A stretch of 64,000 nucleotides of DNA from Ramazzottius varieornatus (taxonomy: Eukaryota > Animalia > Tardigrada): assembly GCA_001949185.1 (NCBI GenBank), contig BDGG01000007.1, positions 2,278,112 through 2,342,111 of the forward strand. Reading direction: 5' to 3'. Positions 1-64,000 of the stretch are shown here, one piece after another. Below the pieces are notes generated by a model. It saw only the letters and a list, made by a program, of their open reading frames with translations, made no database searches and had not been told where the DNA came from. A program made the position numbers and the translations under genes. Within the stretch, counting starts at the first letter, position 1. Every line of letters begins with the position of its first letter.

Positions 1-1080
1 TTCCGTATATCTGTACTGCAAAGGGCTGAGTCTGGTGGATGCGAAAGTTTACATCTCTTCGGTACGATCGCAACATGTTATAGAGGGTTATGGCGACCCG
101 TCAGCTGATGATACGCGACTCAGAGTGATCATGAAAGGCTGGAACCGATCTGTAGTTGGTCAACGCATCAGTAGAGAACCCATCACGATTGATGTACTAA
201 GTAAACGCAAATCATTTTTGAGTATTCCCGACAAGCACATGTTATGGCATCTCCCACTGCCCAGACGCGGTACACCATAAAGCCTACTCCGTACAAACGT
301 CTCCATCACAAGGGTCTTCAAACACAAGCTGTACACTGTGCAGCAAACCCCCTACGCGATAACGGTAAGAGCCCTGACAACCCAGTGGAGTGGTCTAATT
401 ACGAGAACTCAGTCCGGGTTTAAGAGGATATTATTACGCTGCGAGTACTGCGTAATAATATCGCGGAGCGGGAGATAGCGCTGCTGTGCTCCGCTTTCGG
501 GCCCTAATACGTCATCATGAAGGGAACATGGCTATGTTATCAAACGCCGCTATAGGTAGTCACTGTCTCATTCGATCAATCAACCTATTCTTGCTGCACG
601 GGATGTGCCGGAGGTCCGGAGGACAATCAGTCAAAACTTGATTTCTACCGGAAACCAAAAAGTACATCAAGGTAGAACTCGAACCACCGGTCTCAGTAGT
701 ACGGCTGCGGCGTGTACGCACCAGTAACTCCTTTATGAATTCTGACTGAACATTTCTCATTATCGCACGATCCCGGTTTTGGTTGGCCGTGTTAAAGGGG
801 AGGCCATGTTCAGCAGCAGTACTGTCCTTATCTTTTGTCGTCACTCGTCAGCTAACTTACACCAGTGTGGCTATACTCAGCTTGGACATTTTTGCATCAT
901 TCGTGGCATCCGCGTCTTGTGAGGATAGAGTACGTGCTCTGGAAAAAGGTGAGAGATCTTTCCTGTGCGGATGATACTTGGCGGACAAAGAACCATGTCA
1001 TGTAGGCTAAAGCGAGTACCTATTGTGACAGTGTAACTGAATTTGCTGTTTTGTTCAGCAGGTCAGATCAAGCAATCAAG

Positions 1081-3059
1081 ATGGTCATGCAATGGTTGAA
1101 CATCATGGAAGGCACACCGGGCGCTTCCAACGTCTCGGACGACGCAAGCTCGACCGTGGTGGGTTTTACTGGAACTCTAGCTGAGAGGATCACAGCGTCC
1201 ATCGACAAGATCACCACCGAATATCTGGGCGCCGCCAAACCACATTTCGTGGCTGTGGGAGTGACGATGGCAGCGCTTGCTGGCAGCTACGCTCTCTGGG
1301 AAATAGGAAAGGGTGTCGTCTCTTACTGGCTAGCTGGACCGCTCCGTCTCGGTGCCAACATCAAGAAATACGGCTTATGGGCAGGTACAGAACTTTTCTT
1401 CACTGACGGTGCTGTATCTTTGATTTGTTTCCTTGTAGTTGTGACGGGAGCCAACACGGGAATTGGAAGAGTGTACTGCCTTGAGGTGAATTTCATTTCA
1501 CTGACTTTGTTTTGATGGTTTTACAGGGAGCGTGCGTTGTACGGCATGAGTGCAGTATGGTGCTTGTCAGTCTCAGTCAGGATCAAATGGATTATTGTCT
1601 ACTTGGTTTTAACTGTTTTTGCGTTGTCAATCAAGGCATAACATGGCAGTTCAATCAGGTCGTGTTTCCGCATTGCAGTTGGCTGCCAAAGGATACAACA
1701 TCGTTCTTGTCTCCCGGAACCAGGAGAAGCTCGAAGTTACTGCCAGAGAAGTTCGTAAGTACGGAGCAATGTCGGCAGATGACGGAGCAAATTGTAGCCG
1801 AGAAGTGTGAGAGAATTATTTTTGTTTCGGATTTCGTAGAGGATGTTCATCACGTGGAGGCTCGAGTCATTCAGGTCGATTTTGCCACTGGTCGCCTGCA
1901 AGACTACCTTCACGTGCAAGCTCAACTGCAAGGACTGGATATCGGTGTCCTGGGTGAGGGAAGGAATAACTTGCCTTCGACGAAATTCCTGCGAAAGACA
2001 AGATAATCTTTTTCAGTGAAGCGATATTTATGCTGGAGTTCCTTTTTGTTGCAGTGAATAATGCGGGAATTGGGCCGGAAGACCCAGCTACACCTTTTTT
2101 GGATAATCCTCCGGACGCCCAGGTATATGTTCTGACGAGGCTAATTGCCGTAGCTTGCCACATTGTTGGTGCGTGGGCTTACATCTTGGGCTAATTCGCT
2201 CATTGTTCTGTTTGTAGAGTTGTCTGGACCAGATCAACGTCAACTGCGCATCGTACACAATGATGACGCGCATGATCCTTCCACAGATGGTTGTGAACCG
2301 AAGAGGCATCATCATCAACATTTCTTCCATAGCTGGTGATGATTACACGCCCAACATGGCCATGTACTCGGCCACCAAGGCCTTCTCGAACTTCTTCTCA
2401 CAAGCTTTGGCCCAGGAATACAAATCCAAAGGAATCATCGTACAGGTCAGTCTAGAACACCGACAAACGTGACAAATATTTTTTCCAATTGACGCACGCT
2501 TCAGCCAATTACAGCGAAAAGGTGCGCCACTTGGCGAAACAAACTCGACAGCATCTTTGTTTCCAGGTGGCGCACGGTTCACGTCTATAACACTAAATAG
2601 GTGCGCTACTTCGGAAAACAAAGTTGCGGAGGTCATTTTTCGAATAGTTCACGCTTTGGGTCAGTGACCCTGGTGACGTGCGCGACTTGTGAGAACGATA
2701 TTTCCGTGTTTGTTTGCCGCGCTCCAGTTTCCTGGGGAAGCGTAACGGTAGCCTCTTTTCCTTTTCGGTGTTACAGAGCGTGATGCCTGGACCAGTAATG
2801 ACCAAGATGGTCCAGGAGAAGGACAAGAAAGGCTTGGCCATCGTTACTCCAGAAGACTTTGTTCCTCCTGCCTTGGCACAAGTCGGGCTTCGTAATGCTA
2901 CTTACGGCCACTGGAAGCACGCGCTATACGTAAGTCTTACTCGAAATTTTTCTGGTTTCCATGCGCCTTAAGAGATATCGTGAAGTCGTCGGCAATTGCG
3001 TGATTGTCTTGCAGATGAAGAGAAGGAAGATGGGCAACTGGTTCATGTCGCTGCTGTAA
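1081..3059 (+). CDS. Short-chain dehydrogenase, very-long-chain 3-ketoacyl-CoA reductase / 17-beta-HSD12 family (about 8 exons)
   Basis: Spliced translation gives an N-terminal hydrophobic anchor, WAVVTGANTGIGRVY (TGxxxGIG), LVNNAGI, IINISS and catalytic YSATK; GT-AG introns; stop TAA at 3057-3059. Confidence 0.88.
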
Positions 3060-3436
3060 GCGTCTCTACCTCATCCAGTCATTTCATAAATTCTTTCATT
3101 CATCGAAAGCTGCTTGTATCATTCTGTGAAACCTTTACTGTCAGTTTCGTCGAGCGAATTAATGCGTGTGAGCACAAAATTTCATTGCCTGGACAGATGG
3201 TTTGCGAAATTTCACCACGTGTGCTCGATTGGGTTTTGGTGATGTGTTTCAGTTTTACCCCTAAAAATGTGTTTCGTATTCTGAATGGTTTAGAAAATTC
3301 TTCTTCGTATAGCTGAGCTGAACTCGAGGTACAAAAGATAAATTTGAACGACTATGGAAAAAAGCAGGAGGGTAATTTTTCACAAACGATTGAGTAGAAC
3401 GGATCAAAGTACGAGTAGAGCGGAAGTGAAAGAGGT

Positions 3437-4544
3437 TCAGGGAAAAGGCTGAACGATGGTTTTCTTTCGGTACTTGGTGGTGGTCGTTGTGGACTTGTTC
3501 CTCAACTGCCGAAGAGCTTCGCGAAGATGCTTGGGCTGCAGCGGACCAGTCTCGCCCCACTGTTCCTTCACGTCCAGCGCGTGCTCCACCATCTCGCCCA
3601 CGTATAGTTTGGCGACACCTGCCATGGCGATCACCGTGTTCTGGGAGACCGTACACCCAGCCACGGTCTGGACGATGCGACGAACTGCTGCCTTTGGAAA
3701 GGAAGCCCGACGGTACACTTCGTAGCGGTTGAGCTGCTCTTCCGACAAGTGGGAGATGAGCAGCTGCAACTTCTGTCGTTCCGCGATGTCTTCTGGCTTC
3801 TCTTCTTTCAAAGGAAGTAGATCCATCAAGTCACCTTCGAAATCGTCGTCGACGACGGGCGAATCCCCGCGACTCTCGTCGGTGGTTTCCTTGGAAGAGG
3901 AAGGCCTAAAATCAAAAAGATATCAACTTGATTGATGGGAGACTGACCATAAGACTACCAAGGAGAACAGCAGCCAAATCCGAGAGCCGCATCACATTTG
4001 ATCTTGCTTGATTCGACCTAACCTAGAGCCACATTACTGCAACGATCAAATTCATTGTGTGCACAATCAACAATCAATGAACGATCTAACACTGCATAAT
4101 CGATGTTTTCCTAAATGTCACGTACCTCGATCCCGACGCTTTTAGCTTCTTGGCTTTCTTCGCCGTCGACGAACTGGATTTTGAGTTTGAGGAAGATGCT
4201 ACGGAGACTTCAGTATCGTGAGTGGAGCCGGAGTTTTGTCGTTTACGATTCGTTTTGGACGTCTTGAACAGTTTGGACGAGGCTTCAGACTTCGTCGACA
4301 TTGAATCGACGTCGCGCGGTTCTGTTTTCAGTTCTGGCTTTTCTTCCGGTGTAAGGACGGCTAGTGGCAATGAAAGCTCTTCTTTGGTAACCAGAGGTTC
4401 TTCTGTCGGAAGCGAGCTGGCGCTGGAATCGTCAAGAGGGGCGCTGACAGCTTGAGAAGTTGTGGCAGAGTCAGCTGGCCCGGCCACGGGATCCAGGGGG
4501 AAATCTGGGAAATCTAGCAAGGCTTCCATCCCGTCGTTGTCCAT
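3437..4544 (-). CDS. TAF11: TFIID subunit 11 (TAFII28 histone fold), 2 exons (4544-4126, 3905-3437)
   Basis: [24 protein letters not shown]...[21 protein letters not shown]...[11 protein letters not shown]; exons sum to 888 nt, in frame. Confidence 0.95.
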
Positions 4545-4754
4545 GATTGCCTGTCTTTCGAAGAACCTTATAGTGAAACACTGCAACGCAAGACGACAAC
4601 TCGTCGAAAAGTCTCTACAACTAGAAGAAAAGTTTCAAAAATGCGAGGTTTGTCCGCAGTTGATTGCTTTGCTTGATTGAGGGTGTCTAATAAAGCCCAT
4701 GAACTCAGATATACTGTCATTTCATGTCATGTCATATCTTAAGAAGGGAAAGGA

Positions 4755-5384
4755 CAGTGTTATTTTACTATAACTTTTGGAATTTTAATTCCTATTACGA
4801 TCATTAAAATAATACCAGATTTTATAATCTTAATTGCAGGAAACGGTTTTCTTAGAATTTTCTATTATCTATTAATTTTACGTGTGTTAGCAATACAATT
4901 GTGGGCGATCCAACGTGGCACATTTTACGCCATGCTGACGCACTGTTAGCTCTTCAGATGTTGAATCAATGCACGGCAGCGGCACAAAACGCAACATTCG
5001 CGATGCGTGAAACGAAACTATGTGGTGCGCAGCTCGTTTCCCATGACCCGATGCACAAACTGAGCTCATACCCAGTACCTAGGTCACATAATGGCGGATG
5101 TTGTCCAAATGTCCAACAACGTAAGCGTCTAAAACCATGCAGCAAATACCATAGATCGCGCATTTTCGGCCCTTTTCCCGCATTCTAGGTCCATTGTAAT
5201 TGCAGTTTGGCCTAATCTTAATTATCTATATTACTATCCGACCATCAAGCCAATTTTACTATAGTTTTACTATATAGTAAAATCCGTCGGCTGAGTTTGA
5301 CAATTTTATTTATCATAGTAAAATTCAAAACGGCCGATTTTCGACCATTTTCAATTATCTATTACAATCACCAAAATAACACGG
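4755..5384. mobile_element. Degenerate non-autonomous hAT-like element
   Basis: Ends CAGTGTTATTTT ... AAAATAACAC(G)G; flanks GGAAAGGA / GAAAAGGA resemble an 8-bp TSD (7/8); TTTTACTAT motif near both ends. Confidence 0.5.
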
Positions 5385-5394
5385 AAAAGGACTA

Positions 5395-5551
5395 CTGTAT
5401 TCCCCCGATATCTCCGCGAAGCCTGACACTCACGGCGCCCACTACGAAACGTACATGACGTACGGCGGAAGGGCACGTGTATATGGATAACGTACGTCCT
5501 GTAGGTGGCGCCACGAGTGACGCGGTTCGCGAAGATATCGGGGGAATACAG
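5395..5551. mobile_element. 157-bp pogo/Tc1-mariner-type MITE
   Basis: TA + CTGTATTCCCCCGATATCTCCGCGAA ... TTCGCGAAGATATCGGGGGAATACAG + TA; terminal CTGTATTCCC shared with the transposase-bearing element at 40557. Confidence 0.85.
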
Positions 5552-6243
5552 TATTACATCACCCGCCAACAACCCGTCATGACGTTTCAACGTTCTTTTC
5601 TGATTTCCGAAAGAAACAAAAAACGGCGAAACCCAGAGGCGATACTTCGTACAGTACAGAGAAGCTTTGATCTTCAAAGAAGCTTTACGCTTTTGTGAGT
5701 TGGAGCAGTCGCTCTAGAAACTTTATTCTCGGATTCTCCATCCTTTGCTCTGTGTTTGGACCATTGAACAGCGAAGAGAGAAGCATGCTGGAGCAAGACA
5801 ACCATCTTCTCGCCGGTTGCCTTACCATGATTATACCAGAGTGAATCCAGGATGGTGGTAAACGTGTATAGAACAGTAATTACGAAAACGTCGAACAATC
5901 CCTGTACTTAAGCGAGCTGCTATGGTCAGCTAGGCTGGCCGCCAGGACTATTTTCCTGCGAGAGAGGTTTGTTTGAGCCTCGAAAATCCAGTCAACGGCC
6001 TCCTCGATGTTCGGAGGATAAAAGGTAGAATAATATTTGATAACATGTCAACAATGCAGGACGCTGGGCACCCAGAGATTTATATCTCATGACTGATGTC
6101 ATATCATATCATGTCACGTTGCAATGTCATGCCATGTCGTGTCTTATCATCTTATATCGTGCAATTGTCACTCATTGACTCATTGTTCAAGATCCAAGAT
6201 TTCCTATCCAACTATCCGATTCCGCTTGCAGTTACGGGACAAC

Positions 6244-9200
6244 ATGTTGTCCAGACCATCTGCTATACTACGATCGCCGTTCGTTACCACAAATCCATGC
6301 TGTCGAACGTGCCATCGTCCATTCTCGTCACTAAACCTCCCAGCGCTGCACGAGCGTGGGCTGATCAAAGACATGCTGCCGGACACGATGGGGTACAGTG
6401 AGTTTACGACTGCGAGGGTAGGAACTGGCGGTAATCATGTTTCTCATTGCAGCACCAGGATGAGCGAGATGATCAGCAAGAAAGAAACCTCGGTTTACGC
6501 CGGTTTTGACCCGACAGCTTCCAGGTAAGTTTTAATGTGGTTGGCTCGCTTGGCAGGAAACACGTTGTGTGCGTGCTGCTGTGACATCACTGACATGCTG
6601 TTACGCTATGGGCGAAGAAGACAGTCCGGAGATTGATACGGCGCTCGAGCAGAGCAAGAAGTCGGATTAGCTTAGGAATGAGCCAGTTGAAAGGGAGCAC
6701 CTGGGCGGAGCCGAACCGACTGAACCCACTAATGTGCCCGGTGCTTAATTCCCGAGCAAGACATATGGGCCGATACTCGAGTGCGTAAGAAATCCGAGTA
6801 ACGTTCCAACTACGCTTTTCTGTGCGTATTTCTTCCCAAAAGTTTTTCAGAACCTCAGATTTGCTTTCAAGACGTCCCACCGAGGTGCCAACTGCCCCTT
6901 TAACTGCACATTTCAGAGTTTAACGTCCGTTATTGATCATTCGTCAAACTGTAGCAACGACTGCTCGCTTGGCTGTGACTTTGTCAACCTTGAAAACAAC
7001 GAAAATCTCAGTTTGACTGTGGGTGTAACTGTGGCTTTCGAAACTTCGATGAGACTGCAACTTCAACTATGACTTGCCACAATAAGAGCTGTCTCTAACT
7101 GTGGCTTTTGCCACTTTCTGGATTTTACCTTGCCTATAACTGCGATCGTAGTATTTCGTATCAAGAATCACTTGAGCTTTAACCAGTCGGAACTGGACAT
7201 CACTTTTTCCGTTGGTGTATCAGAACTGGAAACTTCGTGTGATTTGACATCGCATCTTACCAAAAAGTCATTAGTTACGAAAATTGATGGAGGTGTTGCG
7301 AAACCGTCCGGAGAAGTTACTAATCGGTTGGATCGCGTAGCGCGTCTCGACCTCAGCCGATTAGAGTAAGGAATGGGAGGGGCCAAAGTCTTACGCTACT
7401 CGGTTTTCTTGCGCTGCTCGAGTGCCGTATCAGCCTCTCTAGTACGTCTTACCAAGCGTGGCAGTCAGTTTCATTTTATTTTTCAGTTTGCACGTCGGGA
7501 ATCTCCTTCCTCTCATCGGTTTACTGCATTTCCAACGAGCCGGAATCAAGCCCATCGTCGTGGTAGGATTCTCCGGCCTTTGCATGAAAGGTATTGTGCT
7601 GCAAATGCATCTGTTGTAGTTTTAGATTGGCGGAGCGACTGCCACCATCGGTGATCCATCGGGGAAGAAGACTGAGCGGGAACGCATTACATCAGACATT
7701 GTCGACGAAAATGCCGCAGCTATCCGGAAAAACATCGACAACATCTTCGCGAACCACAAGAAATACCTTTGGCAGTCGGAAGAAAAGCTGCCTCCATTCA
7801 CGTCAGGAATTAAACTTGAACTTCCTAGTTAACTTTCACTGTTCGACACCACATGGTTTATGTTTCAATGCTTCTGTCTGCAGGATTGTCAACAATATGA
7901 AATGGTACAAGGATATAAATGCGGTTGACTTTTTGGGGAATGTGGGACGTCATATTCGGATAGGAGGAATGCTGTTGAAAGACAGGTGAGTGTGGAATAT
8001 TCAGCCCAGTCAGAATTTTCCTGTTCGCCATTAGTGGCGCATGTTGTCACGCAGTGCTATAGCTTAGTGTATCAGACATCGAGCACGTTGACGTCATGCG
8101 CCACCGGAAGTCGAAGCACTGAAGTCGCTCTTGCGATGTCTTCTGAGGCCAGTTGCAGCCAGTTCGAACTCCGAAACGATGTGTCATGCTGTACGTATCT
8201 CACCTGACAAGAGGCTTCTGTTGTAGTGTCCAGACCAGGCTGAACAGTTCGGAAGGAATGAGTTTCGCTGAGTTTAGCTATCAGGCCTTTCAAGCTTATG
8301 ACTGGCTTCACTTGTTGAAGACCTACAACTGCTTCCTTCAGGTAGAGTAATCTCAGTCTTTCACAACCGTGCGTTCCCTCGCCCCTAGTTCGTGTGATGT
8401 AGATTGGTGGAAGCGATCAGATGGGGAACATGAAAGCCGGTTACGATCTCATACGGAAGGTAACTGGCGACTCACCGTACAGTCTTACCGTTCCCCTGAT
8501 CACAACGGAGACCGGTGACAAGTTTGGCAAGTCGGCTGGAAATGCTGTCTGGCTGGATAGCGAACAAACTTCCACCTTTGACTTTTATCAGGTGAGGAAG
8601 TTGGCTTTCGGAAAAGATTCTGTTCGCAAAGATTTCTGGACGACCCGGATTTTTTTGCAGTTCTTTCTCCGGTCTTCCGACAATGACGCCGCGCAGTACC
8701 TGAAGCTGTTCTCTTTTATTCCCGAGAAGCAACTGACCGAGGTTCTTGAGAGCCACCATGCGAACCCTGGTCAAAGAAAAGCCCAGAAGAAGCTGGCGGA
8801 ACAGGCCACTTTACTCGTCCATGGCGGTAAGGTTTGTTTTCGTTGAGTCGAACGTGGCAAATGAACCGAACATGGTTGTTATCTCCAGTGACGCACGTTT
8901 GCATATTAATGGCTGAATGAATGCGCCGCTTGAAAAAACGATCTTGTCGAATTCCCAAGTGGCGCACGTTTTCATTGTAATTGGCTGAAAGTGTGCGTTA
9001 ATTGGGAAGACGATAATTTTCAAGTCATTTGCCGACAGCCCACGTTTTCTTGAATTCTTCGAACCCTTCTTATGTCGCACCGTAGAGGAAGGCCTTAAGA
9101 CGGCCCTACAAGCTACCGAAGCCCTGTTCAACTCGAGCGTCGAGGCCTTGTCGACGCTAAACCCGGAAGTCTTTCCTTCGATATTGGGACAAGCCTTCGT

Positions 9201-9563
9201 GACAAACCTTCCTTTGAATTCCAGCATAACAGTCTTGGACACTGTCATGCAAGCCAAATGTTTCCAGGAAGAAAGTAAGCTACTCTTTCTCTTTATTTTT
9301 CTCATAATTTGCAGTAAGCCTTTTTGTTCACAGAAGACGCGAGGAGAGTAATCGGCGCTGGCGGAGTTTACATTAACCATCAGAAGACACGGGTCGCGGA
9401 CCATGTCATACAAGCTGGCTCGCATATCCTGCCGAACAACATCACCCTCATAAGAATAGGTAACTATCACTAGCTCGATGTTTTCTATGAGTGAAGAGAT
9501 GTTGACTGGTTCTCTGTCCTTGCAGGGAAGAAAAACCACTATGTTGTACGGTGGAGAAGTTGA
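6244..9563 (+). CDS. YARS2: Mitochondrial tyrosyl-tRNA synthetase (multi-exon)
   Basis: Presequence-like MLSRPSAILRSPF; VYAGFDPTASSLHVGN (HIGH); GMSFAEFSYQAFQAYDW; IGGSDQMGN; KFGKSAGNAVWL (KMSKS); C-terminal GKKNHYVVRW. Confidence 0.95.
6598..7464. mobile_element. ~870-bp TIR element inside a YARS2 intron
   Basis: Left GAGATTGATACGGCGCTCGAGCAGAGCAAGAA is the near reverse complement of right TTCTTGCGCTGCTCGAGTGCCGTATCAGCCTCTC; ~75-bp diverged TIR; no clear TSD. Confidence 0.6.
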
Positions 9564-9756
9564 ACGAGTTGATTGAACAAAAGTTGACTCGTTTGATTGT
9601 TATAACGTCGTTTTTTGTCTCTCGGTTTGAAGGTTTTCGCACTGCAGATGCTCCTCAGAGTCGCGTCAGATGGTTTCTAGTTTACACAGTCGACAAATTC
9701 GTACAGAAGAAAGAAAAGAAGAAAGGATGTTTAACGTTGACGAGCAGTAGAGAGAT

Positions 9757-10196
9757 TCATCTTTGCCGTCTGGGTTGAATATATCTGGAAGCGTCAAAGT
9801 CATCCTCAATTTCCTCTTCTACCTTCACTTCCATTTTTGGTTTGCGCTTAACAAGCCGCGCTCGACGTTCTTCTTCCGAGAGAGAATTCAGATCCAAGGG
9901 AAGCTGTTGAAAGCAGACACAATCAAACGATGATCAGTCTAAAGAGTGATACTGAAAGTACTCACCGTAATAATTTTGCGTGGTTCCTTATAGCGAATGT
10001 TGATGGTCGATCCGTCTGGCAGGACCATCATGGTAGGATAAAGGCGTGTGTGTATCTTTCGACCAACTTTCGCCACAGTGGCTCGGTTAGAGTTGTGCCG
10101 GACTGTCTGAGATAGTAACGGGAGCAGAGAGGGAAAGGAGATCTTCGGCTTGCAGAAGTACAGCAAATACACGGCGCTCCTCAAGTTGTTCATCAT
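9757..10196 (-). CDS. MRPL55: Mitochondrial ribosomal protein bL31m/L55, 2 exons
   Basis: NSNRATVAKVGRKIHTRLYPTMMVLPDGSTINIRYKEPRKIITLPLDLNSLSEEERRARL. Confidence 0.93.
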
Positions 10197-10609
10197 GGCA
10201 GCCTACTTCCGCTGGATTCCCAGCCTCCGAAGCAGGACTAACAAGTTAAAGACGGGAGCGGAGCAGAGATAGTCCGCAAAAAGAGGAGCAGATAATTATA
10301 TCCACCGGAAGTCGCTGAAACGGAATATTTTTCAAACGTCAAAATTAATACGTTGGAGTCTGGCTTGATTGAAGCGACTGCTTGATTGGCACGTTCATTT
10401 ACATGGATGCGCACAGGCACAGCACGCACGTGCTATGCGCACCACCAAGCGCGCTGCACAAACCATGCACCTGCACGGCTGCACCGGAAGTGTTCATCTA
10501 AGTTCTTTCTGTTTTCCCGTTCTTCCTGGTCGAACGTTGATTCCTGTGCCACCGCGTGCCATCGGGGAAGGAAGAAGAGCACGGACTTGCCATCTCCCAC
10601 GCATCCAGA
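10197..10609. promoter_or_regulatory. Divergent promoter MRPL55/DPH2 with ETS/GABP-type sites
   Basis: 413 bp between two outward-facing ATGs; ACCGGAAGT at 10304 and 10483. Confidence 0.55.
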
Positions 10610-12949
10610 ATGTCGATAGCTTTGAGTACAGCGGAGCAAGATGCCTTTACGCGAGAGGTGGATTTATCCGACAAGCCCGTTAAAACTCCCCGAGATTTGA
10701 TCCCCGAGGTCTATTCTCTTCGGAGCTGCACCGAGTGGATACTACAGAACAATTTCAAAAGAGTAAGAAGCGACCTAATGTGTTCGTTATTGATAACGCG
10801 ACACAGTAGAGTATCGCCGATCTTACGATGAGCTGACGAGCGTTACAGTAAATTTACCCGTTTGCTCGCAGATCGCTCTCCAATTTCCCGACTGCCTTCT
10901 GCCAGATTCCGTTGGCATCGCACAAGGTCTCGAACAGTCCACAGATCGGAAGATATTCATCCTGGGCGACACGACCTATGGCAGGTATTTGATCCACGAG
11001 TTGGGAAATTGTCGATTGCGGAATGATTTGTTGTGGTTTTGTTTCATCCAATCAATGCAAATCAACCAACATGGGTTTAGTTCGTGTTGATTGGTTTGAT
11101 TGAAACATTCTTTCTAGTTGCTGTGTGGACGAGATCGCCGCGGAACACGGTTCCTGCGAGAGCATCATCCACTTCGGCCACTCCTGCCTTAGTCCAACAA
11201 GCCGTGTACCTGTCGCACTAGTCTTTCCTCGACCTCGAGACTTCGAACTGGTAGACTTCTGGCAAAAGATCGAAGAACTTCGACGGGCAGAAGATGTCGA
11301 GCTGGTTTGCCTTTACGATTCGGATTACTTTCCTGTCACTGGTACACTCCCCCTCCCCTTCCATGCGAAACTTATGCATCACTAATCAAGCTTCGTTTTA
11401 GGTATGGTCGCACAATTTCTGGAATGCAGTTCGATGGTCGTGCCAGAAAACCAGACAGTTCTAACGGACGACGCAACGTGTCTGAATTTCCTCCATAAAT
11501 CTTCCGATGAAGATTGTCAAAGATACTTCGTTTGTCGCAGAGCCTTTTCTCCTACTAAAGATAACTTTAAGAGGGAAAGAGCTTTTGTGTACATCGGCAA
11601 ACAGTCATCGTCCATGGTGAACTTCTTCCTGTCACTTCCTTCCCATAAGTCCTATTCGTACGACCCTTCCACAAAGTTGCTCACGCTTGAAACCCCGCAA
11701 GTTAACAAGCGCATCATGCGAAGGTATGGTTTTGTCGAAAAGAGACAGAGAAATTTTTTTTCCAGGTTTGTGAGCTCGGCATACCAACTGAACAAGATCA
11801 TTTTTGCAAGTGCGCATATTGTCAGCTGATAACGCAAGAAACGTGCGCCACTTGGGAAAACGATCTGGTCGAGTTTGCCGGCCGAGCTCCCACCTATTTC
11901 GTATTCCATTTTCGATCCCTCGCAGGTGTTACCTGATCGAGAAGGCAAAAGACGCGCAAATCGTGGGTATCCTCATCGGGACTTTAGGTGTGAAAGACTA
12001 CCTAGACATCATTGAACGAATGAAGAAAGTTCTACGGACTGCCGGAAAGAAGTTTTACACATTCTCCATGGGAAAGCCCAATCCCGCCAAGCTGGCGAAC
12101 TTTATGGAGGTGGACGTCTTTGTCTACGTGGCCTGTCCCGAAAGCTTCTTTGACTCCAAAGCTTACGTTAGGCCCATTGTGACGCCGCACGAGATGGAAA
12201 TCGCTTGTGGACAACGTGCGATCGACGAAGGGTTCGTCGCGGACTTCCGGCATCTTTTACCGGGTAAGAGGATATTACATTACTTGTGACATCTCATACC
12301 GTGGCATACTCGATATGACATGACGACAGCAAACAATTTTGACAAGTTCGTTTTTCCAAGTGGCGCATGCTGTCAGACAAACAGTCTTATCGAATACTGG
12401 TAGATTTGTCGAGTTCCCGTATCTTCTCTTTTTTCTCCAGGTGCAAATTCCTACGTGGATATCAGGAAAGTTGAGAACGATACTCCCGATATTTCCCTCA
12501 TTAGTGGAAAAGCGCGGTATGTTGGAAAGGAAGAGGAGAAGTGGGTCGAGGATTCGTCAACTCCTTCCGATTCGACAGCGCTGGTTTCCCGAGACCAGGT
12601 TCTGACTGTTGCCCAGTATTCTGCCGGTAAGGAATTTATTTCAAATTTTTAGAATGTTCTCTTAGGATTTCTCTGCAGGTGTAATGTGGCTTTCTTGTTT
12701 GCAGCTGATTACTTTTCCTCCAGGAGCTGGCGAGGTCTCCAACCGCAATACGGCGAGCATTTGCCCGCTGATATCGTCCAAGGTCGGCACGGTATTGCTC
12801 TTTCTTACGAGACAGAGAGAAGCGACTCGGCGAAAGAGAATAGTGAAGTTCCCAATGACCTTACCTGTTGCAAGAACCGTTATGCAAGTGAACATTTGTC
12901 GGCGCATGAGCTTGATTCGTCCTGCGGAGAGACTTGTTGTCACCGATGA
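10610..12949 (+). CDS. DPH2: Diphthamide biosynthesis protein 2 (multi-exon)
   Basis: [90 protein letters not shown]...[10 protein letters not shown]. Confidence 0.93.
11763..11895. repeat. Representative full copy of the intronic palindromic repeat (DPH2 intron)
   Basis: AGGTTTGTGAGCTCGGC...CAAGATCATTTTTGCAAGTGCGCA-spacer-CGTGCGCCACTTGGGAAAACGATCTGGTCGAGTTTGCCGGCCGAGCTCCCACCT. Confidence 0.85.
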
Positions 12950-14253
12950 AGAGTTTGCAGCCTTATTTTTTCACAGAGCGTTCTTCTCTCCGAAGAAAGA
13001 GTAAACGGATACACGCTGCCCTGTTCTCTGGACTGTACAGCTTCGACGTTTGAAAATGAGACAATTGCCTCTTTGACGATAATCCAGGAAGTTGATACAG
13101 CGAGCTGTCGTAGAAAATCAACAATAGAGAAGTTGCACTTTGCACAGATGGTTTGAACAAACGACAGTTTGGACAAAACGATTTGCATTTGGAAAAGTTT
13201 AAACATTCAAGATTTGTAATTCGTCTCGCGATTCACGAAAAGAATGGGGGCTTCGTTCGTGAATCACGCAGAAAATGACCCGTAGATTTCAACCATGAAC
13301 GAATTGTCATCAGTAATGCCCTGGCTGGCCCGGAGCACTGGGAAGCGTAATCGGTGCCCGGGCAACACAGGGCCTCCACTCCGGACAATCAGTCAATCAG
13401 ATTTGCATTTGAGCCGGCTCTTTTCTAACTTGGTGGGCTAATTACTGCCGAACAAACCACCATGGCCAGCAGCGGTCGTTTGTCCCGTCGTTTTTCTCAA
13501 ATTCGCCCGCGTTGTGCAATCTCTCAAAGCTTCTAGCGAATGCTTTTATAGAAATCCAGTTTTCAAAATTAACTAGTTCTCGTTTGTTCAAACCACCTGC
13601 GCAAAGTGCAACTTCTCTAATCCTTACGGACGAAGAGCTCCGGATGAAGAAGGTACACCTGGAAGAAACATGAAATACTGTGCATTCACGCCAGCTTGCT
13701 ACCACCAACAATTCTATGGGGGTTGCCGGCAAAATGGCAGATTCTGTTGATTTCAATTCATTTTCCTCGTTTATTGGGCGTGTGAGCGACACAGGTACCT
13801 GTACGTTAGCAGAAACTGAGTTGCTCATCTATGCTTATACATGGAATTCCAGAGACCACGTTTTGTGACTTTTGTAGGTGACGAAAAGTCTTCCCCACCG
13901 GAGGTCACTCCACCCACTTCTTTCAAACCATCTATCAGTGTATTTCTGCTAAAGATAGCCTAGTGAATGCAGCTTGAGCCATTGTATGTAAAGTGTGAAG
14001 AAGCGAAGGAAAAAGGAATCCAAATTTTTTATAGGTGAGAGGTTCAGGTGGTAGCAACTTGGCGTGAACACCCCGTAGTCCCGAGAGGAAGAGAATCACA
14101 AACTCGAGTTTGCGGATCGCGACAAAGTCAGAGCAGCGAAAACCTGGTACGCAGCGGCCAAGCATTACGGGCTGCTGCCATTACGACTGTCCGGTTGGCC
14201 GCTTTGCCTGATTCTGGTCTGCTGACTTTGAGTTTCGGGAACAGCGGTGGACG

Positions 14254-14834
14254 TAAGGTTGTAAGGTTTAATTCCATTCCTTTCCAAATTCCGTTCCATT
14301 CCTGGAATTCCGTTCCGTTCCAAGGGGTTGCCGTTTGGAACGGTGGAATTCCTATTTGGAAAACTAGCAAAAATCGTAAAAAATTTAGGAATTCCACGAG
14401 GTAAACAGTCGAAGATCCAGCAGATCCTGTCGAAAACCTGAACCAGATGCTGGCTCACACATGCGTACCACTGAGGCTAATTGGTCGTTCAGTTGAACGA
14501 CCAATAGCATTTTCGATCCGTCGCACTAAAGTATGCGGCGCATTCAACTGTGCGTAACTCCTTGATTTTCCCTTGGACTTTTAGGTCCGACAAGACCGGA
14601 AGTTCGGATCGGCCAATCTCCAGCTGGCTTTCAGTCTCAAAACCAATATTTGTTGATGACTTCAGATCATTTTACGGTTTTAGATGGGTATGTAAACAGA
14701 ACTAAGCTGGCAAATGAGACTTTGTAATTCCTGGTTCTGGCGATGACTTTCTGGAGAAGGAAATAGGAATATAGGAATATTAGGAATTCTTTTCCTATTT
14801 TCCAAGGGCACTCGGCCTGGAATTTACAAGCTTA
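14254..14834. mobile_element. 581-bp non-autonomous hAT-type element (cargo-free relative of the NUMT-containing element)
   Basis: TIR TAAGGTTGTA ... TACAAGCTTA; perfect 8-bp TSD GGTGGACG (14246-14253, 14835-14842); GGAAT/ATTCC subterminal repeats. Confidence 0.9.
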
Positions 14835-14844
14835 GGTGGACGGG

Positions 14845-14970
14845 TAGTGCTGGCAGAAATACGATAAAAATCGATACGATATTTTCGATATAATATCGGC
14901 GGATATTTTATCGCGGTCTTCGATATTTATGCGATATCGAAATTTCGATACGATATTTTTCCATTGGTTT
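14845..14970 (+). mobile_element. End of another hAT-like element with CGATA subterminal repeats
   Basis: TAGTGCTGG terminus followed by many CGATA/TATCG repeats; partner end and TSD not established. Confidence 0.4.
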
Positions 14971-16315
14971 TTCGGAATTCCACTGGTCCAAGCCCGAAAA
15001 CTCAACAAGCCGATTTCCAAAAAAGTATTAGTAAGATCGAAAGCGTCGGATGCAGCAAAGACATGATTATACCAAGACTTTAAACACATGGAATCCTGGA
15101 CAGAATTAGTACCAGAACCGTATGGGCGGAGTGTGCTCGGTACACCATGGCCAAAATCAGTTTTTGGAATCAACCATGGTCTTCCGTTGATTAACAATGA
15201 ATTGATTACTCTTAGGACCCTGCCGGTCGGACGATGGTACGACCGACAGGGTATGACGTAACTGCCTGCTGCGCGATCGGCAGCGACGCGGCTGGGCAAC
15301 TAGGTAGGAAGGTAGATGATCGTACAATGGTAAAATCGCTAGAGTGGGTGGGTGGGTAGGTTGGCTGACCAGTAGTGGTTGACCATTGATCTTGGTAGAT
15401 TAACTACTAGTGGCTAACCGTTGGTCTCGCTGTCTTGACCACTGGTGGTTGACCATTGGTCTTTCTAGGTTGAGCACTAGGGGCCGGCCATTGGTTTTGC
15501 TATGTTTGACCACCGATATTAGCCATTGGCATTGATCGGTTGACCGCCCAATCGCAGCTGGTTTATTGGCCCGTTCTTTCTGTCTATTGGTCTGTGGGCG
15601 TGGTAACCGGTCTGGGCTTTTTATTACTTCAGATGTAAATGAACCTTGGTTTCCATCCTTTAATCTTTCCGCCATAGGCTCAGGTTCGCCATAGTTTCCC
15701 CAATTTAAGGGCTTCAGAATGCTGAACAGCTTTCTACGATGACTCTAGCGGTCTATGATTCATTCCAAAGCTCCGCTGGAAGGCCAGCCTTTTGGGCGGA
15801 GCTCTCGCAATTATCCAAAACACGGAACGGCTTTCTAACATCAAGCGCAGCCCAACTTCGGAACGGCAATCGGTCGATCAATATTTTTCGTATGAAAAAT
15901 ACCGTTTCGAATGTTGTTCGAACACCAGGTCTCTTGTTCAGTAGGGGTAGAATTTGCGTACTGACCACAAGATTGCCAGTTTTACCGGTTTTTGACGACC
16001 CATAGGTGCAAGTTCTGTAATTTTCCGTATTAGGCTGAATAAATCACCCGTCCACCGCTGTTCGGGAATTCGAATTTTTCGAAGCATGATTTCTTCTTGT
16101 AGTTGTTGGTATTCCTCTTTCGTTCTTGTGACTCTTGTACTGTAACTGCTTGGTGCGTACCGAAGTGGACACTGTCAAAGCTTTCGTTTTTTGGGAGTTG
16201 GGATGCAGTAGCGAGAGGAGAGTCAGCCAGCCAGTTAACCGCCGCAAGCCCAGCTGGTAAGTCGCGTTTCCAACTTGGGTTCTCTTCTGGCCTGACTCTA
16301 CGCTTCGCAGTAAAC

Positions 16316-19300
16316 ATGTCTTCATCTGACAAGCCGTCCCCCTTCACCGACGAATCGTTCAGGGAATGGTTTACTAAATCCGTGTCCAATTCGTGTGACG
16401 ACATGCTTAAGAACCAGCCCAAGCCGGGAGCGCCAGCAAAGCCCAGAGGACAGCCAAAAGCCAAACAAGCTCCCTCCTTCGACATGCAGATGACGCGTGC
16501 CGTTCGTCAAAGAGCATCGCCTGCCTCATTCTCCTCGTTCAAGAGCTCCGCCAGCAGTGCCGCCATACCCGTCCGCCGCCTCGATGACGCCGAGGCCAGC
16601 ATGACATCTTACAAGAAGATACGGCGCATTGTCAGTGCTTCGGACGTCAAGGATGACGAAAGAATCATCCAAGCTAGCGACTGCATCGAGCTGGTCAGTG
16701 GGGAGCCTTCCTTCCTTGTACCGCTGTGCATCGATTGCTTCTTGGCCAAGAAGAGAGGAGATAAGAGCCACCAGTTCGACAACACATGCCGTTTTGGCAA
16801 GAACACCTATTTACGATGGTAAAAATGTGCGCCAGTGAAACGGGGCAAGCTTAAAGAATGGCCATCTTGTTCGGCGGCGAAGTCATACGTTTCTCAAATT
16901 TTCAGTGATCAGGTTGCGAACTGTCGTATGCAGTGATGACATCACGCGCCGTGACATAGATTAGGTGCGCCAGTCGAACGAGAAACCGCACAGAACCAAG
17001 AATGTCAAATTGACATTTCCGTGGCGTGGCATAGGTCAGGCCTGCATGGCTTAATTGCCTGTGACCTGGTCTGCGTAGCTTCAGTGAGGTGATTGAATGT
17101 GTCGAACTTTTATCAAGCTCATCAAGTGTGCATCAATCTTTCAGGGTGACGATGGAGCCGGTCGATCCGTTGCAGAAAGGTAGCCAAAGACAGCTGAGAG
17201 TTCGAGGCTTGGTGACGGAAGAGGAAAGGATGAAGCTGGATGACATTCGCGACAGTCACGGTCCTAATTTCAGCCAAGCCGAATGCGAGGCCACCAAGTC
17301 GCTCTTCTCCAACAACCGTCTGGACGTCGAGGCCATACATTACATTGTAGGCTGTATCCTTCCCGCCTTCAAAGCAGCTGTTGAGGAGGAGAAGGAAGCC
17401 TTGGCGGCTTTCGCCAGTGGCTCGGTGCCAACAGCCCTAAAGAACGTTCCCAACGGCTTCCGGGAGAACTGTGACGTCTGTGAAACTGCCATCTTCGATG
17501 TCCATTACGTCTGCCAGTTTTGTGGCTTCTCCCTCTGTCTGGCTTGTAAGAAGGAGCAAGAAGTGCGCCATCAACCTTCCAGTGGCCGTAAGTTTGACTT
17601 TTCTCCAATCCTTCCTCCGGCAAGGATTTGTCGTTTTGCAGTGCGACCAAAGTCTCACCGGAAGTCCTTCTTCCAAGAGGAGCACTTTAAGTCAAGCTTT
17701 ATGGAAGTGCCTCGTGATGGGCATTACTGGTATGCCTGTTGTTCCAACCCCGCATCGCCTTTCCCCGCCAGCGACTACGCTCTTGCCTCAACCTCTTCCG
17801 CCTACTCCATTGAAGGCTTTCCAACCGATACCTTCCCCCACCACTTTACCCCCACCCTCATTCTTCCCCACAAAGGTACCGTAACCATAGCTGACGGGCC
17901 GGCAAACGAAACATGCACCATCATATTCTGCAGTGGCGCACGCTGACAGCTCATAACATTGAAAGCCTGCGCCACAAGATCGACTTGTCCCATTGGCGCA
18001 CGCTTCCAGCCACAAATCAGCAGAACATGCGCCAATTGACATAATACTAACCTGCAGGTTTCGTGTGCGGACCTGCCGATTGTGTTGAGAACCGGTATGC
18101 TTTTGCAGCTTTGGAAATTTTCGTCACGGCTTCGGAGAAAATGATGGAGCGATGTGGTAAGGTGGGCTCAAAGTCTCCTTCGGCGCCAGAAAGCAGCGTC
18201 CCTTCTGCCCGTGGAAAGTCTGGCAGTGCTGCTGTGACTAACGGTCCGTTGCCAAAGTCTGTTGCTGGCAACAGCCTCAACAGTATCGGGCCTTTGAATG
18301 GGTTGAAGGCCATAGCCACCAAAGAGCTGGTGGCCACCGTGTCGAAGAAGCCCATCACGCTGAATGGTATCAGGCCGCAGACAGCCACCTGGCTGGACAA
18401 GCTGCTCAACCAAGGCCTCTTGGAGATTGACGGCGTGCGCAACAGTGTCGTCTCGGAAGCGCTGGTCATCAAGACAGCTGCTGTGGGCCAACAGGACTGG
18501 GAAGAAGGCGCATACGTCAGCAGTGTGCCCAGTCCGGGGCAGCAGCTACTCCATAACGGTAAGGCTTATAAGGCTGCCGCCCCTCCACCGACTTGTATTT
18601 GGCCATATTGGCTACTGCAAGGCTCAAATACATCCATACATGGGCTTTGATTTCGGCCACCGCCATACTGTAATGTAGGGGGCTTTGACCATCTTTTTGT
18701 ATGCAGGTGGTTTCGAGCTTGGCTTCATACAGCTGCATACAGTAACATATGGTGTTTTAGTGGTTGAATGGCTGTAGGTGGAGTTTTGTGGTTCGAGGCT
18801 GATGATGGGCCACGAGTCAGTCCGGGAGGGATGCAGGCGGACCAGTGTGACAGCCCGGAAGCCTTGAAGGATTTCAGAAGACACTGGAAGCAAGGCCTGC
18901 CCGTGGTGGTATCAGGTGTGACGGACAGACTGAAGAGACCGCAACTGTGGTTGCCCGAGACCTTCAAGCAGCGCTTCGGGCCGCAGAAGGTCTTCCTGCT
19001 GGACTGTGCCATGAAACCACAGAAGCTGTATAGACACCTGACTCACCAAAACTTTTGGGACGGCTTCGATAACTTTGACCGTAAGCAGTTGTCAATTTGG
19101 CTGAACGGACTTGACTGTCACGAACCTGCCTACAGTGTAGAGTCAGTTCAGGACAGTCCTTGTGTATGCAGGTTCGTGCATTGTATCTTGGCTGTTAGTT
19201 GGGCTTACTGATGGCTTATTCAATGTAGTGATCTATTTTTGGGGCCTTGCAGTGAGAAGAGCAGTGGGCAAGAAAATGCCGCTGTGGAAAATTAAAGACT

Positions 19301-20740
19301 GGCCGACGGAAACAACCTTTAGCGAGCTGCTGCCCGAGCATCACGCTGACCTGATGCAAGCTCTGCCCTTCAACAGCTACACCAACACGACCGGCATCTA
19401 CAACCTGGCCTCCTACCTTCCCAGACGTTGTAACCCACCAGACCTGGGACCCAAAGTCAGTTTCCACCATGATGCGAATATTTCATGGCCTTTGTCAGTC
19501 ACCAGTTTCCTACAGCTCTTTGACATCTCTCTGACCAGCCTTACTCACTGTCTTTTGCAGATGTACATTGCGTATGGAGCAGCTGGACAAGCCAAGCTAG
19601 CCACGACCAACCTTCATCTGGACATTTCCGACGCCGTCAACGTTATCGTTCACGTGGGAGTGCCAACCGGAAGTGGATCGGCAAAAGCTTTGAAAGGTCA
19701 AAGACTTGTTTCCCTTTCTCATGACTACCTTTTTGGTTGATCTGTTTTTTGTCAGCAGATGCCGAGAGGGAGCTGAAGAAGCTGAAGCTGGACAAGAACA
19801 TGCGAGAGCGACTGGCAGCCAGGGAAACACCGGGCGCCGTCTGGCAGATTTATCGCCCACAAGACTGCGACAAGATCCGCGACTTCATCAGGCTGTTATG
19901 GAAGGAAAGACGGACGGCTGCTCAACGGGCCAACGACGACCCCATCCACTCGCAGTCTGAGTACCTGAACCACCAGCTGAGGCAACGCCTGGAAAAAGAG
20001 TACGGCGTCGTCGGCTTTGATATCCTGCAGTTTGAAGGCGACGCCATTTTCATTCCGGCCGGCGCTCCTCACCAGGTCAGCTCTTCCTACTCAGTCAGCT
20101 TCTTCTCCACCTGCCAAGCTCTAAAGCCGTATCGACGCAAACAAACTTGGACAGGATCCTTTTCCAGATGGCGCACGCCCACAGCCCATCATACGAGCAA
20201 CGTGCGCCACTTGGGCAAATAGAATAGCTCCATAGGGCTTATCAAGTGGCGCAGTCTTCAAGCTCTTATGAGACTGAAAGCGTGTGCCACTTGGGAAGGC
20301 CTTCTTGTCGAGTCTGTCTGGCCATCTCTCCAGCATCATAAAAGCAGATGATATACAGAACTATGTACGACTGGTGACAGTTTTGAACTATTTGTTAGGT
20401 CTGGAATATCCACAGCTGTATCAAGTGCGCCGAGGACTTTGTTTCGCCCGAACATGTCGACCGCTGCGTGGCCTTGACTAGAGAGTTCCGCACATTGCCC
20501 AAGGATTTTGAAAATAAAACCGACAAGTTGCAGGTACCTCGTACCCCTCCAAGTCTTGCAGCAGTGGCCCAAGTCAGGCGGCAGCTTTTGAGAATGTAAT
20601 CACTGCATCTCGTTTGGTAGGTGAAGAATATCCTATTTCATACTCTGAAGAGTATGGTATCTTCCATGAAGGAAATCGACGGCAAGAAGACAGCGGCCAG
20701 AGACAAGGGTAGTTCGAGGAGAAAGAAGTGGAGCGGTTGA
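16316..20740 (+). CDS. KDM3: Lysine demethylase KDM3/JMJD1 (zinc finger + JmjC, multi-exon)
   Basis: [26 protein letters not shown]; [16 protein letters not shown]; KIKDWP; PDLGPKMYIAYG; [13 protein letters not shown]; [10 protein letters not shown]; DKLQVKNILFH. Fe-binding HxD...H is intact. Confidence 0.93.
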
Positions 20741-21205
20741 AAGAAAAACTTCCGTACTACGGTTTCAGATGATTTGATAGTATTGAGTTTGCAAGCTCGA
20801 CTGGCCAGATCTCCACTCGTCCTTGCGTTTCTTTCGACGCCGACGACGACGACGGCTTTACGTTGTGGCCCTTTATTTTGTTTTGTTCTTTCATCCCTAA
20901 TGAGCCCACTGACCAAATGACGCTTTCTTCTGTTGTTGTTCCTGAAATAACTCTCGCAGCAATAACTCTTGACACTTTATACTAGTTGGAAATCAATGGC
21001 AGATTTGTTGGGGTACAAAATGCCAATATCGTTCTCTCGAATTGCAGAAAGTCGAATCGTTACATGAAGGATGGGATACTCTCGGAATATTGTCAGGAGT
21101 TTTGTTGCAAAAATTCGAACGTGTTAGAAAATATTAATAGACTTTGCAGCGAATCGGTGCGAAATTCTAGAATATCTTAAGTACGTCTTTTTCAAAATGA
21201 AACAT

Positions 21206-23808
21206 TTATTTGCCCAGCTTCTTTTTCAGTTCACTGCCAATCTTTTCGATAAACTCCACCGTCTCCATATAATCACTGCGAGTGATCCTAGAGGGCAGAA
21301 AAGGTGCAGTTTTGCTGTCATGCTATCAGACTTAGCAGACAGAAGGAAAGAGTTGCTTACTTGCTCATACTGCCTTTGATACAAAGCGCCAAGTCTTTGG
21401 TCATGAAACCGGCCTCGATTGTCTCAATGCAAGCTTCTTCCAAAGCCGTGGCGAAGCTTTGCAGCGCACTGTTGTCATCCAGTTTGGCGCGATGTTCCAA
21501 ACCCCGCGTCCAAGCGAAAATGGAAGCTGCAAAGATAGAACAGGCTCTTCATAAGTTGCGGCGGAAAGTGAAGTTGACTTTAGGCTTACCGATGGGGTTG
21601 GTGGAGGTTTCTTTGCCTTGTTGGTACTGTCGATAGTGTCGGGTGACGGTGCCATGTGCCGCTTCGGCTTCCACCGTCTTGCCATCGGGACATATCAGCA
21701 CGCTGGTCATCATGCCCAGCGAACCGTAGCCTTGAGCCACCGAATCGGACTGGACGTCTCCGTCGTAGTTCTTGCAGGCCCACACAAAGCCCCCTTCCGA
21801 CTTCATGGCTTGGGCAACCATGTCGTCGATCAGACGGTGTTCGTAGTAAATTCCATTCTTCTCAAACTCCGCCTTGTAACTCCTACACAATAACACAACA
21901 ACAACAACAACAACTTTCATGAATGAAAGCACCTCAAACAAAGTCCATTGCATCGTTTTCCTCAGTGACGCACGCCTCCAACCAGAAACAACGAAAACCT
22001 CTGCCACCTGGAAAACGCTCTTGCTCAGTTCCCAAGTGGCGCACGTATTCGGTGTCTTCAGCCTGAAGCATGCGCCACTGGCGGAAAAACGATGTGGTCG
22101 AGTTTCCAAACATTTTCATGCAGTTTTTGTATCCGTGCTTTGTACTGCAGTTTTCTCCTGAAAAAGCAAGAGATATTCTTACTCTTGATAAATGTTTTCG
22201 AAGATGTCTTTGAAGCGTCCATCGTATCGTTTCAGAATGGTGTTCTTCGTGCTGGAAGTAAAGAAAGACACGTTTGAACTGGATGTCTCGAACCGAATAG
22301 CTTTGGGAGGGATATTGACGTTGGCTTGCCTCATGTAAAGGACCATCTTTCGGTCCAGAGCATATTTGAAGGAGCTGTGAGCAAAGTCGGTGATGGACTT
22401 GTCGGTGTTGTACATGCCCAGCGCCACACCGCCGCCATCCTTGAATTCAAAAATGGTCTCATCGATGGCTTGCCCGTTGCCTCCTGCCGCCGGAGTCCAG
22501 CTGATCTTCAACGTACCGGCACCTGGCACCACAAAGTCTTTGGCTTTGTACTACGAACAATCAAAAGCCAGGCGTATTAAGAGAGAACGGGGAGGGGATC
22601 AGGCAGGAGGACCGTACTTGGTCGCCATAAGCATGACGGCCGATAATGATAGGCTTGACCCATCCCGTCACCAACCGAGGAATGTTCTTGCAGATGATGG
22701 CTTCGCGAAAGACGGTGCCACCCAGGATGTTGCGAATGGTACCGTTGGGCGAAGGCCACATCTTCTTCAGCTTGAACTCTACAATGAAGAAGAAAAGAAC
22801 GCGGTAAACACCAAATGTATATGGCGGTAGTCTTGTGGTGCCCAGTTGACCAATGGCTGATCTCAATCAACTCAAGGAACCAAAGTCTGCGTAAGGTTGT
22901 ATGACATGACACGGTAACATAATTGCCATAATTTGTCGTTTGTTCAGCAGCAATTGTTCTGGCTTCTGTTTTCTGTTCGTCCGCTTTCTTGAAATACAAC
23001 TTATTTTGCTCCGGGACTCTTGCAGGAACTCACCTTTGACTCGCTGCTCATCCGGAGTAATGGTGGCGCACTGTAAAGTAGGATAACGGCTCGTTCAATT
23101 TGACTTTCCAGGTTTTCCTCAATCAAATATCTTCCGAAGATTGAGTCTCACTTTGATGCCGACATTGTACCGTTTGATGGCTTCCGCGCAATCGATGGTT
23201 ACTAGACAAATACAAGGACGGATATTACGTGAACGTAAACACCGATGGGTGCAAAGATAAGACAGCCACGGTAAGACACACCTTGATCGTCTGTGGTGTT
23301 GCGATTTTCAATGCCCAAGTCGTAGGAATGCAGCTCCATGTCCACGTGGGGAAAAATCAAATGCTCCTTAATCTTCTCCCAGATTATCCTACACACACAC
23401 CCTTTCCGTGCGGACAGATGGCAAATATTTTCAGAAAGAAAAGTCATACCTGGTCATTTCATCCCCTTGGACTTCGACGACCGGTCCAGCTGAAAAATAA
23501 GAGTTTATCCACTTTACCGGAACCTACACACTTCCGGTTCACAACCCGTACACAGCTCACTGTATGCAGGTGTACGACACAGATGGGCACATTTGTCCAA
23601 AACAAGTCGGAACATAAGCTGGTGAAAACTGAAGCATGTACTTACCTTTGATTTTCTGTGCCATGATTGCAGAGACAGAGAAGCCGCGTTGAGGATATCC
23701 AGCAAAAGAGGGAAGACACGCGGGGGACGAGGAAGGGAATGGCGTCAAAAGACGATGGTATGCGTGGCTGACAGCATTCACAGCATTCACCGAAAGCCTT
23801 ATCGACAT
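21206..23808 (-). CDS. IDH: NADP-dependent isocitrate dehydrogenase (multi-exon; core ATG at 23664, upstream in-frame ATG at 23808)
   Basis: [80 protein letters not shown]. Confidence 0.96.
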
Positions 23809-24332
23809 CACTGAACTTTAGCACGTCTCCAGGTAAGCGGTTGCTGCTGGCATGAAGTTTCAACAGAGCTTCCTTCCACGCTGAACGCAAACCGGAAACG
23901 CTTCCACCTGCTGCCTTTCCAGCTTCACAGTTGAAGGGAAACCAGCTGACACAATTGAATCATATACTGCAGGCTGGAAGTCCACGAAAACTGAATCCAG
24001 GGTTTCGGTCCGATTACAAAGTACAGTGAGCAGCCCTGATTTCTGTTCCGCGCTCGTGACGCGTCCATAAAGCTTTCTGTGTTTACTGCCGTACAGACTT
24101 CTGTCAGACTGTGTTATGTCATCGTGTTTCATGCCACATGACAGCAAATTACGTCATCGCGGCCTTGTTTTGATTACTTTGTTTGATAGAGTGCTTTATT
24201 GCCACGATACGATACTAGTACGTTGTTCCAGTCAGTCGATTGTCTTTTTCTCTTCCATTCCCCGATTTCTCCATGATGTTTCGACCGATGAAGCATGAAA
24301 GAAAAGAGCATGGCTGGCGATAACAGGAAAGC

Positions 24333-25605
24333 ATGCGGGTGAATAAAGGAAAGCAGATTCGAGTGACACTTGGTCAGCCAGGAAGGAACCATCTGGCCAG
24401 TTTCTGCACCATCCTTTCCTTCTTTGGTGTGTTAACTTCCTTGACGCTGATCGCGGTTGGAGCAGCCATCCACCTGCTCATCGGGACATACGCTATGCTT
24501 TTGGACAAGTACAACGGCTCGTACCTGACGTTCATCCTGGTCGGCATCGGGTTAGCGGGTGTCGCCGTGCATTGCTTGCTGATCTTCCTTCTAGTTGACT
24601 TTACCAACGAAGAACGGGCGGAACACTTTGGCAAGGTCTGCTTGGCTGTCCTTACTTGTGCATTGCTAACTTTGATTGCGGGTATCATCTGCTTCACGCA
24701 TATCGCTCAAGTCAAGGCTTCCTTCAAGTCGGGTATATTTAACGGCATCAAAAACTACAAGGTAAACTTCGTAACAGTAACATCTCACACCAAACAGGCA
24801 CATGATGTCATGCGTTTCTATCGCGTTTCTATCGGGTCAACTGCTGAGCCGCAGTGACGTCAAGCGCGCGTGTATGTTGAGGAAGTGATGTTACGTTTTT
24901 GTCGTTGCAGAACAGCACGGCCATGAAGACGGCCATTGACGAAGTGCAGATTCAATATCAGTGCTGTGGAGTCAAAGGATACGAAGACTGGTTCAGTATT
25001 CAGTGGAGCAACGAAAGTGTGGCCGACAAGGCCAAAATCGAAAAGTAATCTCGACCACCCTAGTTATTCGCAATTGACTGGTGGAATAAGAATATGGGCA
25101 AAAAGTTGGTCCAATACTCTTGTAAGCTAATGCCGGTCTGACTTCAGCTCTTTGGAGGATGAATGCTTTTGTGTGTATGAATGGAGATGTAAGAGATAGA
25201 TGAGGATGATGTTATTGTTTCAGGAAGAGGGTGAAAAGTATCTACCACTCGGACGATGTGCCCTTCAGTTGCTGCAAGGCGGCCTCCATGCGGCCCTGCA
25301 TCCACGAGGCCCTGCAGACCAACGGCCACCACTACAACTATGACTTCCGCAAGAACGTCACCGTTCACACTACGGGATGCCTGGCTAAGCTGGCCACCTT
25401 TTTCGGCCCTGGTCTACTCTTCATCATGGGCATTCTCATCTGCTCCATCAGCCTATTGGACACGGCCATTGGCCTGTCCACTCGATTATTGTATACATCC
25501 TTACAAAGCGCGCTAGAGGCCGGTGACCAATTTGGTCCCGGCGTTGGTTTGCTGCTTCCCGGTGATATAGAACCTTACGAACCACCAACTGCCCCACCCA
25601 GATAA
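24333..25605 (+). CDS. Tetraspanin, peripherin-2/ROM1-like (3 exons)
   Basis: Three N-terminal TM helices; QYQCCGVKGYEDWFSIQW; DDVPFSCC...RPCIH; fourth TM helix. Confidence 0.88.
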
Positions 25606-25805
25606 AATCTCCCAAAATATTACCAGTCATCAATCCCATCGAACTATGCAGTAGATTTGGTCGTGAATGTCATTCATATGAAAGGCACTTTTATACCTTG
25701 AATATGTTTCTTTAGGAATGTTTCAGTAAATTCTTTGGAGAGGAAAAACAAGTGAGGAGAGTCAAGTTTGATACCGTAAAGTATATCTTGGTCTTTGGGA
25801 AGAGT

Positions 25806-28689
25806 CTAATAAACTTGAGGAGTGTTGGAGCTTGACGCTTGTTTGTCCGTACTACCACTAGCTATCAATTTTAAAGATTTCTCTTGTAGGTCAGCCAGTT
25901 GCGCTACGTTCCTGGGTTGGCTGTTGACGAGGAGTTTGGATAAAGAGAGGTTCTTTGGCTTGGAGCCTTGATTGCGGCCGTCGTTGGCGGGCGCAGCGGC
26001 ATTGTCTATGGACTGGCTCTTTGAAGCAGCTTGGTCATTGGCGGACTGAGAAGACTGACGTCCCTGAGTTTGATCATCGGCGCTACTGTCTTGGCTTTGG
26101 ACCTCCTGCTCTACTTGCTGAGCAGGTATAAGTCGCACAGGTCCTCCCACGCTAGACGACACCGACGCACCGGCGTTAACTTTCACCCCCCGACCGGAAG
26201 CTTGAGCACCACGTGCAGCAAAAGCCGACTGTAAAATATAAAAAGTAATAATCAGACAGTGTTACGGTGAAAAATGGCACGTCCACAAAGAACAGGACAA
26301 GATGGCTATGCCAAGCGGCGGACGTTTGGCTGTTATTGGCCGTAAGGCTCATGTCTGGAATTTTGTGGGTAATTTGACCTGTTGGCCGTCAAGCGCTGCC
26401 AGCTGGATGCCTTGCTGGGCTTGCTGGTCGCTGCCTTCTCCAGAACCGGAAGATGCAACCGAAGCGGACTGAGTCTCTTTTGCCTGCTGACTGTCGTTGG
26501 CGCTGAAGGAATCCTGTGACTGATCCTGGTCGGCGGGAGCGGCGATCTGTGTAACGTTGCTGCCAGAAGGGAAGGTGGAGTTGCTGGCTAGATTGACGGT
26601 AGTACTGGCTTCCTGGGAGTTGGGCTTGTCCTGGTCTTGTTGAGCGGACTGCGGCGGGGCAACTTGTTTGGTGGGTGCGTTGAGGGGCAGGCGACGGGCC
26701 ACGATGGAGGCGGAAGGACGGTCGGAGGATGAGGGGAGGGAGGAGCTGCGCCCCTTGATGGGGCTGGAGGCAGCGCTCATCAGGCTTTGAGGCAATTGGG
26801 CCGAGGAGGAGCCGGGAACGGTCCGGCCGGAACTAGAGATGACGGAGGTGATGTTGCTCTGACTGTCGCCTGCAATATCACGACTGCTATTATAACGCCT
26901 TCTCCTGCAAACGTCCTCCATCTGCCTATCTGTAACGACTTGTACAAAAACTGTTGCAGCCTTGACAGGTACACGCTACACCTTCTCCAGTGAGCTCGGT
27001 GTCAATAGTTATGACAAACCTGCTGCTGTCAGTCTGGTGACAATTCCGAGACGGACTTTTGAGCATGTTGTTTTTTGACTAATTCTAGTTAGTGATTACG
27101 TCAACATGACTGTGTCCTTGGGCCTTGGCTCACCAAGAGTCTTACAGGACTGATTTCCGGCAGACGCTTGTTTGTGTCATTTACCTCGACGACATCGCTG
27201 TCGTTGCAACAAGCCGCCAAAGTTATCACAACGTTCTCCGGCACAGCAATCGGCATCGGTGGAGCACAGCTGAGCTGTTGCGCATTTGGCTGCTGAAAGG
27301 GCAACAAAAGGCGCTGTAAAATGGTATGGACAAACAATGACAGAAAGTGAATCAGCAGGCTGGCGGTTTGGTACCTTGGCCGTTGGAGGAGGGCGAGGAA
27401 GGGACGCACTTGTTGAGGAGTCGGGAGCAGGAGAAGCCCTTGACGGTACAGTGGGCATCAGTCTGACAAGCAGTGGGGACAAAAGATCCGCTCATTTGGG
27501 CAAAGACCTTGAGCATATCGGGCTGGATCAAGCCGACACGGCTGCTGAATGGACTGTCCGCTTGGTCGTCGTCATCGTCCTCGGCCTCGGCACCGACCAT
27601 GGAAGACGCAGTGGCAAGCTGGGCCGAGCGTGAAGCAACCAAGGCGGCACCTTGGCTTTGCACAGTGGCTGGCCCAGGCTGGCCTGCTGCTGGCACCATG
27701 TTGGACTTGTGGGTGGGAGAAGGCTGAGGAGTTGGAGCTGGCGCAGGAAGAAATGGGGCCGCTCTGCCCTTGCCGGACTGGTCAGACTGTGGGCTGGAGG
27801 GGCCCTTCTGCGATAGGGTAGGTCTCATCTTCTGCGCCGCTCCTTGCTGATCTGCCAGGAGAGCCTGACCCTCTTCCTTGTCCAGCTCATGCTGCTGCCT
27901 TTCTTCAGCGCTACCATCACTGCTCTTCTCTGCCTGCTCCTCCTTCTCCTCCTCATCTTTCTCCATGTTTCCATCAGCGCCTTGTTGCCTTCCTTGTTGG
28001 AGGCTTTCTATCTTGTCAGAGTGGGATGAAGACGGTATGTGGTCAGCGTTAGCGCTGGAGAGCGCAGATGGAGGAGGTGGGCGGGCCGTGGGCGATGGTG
28101 GCGGCGCTGGAGGAGCCTCAGTGCGGTAGGCATTCTGCGTATCGGCAGCGGCAACCTTGTCGTAGCCTGCTGCCGCCTTGGGCGGAGACTGTGTCGACAG
28201 AGAGGATGGAGGTGGTCCTTGCTGCTCTTCTTCCTCCTGTCGCTCTTGTGACGACTGCAACTGCTGACTGCCAGCCATAGCATTTCCTCCACTCATTTGT
28301 TGTCGCCAGGATTTGGCGGATTTGCTGCCATGTGAACCGTCGCCGCTCTGGATCCTGATGGAACATGAAAGTTCATGTTACAGCCAACTCAAACCTCATC
28401 CCTCATCTACTATACACTGAAGCCAACATTCTTACTGGACTTTGCTTTGGATAGAGTCAAATAAGGCATCGAAGAGCCCACGCCCATCTTCATCTTGACC
28501 TGAAAATAAATCAGTCGCTCCACAGCACAGTCTGCACCACTATATGCTGCTTACAACTGAGTGACGGCAAAACCCACAGCAGCCAAGTAGGTAATAAAAT
28601 GACGTACCGTGCGCATGTCCACAATGGATCGTTTGGCATATTCCCAGGACGCCGAGTAATATTACCAGCCATTTGCATACCGCCATCAT
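25806..28689 (-). CDS. Secreted S/Q/A/P-rich low-complexity protein with two small Cys-rich modules (about 6 exons)
   Basis: Signal peptide MMAVCKWLVILLGVLGICQTIHCG; GT-AG introns join ORFs 27352-28296, 26349-26921 and 25806-26186. Confidence 0.7.
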
Positions 28690-29212
28690 CGGGGTTGCGC
28701 GACGGTTTCCGGGTCTAATTGCGGCTTGCTAAACAGTAACGTTCTCAAGACAGTCTCTTTATGCGATGGAAGGTTGCAGCGCCCGGCACTGCACTGAATA
28801 AAAAGAAAGAAGGAATACAGTAGCTGCTGGAGTTTCGACCATTGCTTATGAAGTTACCGCAGGTCGCTGCAAGGCACAAGTACTTACGTGACGACCATAT
28901 TTGCCGCTATAAATGGCTAATATCGTCACAGCGGCGCGTGTCAGCATCAATGCCAAGCAGGCTGATGGTAGTTTTGTAACCGATATGGCAAGCGGAAACA
29001 CAAGAAAGAAAAGAACGTGGGTTATGACTTGCCGAAGTTACTTGGAAGCAAAGCTCTCAAATACAATGGCTGCCATTTTTTCTCTTTTCTCCTATGCTAA
29101 AATCAACAGTCAATCAACCTCGCTTACAGCTGGATAGAAACGTTGGGCTCTGATTTATGGAGGAACGGCGCTACGTTTGGCGGTAGGTATTAATACTATA
29201 GCAGAGTAAAAA

Positions 29213-29283
29213 TGCGTTGGCCGGGAATCGAACCCGGGTCGCCCGCGTGGCAGGCGAGCATTCTACCACTGAACCACCAACGC
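29213..29283 (-). tRNA. tRNA-Gly(GCC)
   Basis: GCGTTGGTGGTTCAGTGGTAGAATGCTCGCCTGCCACGCGGGCGACCCGGGTTCGATTCCCGGCCAACGCA followed by a TTTTT Pol III terminator. Confidence 0.98.
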
Positions 29284-30064
29284 TTCGACCACATCACACA
29301 TTGTTAACTCCATCCCACTATATCGATCACATCTGTAGAAGATATCATGATGAAACGCCGATCATTTTGGAAAACCCGAAATTTAAGTGGTGGCTGTCTT
29401 GGCCTTGACATCACATTACCGCAGGGGATTTTCAACCGGTACCGTTATTTGCAAAATATTTGTTTTTCCTCCATCGTTATTGTTGCGTGGAATAACTGAC
29501 TGTGGCAGAAGAACGAAAGGCAGGTGGAAGTCTTTCTCTTGTCTTGTGGTAAATGATTTACGAGAGCGGTAATATATCGAGCCGTTTCCTGGCTGGCTGC
29601 TGGAGGGGACGGGTGTTACGGCAGCAGGCTGAGGTAACTTCAGCCGCAACCAAGAGCAAAACTTGAGACACTGAAGCAAGAGTATTGTTTGAGACATAGT
29701 TTTAGGTAGGTCTGACCGATTCATTTTAGATGAAGGAGTTTGGAATAAACTTTCTCTCCCCATGCATTCTTAAGCCTTAACTATGATGTTAAGTCTTAGT
29801 TTAATTGCTGTGGTCATAATCACTTTGGGTCAGGCTTGGCTCTTGAGAGGTCGTCTACATCGGCCAATAGCATATTGACAGCACTCGTACTCTTCGGAGG
29901 TTGTCTGGCTACATTTTGCAGCTGCTTCAGCAAAGTGGAAAGAATAAGCCACAAAACTCTTACACGCATACCATTCTGGCCTCTGTTTCTGTCGTCATCT
30001 TCAGGCCTGGCCGTCTTGTCGAAAGAACGATGTAATATTCCACACTGTGGCATTCTGCAGCACG

Positions 30065-33000
30065 ATGGAATTCTGCGTAGCTTCGGAAGCGCGAGCAATC
30101 TTCATCGGCCTATTCTTGGTGGGATTTTACGCCAATGCGGCAAAGACAACGTCTTCTCCATCGGGCAAAAGATGCAGTTCTCTAAAATCTTTGGTGGGTG
30201 AGCATGAGAGCAGTAACCTGTTGAAAGAATTTGCGGTTGCACGAGATACGCCCATTGCTTCACTGGAGGCTAAAGATGCCTTTGATGGGCTGCAGCCCGA
30301 CGAAAAATGGTAATTATAAGCAGTAGAGAACGTTCCTTTGGGTAGATTAAGCAGTAATTTGGCTTAGAGCGGAATGCGAAGTATCCTGGATGTTTGTTGT
30401 TGCAGTTTTGTGTACCATATGTCAGAAGCGGCGCAGCTGGGTGGCGTCATTGATTATTTTCAAACATCGGCTGAAAGCCCCTTCATTTACCTGCTTCTGC
30501 AGAAAGTCTTTGGCCTGTCCCAAGTGGCAGACTTGCAGTCTTTAGCCAGTACGACCTGCCAATTTTCCAAAGAAGACTGGCAGGCCTTTCTGCAGTACGC
30601 CGCCGTCTTCTACAGCAACTTGGGCAACTACTTCAGTTACGGCCTGAAGAAATTCATCCCCAACCTGCCCCAGTCCAAATTTGCTTGCTTAATTCAGGCG
30701 GTAGGGAAACGCGAAGTGGCAGCTGGAAAAGACAATGTTACCATCAGCCAAGCCAGAAGTAATATTCTGTCGCTGTGGAACATGAGCGGAGACCTGATAT
30801 ACAACCTCAGCCAGAGATACCGAAGGAACGGCCTGGCGCCATCTGCTGTCACCACTTACTTCTCTGCCAACTGTGACGAGAAAGACGCGGCCCTCGTCCA
30901 GGAGTACCTCATCAGTAAAAAGACCGAGGCATGGAACTCGAGGGTATTCAAAACGGACACTGGGCAAAATGGTAGCCTCTGCTTCGAAATAAGAATTGCC
31001 AGTATAGAGACGAAGAATGAAGGGCCGTTGGATAGTATCGAGCTGGGCAAGGTCGAAAGCTTCAAAGGCAGCCACTTTGTCTTCAAGCGAGGGGACTTTT
31101 CACATTTCCTCAAGCGATCGGCCAAGGAAATGCGGGCTGCTTCCAGATGCTTCGCCGACCCCAACAAGGCTGAAAAGGTAGCTTCATTTGACAGCTTCCA
31201 TTCCAATAATCTTGCATGCAAGCGAACATCGTAACAGCATCAACAGATTTCGCCTCACCGTAGTCCCTATGAGCTGTTGTCTTCTTTTCAACGGCAAATT
31301 GCGAAGAGAAGGGTGAGTGAAGTCGGTCGAATAATGCGTTTCGTTTGCAGGCTATTCTTGATTATACCATTCAGAGTTTCCAAACGGGATCGCTGGATGC
31401 CCACAAGAATGCATCGCGACTTTGGGTCAGGAACAAGAATCCTGTTATTGAAACCTACTTTGGTTTCATTGAAACATATCAGTAAGACAAGTTCTGGGCT
31501 AAAGTTTATTCTGTAAAGGAGTGCGACCAGGATAGTAGCTGACCTTGGCATCTTCCTCCCTGCAGAGATCCAAACGGTATGCGGGCCTCATTCGAAGGCT
31601 TTGTTGCCGTGGTGGACAAGGAGAAGACGGCACGCTTAACTCGCCTTGTGTCACAAGCTGAAGATTTCCTCCCCCTACTTCCATGGCCGCCATCCTTCGA
31701 GAAGGACAAGTTCACCAAGCCAGACTTTACCGACTTGACGGTCATCTCCTTTGTTAATGGCGGAGTTCCGTCGGGTAAGCACAAATATAAGTATAACTCT
31801 CTTCCACCGATCGCCCTACACTGTTATCAATGTGACATATCCATCAATAGTTGTCGACAATATATGTAGCTTGTTTTACAATAATTGTAGGTATAAATCT
31901 GCCAAACTATAATCAGATTCGACAGAATGAAGGTAAGAAGACATTAAAATCCATGGTGATGCGCAGCAGTGTCTGTTTTGGCACGTAGTGCTAACGTTGA
32001 GGCGGTAGGTTTCAAAAACGTCAACTTGGGTAACGTTATCGCCGCTACACTGTCGGCTCGTCCCTTACAGTACCTGACTAAAGTTGAGGAGGACCTTCTC
32101 AACGCCAATAAATTCCTGGTCTTTGACATCATCGTCGGCCTCCACGAACTGCTGGGTCACGGTAGCGGCAAACAGTTCAATCAGTTTGCCAACGGCTCCT
32201 TGGACTTTGACGCTGCCTCCCTCGGCTCGGCATCCGTCGGCTCTTATGGCCCGGTAAAGGACTGGTACATGCCAGGCCAGACCTACGAATCCACCTTCGG
32301 CAAGCTGGCTTCATCCTTCGAAGAATGTCGGGCAGAGACGGTGGCCACCTACCTTAGCCTCTTCCCCCAAGTCTTGGCAGTGTGGGGTATCAACAGCACA
32401 AGGTATGCCACCACAGGAGATCTTTCTCAGCAACCTCATGTCATGTATCTGCCCAAACTTTGGAGCTTTTCAGCGCAGCCGATGTGGCCTATTATTTATG
32501 GCTGATGGAAATAAGCGAGGCGCTACAGGGCTTGGCCCAATACGACCTGAAAACAACCAGCTGGGGTGAGGCCCACGTCCCGGGACAGTTTGCCATTTTG
32601 AGGGTCATGATAGAAGCCGGAGTAGCCAAGGTCAGAATTGTCAATGGATCGGACGGCAAAGCCGACTTGCTGGCCACGCTGGACAAGAGTCTGATGTTTA
32701 CCAAAGGCAAGGAAGCCATGGCCAACTTCCTCTTGGGCTTACAGGTATAGTCCTATCACCACCTTCTTCACAAGAATCTGACTTTTGCCTTTAGCTTTTT
32801 CTTGATGGACTGTTGTCGCTAGTTTTACAAAAGCACGGGCAACCAAAAGGCGGCACAGGACTTCTTTGATAAGTATACAAGTTTGGCCGGTGCCGGACAT
32901 GAAGAACACCTACAATGGCGACAAATTGCTGTCGACAGAAAGAAACCACGCTCCTTGTAAGCACTTGACCAAAGGAAAATCTCACATGCTGTACATGTCT

Positions 33001-33263
33001 GGTCCCAACTGTTGCTGACATTGAACAGGCTTCTTTATTACAGGCTCGTGCAACCGAACATATTTCCAAGCAGCCAGCCAAGTGCCGTATCGGCAAGGTC
33101 GGTCTCCGTCAAAGAAAAGCTTCAAACCTCCTACACTCTAAAAGTATACCCTGCCAGCGCAGAAGGAATGATCCAGTCTTATCAGGACTGTTGCAACGAT
33201 TTGGTCTATGAGGAAGACATTTTTACTACAGCACTGCGAGATCTCCCTCACTTTCTGATCTGA
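30065..33263 (+). CDS. DPP3: Dipeptidyl peptidase III (M49) with N-terminal extension (multi-exon)
   Basis: [38 protein letters not shown]...[15 protein letters not shown]. Confidence 0.93.
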
Positions 33264-33477
33264 CTTCTGTCAAGTGCCAGACATACTGTCTGTAGGCCCA
33301 CGAAGAGAAAGTCTGGACCAGTAACTCTTCATAGTGCACAAAACAAGACGACGGTTTAAGTGAAGTTTCCTGACGGACACTCTGGTCTCAGCTGCACGCT
33401 CAACTTAAGCAGAAAACATGGCCAATAGGCTAAGATCAAAAGAGACAAGAGCTTCCAGCTGGAAATGCACATGTTCC

Positions 33478-35473
33478 TTATAGGGTACTCTTGACGGTGG
33501 CGCTTTGAGAGTTGCAGTTGGAAGAAGAGATGGAGTAAGCCCGCATCCTTGTTGTCAACCTGAACAGTAATGTTTTATTATAGAAGCAACAAGGAACTTT
33601 CCTACTGTGTCTTGATTTCCTTGGATCAACAAACCTCATTTTTCCTGGCTGGAAAGCCGAGTTACAGTCAATGCTCTCTCCCCAGTCGGCCGCACGGACA
33701 TCGCTGGCGATATTGGAGGCCGAGATGGTGAAGGGGCATTCGAAATGGTTGATCTCACTCTCGCCCACAGGATCCACATCGACCACCAGCACTCTTAGGT
33801 TTACATACTGGAAAAGAAACAACATGGAAGACTTAGGTCAACTTCATTCTTAGCTTCAGACTTTATGCAGGTAAAAGCCGCATGTCATACCTTCAAGCCG
33901 ACCCCACAGGAGTCACGGCTAATGGACCTCATGACGCTGACGGTATCAACGTTGTCGACAGCTAGCATTACCGGCCATCTGGCCAGCGGTGTTGCTCCGG
34001 GCCATTTAATGTTGGCACTCTCCCTACAAAACAAACAGAAAGAAGAACAAGTTACAGTAGCTTGACATTATGTAAGTTGTCGCTGTGGAAAAACAAAATC
34101 GTTAAGGTAGGAAGGACTCACGTGTCAAGGAAGGTGTAGAACTTGGTGTCGCAGGCACTGAGTACATCACACTTGGCGCCATTGGCCGACACCCCACCCT
34201 TGTTTTCAAAGCGAGAAACTTCCACCTCCACCCTAAAGTTCTCTGGAAGGCGGCTTGAGAAGGCCGACGAAGCAGATCCGCCCAATCGCGACGACGAGGA
34301 CGAGTCGATATCTCGATCACGGTTTCGGCTGACCGACAGCGAATCTCGGTCGCGGTCGCGGTTGGAAGCAGCCGACCCGGAGGAGAAAGAATCGCTGGTC
34401 CCGAAATTATTGTCGCGATCTCGGTTGCGATCGCGGTCAGACGATGGAGAAGCTGCGAAGGAGTCGCGATCCGAATCGCGTCTGTTACTGCTCTCAACGA
34501 TATGTACTTCCTCGACGGGGCGCCGGGTGGCGCCACTTGGACTAGCTTGATCAATCAATCTATCACGGTCCGATGTACGGTCTGAACTATCGACAAAGCG
34601 GTCTCGATCTCGTCCGGATGAGTCAACCAAGCGGTCACTATCTCGGTCACGGTTCAAGCCAGCGCTGCCACCTCTCCAAGCGGAAATGGAGCCCGTCTCT
34701 TCCACAGGTCTGTCGGTGATTCCACTCAGGCTGTCTCGATCCATATCTCGATCGCGGTCTCCATTTGAGACCAACTGGCTGTCGCGGTCCGACCAGGAGG
34801 AAGGAAGGGTAGTGCGGCGACGAGCAGCGACCAGCTCCCAGTCACGATCACGATGGCGGTCGCGGTCGCTGTCGGTGGGAGGAGGCGTAGGACGCATGAA
34901 CGTCGGGTCTCGATCAGAAGTGGTGTCGCGCTCCGAGCTGGAGCCGGCAGAGACGCGTCGGCTGCCGGTGATGGGCAAACGATCCGAGTCGTCAATGTTA
35001 CGCTCTCGATCTCGGCTGTTGATGCTGGCGCTACCACTGATAGTGCCTCCATTGGTGAAACTTGCCTCGTTCCTGTCCGAGTCGGATATACGACGGTCAC
35101 TGCCAGAGCTGGCCGACACCGGCGACAATCCCGAGCCTGCTAGGAGGATCGACAGTAGCGAATCACCTAGTCCATTGTTTTGCCGCACTGGTTCACGAAT
35201 CTGAGCATTGCATAATACCTGCATAAGAAAGCAACTCTGGCTGATACGACAAAAATGCTGACGCGGCTTCAGTTATACCGCCCCCCCCTCAACCTGCCCC
35301 ATAACTATACGGTATAGTACCGTCCTTTGGCCAGCTAGGAATAATATATCGTGGCAAAGTTAGCGAAATGAACATGATGCTAAGCTTGTCTGAAGAATGC
35401 AGCTTAAGTCCAAACTTCCTACCAAGAGGATTGCAGTGAGTAATACTGCTCGGAAAGTTGAAGGACTCGCCAT
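33478..35473 (-). CDS. Secreted protein with a long Asp-Arg/Ser-rich region and a C-terminal Cys-containing C2/MNNL-like domain
   Basis: Signal-like MASPSTFRAVLLTAILLV; ORF 34118-35224 with DRDRDR repeats; spliced tail VEVEVSRFENKGGVSANGAKCD...LRVLVVDVD. Confidence 0.7.
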
Positions 35474-37889
35474 GATTTTTCCCCAGATATGAATAATGAT
35501 AAAGTCCAAGAAACGGATGAGAAAAGGAGACGGGCTTGCTTCAAAAATATGCCAAAGATTTATACTTATTCTAGTGGCTAAAGGAGTCACACCGCTGATT
35601 TATACCAATTCGATCTCTTTCTACATAGCCAACTTGTCCACAACAAAGAAAAATTTGTAACCATGTGGCCGACAAAGTGACGGTTTTGTTTTGAGTAGCT
35701 GGAAAAAATCTCGTTTGATCAGCTCTTTCTGTGTTTTGATAAAAAAGTTACGGCCTGAGCAATGCTTTAGGCGCGGCGACTTCTCGACAGTCTAACATTG
35801 TTTGCACGGAAAAAAGTCAACTGCGTGAGTCACGAAGAAAATTCCGATGGGTACACATGGCAGACGGAAGCAGCCGTTTTCTGAGCTTTCGTTGATTTGT
35901 TTTTGTCCCTCCCTCCCAAGGAAGCATCGTTAAATTTCCTGCATGACCTTATTTAGCGCCCTGCATTTTCCCAATCCCCGATTCCCCATTTTAGACCATA
36001 ACGGAGGCTCCACCGGGCCTCCTCAGCGACGTCTACGGCCCAAACCACTTTTTCTCATATAATGCTTGCGTTGTACAGCCAGCCGTTTGTTTTCCTTTTC
36101 ATGAAGCTAAATTACCGCGTTATATGGAAGCTCGGATAAACAGCTTTGCAAGATTACCTTTCTGAGCGGCGCACGTCTTCGGTGTAATTGACTGACAACG
36201 CGCGCCACTTGGAAGAACGATCTGGTCGAGTTTGTTTGTCGACGTTCAGCTACAAGGGAATAGTAGGCGATTCTACAAACCCAACGTCGTTATTGTGTTC
36301 ACGAGCTTCGCATCAACACTAGAAAGATAACATCGATTCTGACCGAACAGGCTCATAGAACTCGAAGTTTTCACCCTGCATAGTCTTCGTCGGGATCGGC
36401 CCTATCGTATCACTGACCCGCCGATCTGTAAACCACCAAAATAGTGGAACCTCAACCAGACTTTTGCAACCGTGACCTTCCAGACCAAAGTTCTGGCCCA
36501 CATCCCAGCAAGTGGAGAACGTTGAGATTGCGTTCGACGTCGAGGAACTCGTTAAACTCCGCGACGAAGTTGGACAGGATAACGTTCGTTGTGTGGTCGT
36601 GAAGCTTAATGAGCTCGAGGACTGGTCGGTCCAGTTTGGACTTCCACTTGAAGGACTGCATGATGCAGGGGAAATCATCAATATCACCCCAATAAGCAGT
36701 CACTGGACGGCATAGATGCTTTCTCTGCAGATCGATGAAGACCGTTGTGGGGCGAGGCGTATCTGACTTGCCGAGAAGCTGACTTTGCTCTTCAGGCTGC
36801 GGTGCTTGGGGGGTCTGGCGGCCGAAGCTCGTCCAAAAATGAAGTGGGACTTCTCAGCGATAGCGCTGTCAAACGCGATCCTTGGTCCAGCAGCAAGGTG
36901 TTGAATCCCGAAGCCACCCTGTAGCAAAACAACCACAGTGCTTTGGAATTCTTTCCTACATGATTATCTTTGAGAAAAGGGACCCAGATCGCTGTCACAA
37001 TTAGCTTACACCGAAGTTGCGCGCCACTTCGGAAAAGATCTGGCTAATCTCGTTTGCCCACGTCCCATTTCTGTGTTTCTTCTGTCAAGAGCTACATACC
37101 GGCGATACTTGAAACGTTGGAGAGTGTAGAAATGTTTGAAGAACTCGTGAACCAGGTCAAAATGCAGATCGTTCCGGCCGATGACGGTCTGGCCATCGTT
37201 TCGCGCCTCGCTTCCGGTAGCGGATGCTGCTTGGTTCTCTGTCGCATTGGCTTCGGTCCGTTCATGACTGCCCATTGGCTGATTTGGCTCGGTTCCTGCA
37301 ACAGAAGAACCCGCCATCAATCGGCTCCCAGAGATTTAGGCGAAACGTGTTTGCAAAAGTGTCGCATTGAGGAATAAGGATCGAAAACAGCTTGGTCGAG
37401 GCCCCGAGAGTGAAAACAGTGGGGAAACGCGCAAAAACTGACCAGATGTTCCGACTTGCGAGTAGTGTAGATGACCGGATGTAGCTTGACGTAGCTCAGC
37501 TCGACTCGACTAGCCGCGAATAAGGTTGTGCATTCCAGTTCCACTCCTTTCCATATTCCGTTCTTTTCCAGGAATTCCTCTCCGTTCCAAGGGGTGAGAA
37601 TCTGGAACGGTGGAATTCCTGTTTTGGAAACAGACAAAATCTGGAAAAATAGAGTAATTCCATGAGGAATTCCTCTATTTTTAGGTTTTGCGGATGATTG
37701 ACGGATCACTTAATCGAAGGTCCCTCGAACCCATAAAAATGGTAGGTTTTATGGGATCCACGGTCGGATTTTTCGACGTGGCTGTGAATTCTGACGGTTA
37801 GCAAAAAACACTTTGGGCTGAAAAGGCATGGTACAAGCATTACTAGGCTAAAAATTGCAGATCTTGATGTTTTCCGATTTTCTTTGCTG

Positions 37890-39419
37890 AATTGTGTTAT
37901 TGAAGATTGTAAAGTTAAAGGAATGAGTATAAAGATAGAGAGAGGTGCACCTACACCCCCCCAATTTCTCAGGGATGGCTCGTAAAATAGCGCATGCAAA
38001 TAAAAAATATCATTCGGGTTGAATATGAGAGGGTTTGCTGGAATAAAATTTTCCGCGTCTATGAGAGAAAAGGGAAAAATATAATTGGTTATTATAAACA
38101 TAAAAATAATTGAAAGTAAAGAAGTTAAATCTTTTAAAGAAAAATAAGAGTGAAAAGTGAATTTATCTCTCCCCATGCGTAACCCTAAGGGATTACTTGA
38201 TTTTTGTTCATGAAGAAAAGTTAAATGTGTAATCACCAATAGTCTGATAACGAAAGGTAAAAGATAATGAAGTGAAAAAAATCGAGTAAGAGTCGCGCCA
38301 TTTACGGAGAAACCACCCCACACCCGCTCAACTAATGGCAGCCCTACATATGGAATTGCAGACAATAGGTTTGTACTGTAGTGCTCGCAGTTTATCGCGC
38401 ACTCAACCACGTGATTAGTCAGGTTTGCCCGGCAAGATCAGCTGTTGCCAGAAGGGCGTGAGTTGATTGACTTTAATGGGTCGTCAGTTATTTTGAAAAA
38501 CGATCCGGTCCAAATTCCAGTTTCTTTCACTGGATCCGAAGGTAGAAAACATTGTCATGGCTAGGACCCGTATATTTATAGCGATGAGGATGCGGAGAAA
38601 GCTTTGAGAAACTATGAAGAGAGCGGATTATCGAGGAGAAAGCATGCGAAGCTTACAGGAATTCCGGAATCAGCCATGCGCAGCTGGTGGTGAATCGAAT
38701 GATACCTGTTCCATAAGCAGCTGATGAGCTTCACGGAACCTCATGTTTTTGCTTCACAAAGCAAAGATTCCGGGCAAGCGAGGACCGGAGAAAAGTGAGC
38801 AGATACCGGAAACGCTCCAGATGGAAATGAGCAATTTGAGTTTGACTTTTTAGAATAACACTTGTCTCAACCGATGGCCAATCATTGATTGTTGATAAAG
38901 CAGTACAACGTCTAAAATCCCCGATCGGGCGTTATTTACTGTTCACGTGGTTGAGTGCGCGATAAACTGCGAGCACTACAGTAATTACCGTTGCCCCCCA
39001 ATAAGACATTTGCCCCTAAGGTAGTACATAACCTAGAAATGCAGTTATTATAGAGATTAAAAAGATAATCACGCCCCTCACTCAAGTCATATTTAATACG
39101 TATGATTCAAAATACAACCCACGCCCGATGTGAATAAAAAAAGCTAAAAAAAATAATGAGCTCCGTTGGCATGGGTAATTGGTACTAGTCAACCGCCGTT
39201 CACATCCCGTATTAGATGTCTGATACAGTCAAAAGCTAAATTAATTCTCGATGCGTAGTGTATTGCTAAAAAAATTTCTGTAATAATCTGAGTTATTAAA
39301 CACACCTCTAGAAGAGACCCAAAATTTCAAAAATGAGTAATATTAGAAGGGGCCGGGAGATCTACTAAAGCAGAATTTATGATTTTAATTAGTGGGTGAT
39401 TTTTTCGAATATTTATCAT
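37890..39419 (-). pseudogene. cob: NUMT cytochrome b (3'-truncated, interrupted at 38376-38981)
   Basis: HPLIKI...[10 protein letters not shown]; WGATVITNLLSAIPY; WGGFSVNGATLTRFFSLH; frameshifts and an internal stop. Confidence 0.95.
38376..38981 (+). mobile_element. 606-bp deleted pogo-like element in NUMT cob
   Basis: Perfect 39-bp TIR CTGTAGTGCTCGCAGTTTATCGCGCACTCAACCACGTGA; TA TSD; removal restores ...ATT ACA AAC CTA... (ITNL); residual HTH LSRRKHAKLTGIPESAMRSW. Confidence 0.93.
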
Positions 39420-39630
39420 AATAGGATCTTTTCATGGGGGTTCGGTACTTAGATGTGATATATATTGTAGCGGTCAAAGAGATAAATAAATAGCATAATA
39501 TAAACGTAAATACATTGTGGAAAAAATAGGTGGACGAAATCTCTAACAGGTCTTTGGTTATGATTAAAAAATTTAAGTTCAATAGTTTTCATTGATCTCA
39601 AAGATGGTAGGAGTGCTAACAAAGTAAATA
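39420..39630 (-). pseudogene. nad6: NUMT nad6 3' part
   Basis: AT-rich hydrophobic frame directly upstream of and codirectional with cob. Confidence 0.6.
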
Positions 39631-39649
39631 TATTTTTACTTTTTTTTTT

Positions 39650-40400
39650 ACAAAAAGATCGAAAACTTATAAGTTCCGATATTTATTCATCAGTTGAGGG
39701 GGAATTTCCCTTCTCTACTTTAGGGCAACGTTCTCCAGGTTGACTACCGATTTTACTGACTGATAAACCGCCTCAATACATTGGCGCTCCGCGCAGTTGC
39801 ACCAGGTCAACGTGCATCTGCAGCACAGCTGCTTAGCCACTGGGCATGAAAGTAACGCAGCACAGCGCAGCGTACTTTTGGACCTGCGGCCCAGTGCTCT
39901 ACTTTACCTCTGCTTTTTTTGGTCGGTTTACAATTATTCGTCTTTGGACTGGTTGATATTGTACTTTTTAAAAAATTACAGAGAAAATTTTGTTTTATTG
40001 TTTCTAGTAATAACTTTTGCTATGTTTATTGAGTTGCCCTTTTATGGGCTCCACTTGTGACTGCCGAAGGATCATGTTGAAGCTCCCGTTTCAGGGTCAA
40101 TAGTTTTGGCTGCTATCTTATGCTATTAAAATTAAGATTATACGGATTTTATCGCACTTTACTCTTAATAAAACCTCTATCCTTCTTTTTGTTTGCTTTG
40201 GTTTTCATCTTATGGGGAGCTCGTTTAAGTAGACTAGTGTGTTTACGGCAAACAGATATAAAATCTTTAATTGCTTATTCTTCGGTGTGACATATGGGTA
40301 TTATACTTGCTGGGGTTTTCTTTTTAGAGACAAATGGGGTTTAAGTTTGTTATATCATTCTTAACTGCTCTATTTATAATTATGTTATTAAATTTTGTTT
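39650..40400 (+). pseudogene. nad4: NUMT nad4 fragment with internal deletions
   Basis: LHLWLPK.HVEAPVSGSMVLAA, LRQTDMKSLIAYSSV.HMG (invertebrate mitochondrial code). Confidence 0.92.
39716..39901 (+). mobile_element. 5'-truncated copy of the TAGAGCA hAT MITE in nad4
   Basis: Near-identical to the reverse complement of part of 44874-45309; ends CCAGTGCTCTA; left end and some nad4 sequence are missing. Confidence 0.85.
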
Positions 40401-40407
40401 TATAACA

Positions 40408-40468
40408 ATTGATTTAGTTTAAGTATAGAAATACTGTATCGTGGTTACAAAATGGCTTTCCAATTAAT
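40408..40468 (+). pseudogene. trnH: NUMT tRNA-His(GTG)
   Basis: Anticodon arm TGTATCGTGGTTACA between nad4 and nad5. Confidence 0.65.
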
Positions 40469-40556
40469 ATTTTTTATGGTTTAGAGGGGTATTTTGTTCT
40501 TGATTACATCTTTTTTCTTACTTAATAGGGGTATCACAGTTATGGAATTACAACTA

Positions 40557-41925
40557 CTGTATTCCCGCGAAAGTTTTGCGCAGTCACGTGAAATGCCCGT
40601 AAATTACGCCGGCAGGGACAGAAAAGGTCTGTGTCTTCAATCAAAGACACTCGTCAATCAATTGCCATACACTTTATTCTTCCGAGAAAGAGTCTTCCAC
40701 CGAACTGAAACTAGACTCGAAAGACCTTTCCAAATCATCAGGGCTATCCAGAATCTCACCACCCCGAATTCCACTGAATTCCACCACCCCGAATGAGTAC
40801 TGAAGATGCGGACGTTTTCGGGAATCTCCAACTTGTTGAGGATTCTCGGCGACAACTTTCCGGTTTTCTTGTTACCTTTGAACACAACGGAAGCTGGAAA
40901 TTTCCAACCGTTGGCGCTGATCGTGAGGCACACCGTGAGACACTCAGAATCTCCTGGAGGTTGCACTACTCGCACTTCCTTGGCACCTTTCGGGGACAAA
41001 GTCTTTTTATAGGTGTTCTGCAGCCTGACTGATGTTTGGTCCATGTTCATTATGAGGTAAGGATGATGAGGGTTGTTGATGAAGACAGCTTCGAATATCC
41101 TGTGTAGGAAAAATTCTTCCTGGATCTGCAGAAAAGAAAGAGGTAAATGGCAGTCAACTTTGCGCATGACGTCACAAATCGTAATGTCATAGCAAGTAAC
41201 AAGGCTTAAGGGAAAATTTTCACAATATGACGTCACACATTGTACGTAAGCAGATCCCTTACCTTATCTTCTTCCGTTTGGGCGAACTTTCGGCCAATCT
41301 TCGTTGTGACTCGTAGCACTAGTCCGCGTCGCTGCCTGAAGTCTCCGACCCGGCCTTTTGAAGCTTTGAATCACGTGACTCTTCGCTCAGCGGCGACAGC
41401 AATAGCCATCCTTTGCAAATCGAAGTCTCGAGTTGGTTTGGAGGCCTTCTGGTGGTCTTCATATCGCTTGTACACTTCGTCTTCGAGCTCGGGGTGCTGA
41501 ATTCTCCTGCCAGAGTCGTTGATCTCATCCGGAAGCTTTCCAGACCTGTCCATGACAAAAGTTGCTGTAGATACATACTGTACAAGGTTTTCAAACAAGT
41601 TGGAGCATTTCTTACTTCCAAGCACGCAATGTCGATTCCGGAATGCCGACGGCTTTGGCATAACTGCGAAAGCTTCCCTCCCACCTCTCCAAGGCACTAA
41701 CGTGACGCTTCGCCTCCTCAACGGAGTGTGTATTATAAGATTTAGAAGTCATTCCGACGAGATACCTGACACATGGGATTCCGGACAGAAAATCAGAAAC
41801 AAAATGCAACAAGTGAAAACGGGATGGGCCCCAATCAGGCAATCAATGCATTGTACATTAAAATGTTCGTAGGTTTGATTTATGGGTATGACACGTGACT
41901 GCGCAAAAACTTCGCGGGAATACAG
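40557..41925 (-). mobile_element. 1369-bp pogo/Tigger-like element with a decayed, intron-containing transposase
   Basis: TIR CTGTATTCCCGCGAA...GCGCAGTCACGTG; TA TSD; HTH GIPESTLRAWK; CENP-B-type HPELEDEV...FKASKG; DDE_1 start IMNMDQT...LTVCLTISANG.K.PA.VVFKG; premature TGA at 41371; C-terminus lost. Confidence 0.92.
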
Positions 41926-43338
41926 TATTCAACTCGTTTTTTACCTCTTTATCTATTTCTTTTGTAATTGATTTTTATTCTATTTTATTTGCTTCAATTG
42001 TTAGTCTTATTTCTTCTATGATCTTTTTTCTCCCAGTTTCATATAGAGGGGGATTATCAGCAGAGGGGTTTTACATTACTTTTGAGGGGTTTTGTATTTT
42101 CGATGCTTTTTTAAATTTTTAGCTTTAATTTGTTTTTTTCACTTGGGCTTAGTTTCCTATTTATCAGTGGTGTTTCACGGAAGAATTTATAGCTCAGTTG
42201 CGGGGATATTAACCTTTTTAATAAATCGTGTGGGGGATATTTTTTTCTCTTTTCCATTAGGTTGTTTTCTCTGTTTTCCTGATTTTCGTATTTTGATACA
42301 AAAATTCCAGGGTTTACTCAGTTAGGCGCTTTTTTTTATTTATTACCTTTATTACAAAAAGAACTGAAATTCCTTTTTTTTCTTGGCTTCCAGCTGCTAT
42401 GGCCGCCCCCCACACCTGTGTCGTCATTAGTCCACTCCACTTTCGTGACAGCGGGTACGTTTCTTTTAATTCGTTTTAGTCCTTTAATATCGAGAGCTTG
42501 TTACCCCCTTATGGTTTTTAGCCTTCTCTATATTGATAGCTGGAACAATAGCTAATTTAGAATGGGATATAGAGAAAATTATTGCATACTCTACCTTAAG
42601 ACAACCTTCTTTCATGATATTTTCCTATTCGACAGGTTTAATTATTTTTTGTTTTTATCACTGCTAACTCATGCTCCATTTAAAGCCTCCCTTTTTATAA
42701 GAGCGGGCGTGGTAATTCATGGGGAAGACAGAAGACAAGATTTTCTTCTGGTAAAAAATTATTTGCACCTTCGTTTATAGAGTGCATTCTTTCCTTGTGT
42801 GGTTTGCCTTTTTTGTTTGGTTTTCTTCCTAAAGACTTGATTTTGGTTGCTCTGTTGAAAAGAATAATATGTATTATTTTGTTTTCAATTGGGGTTTTAT
42901 TAACCATTTTATACTCCCTACGATTTTCTAACTATATATTGATTTCCTTTCTTCGTTCCGTTCAGCCCTATCAGGGGTTTACGAAACTGTCAAGTATCTG
43001 GTTTTCCCACTTGAAGATCAATTATTTCTTCTATTGCTGTAGGCTCTTTTTGAAGGGATTTTTTTAAGTTTTTGTTTTTTTTACTTATTTGTTATCAATT
43101 TGAAAATTTTTTCATCTGCCATTAGTAATATTTTTATTGTTAGTGTTTTATATAGTTGTTTTGAAAGAGGATCTTCTTTCTTAAATTATATGGTGGTTTT
43201 TAAATCACAATATAAGTGCCCGAGGTTGATAAATATTTAATATGATAGCCGATAAAGTCTTTTGTTTTGTCGATCAAGGATGATTAGAGCTTTATGGGCC
43301 TCAAAAAACTTTTTTCTCTTTAACCGTTATCTCTAGGG

Positions 43339-43770
43339 TAGAGCACGGAATCTGGCCGCATGCGCTGTACTGCACTGCAGCTGTGCTGTGCTGCAGCACA
43401 GCTGCAGTACGGAAATCGACGAAACTTGTGCAGCACAGAATACAGCAGGAAGCCGAAGACTGCCGCGCAGATCTACGGACCAACACTCAACAAAAATTGG
43501 TATATTTGGGTACTCGAGCTTCAGGCATCTGAGTTTTGCCGTACCGTATGGCTACGTTTTCCCCGATGGACTAACCATTTTGCCGACAATACTATAACAA
43601 AAGTCAGTACATCAGCGTGCTGCGCAGTTGAAAAAGGTCCATGTGCATCTGCAGCGCAGCTGCCTAGCCACTGCGCATGAAAGTTGTGCAGCACAGCGCA
43701 GCGTACAGCGACCTGGTAGCGTGCGCAGCACAGTCGCTGCGTAATTTTGAACCTGCGGCCCAGTGCTCTA
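43339..43770 (+). mobile_element. 432-bp hAT MITE in nad5
   Basis: TIR TAGAGCAC ... GTGCTCTA; perfect 8-bp TSD CTCTAGGG; GCAGC/GCTGC subterminal repeats. Confidence 0.93.
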
Positions 43771-43849
43771 CTCTAGGGTAAGAATGTCTTTTGTGAGATG
43801 AAGATTAGTGTACTTTTTTTCACTCTTTATTTTATTATTAATTTATTCA

Positions 43850-44212
43850 TTTGTTTGAGTAGCTTATATAAAAGCTTAGATTCGAAGATTTTAATAAAAG
43901 TAATTTTCTTTCACAAAATAAAGCCTTTGGCATTTTTGTAATGGAATCATAATACGTTATTTTACGTCATCTATTCAAAGAATTTTCGTGAGATGCACAA
44001 CTATTACAGTTAGCGGCTTTAGATCTTAAATTCTTTGAATTGAAGTTTTCTTATGGTTTTAGTTAACACCTAAACACTGTTTTAGTCACAATTTATAATT
44101 AATAAGGATTAATGAATCAAAAAGTAGGTCGAAACTACCAATGTCTTATTTCTGGGTGCGGCCAATGACAATTTTTAATTGCAATTTAACTTTTATATTT
44201 TTAAATACACTC
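43850..44212. pseudogene. NUMT tRNA cluster F(+), E, S1, N, R, A (-)
   Basis: Anticodon arms GAA (~43893), GCT (~44012), GTT (~44065), TCG (~44130), TGC (~44181); the Glu call rests mainly on position; ancestral panarthropod order. Confidence 0.75.
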
Positions 44213-44515
44213 CCGTGACCAATCTAAAGCGCCTTGCTGTCATTCAAAAATTTCAATATCAAAAACTAAAAAGATTACTGTAATGATAAAGAACCGTAAT
44301 GAAAATGCTTTGCGATTGGTGTGGTATGAGTCAAACCCACACTCAAAACTGCTTATCTTTTCTCGTCATTTAATTCGATTTGGGTTTTTAATATATGGAA
44401 CAGTAACATAATAAAACTAATAACTGCAATTAGACTACATATTGGTATTAAAATTACTCTATTTAGGAAAAAATTTTTGATTGGAAACAAATACACTAAA
44501 TATATTAAAAGTGTA
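44205..44515 (-). pseudogene. nad3: NUMT nad3 and tRNA-Gly(TCC)
   Basis: [12 protein letters not shown]...[19 protein letters not shown]; TTTGTTTCCAATCAAA anticodon arm at ~44477-44492. Confidence 0.88.
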
Positions 44516-45660
44516 GTAACCTCGTCAATATAGAAAATTACACAAAAATAATCACACTACGTCGACAAGATGTCAATATCACATAGCAGCTTCTAAATCT
44601 AAATGATGGTTTAGGGAGTATGTCGTATAAATGATACGAATAAGAAAATTCTTCCTACTAATACGTGTAAACCATGAAAACCAGTTGCCAAAAAGAAAGT
44701 TCTCTCAGATCTTGAGTCTCCGATTGAATAAGTGAATTCCCAGTATTCTCCAGCTTGTAGGGTGGTGAAATGTAATCCAATAATAATTGTAACTAATACT
44801 TTCACTTTTATGTCTTTATTATTTTGTTCAATCAAGCCATGGTGGGCTCAAGTCACAAAAATACCTCTTGTAATAGAGCACTGGGTAGCAGGTCCAAATG
44901 TACGCTGTAACTGTGCTGCGCACATTACCAGGGCGCAGTACGCTGTGCTGTGCTGCACACCTTTCATGTTCAGTGGCTAAGCAGCTGTGCTGCAGATGCA
45001 CGTTGACCTGGTGCAGCTGCGCGGAGCGCCAATGTATTGAGGCGGTTTGTAATTCAGTCAGCGAAATCGGTAGTCAACCTGGAGAACGTTGCCCTAGAGT
45101 ACGGCAAAGCTGAGACGGCTGACGTTCGAATGCCCAAAAACTGTAATTTTTGTTAGGTTTCGGTAGGTGCATCTGCGCGGTAGTCTATGGCATTCTGCTG
45201 TATGCTGTGCTGTGTCGCACAAATTTCGTCAGTTCACGCGCTGCAGTTGTGCTGCAGCACAGCACAGCTGCAGTGAAGTGCAGCGCATGCGGCCAGATTC
45301 CTTGCTCTATCTTGTAAGTAGAACCGATAAGTTTAAAAGTGGAACTTGAAAGGGGTTAATTGCTGTAACACCTAAAGGAGGTCACGTTAGTCCGAGTTCC
45401 ATATTGGGGGCTAATCTTCTATGAAAAAAACTTCAAAAAAAAGAAAAAAATCAATTCCAGAGGTAATATATAATACTATACCTCATCGTAGACCATACAT
45501 AACCAAGTTTCTGTGATAACCTTGGTAAGAGCTTTCTCGTGATATCTCGTCACCATTGGAAGGTATTAAGAATAGTTAATATAAGACCCGTGTTTATTAT
45601 TGTGGGTGATTTAGTGTATATTCAATTAATAGTTTCAACTAGAAGAAACAAAAATTCAAT
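44510..45660 (-). pseudogene. cox3: NUMT cox3 (5'-truncated, interrupted at 44874-45309)
   Basis: FQWWRDI.RESSYQG, WPPLGVTAINPFQVPLLN, TWAHH, FFLATGFHGLHV, EAAMWYWHLVDVVW. Confidence 0.95.
44874..45309 (-). mobile_element. 436-bp hAT MITE in cox3 (same family as 43339, opposite orientation)
   Basis: TIR TAGAGCA ... TGCTCTA; perfect 8-bp TSD TCTTGTAA. Confidence 0.93.
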
Positions 45661-46375
45661 AAAAAAGAAAAATTGAAAAAAGAAAAGAAGTATATAGAAG
45701 CCTTATTCATAAAATCTTAGCATACTCAGCTATAAAAATTAAAGCAAATATTAAACCCCCGTATTTAACGTTAAAACCAGAAACTAGCTCAGATTTACTT
45801 TCAGCCAAATCAAAAGGAGCCCGATTCGTCTCCACAACACATGAAATAAAAAACTACTACTAAGGGGGAAAGGAAAAAGATTCTAAAGTAAGTGTGAAAA
45901 TTATAAATCTCAAAAAAACTGTATGAAACAAAAAAACACCAAAGACAAAAAGATAAAAGCGAGGGTAATTTCATAAGATACAGTTTGAGCAACAGTACGA
46001 AGACCCTCTATCATAGCATATTCAGAATTGGAAGACCACCCTGAGAAAATTACCTCATACACTCTTACACTAATACAACACAAACAGAAGAGAGAATTTA
46101 AAATCGAGATAGCCTGAAAAGCTAAACAAAGAAACTCATACATAATAATTACAAAACCCAAAACTGGAGAAAACCAATAGAACAAAAAATTTGAAATTTT
46201 TTTTCTCTGGAAAACAGTTTTAAAGCATCTGCAAAACGTTGAAATGAACCTGCTATACCAAGCTTATTAGGACCTTTATGAAGTTGACTATATCTCAGTA
46301 CCTTGCGTTCTAATAGCGTTAAAAAAGCAACAGCAACCATAACAAAAACTAAAATTTGAAGATAATAAACAAAAA
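45660..46375 (-). pseudogene. nad1: NUMT nad1 (3'-truncated)
   Basis: [71 protein letters not shown]. Confidence 0.95.
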
Positions 46376-46389
46376 CATCAAATAAATAA

Positions 46390-46580
46390 AGTATTTTCAG
46401 AAAAAATAAAATTTATATCTGAACTTTAAATTCAAAGCACTAATCTGCCAGACTAAACTTTAAGACAATGTAAATTTATATGATACCCTATCAAAATAGT
46501 CCTTTTTCAGGCATCATAAAGTGTATAAAATATATTTTTAAATCCTAAATTTAATACACTAATCTCCCAACAAAAATGAA
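46390..46580 (-). pseudogene. NUMT tRNA-Leu(TAA), tRNA-Ile(GAT), tRNA-Leu(TAG)
   Basis: Minus strand: TTGAA-TTTAAAG-TTCAG; GATGCCTGAAAAAGGACTATTTTGATAGGGTA; TTAAA-TTTAGGA-TTTAA. Confidence 0.8.
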
Positions 46581-46659
46581 AAAAAAACAAATGCATAATA
46601 ACAATAGTTAATTTTAATTACATTTGTTAACAATGTGTTAAAAGTTAAAACACTTTAAT

Positions 46660-47305
46660 CCTTGTTCCCATCCAGAATGGCATGGAGTTCAACGGGAGAG
46701 TCTGGAAGAAATAGCTTGCCTGTCGAAGGATGAGCTGGATCGTCGACTGGGCAAGTCCGGAGTGAAGCCATCAGCCAAAGTCCAGACTGTCGCCTTCCTC
46801 CAGTGCGTCCATAGGGTTAAAGGTATGAAAGTGTTGCATTTAGTTTCAGTCCGAGACCGATAAAATATTGGTAAACACAAGGTAAACACTTCCCACAAGA
46901 ACAGGATCCAGGTCCAGAGAAATTGGAAATATCGGACTAAATGGATTGTGATTATGGCGATGAAAGTTTCAGAAGGATCGTGATGAAGTTATGAACTCAG
47001 CCACAAAGCCAACCTTCAGCCAGTAAGTCTACGGTTCCAGAGTATGCTGATGTGTTCAGACGATGGCTCGTTGAAGCTTAAAGATGACATCTTGTGTTTG
47101 GATCGTCTGAGACTGGAATGCACGGCTTAATGCGTTTCCCATTTCTGTTTAGGTAACTTGCTGGACGAGAACTCGTTTCGCATTTCAGTTGGGTTTGCGT
47201 CTTGGGGCTAGGCTCTATGAGCCCCATGCTTGTCGTTGCAAAAAACTTGTCGACGAGCTGGGGCGCCACGACTTGTCTTGTCAGTGGAGTGCCGGACGTC
47301 ATAGA
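46660..47305 (+). mobile_element. Fragment of a CRE-like non-LTR retrotransposon (C-terminal zinc-knuckle region)
   Basis: Across frameshifts reads LNAFPI..LGNLLDENSFRISVGLRLGARLYEPHACRCKKLVDELGRHDLSCQWSAGRH, as found upstream of the restriction-like endonuclease in CRE elements. Confidence 0.7.
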
Positions 47306-47311
47306 CTTAGA

Positions 47312-47575
47312 ACAATAAACAAACTCATCAAATAAATAAAGTATTTTTGGAAAAAATAATATTTATATCTGAACTTAAAACTCAAAGCACTAATCTGCCA
47401 GACTAAACTTTAAGAAAATGTAAATTTATATACTACCCTATCAGAAACGTCCTTTTTCAGGCATCTTAAAGTGTATAAAACACATTTTTAAATTTTAAAT
47501 TTAACATGCTGCCCTCAGCAAAAATTGTAAGAAAACAACAAATACATAATAATAATAATTAATTCTAATTACATC
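47312..47575 (-). repeat. Diverged second copy of the mitochondrial trnL2-trnI-trnL1 block
   Basis: Aligns colinearly with 46363-46625, with scattered substitutions. Confidence 0.9.
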
Positions 47576-48606
47576 CTTAAACAGGGTACTCGCACGAACT
47601 TGAATCTCTATATTATATTAATTGATGAAATGATGAATAAAACATTATATAAGAATAATATGTAAAATAAGACTAAGAAACAGAAAAGAGAAAAGAATCT
47701 AAAATAAATGGTTCAAGATTAATAAAGCAAGCAAGCGCGACCCCAGAAGGTCGATTGCTCTGACACCCCTTTTTTCTTTTATATATTGGCGAAAACTAAA
47801 CTATAATGTAAAGGATATATTTTACTAAGGCTTCTTCAAAACTGGCGCTTCGGGGTTCTTTCTATATAGAGACACGATACGTTCCACGGAAACAGATGTT
47901 TTCACAGTGTTTTAGAATTCCAAGTTTCCATTAAAGAATTTTGGAAAAGGAAAATAGGATATAGGAATATTGGGAATTCCTTCCTATTTTTCATTCCAAG
48001 AGGGTTTGGCCTCGAATGCACAACCTTAGCCGCAAACGGCTTGAGCCGGCTTCATCATGATGACTCAGCAGGTTTTGAGACCCAGATCTTCTCCATTTCT
48101 TTTTACGAACAAAATTCCAGCGAACACTAAAATTCTTCTGGTTTATGGATGATCCGACTTTCGAACTTGTGCTATAGAAACTACCCGAAGATCATATTTC
48201 GGCTATTCATTACATATTACATCGCGTAAGATCATGTCATGTTGATTAATATCGTAATTCATTGTAATCTGATGGTTAAAAACCTATCGGAGCTATTTGC
48301 TGAGTCCGGCTAGCCGTTTGACATAACGGCTAGCCCTTATGTCAAACGGCTGGTGAGTCGTACGTCATGTCGACTACATCTACTCTACTTGCGATTTCGG
48401 AGACCCGACTTCCGGTAGCGAATGCAGTCGATTTGGAACCATTCGATGCCTTGATTGAACAAAATAAGACCGGTTTCGCAAGTCACGTTTCGGCTCTGAC
48501 GTTCGTCACGTTTCAACTTTGCAGATTATTCAACCCATTTGCAGATTATTCTACTATCATTTTTTTATTTTCTTTTTGAGACTCCTCTGTACTTTATCCC
48601 TGCACC

Positions 48607-51570
48607 ATGCCTCCTATTAAGTTTACAGGTGAGATCGGGAAGAAGCTGACTTTCCTGTACGAGAACGTGAATGGCATACGAAGCAAGAGCGAGGAAACAA
48701 AGCGATGGATGGAGGAAAGGAATGCGGTTATCGTCGCTTTGGTAGAAACTTGGGCAGATGAGTCTACGGCTGATTGTCTGATTGCTGACTTGGATCAGTA
48801 CAACCTATTCAGGAAAGACCGACAAAGATGTCTGAAGGAGAAGGGAGGTAGAGTTGCCATTGCCGTCAAGAACGGCCTACAAGCGCTGAGGATGACAAGC
48901 CTCGAAGTGGATGGGTTGGAAGTTTTATGGATAAAGCTGGTTTGTCTCCGCCTGAATGTCCTGGTAGGAGTAGTATATGCGCCAAGCTACGATACTGATG
49001 TCTTCTCGAAGCTTCGTACGTTAATGGAGTCATTTCCACCATTCCTTAAGCGCAACCTGATATTAATGGGAGACTTTAACTGCCCAAACATCATGTGGGA
49101 TGGAGATGTAAGCGGGAAGTAGGAAAGAGATCGGGACTTAATCGGTCTGAAGAATGAGTTCAAGCTTTACCAGCGAGTGAAGGGAACCACTCGCTTCCGG
49201 GGTTCATCTTCGCTTGATCAGCTATTCGTCACGCAGTTGGGATTTGTCCGGAACACCAGAGCCGCCCCTCCACCTGCCGTTACCTGCGATCATCATGCCA
49301 TCGAAAGCAAGCTCATGCTCATGACACCCAAGTTCAAGACTTTACCGAAGATGGTGTGGAAGATCGACGGCAAAAAGATACAAGAATTCAAATCAATCTT
49401 GTCTTCGATTGATTGGGGGCAGATCTTTGATTTGCAATGTAACGTTGATGGGGGTGTTTTAGTTTTTCAGGAGAAGCTTGTATCTGCGATGGAGAACAAT
49501 GGATCAGGTAGACCACTCACGTTGGAAGGAGCTTGAAGCCAGTAAGAGAAAGATTCTTTCGTCAGACAAAGATCGCCGTCTTCGTCAGATTGCCACATCG
49601 TCACGCCGTAATCCTAAAGCCGTCTGGAAGTATCTGAAGAAGAACAACTCGTCCGATTCCATCCGACCGATTCCCATTCCTGATGAAGAAGAAAAGTACA
49701 TCGTTGATACCCAAGACAAAGCTGAGTTCATCAGTCTAGATTTCTCCGAAGTTCATACTGCCTGTACACAGCACTGCCTGCCAAGTGAGACCGTTCATGG
49801 TGCGCCGATTAACGTTGAACCTCCAGAGACACTCCACTGCCCGCCACTGCAGCTCACCACTTCGTCCATCCTGGAGCTGCGACGGCTCGACATGTCGAAA
49901 GCTTCTGGCTCATTCCTCATCAACAACCGTCTGCTCAAGATCGCAGAAACGACCATCCTGTACCCTCTGTCGAGACTCTTCAACCTTATCATCAGCAAGA
50001 GACAGTATCCAACAGCATGGAAGCAGACAGAAGTCATTCCCGTTCCGAAGAAAGGCAGTTCCACTTTCCGGCCCATTTCCCTTCTGCAGCCGCTCTCAAA
50101 GCTATTCGAAAAACTCGTTGCCGTCCACCTGCATACCTTAGGTAATTCTAACCATCTTCTTTCAGATTCGGTTTCCGCAAGCAAAGATCGACCGAAATGC
50201 AGTTGCTTCTTATGGCCCACCAATATTCCCACGTGTTCATACAAAAAGAAGAAGTCGAAGCTGTTCTTCTGGATTGTTCCAAAGCCTTTGACAAGCTTCC
50301 ACATTCGACCATCGTACGCAGCCTGGCAAGCCATGGTGTGACCGGAGAACTGAACGACTTGCTGTCCGATTACCTCCGAGAAAGAAGCCAAAGAGTTTTA
50401 GTGGAAGGGTACTTTTCTTCGGAGCAGCCAGTGCCATCGGGTGTCCCTCAAGGATCCATCCTTGGACCTTTGCTGTTTGTCGTCGCCGTGAACAACCTCG
50501 CAAGTAAGCTCAAGTCACCTGTGATGCAATATGCTGACGATATAATCTTATGGCGAACTATCAAAAGCGATGAAGACTGCACAGCTCTTCAACAAGATCT
50601 GCAACGTCTGGAAAACTGGTGTGAAGAAACTGGCCTCAAGCTTAATCCGGAAAAGTCTCAAGATCTCCGAGTGTCCAACAAGAGAAAGAAGGTGGCAGTT
50701 ACTAGCGGCAGCTACACTATCGACGGCAAGCAGATCCGCACGGTAAACGGGGCGGAGTGTCTGGGTGTCATGTTCTCGCGCAAGATGGATTGGACAGGAC
50801 AAGTGGACAAGGTGACGAAGAAGTGTCGACAGAGCTTGTACGCGATCAACGGCCTTTTCCCCAAGCGACAGGGTTCATTGAAGCAGCTTCTTTACAACAG
50901 CATGGTAAGATCGGTGGTGGACTACGCTTCGTCGTGTTGTTTTTCAACAACGAAGGGTCTCCAGAGGCAGCTGGAATCAATCCAGAAAAAATTCCTGCTT
51001 AGTATCCGTCTGAGCTCAGCAGACGAGAACAGCCATGACACGGACTTCCAGCACCTTCGGGAAGTCGGATGGAGACCTCTCTGGCAGCGAAGATGTGAGC
51101 TCATCATGGTCAATGCCTTCAGGATTTGGAACGGTAACTTCGCCCACGGTGACAGGCTGATGAAAGTTGAGGGGAACGGCCAGAACATGCGGACAAGAAT
51201 CCAGTTAAAGATTTGCACGATGTCTCTTGTGTCGGTGGCGCCCCCTTCCTGCAAGATGCTCGACTCGACCGTTAGCTCTTTTGCTTACATCGTAGAAGCT
51301 TTTCTGAAAGATCCCCTTTTTACTCCATTCTCTGTGGATTTGAGTAGTCTATGTAGCTTCAAAAGATATCTTGATGGTCTGAATTTTTCGAATTTTAATT
51401 GGTGCAAAAAGAATGTCGATGGGCAATTGTTAACTTGAATCAACTTGTTTTTTATATGTTTGCCTTTGCATCCCTTTTTCTCCGGTGCTCTTGCCATTAT
51501 CTTTCAAATTTGATTCGCAAGCGCGAAGCCTGGCTTTGCATTGGACAAATGAAGGTTATTATTATTATTA
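48607..51570 (+). mobile_element. Decayed CR1/Jockey-group LINE (APE endonuclease + reverse transcriptase)
   Basis: NVNGI, VETW, LMGDFN, CDH; FRPISLL, LDCSKAFD, SGVPQGSILGP, QYADD; in-frame stop at 49120-49122 and frameshifts; (TTA)n 3' tail near 51556-51570. Confidence 0.92.
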
Positions 51571-52754
51571 AAATCTCATGATTTTATACTGTGTCAGTTT
51601 CTGTGCAGAAACCGTTCGGCGGTTTGCTCACTTCCGGCACAGGATATAAGCATAAAGGGATATTAGGCCGCGCGAGTTCAGCAGGGTATCGGAATTTCGC
51701 GGGGCCTGTCATTTAGCCCTCTACTGGATAAACCCCTGACGTCTTTCGCTTTTTCTGGCGATAGTTTCGGGAAGACAATCATCTCTTCATAACTTCAATG
51801 CTAGTTTCGGTCGAAAACATGATGGATTTCGAGAAGGAACGAGAGCGGAAGTCAAGTGGCGCAATGTAGGAGAGGTAGAGTAGGGAACCGCTCAACTTTT
51901 CCTTTGCGGAAACCAGAATTTCACAAAATTTTCTTGCCCACGCTGGACTGTGCGGAATAATCTTTGGTAATGTCAAGGCGAAAGCGGGCGGTAAACCTTT
52001 AATGCGGACGCGGAAGCGGAAGTGAGCGGTACTTCAGGCAAGGTAAACGAGTCTGAATTCAGAAGCAACTACTATGGAAGAAACATAGTTATCAATACAT
52101 TGCCGAAATTGCGTTTATAACATTCAACTCATGGATGTTACAGTACAAACCAACCCAACTGTACATACGACAACAGTTTCCTGTGGTTGCCTATCATAGG
52201 GATTGTTCGCAATGTGACGCAACAAGGTTTACTTTTAAACATTTATCGTAATTATCATCGACGCGAGGCGGGCGGAAAACAGTCACATCAAATACTAATC
52301 GAGTCCAAGCGGTAACAATTTCAGCAGATTCCAGGGCGGAAGCGGGCGGTAACCACCGCTCGCTTCCGCGTGGACCCGCCGTGCGATCCAATTCCCTACC
52401 CTAGGGAGAGGCGTGTAGCTCGGATCACTTGACGCGCCAGGTCCAATTTGCTAATTGGTCTGATCACGCTCCACTCCACCAAAATTTCAAATTTCGACAA
52501 AAGTGGTCAATAGTACAATCAACTCGGCTTGCACTGAATTTCAAATTCTGTGCAGCGATATTAGGCAAAACATAAGCCGTGGATAACTGCACAGCATAAA
52601 ACATATACTTATGCTGTGCAAGCCGAAAACATGACCTGCGAAACAGGTCCATAGTCTTTTGAGAATATAATAATCAATTTTAACTTGGAAAATCTCATTG
52701 TCATTCGGTTCTTGAACTCTTCCTACTCTTCGACACCTAGTGCTCGTTTGCAGG

Positions 52755-54428
52755 ATGAACGTAACAATCGGAGCTGGTGTTCGTGGAAGTTACCTCATCT
52801 GCAGTCAACCCGTTTTCCGACAGGTATGTCGATCCCTGAGGCGGCCACCTCGGCGGCTGGATGCTTCCCTCAGTTCCCCTCGGCTTGGGAATTCCGTCGC
52901 TCCGGAAGATCCGCTTGCTGGGGACAACTTCATGTTCGACGATCTGGGTCCGGCGGAACCACCTACAAAAAGCCAGAAAGCTCAGCGGCGTAACATTGTG
53001 GAAGGAGGTTATTTTTCCCGACCATCTGACCATCGGTGAATAAATGGAATTTCAAAATAAAATATCTGAATTCTTTGCGGTGTATGGTTGATTGCTGATA
53101 TGTCTGCCGACTGAACGCGCGTGCCAGTGGGCGTCACCTTCCAGCGCATTAGTACGCATGGGTACTGCACCATGTAGCCGCACACTGTCTGCAGGTGCAT
53201 GATGGTGAATCTCGTTCCCTTTCAGGTCTACTCTCACTGAAACGTCGTCTTTTTCCACTTCACCACTGGAAACTCCATACCGCAGACGGAAAGAAGAGAA
53301 CGAACGTCCGTCTGATCTTCTGATGGAAAGCGTAAGGAAGTCGCGAAGCTGCGAAGACACATTACGCCTTGTGGAACGTCACGAGAAGATCATGAACCAT
53401 CACCATCTCTCCCGCACGGTTTCGCATATCTTTGACCAGATTATGAAATGGGATCCTCTTTCGGAAGAGCAAAAGTACGAGAATTATGTTTTTTCGGCTT
53501 GTTTGGTTTGGATTTTATTGAATTTTCAGGGAGGATTTGCTTCGTGATCCCCGCTTTGCCAAGCTGTGTACAAGGCTGATTCGCAGCTCTCGTTTTATAA
53601 ATCCAAATGACGCCATGGAAATTCTCAAGCTTTTGTCTGTGCTGAGAGCTCCACAGGATAGCAGAATAGTCCAGGTAATTTTGAGGAGTATGACTTTTCC
53701 GTCTCTTTCTCAAGGGAATTTATTTTGTTTACAGACGTTTTTGCATCTGGTAAAGGAGCAGATTAACGAGATGTCTCTTCCCGGTCTTTGTTACTGCGGT
53801 TTTCTGATGAAAAAGTTCCCTGAAAACAAAGTAGCACAAGCTATGCTGATAGCATTGCCTATCGCCTTTGAGTACAGAATGCACAAAGAAATGGACCCGA
53901 AAAGCCTTCCCGAGCTGAGGCAACTGCTGAGGTTCTGCTCCATGTTTGGGGTACGGAGCAGCGTCAAGAAGGAAATTGTGGACGCCATGCGGGGATACTT
54001 TCTCAGCTCTACCAACCTCAAGCACTTCTCGGTGCAAGACGCAGCTGCGCTCTTCATCCTGCTGGATCAGTGTAACGCTTTAGATGAAAAGATCATCGAC
54101 GTGATAGCCGATACGTTTGAACGAGGAAGCGTGACGGATATGAAAACCTTTCTGGCCAAAAAGATGCTGTCGTCGTAAGCATACTTTTTCTGTTTTTGAT
54201 CTTCTTTGATGATATTTTTTTCTATTTATCAGAATAAGGTACTGTCGAGCGAAACACCCGGCGGACTTCCCAGCGAACCATCGAATATGCTCCATAGAAA
54301 AGAGACTGAACGACTCGTTGCCGACCGAAAGCAAAGATGCTTTCGATGATAATTGTGATGACGTTGTTGATGATAGTGTGCATTTGATGGATAATTATCG
54401 TTCTTTGGAAGACAAAAAGAAAAGATAA
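52755..54428 (+). CDS. FAST kinase domain-like mitochondrial protein, N-terminal region only (5 exons)
   Basis: Arg-rich presequence-like N-terminus; DPRFAKLCTRL...LHLVKEQINEMSL...MLIALPIAFE resembles invertebrate FASTKD proteins; last exon stops at 54426-54428. Confidence 0.55.
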
Positions 54429-54630
54429 CTGTGGAACGTTGGAATTTTTCGTCGCTAATTTCCGGTTGAACCTTTCGGGTTTTCGAGCTTCAGCAGGGTT
54501 CTTTGCCGAAGTTATGGAAAGACCAAAGTCTTTCCATAACTTCGTCTGAGCTGGGGTCGGAGTCTTCTGGTTAGCAGTGCCTGTTCTCCGTTGCGTTATT
54601 CGAGAAAGAAAGCTCAGGTTGGATGAAACA

Positions 54631-57600
54631 ATGGCGGAAGCCAGCAGCAGGTTGGTCATTTATCAGGATCCAACTGGACTGGCGCACTGTGTGATACCAG
54701 TGCAGCGGAAGTATTGTATTGAAGATGGAAGCGTCAAGGGCGTTAGTGGAGTGGAATTAAATTCCTAGAGATTTTTGAATGGCCTGGCCCAGGGACATTT
54801 TGACGTCATGAGGGTGAGTCATACGGCCGTTCCGTGGTTCCATTCGAGGTCTGCGCAGTACGGCAGCAGCGGTCCGCGCCCTGCGGTTGTGCGACTTGGC
54901 AGCCAGATAAGAGAAAGCGGCGTTCCTTAGCGTTCCGTCTCTCTGGTCTGCCTTACGAACCCGTTCCGTCTGTCTGTTTGTACTTGGATGTATCACCATT
55001 TGTGAAATTGAATTTTCTTGGCTGCGATGCGCGACGTCAGTGTTCTTCATCGTTTGCTTATCCTTTTTTTGCACTCTTACAACATGACGGAAATGTGAAG
55101 AGATTATTCATTCCCCATCATGGATTCACGTGGAAGCTTGTAAAATAGTTTATGGGATTTTTAGGTGATACGGCATCGCCGATGTATTTTGCCAGGTCGC
55201 CTACTGCGACGCACCGATCCGCGCAAGGTGCACCAGCCTATCATGCCCCCTCGGCCCAGCAGCCCCTGCACCACCTTAGTCCCAACGTCCCCAACAACTA
55301 CCCTGCCGGAATCCCTCGCTATCCCGCCTACGACTACCACGGTGCCAGCTCCAGCAACATGCCTGTCCAGAATACCTCCAAGAAACCTCGCTTGATCGAG
55401 TCGGATCACCACATTTCCCAAGATCCGTATTCCCAGCCACCTCGGGGGTCCTACGGCCTGTCCCGGCCTATTCCACTGGAGGCCATCTCTCCGCCTACTG
55501 CCGATGAGAATTTAGAATACGAGGTAAAGCTGCGCCTCCTGCGCGATGAGATTTCGGTCTTGGATCGTAGACGAGAAGATTCGGAACGGACGCTTAATCA
55601 GTGGGAAGCAGAGCTGAAATCGGTCGAGGCAAGAAAGGTGAGCCGAGTTTTATCGATTGATCACGTTGTGTACGCTTGCCAAGGGCTCCAGATTGTATCG
55701 TGCCAAAATACGGCGCATCTGATTACCGTCGTCGTACCGAACGCACTTTGAACCCGGCGCTTTGCGTCTTTTCCATGTACAACTCAAACCCGTCCGGAAA
55801 TGGACTAGATAAGCCATGTTTTCCTCGGTGGGTTTAGCGTGACGAAAGCGTGAGGACCCGGATGGATTGTCGAGGGGGATCGTACTATGGCCACACGTGA
55901 TCGATTTTACTGCTGTTTATTTTCTCATCTCAGTCCGTTACGTTGCTTGATGCTATCTTTGGCTCATGTGTTTCCTCTCTCTGCTTGCAGGAAGAACACG
56001 ACAAGGCACCGCGATCTGAGACGGAGGTGACGAAACCCGATAGTCCCAATGGAGGTGTCTTTAGCGACATGGTGCGCCGCATTATTTCCGAAAATAAAGT
56101 ACGTCACGCTTCCGTTGCACCATTTAACATGAATAACTCACTACCGTCTCGGGAGGGCATCCTTTTCCCTGTAATGAAAGCTGACGTGTTTTTCTTTTTT
56201 GCAGAAAATAAGCGAGGCGGAGCATAAGTCTGCCACCAAGAAGTTCGTCCTTCCTCCCAGCTCGACAACCACACCTAAACATCCCTGTGATCTCGGAGAT
56301 ATCATGCAGGTCCTTCGCGAGTAAGTTTCAACCGTAGACTATTATTCTGTCCAACTTAGATTATCCGAAACCTGTTGGATTCCATTTCAAAGTCAAGTGG
56401 CATATCTTACCTGTTAATAGCAGAGATTATGCGTCACCTCAACAGGAGAAGCAATTTTTCGCATTTTTCCTGTTTTTGTTTGCAGTTATCAACGACAGCG
56501 TCCGTCTATAATCTCACGGCTGAAAAAGGATAGACAAGCGAAGCAAATTCGCGAGAGATACCTGAAAGAAAGATACAAACAGCTGACACAAGCGTATGTC
56601 GATCGACGGGAAAGGATCGAAGGAAACCCAAAGAGAAAGTAGGCATAAATGCATAATTCCCGATTGTTTACTCTCTCGTGGCAAGCTTGAAGTGAATACA
56701 ACTGCTTGTGCAGAGCTCGTGAAGTTAAATTGAGGGAGTATTACGAAAGGCAGTTTCCGGAACTGAAAAAGATGCGGGATGACAAGAAAAATCGTCTGAA
56801 AGGCGGTAATGATGAGGTGGACGGTGCGAGTACGTTGTCCGGCTCGGAAGAATCGGTATGTAGATTTGAGAAAAACCTCAGTGAGTATTTTGAGAGGTAC
56901 ACTTGAAGGCTGAGAAGCTACGAAGCTTTGTGGTTGAAATGCTGGCGGCTTTTTACTTTAGGATATGGAGAAGTTTCAGCGGAACGCTGTTCTCGTTCCC
57001 ATGCTTCTCGATGCCAAAGATCGCAGCAGACATTTCTTTGACAGAAATCGCCTGTCGGAGAACGTGACCAACGAGTACAAGGAGTCGATCACCAGTGTCT
57101 TCTGGACACAAGAAGAGAAAGATATCTTCAAAGAAAAGTACCTGCAACGACCGAAAGACTTCCTCCACATCAGTTCTTTCCTCAGACGGAAGGTAAGCCC
57201 AAAAACAGACCAAAATTCATTTCCATGCCCATCGCAAATGAAATGCATTCCGTTATCGTTCCTGCACGTTGCCTGACATTGTCGAGAGCGTGGTGTTTGT
57301 GGATGATTTCTTGGTGGGCTTCACTGTCCCGGTCGTAAACGGCGCTGCGGTTCATGGTTATAGCACGTCGGGCAACGTGTGGTAGCGTGCTTTTTGCCGT
57401 GTTCTTTTGATTGGGCTGTGTTAAACCAGTCATATTGATGATCAATTATGTCTTCCATTTCAGTCTGTGCAAGATTGCGTGCAGCATTACTACCTGACCA
57501 AGCGGAAGGAGAACTACAAGCAGCTCGTCAAGAAGCAGAAAGCCTACAAGATTCGCCGTGGACCGAACAAGCGAATACAGTCGATGGACGACTCGCTAAA

Positions 57601-60600
57601 ACTGGTGAACGCCTCGGCCGTGTCGGCTCTCAATCCCATGTCGGCCACGTCCATCCGCCTCTCTTCCGTCCATGCGGAACTTCGAGGTGCCGAAGCAGAA
57701 CGTGAGGAAGTCAGCGCTGTCTCATCAATGACCATTGTCTGTCCTGCCAGGAAATGCCAAGCCAGAAGGAGGGTGATTAAAAGACTCTTCAAAGCACCGG
57801 TCGACGTTACGAACTTCGCGGAAATCTTTAAATTTATCGGTACAGCAAATTTATGCCGAAAAGCTTTAAGCGATAGAATGTCTGAATACGGCTTGAGTGA
57901 CATCGGAAAATGGTAGTAACGGGTGCTCGGAAGCCAAATCCGACCATATCTTTTTTTTCAAGTGGCGCACGTTTTCATTGGTATAAGCGGGAAACGTTCG
58001 TCACTTTGGGAAAACGCTCTGGTGGTTTTCGCTTGCGAAGCTTTAAAATGGAAGAACATTCATAAATGAAAACGGACATATTTCCCGGAAAACTGGAACA
58101 CAATCAGGTTTTTTCATATTCAGAAATTAGTTTTTAATTTTGTTTCTGCTTCTAGAGTTGTCGGAAACTGCAACTTCCTGCTGCAAGTACTGCGTGTCCT
58201 TCCTGGAAAGACGTCTAGGTCTCCGGAAGTGGTCCACTACCGAGGTGGAAGCCTTGAAGAAGGGCCTGGCGACGCATGGTTCGAACTGGACTCTCATCGC
58301 CAAGCTGGTGGCGACTAAGCGTCTCCGCGACTGCGTTCAGTATTACAAGCGACACTGCGGCGACTTTATGGGTATTGGAAGTGGACTTGTCCAGCTACCC
58401 AATGCCGCCGCAGACGAATACTCACCCTTCTCTGACACTTCCTCGTCCGAAGATGAAGGCGGTGAAGCACTTCCGTCCCCGATAAAGGTTTGTAGCGTAA
58501 TCATATTGTTTTTCCAAGCAGCGCACGCTTTTGGCAAATAACACAGCAAACATGCGCCGTGTGAGAAAACAGTTCTGTCGAGCTGTCATATTGGAAACGA
58601 GCTGTCAGAAAACGAGCTGTCATATTGGAAAGTTCTTTTTTTTGTTCTTTATCTCAGTCTAATCCTTTTTTAGGTGGAGGAAACGACGACGACGAAGCGG
58701 AATAGAACCACCAGCGAAGACAGCAACGCCACGCTGAGTGCGGATGAAATGGACGAGAACGAGGAGAAAGCAGTGAGGTTCATGACGACATTGCCCAAGT
58801 AAGAAATAATTCCAGATAGATGAGTGAAGAATACTACAACTAACCTTGCGGTGCTTTGCAGGCCCTTGATGACGGAGAACTCGTTCAACCCCGGTCAGTT
58901 GCCCATGTTCGAAGGACTGGGTAGCAGGATCAGCAGTCCGTACGCTCCGTCGCCCGATCAAAGGCAAGGTCCGAACAACGGACCGGCTTGTGTGAGAGAT
59001 CTAATACATTCGGCCATCGTCAAGAACTTGGATAAAGACAAGAGCGTCGTACCTGCCCAGATGCCCGAAGACTTTAAGCGAAGGCTGGCTTCAACGGCTT
59101 CCAACCTCGGAAACGGTACAGGAACAATTTTTCCAAGCGGAATCCCCCATCGAAAAACACTGAATTTCAGCTCGTTTTCTGGTTTTTTCTCCAAGTGTCG
59201 CGCACTTGCAGCCAACAGTGAAAATGTGCGCCGCTTGAGATGACGATCTGGATAAACTCACTCGCTGACGTTCTCTTTCAGGATTTCCCAGCCCAAAATG
59301 TCAGAATATATGTTCAGAAGTTCGAATATTAGGAAACCTGTTTCGAGAGAAGCCGCAAAGCTATTTTGGGTTTTTGATGCTTTTGCAGGTCGAAGAAACG
59401 ATGTTGACGTGGCTTTCCTCGCCCGTACCGTCGAAGATTCCTCCTCTCGACCTCCCTCAAACCATCTCCACCCTCGCAGCGCCTCCGGTCCAAACCCGAC
59501 ACCAAAGTCCCCCAACCGGCCCGAACTGGTACCGCCACCCAGCGCCAGTCCCAGCCGAAGAGACCTCTCACCCCACATCGATGACAAGAACCGACTTATA
59601 CGATCGCCCGCAGCCCCGGCTGGTCAAGTTCATGCCAACTACCAGTTCAGCAACCGACAAAGCCTCTCGGCCGACTTCCAAACCGCCAGACAGATGCATG
59701 TGGAACAAGGCGCAAGTGGACAAAGTGGACAGCAACATCCGCAGGAAAACGGCCAGTCAGGTCCGTGCCAGAAGATTGGAAGTCATCTTTGTTCAATAAT
59801 TTCCGACTGAAAATTGTGACTTTTTCTATAGGACATGTAGTACTAAAGTTGCTGAAGTGAATTCATAACCTCACTTGTTGTTGTTGTTTTTTCCCGTAGG
59901 TCTACGACAGTTTGAGCAGAACCAGCAGCAACAACAGCCTCAGCCCGGAGTCCTTCCGGCCGGAGCCATGCAAGTCGATCCTCGCTTCCTGCAAAGTCTC
60001 TACGGCGCGCCGTACCTCTATATGGCCCCTCAAGGTATGCCATACACTCCCATGCTGACACCTGAATACATGGAAGCCTTGGCAGCAGCGGGGTACCTCG
60101 CTCAACCCGTGCAGGGTCTCCAACAACAACAACACCAGGCGCAGCTGCAACAAGCTCAGTCTCAGCAATCTCAAGGGTCTAGCATGAATCAGGGAGGACA
60201 AGGAAGGCCTGCACAAGGAAACCAGCCTGGAAGAAGCATCGTCCTGGGCACCGGACGACCAGGTAAGCAAGTCACTTGACCTGCAGGTGGATGAGAGATT
60301 GGAGATGTTTGCGACCCAGTTGAGCTGGATTTCATGGTTGATTTTGTCTTTAGGTGTGCAAGAAGACCCACAAAGTGCTCCGGGAGACTCTGCCAGTCGT
60401 TTACAGACGCTGGCACAGAATCGCGGAATGCTGAGAGAGATGGGAACACCCGGGAGCAGCAGCAACAGGCGCGGAAAGCCTGACATCATCACCATCGACG
60501 ACTCACGAAGAGAGCCTCCTTCACCCAACTCCATGACAGACATGCGCTTCCGTCCGGGACCACACCCCATGGTCAAGCAGGAGAACATGAACGATAAGGA

Positions 60601-61144
60601 ACCTGACCCCAGTTTGACAGCAGGAAGCCTAATCGACGTTATCATCACGAGGCAGATATCCAGCGCATCAGGCCGTGCTGACCAACCGGGCCAACCAGGA
60701 GGCGGGACTAGTCAGTCGGGCAGTACCGCCCAACGTTCAGCGCAGCACCAGCAGCAACAGGTACCTAAACGAGGCGAAGCGGATCCACACAAGCCGTTCA
60801 CGCTGGGAGAACACATCGAACAGATCATCACGAACGACTTCAGCAGGAAAGATAACCTGAGCTCTCCTGTGGGAGGAACGATGGTGGGAGCTGTAGGGAT
60901 GGTAGGCTTCCCGCAATTTCAGCAACGGATGGATGCCAGTTGGAAGAGAAGAATGAGGATGGATGAAGTGGGGCCTGCCGTCGCAGGCAATCAAGTCAGT
61001 CCTCCTCAAACCATGTACAACAAACCTCCTTCCACCCAACCTTCAACGGTCGAGTATGAACCCATATCACCACCGGAAAGAGAAGCCAGTGAATCGGGGG
61101 AAGATAGCCAGGATAACTGTGGCACGAGAAGGCCAGGATTGTAG
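54631..61144 (+). CDS. NCOR: Nuclear receptor corepressor NCoR/SMRTER-like (multi-exon; start uncertain)
   Basis: REVKLREYYERQFPEL; SANT1 WTQEEKDIFKEKYLQRPKDFLHISSFLRRKSVQDCVQHYYLTKRKENYK; SANT2 WSTTEVEALKKGLATHGSNW; CoRNR-like LTAGSLIDVIITRQI and TLGEHIEQII. Confidence 0.88.
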
Positions 61145-61621
61145 TACAGTCAATCAAGCGAGTAACTGGTTGGTCAATCGATCGACATGCTTGGTTTGAC
61201 CCGAACCGGAAGTCAATCAGGGAAAGGCGTGCCGTTACTTTTTTTAATTTTCAGACAGCGCCGGTGGTATCCTCTTCTGTTTTCTCAGGAGGTTGTTTTG
61301 AACACAAACAGCAAGAAATTGGAACAATAGGGGAAAAAAGACGTTGAAGTTTGAATCTTATCGTGTACGAGTATTCTTTGCACATTGGTAGGAAATTTGG
61401 GGGAGTTTAGTTCTTCTTCTGTTGACTAGCTGCTCTTTCAGGGCATTGTTCTTTAACGGTCCGAATACCATTTGTTTTTACTTACACCGTGTTGGACACA
61501 TATGTACTAGTGTCAGTTTGACGTACGAGCATACAGTTCACAGAATATTTTCAGCGGTAAAACTCAGATAGAAATCGAATAAAACTCAAAACCGGAAAAT
61601 TTATATTATTCTGATTAAACT

Positions 61622-63776
61622 CTATTTCTTTTCGGCCAAAAACATCCCCCAAGCTTGGTCTCCAGCTTGGCATCGCCGAGTTTTGGCAGACCATCCGTTG
61701 ACGATTTCGTCGTAATCGGCTTGCGAGAAGTCGCGGAGAAAGTCGCTTTCTTGAGTTTCGAACTCTGCCAGTTCTACCCGTAGAATGTTGACGAACTGCT
61801 TTGTTCGATCCTCAGCCTTGACGTTGACGAAGCCAACTTCCTCCAGCAACTGCAAAATCGCACTGTCGTACCTACTCTGTCTGTCGTACTCGGCGAAAAT
61901 TGAGGGAAAAAAGTTCATACCTTGCCGTAATCTGCTACGGTGAGCAATTTGTAACCGCGCTGTTTTACATAGTCTTTGAACTCTTCGGAATGTTCCTTCT
62001 CACCGCAACAGTAGTCCGTAATGAAGAATTGACCACCAGGCTTCAAACATCTCTGCAGAAAAGAGCAGCGATTTGTTGGTAGCTCGGCACACGCCCTCGA
62101 CAAGATCTTTTCCCAAGTGGCGCACGTGTGCAGTGTTACTGGCCGAAAGAGTGCGCCACTTGACTAAACGATCTTGTTGGGTTGGCTTGCTACGCTCCCA
62201 CATGGTCCAGAGAATGCAGGAACTCACAAACAGAATCTCGAAGAGTCGTCGCTTGTCATCGATATGCAGGATGACATCCCGACTGTAAACCAAATCATAC
62301 GAGTCAGGTTCGAAGGGTTTCGTCATGACATTGCATATCTCAAAGTCGACGCCATGGAAGTTCCCTTCTCGACGGCGCTGGATGCCGATAGAAATCATGT
62401 TGGAAGATAGATCGACGCCATGAACGTGGACACCGTATTCCTGAAATAACAACGAAAAACCGTTTCAATTCGGAAAAGAGAAGTCACGACCGGATAAAGG
62501 ATTACTTGAGCCATGAAGAAAGCGCTTCCGCCAATACCGCACCCCACATCCAAGACCTTCTGTCCTCTTTGCAGATGGAATAATCGACAGAACTCCATGG
62601 TGGTATGATCGCCGCCTGTGCTGACATAGCGATGGCCAAAGACCTTCTCGTACTTTAGAATACCCTTCTTCGAGTATTGCTGTGCATCAAGAAACACCTG
62701 AAGCTTCTTTTCAGGCGTGTCGGAGGAAACTTTGATGTACTTCCATGTCACTTCCTGCTTCCCCCCAACCTACAACACAGCAGATGATTTGCTAAAGCGT
62801 AGAAGGTAACCGGCACAGATTTTTCGAACATACGGGGTCAGGTGCGGATGCAGAAACGAGTTGAAGTCCTTCCTTTCCGGAAGAAGAGGTGGCAGTGTTC
62901 AGAAGCGCGCAAGTGGTCGCCACGTCCCGGAAGTAAAAATGGTCGGTCAAGTCCTCCTCTGAAAACGATATAGATACGACTGTAAGGGCGCGAAAACTCA
63001 GTCAACAGCCGGAAAGATAAGAGGTAGAGTAACCTGAACGACTTCCGTGAAGATATTCGCGCATGAGCAAGGTGCCTCCTGTCCGTAGAGCATTCACGCA
63101 GCCGTTGATGAGCGTGCGAAAGGCGTCGCTGTCCAGATGGTTGGATACGTGATCGATAGCCACGACGTCCTTGCTGGAATAAAGTGAGAGAAAGGTAAAA
63201 GGAAGGTCCATGACAAGAAAATACGGATTGCAATAGTTTGCGGGCCGCGGTAAACCTTTCCGCCGGTGAAGTCACGTGGAGGACAGAGCTGTCGCCTTCA
63301 TTCTGCAGCTTCCTTCCCTTCTCCTCTCCATCCTCGGTCTTCTTCCCACCGTCTTTTACCTTACTCTTGGACAAAATAGGACAGATCTTTAGATTTTCGA
63401 GTGAGCGAACCGGCCGGATGATTTTGGAGAACGAGTGTAAACTGCAAAGAAACCGATGCAAAAATAACTTGAGCGCGACGTTAGCCTGGAACCATTAAAC
63501 ATTGGGTAGGGCGTGACGTAGAGGCGCGGATTGAACGAGCAAATTACACAAACGGTATCATCCGATCAAGCACCTGTTCATGGGGCCGAGAAACAGCAGA
63601 TCCTTCTTTTCCAGGCCGATCTCGCACAAGGCATCGTAGAAGCCATCCGCGATGTCTTCTTCGTTCAGTCGATCGCAACTGGTGCTGTCTTTACGCTCGG
63701 ACTCCTGCCGGTCAATGTGGCCCAGTTTGATCAGCGTGTTGAGCAGCTGAGCACGCTTGTCGGAGATTGTAGCCAT
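61622..63776 (-). CDS. PMT: Phosphoethanolamine N-methyltransferase (PEAMT/PMT), multi-exon; start tentative
   Basis: FLDAQQYSKKGILKYEKVFG..YVSTGG, VLDVGCGIGG, HGVDLSSNM, YSRDVILHI, LKPGGQFFITDYC, IVNGWSAK...QAWGMF. Confidence 0.9.
62075..62203. repeat. Full copy of the intronic palindromic repeat (PMT intron)
   Basis: AGCTCGGC...CTCGACAAGATCTTTTCCCAAGTGGCGCAC-N25-GTGCGCCACTTGACTAAACGATCTTG...GCTCCCAC. Confidence 0.85.
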
Positions 63777-63859
63777 AGTAGTGTCCGATCAGCAGATGGG
63801 TAATCCGGTCTCCTTCTACAGCACTCTGACAGACAGTAAAGACGATTACGCCAGCGTTC

Positions 63860-63998
63860 TTGGGGAGTTTTGGGGGTTTTGGGGGGTTTTGGGGGGTTTT
63901 GGGGGGTTTTGGGGGGTTTTGGGGGTTTGGGGGGTTTTGGGGGGTTTGGGGGGTTTTGGGGGGTTTGGGGGGTTTGGGGGGTTTGGGGGGTTTGGGGG
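63860..63998 (+). repeat. T3-4G5-6 tandem array (telomere-like, G-quadruplex-forming)
   Basis: About 15 units of TTTTGGGGGG/TTTGGGGGG. Confidence 0.9.
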
Positions 63999-64000
63999 AT

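Follow-up and report, generated by a model that had tools for sequence, protein, structure and literature searches.

The DNA analyzed here is a window of 64,000 nucleotides from the tardigrade Ramazzottius varieornatus (contig BDGG01000007.1, positions 2,278,112 to 2,342,111 of the forward strand). It contains an insertion of 10,006 bp (37869-47874), built from three mtDNA blocks with fillers and a nuclear patchwork, in which transposons nested later; the insertion is flanked by the two halves of a short transposable element and is absent from the paralog of the locus and from all other copies of the element family. The mitochondrial reference was contig C200 (14,428 bp, 28.6% GC), which carries the full metazoan mt gene set. 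By blastn, 6.0 kb of the insert aligns to C200 with 75-87% identity. The original prediction of about 10 kb of mitochondrial cargo thus holds for this part, but ∼4 kb is nuclear, consisting of nested transposons and the 690-bp patchwork.

Block A (37870-45634, minus strand) corresponds to mt 9544->3245 in inverted orientation, is 75-87% identical to C200, and includes cob, parts of nad6 and nad4, nad5, a tRNA cluster, nad3, and cox3; a Pfam Cytochrome_B match lies at 37706-38410. The block is broken up by nested elements and by the loss of ∼1.1 kb (mt 7295-8374). An endpoint that seemed to be common to this block and the C11 NUMT was discarded, as the latter extends to mt 9608. An 8-bp filler, aactagaa (45635-45642), separates block A from block B1 (45643-46625, plus strand; mt 9872->10886), which is 83% identical to C200 and contains nad1 on the minus strand, with a Pfam NADHdh match at 45910-46185, followed by a tRNA region and the 3' end of rrnL. 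Block B2 (47316-47873, plus strand; mt 10622->11185) is part of rrnL, and mt 10622-10886 is therefore present twice, in B1 and again in B2. No tRNAs were found in the insert with ARAGORN and Rfam, a result that is uninformative because degraded, reduced metazoan mt tRNAs are expected to escape detection.

Between B1 and B2 lie 690 bp of nonmitochondrial sequence (46626-47315), a patchwork of short pieces from other nuclear loci. Five pieces each match a single other locus: 46653-46707 on C2, 46702-46830 on C6, 46877-46994 on C8, 46993-47029 on C1, and 47023-47119 on C17. A 43-bp low-copy piece (46830-46872) and a 183-bp dispersed repeat (47120-47302) are also present. The pieces show 93-100% identity to their donors (total divergence, 4.6%), the donor contigs part from the window exactly at the piece ends, and three of the joints show overlaps (microhomology) of 6, 2, and 7 bp. 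The donors look genic, with splice-donor-like motifs and ORFs, suggesting that they may evolve slowly.

Five transposon insertions are later than the NUMT. A 606-bp MITE (38376-38981) with ∼41-bp TIRs (CTGTAGTGCTCGC...) and a TA duplication is Tc1/mariner-like and has at least 14 copies elsewhere in the genome at 98-99% identity, and a truncated copy of the 436-bp MITE family (39716-39902) sits at the site of the missing mt 7295-8374. A 1,369-bp element (40557-41925) with ∼50-bp TIRs (CTGTATTCCCGCG...) has three other genomic copies (94-97% identity); its ORFs had no match in Pfam, and its TA flanks and TIRs make it a putative Tc1/pogo-like element. The remaining two belong to one hAT-like MITE family with many genomic copies at 92-95% identity: a 432-bp copy (43339-43770) with TIR TAGAGCAC... 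and the perfect 8-bp TSD CTCTAGGG, and a second copy in the opposite orientation (44874-45309) with the perfect 8-bp TSD TCTTGTAA. By trapping such insertions, the dated NUMT also places at least three transposon families in order of activity.

The shell around the insert is a resident 503-bp hAT-like MITE on the plus strand, split into a left part of 348 bp (37521-37868) and a right part of 155 bp (47875-48029). As predicted, the 15-bp TIR TAAGGTTGTGCATTC occupies 37521-37535, with its reverse complement at 48015-48029; a 16-bp version, TAAGGTTGTGCATTCC (37521-37536 and 48014-48029), is conserved across family copies. Just inside the left TIR lie subterminal GGAATTCC/TTCCGTTCC repeats. The element is bracketed on the plus strand by an 8-bp TSD with one mismatch, GCCGCGAA on the left (37513-37520), an octamer also found at the empty paralog, and GCCGCAAA on the right (48030-48037), where the mismatch is common to the paralog; the TSD had been recognized, but its end had been placed 1 bp short of 48037. 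The 581-bp element at 14254-14834 (plus strand) is alignable at its ends with the outermost ∼155 bp (left) and ∼115 bp (right) of the shell; it represents a sister subfamily with only the termini in common and has its own perfect TSD, GGTGGACG, as had been noted; the shell itself extends well beyond these alignable ends, making the element sequence longer than originally claimed. An 8-bp TSD, a short TIR, and subterminal repeats are hallmarks of hAT elements. With its 8-bp TSD, a TIR starting with TAAGG (YARNG-like), and GGAATTCC-type repeats, the shell is hAT-like as predicted, to the extent that a nonautonomous element can be classified; the putative superfamily assignment draws on the TSD and TIR.

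These termini define a repeat family of at least 12 full-length copies of ∼500 bp and at least 12 copies of the ∼580-bp subfamily. The TIR 16-mer has 42 matches genome-wide at ≤1 mismatch, compared to 0 for the reversed control; together with the multicopy family, this places the termini far beyond chance. Among 14 other copies, 4 have perfect 8-bp TSDs, 5 have TSDs with one mismatch, and 1 has two mismatches. Copies are 75-84% identical to one another, indicating that the family is old. The left part of the resident MITE is ∼94% identical to the empty paralog (L020:1346-1848) and collinear with at least 10 other copies up to ...CTTGAT, and ten other copies, located at unrelated sites and mostly flanked by an 8-bp TSD of their own, read ...CTTGATCGATAT... 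unbroken across the insertion point. The uninterrupted element is therefore the ancestral form of the family. Folded as single-stranded DNA, the empty element forms a strong palindromic structure (z = -8.4); the break site is not at a hairpin tip but in an unremarkable inner stem region, and we draw no inference about a fragile site.

At a distance of 72 kb upstream, the same contig carries an inverted duplicate of the locus, ∼3 kb long and devoid of the insert. This paralog (C7:2205583-2206085) has the same 503-bp element, the same flanks, and the same imperfect GCCGCGAA/GCCGCAAA duplication but no mtDNA; the element halves, separated by 10 kb in the window, directly adjoin each other there. 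The left flank (36041-37512) is an inverted match to C7:2207491-2206094, the right flank (48038-48499) is ∼95% identical to the paralog, and the match on the right resumes at 51569-51875 and 52404-52651. Since the cargo-free paralog has an identical TSD and identical flanks, the cargo was gained where it now lies. The original prediction had singled out a cargo-free element with the same TSD as the counterexample to a moving composite; such an element exists, with the same flanks, although as a paralog of the locus, not an ortholog.

The break point lies at CTTGAT|CGATA in the element, with ≤2 bp lost and no target duplication made. The left element/mtDNA joint has AT microhomology, and at the right joint a single A (47874) is extra. 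Neither junction is spanned by any other genomic match, so the second copy with a different TSD that would mark a moved composite was not found in a genome-wide search; the composite is single copy. Read support came from Logan contigs assembled independently from public raw reads, with 3,081 letters compared. A 1,233-bp contig crosses the filler joint between A and B1, a 484-bp contig spans 47451-47934 with the right mt/MITE junction, and others cross three patchwork joints, all with 0 differences; the left junction is covered by k-mers alone (86% of sampled 31-mers found in a run). The filled and empty paralog variants have equal read depths. The informative reads are all from one sample, probably the one used for the assembly; a second sample (S2, runs X4 and X5) covers only dispersed repeat pieces of the compared stretch and gives no independent check of the junctions. 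The insert is not an assembly artifact.

Codon positions 1, 2, and 3 of the insert differ from the mtDNA at 13.5, 8.7, and 36.6% of sites, respectively. On the window-specific branch the values are 7.6, 6.5, and 12.0%, far more even over codon positions than those on the mt branch, suggesting that ∼6% represents decay as a nuclear pseudogene. In addition, 52 indel runs shift the reading frame and 5 in-frame stops (code 5) occur in the insert, and 30 of 258 sites (11.6%) distinguish B1 from B2 over mt 10622-10886. With homology to the species' own mt genome, nuclear embedding, and nonfunctional decay, the insert is a real, old NUMT.

Thus, we conclude with considerable confidence that this is an ordinary end-joining NUMT inside a resident MITE, that the transposon ends are bystanders, and that the composite has not moved; its only unusual feature is the complex filler. 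Of the two routes originally proposed, entry of mtDNA into a resident element during break repair is borne out by the empty paralog and by the ancestral, uninterrupted form of the family. In the sequence of events that we propose, the 503-bp nonautonomous hAT-like element would have inserted long ago at GCCGCGAA, with one TSD copy mutating later, and the ∼3-kb locus would then have been duplicated and inverted 72 kb away. A double-strand break may afterwards have occurred in the window's copy, within the element, between CTTGAT and CGATA. End joining would have sealed it with loose DNA, namely, three mtDNA pieces, and a series of short nuclear copies from unlinked loci, linked through microhomologies, was probably added in the same event. 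The insert subsequently decayed as a pseudogene and gained its five transposon insertions. The repair pathway was presumably NHEJ or microhomology-mediated joining, judging from the element kept to the base, the AT microhomology, the extra nucleotide, and the 8-bp filler.

The whole insert, three mt fragments plus at least five nuclear copies, is possibly the scar of one germline repair event, a tentative reading in which template switching or capture of shattered DNA might have been involved. The patchwork-donor divergence of 4.6% is compatible with such an event only given constraint on the donor loci. We consider it about equally conceivable that the mtDNA came first and that the patchwork and the repeat of mt 10622-10886 stem from a later break inside the NUMT: donor identity is 93-100% (4.6% divergence) versus 11.6% divergence between B1 and B2, and the 183-bp repeat at 47120-47302 might have been added later as an ordinary insertion. 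However, a later insertion requires a 265-bp target duplication, the divergence of B1 and B2 puts the duplication of mt 10622-10886 at about the NUMT's own age, and the genic-looking donors may simply evolve slowly.

The end-joining account must also accommodate an age mismatch. Since the duplication, the element has accumulated 15 filled-copy-specific and 10 empty-copy-specific changes per 500 sites, i.e., 2-3% per lineage, and the NUMT's decay (∼6% per lineage at codon position 2) appears to be about twice what insertion after the duplication allows. Taken with the 11.6% between B1 and B2, this would suit a NUMT older than the duplication, which the paralog later lost by precise deletion. 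We regard this as very improbable, because the deletion must have removed exactly 10,006 bp and restored the consensus CTTGAT|CGATAT, with boundary repeats of ≤2 bp. Gene conversion between the paralogs is a simpler and likely cause of the mismatch: the interval 36054-37502 shows no substitutions relative to the paralog, apart from a single 75-bp indel, and this substitution-free 1.37-kb tract beside the element, which stops 20 to 40 bp from its left end, suggests conversion.

Even less probable is the other route originally proposed, in which a Pack-hAT element picked up mtDNA at another site and brought it here by transposition, or could disperse NUMTs in this way. The intact 15- to 16-bp TIRs, the 8-bp TSD, and the subterminal repeats kept on both sides agree with such a history, and the genome has at least 143 matches to the hAT dimerization domain PF05699, showing that hAT transposases exist or existed in it. 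However, the paralog with the same TSD and flanks lacks cargo, the cargo having been gained in situ; neither junction recurs, and among the 42 terminus matches no other pair is more than ∼600 bp apart anywhere in the 55.8-Mb genome; and the family, with copies 75-84% identical, is old. Nor did the predicted autonomous hAT with these ends appear: a TIR scan at 12 sampled dimerization domain loci found no transposase ORF linked to these ends, and Pfam searches of ORFs adjoining unpaired termini gave only actin and DDE_1 fragments and no hAT transposase. A literature search likewise gave no described transposon-carried NUMT. An assembly chimera of true mtDNA reads joined to a nuclear repeat, a general risk given that the window is at a contig end, has next to no chance of being correct, as the insert matches the mitochondrial contig at only 75-87% identity, contains nuclear transposons that have TSDs of their own, and is crossed at its joints by exact read-derived contigs.

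Transposon ends around organellar DNA are thus no proof of transposon transport, and here the evidence is against it. The empty paralog and the filled site form a rare natural before/after pair, in which one large NUMT insertion is resolved at single-base level: a clean break, 0 to 2 bp of microhomology, multiple mt blocks, and a chain of unlinked nuclear copies. In a radiation- and desiccation-tolerant animal studied for DNA protection, scars of this kind directly document the repair of germline breaks. A published survey of R. varieornatus NUMTs gave counts only (53, totaling 33 kb; PMC7329468); if patchworks recur at other NUMTs of this genome, they would form a record of how breaks are mended in a desiccation-tolerant animal.

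The shell resembles hAT MITEs in its 8-bp TSD (present in most copies), its 16-bp TIR starting with TAAGG, its subterminal repeats, and its palindromic fold. Few mammalian NUMTs (10 of 557) lie within repeats, all of these being retrotransposons (Tsuji et al. 2012, PMC3467031); as in mammalian NUMTs near or in transposable elements, the NUMT in the window is younger than its host repeat, but the host is a DNA-transposon MITE. Pack-MULEs and other Pack-type elements likewise have termini and a TSD that bracket foreign, host-derived DNA; they carry their cargo when transposing, leaving copies with different TSDs, whereas the cargo in the window postdates the element and the composite is unique. 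In yeast, Ricchetti et al. and Yu and Gabriel, both in 1999, reportedly observed the patching of breaks with mtDNA. Published NUMT junctions at double-strand breaks show NHEJ patterns (Hazkani-Covo and Covo 2008, PMC2567098). Here, too, mtDNA occupies a break at which few or no chromosomal bases were lost and no target duplication arose, the joints have 0 to 2 bp of microhomology or 1 to 8 nt of filler, and the insert decays as a pseudogene. Unlike these NUMTs, the insert measures 10 kb including later insertions (the mt genome is 14.4 kb) and combines three mt blocks in mixed orientation with at least five unlinked nuclear copies. Multifragment templated insertions at breaks occur in Dna2-deficient yeast and as human templated-sequence insertions, and mosaic organelle/nuclear insertions in plants are said to have been described by Noutsos et al. 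in 2005. The occurrence of such mosaics in plants is covered in a review (PMC7037861). The insert shares with both the concatenation of several unlinked fragments at short microhomologies, but it differs in that the event took place in an animal germline and can be read at base level through a surviving empty paralog.

The TIR pair, the 8-bp TSD with one mismatch and the homology to a 581-bp element that the original prediction described are all present in the window sequence. The TIR TAAGGTTGTGCATTC (37521-37535) faces its reverse complement (48015-48029), and the two TSD copies beside them read GCCGCGAA and GCCGCAAA. The TIRs bound a 503-bp hAT-like MITE, split into 37521-37868 and 47875-48029, with ends TAAGGTTGT...ACAACCTTA. 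The ends of the 581-bp element (14254-14834), whose target duplication GGTGGACG is perfect, align with its outermost ~155 bp on the left and ~115 bp on the right. At least 12 more full-length copies of the split element's family (469-519 bp, 75-84% identical) occupy unrelated sites, and 8-bp duplications (e.g., CATCCGAG, GTTCGGTG, and GTTCTTCC) are recognizable in most of them. The 16-nt terminus occurs 42 times in the genome at ≤1 mismatch, and among these matches no plus/minus pair more than ~600 bp apart was found besides the window composite, that is, the element with its insert.

We searched the genome (55.8 Mb, 200 contigs; the window is C7:2278112-2342111) with window 37400-48150. On the same contig (C7), 72 kb upstream, C7:2205738-2206206 (minus) corresponds to the first 467 bases of this query, and the directly adjoining C7:2205461-2205736 (minus) corresponds to the last 276. 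This empty paralog (C7:2205583-2206085) is an uninterrupted 503-bp element with the same flanks and TIRs; it also has the imperfect duplication GCCGCGAA/GCCGCAAA, so the TSD mismatch is older than the locus duplication. The duplication is inverted and matches C7:2207491-2204560 over window 36041-37866, 47875-48499, 51569-51875, and 52404-52651. Ten aligned family copies read ...CTTGATCGATAT... across the split point of the window copy without a break, indicating that the uninterrupted element is ancestral and that 37869-47874 (10,006 bp) was inserted; the filled copy retains CTTGAT (37863-37868) and CGATAC (47875-47880).

In the same search, no match spanning either element/mtDNA junction was found at any other genome locus. 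The composite is unique, and its cargo was gained where it now sits. The proposal that a Pack-hAT captured mtDNA and mobilized it is ruled out: neither junction recurs, the composite is single copy with cargo acquired in situ, and a cargo-free element with identical TSD and flanks, the counterexample that the original prediction named for an ortholog, exists as the paralog 72 kb upstream on C7. The observation is confirmed, and its other reading, entry of mtDNA into a resident element during break repair, is supported over Pack-hAT by the empty paralog and the ten uninterrupted family copies.

At the left joint of the insert (element ...CTTG-AT-GTTTTCC...), AT is assignable to either partner and mitochondrial (mt) homology begins at mt 9544. 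Block A (37870-45634) runs from mt 9544 down to 3245, from cob to cox3, and is followed by 8 bp of filler (45635-45642), block B1 (45643-46625; mt 9872-10886), a 690-bp non-mt stretch (46626-47315), and block B2 (47316-47873; mt 10622-11185). Since B1 and B2 both cover mt 10622-10886, this segment occurs twice. A single A (47874) forms the right joint, after which the element resumes; the insertion site lost ≤2 bp, without target duplication. The same junction pattern has been reported for NUMTs, which are integrated into breaks by end joining, with few deletions (PMC2567098).

No mtDNA match was found for 46626-47315. This patchwork is made of pieces, each with a match at one other place in the nuclear genome: 46653-46707 (C2:5795478-5795532, 98% identity), 46702-46830 (C6:168860-168988, 94%), 46877-46994 (C8:504304-504421, 96%), 46993-47029 (C1:1110810-1110846, 100%), and 47023-47119 (C17:656047-656142, 93%). 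These five pieces, 37-129 bp long, come from unlinked single-copy nuclear loci. A 43-bp piece of low copy number and a dispersed repeat of 183 bp complete the stretch, which is enclosed by two mtDNA blocks that overlap in mt coordinates. Neighboring pieces overlap at three joints by 6 (CTGGAA), 2 (GA), and 7 (GTAAGTC) bases. The donor sequences diverge just beyond each piece, and read-derived contigs of the donor loci part from the patchwork exactly at the piece ends. Several pieces hold splice-donor-like motifs and are therefore copies of genomic DNA rather than of spliced RNA.

Logan contigs derived from the reads of two runs (2016) of a single sample, compared over 3,081 letters of the window, match it without differences at 45320-46449, 46420-46697, 46727-46921, 47078-47259, and 47451-47934, the last spanning the right mt/element junction. 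At the left junction, 86% of sampled words are present in the best run. Two variants of 47942-48073 differ at four paralog-specific sites, and their equal depths (22 versus 22) indicate two loci, not two alleles.

Transposons have since inserted in the NUMT. Nested elements lie at 38376-38981 (606 bp, with a TA duplication and 41-bp TIRs; many copies are 98-99% identical to it) and at 40557-41925 (1,369 bp, flanked by TA). Two hAT-like MITEs of a 436-bp family (TIR TAGAGCAC), at 43339-43770 and 44874-45309, have perfect 8-bp TSDs (CTCTAGGG and TCTTGTAA, respectively) and opposite orientations, and a truncated copy (39716-39902) sits where ~1.1 kb of mt sequence has been deleted. The paralog lacks a ~3-kb insertion at 48500-51568, probably a truncated non-LTR retrotransposon, with an RVT_1 (reverse-transcriptase domain) ORF at 50197-51438, as well as a second stretch, 51876-52403. 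The hAT dimerization domain PF05699 has at least 143 genome matches, many of which have open frames; elements of the hAT type make up a major part of the small R. varieornatus genome. The only tRNA or Rfam match in the window is a nuclear tRNA-Gly(GCC) gene (29213-29283, minus).

The mitochondrial contig of the assembly, C200 (14,428 bp, 28.6% GC), read under the invertebrate mitochondrial code, carries in this order cox1, cox2, atp6, cox3, and nad3; nad5, nad4, and nad4L (minus); nad6 and cob; nad1 (minus); an ORF-free stretch at ~10.7-13.2 kb; and nad2. rrnL and rrnS are placed in the ORF-free stretch by position. From ~48%, the GC content of the window dips to 34-44% in the 38-48 kb interval; the contrast between the NUMT blocks (34-44%) and C200 (28.6%) may reflect either mtDNA that became more AT-rich since the transfer or a NUMT drifting towards nuclear composition.

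The window NUMT differs from C200 at 13.5%, 8.7%, and 36.6% of codon positions 1, 2, and 3, and its genes are broken by 52 runs of frameshifting indels and by 5 stops. We apportioned changes by a three-way comparison with a NUMT on contig C11. The mt-specific branch (5.7/1.7/20.2%) has a pattern shaped by selection, so its changes arose in working mtDNA; on the window-specific branch (7.6/6.5/12.0%), nuclear pseudogene decay amounts to about 6%. The B1 and B2 copies of mt 10622-10886 differ at 30/258 sites, hence ~6% per lineage, in agreement with the codon estimate. Large NUMTs at C11:1689594-1696979 (mt 70-9608, with an internal deletion) and C6:1086504-1090479 (mt 12579-9318) are ~82% identical to mtDNA and equally distant from the window NUMT, and therefore look like independent insertions.

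Since the duplication, the filled copy of the element has acquired 15/500 changes of its own and the empty copy 10/500, about half of what NUMT decay predicts if the NUMT is younger than the duplication. Window 36054-37502 and C7:2206100-2207480 show no substitutions over 1.37 kb and one 75-bp indel (36599-36673); from 37503 on, ~20 bp before the MITE, the paralogs are 5-6% different, with one difference per ~20 bp. The zero-substitution tract looks like recent gene conversion between the paralogs, ending at the element. Sequence has clearly passed between the two copies, so their divergence understates how old the duplication is, and such exchange likely accounts for the mismatch. The alternative, that the paralog precisely lost its NUMT, would require an exact 10,006-bp deletion that restored the family consensus without a flanking repeat.

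The window composite, most likely the product of break repair in a resident element, is not a transposon-carried NUMT, and our literature search turned up no published DNA transposon with a NUMT as its cargo. The NUMTs of R. varieornatus have been counted, without dissection, as 53 fragments totaling 33 kb (PMC7329468). Mammalian NUMTs often lie beside repeats and seldom inside them (PMC3467031), and organellar integrants in plants may be mosaics (PMC7037861); the feature worth keeping here is a mosaic repair scar, resolved to single bases.
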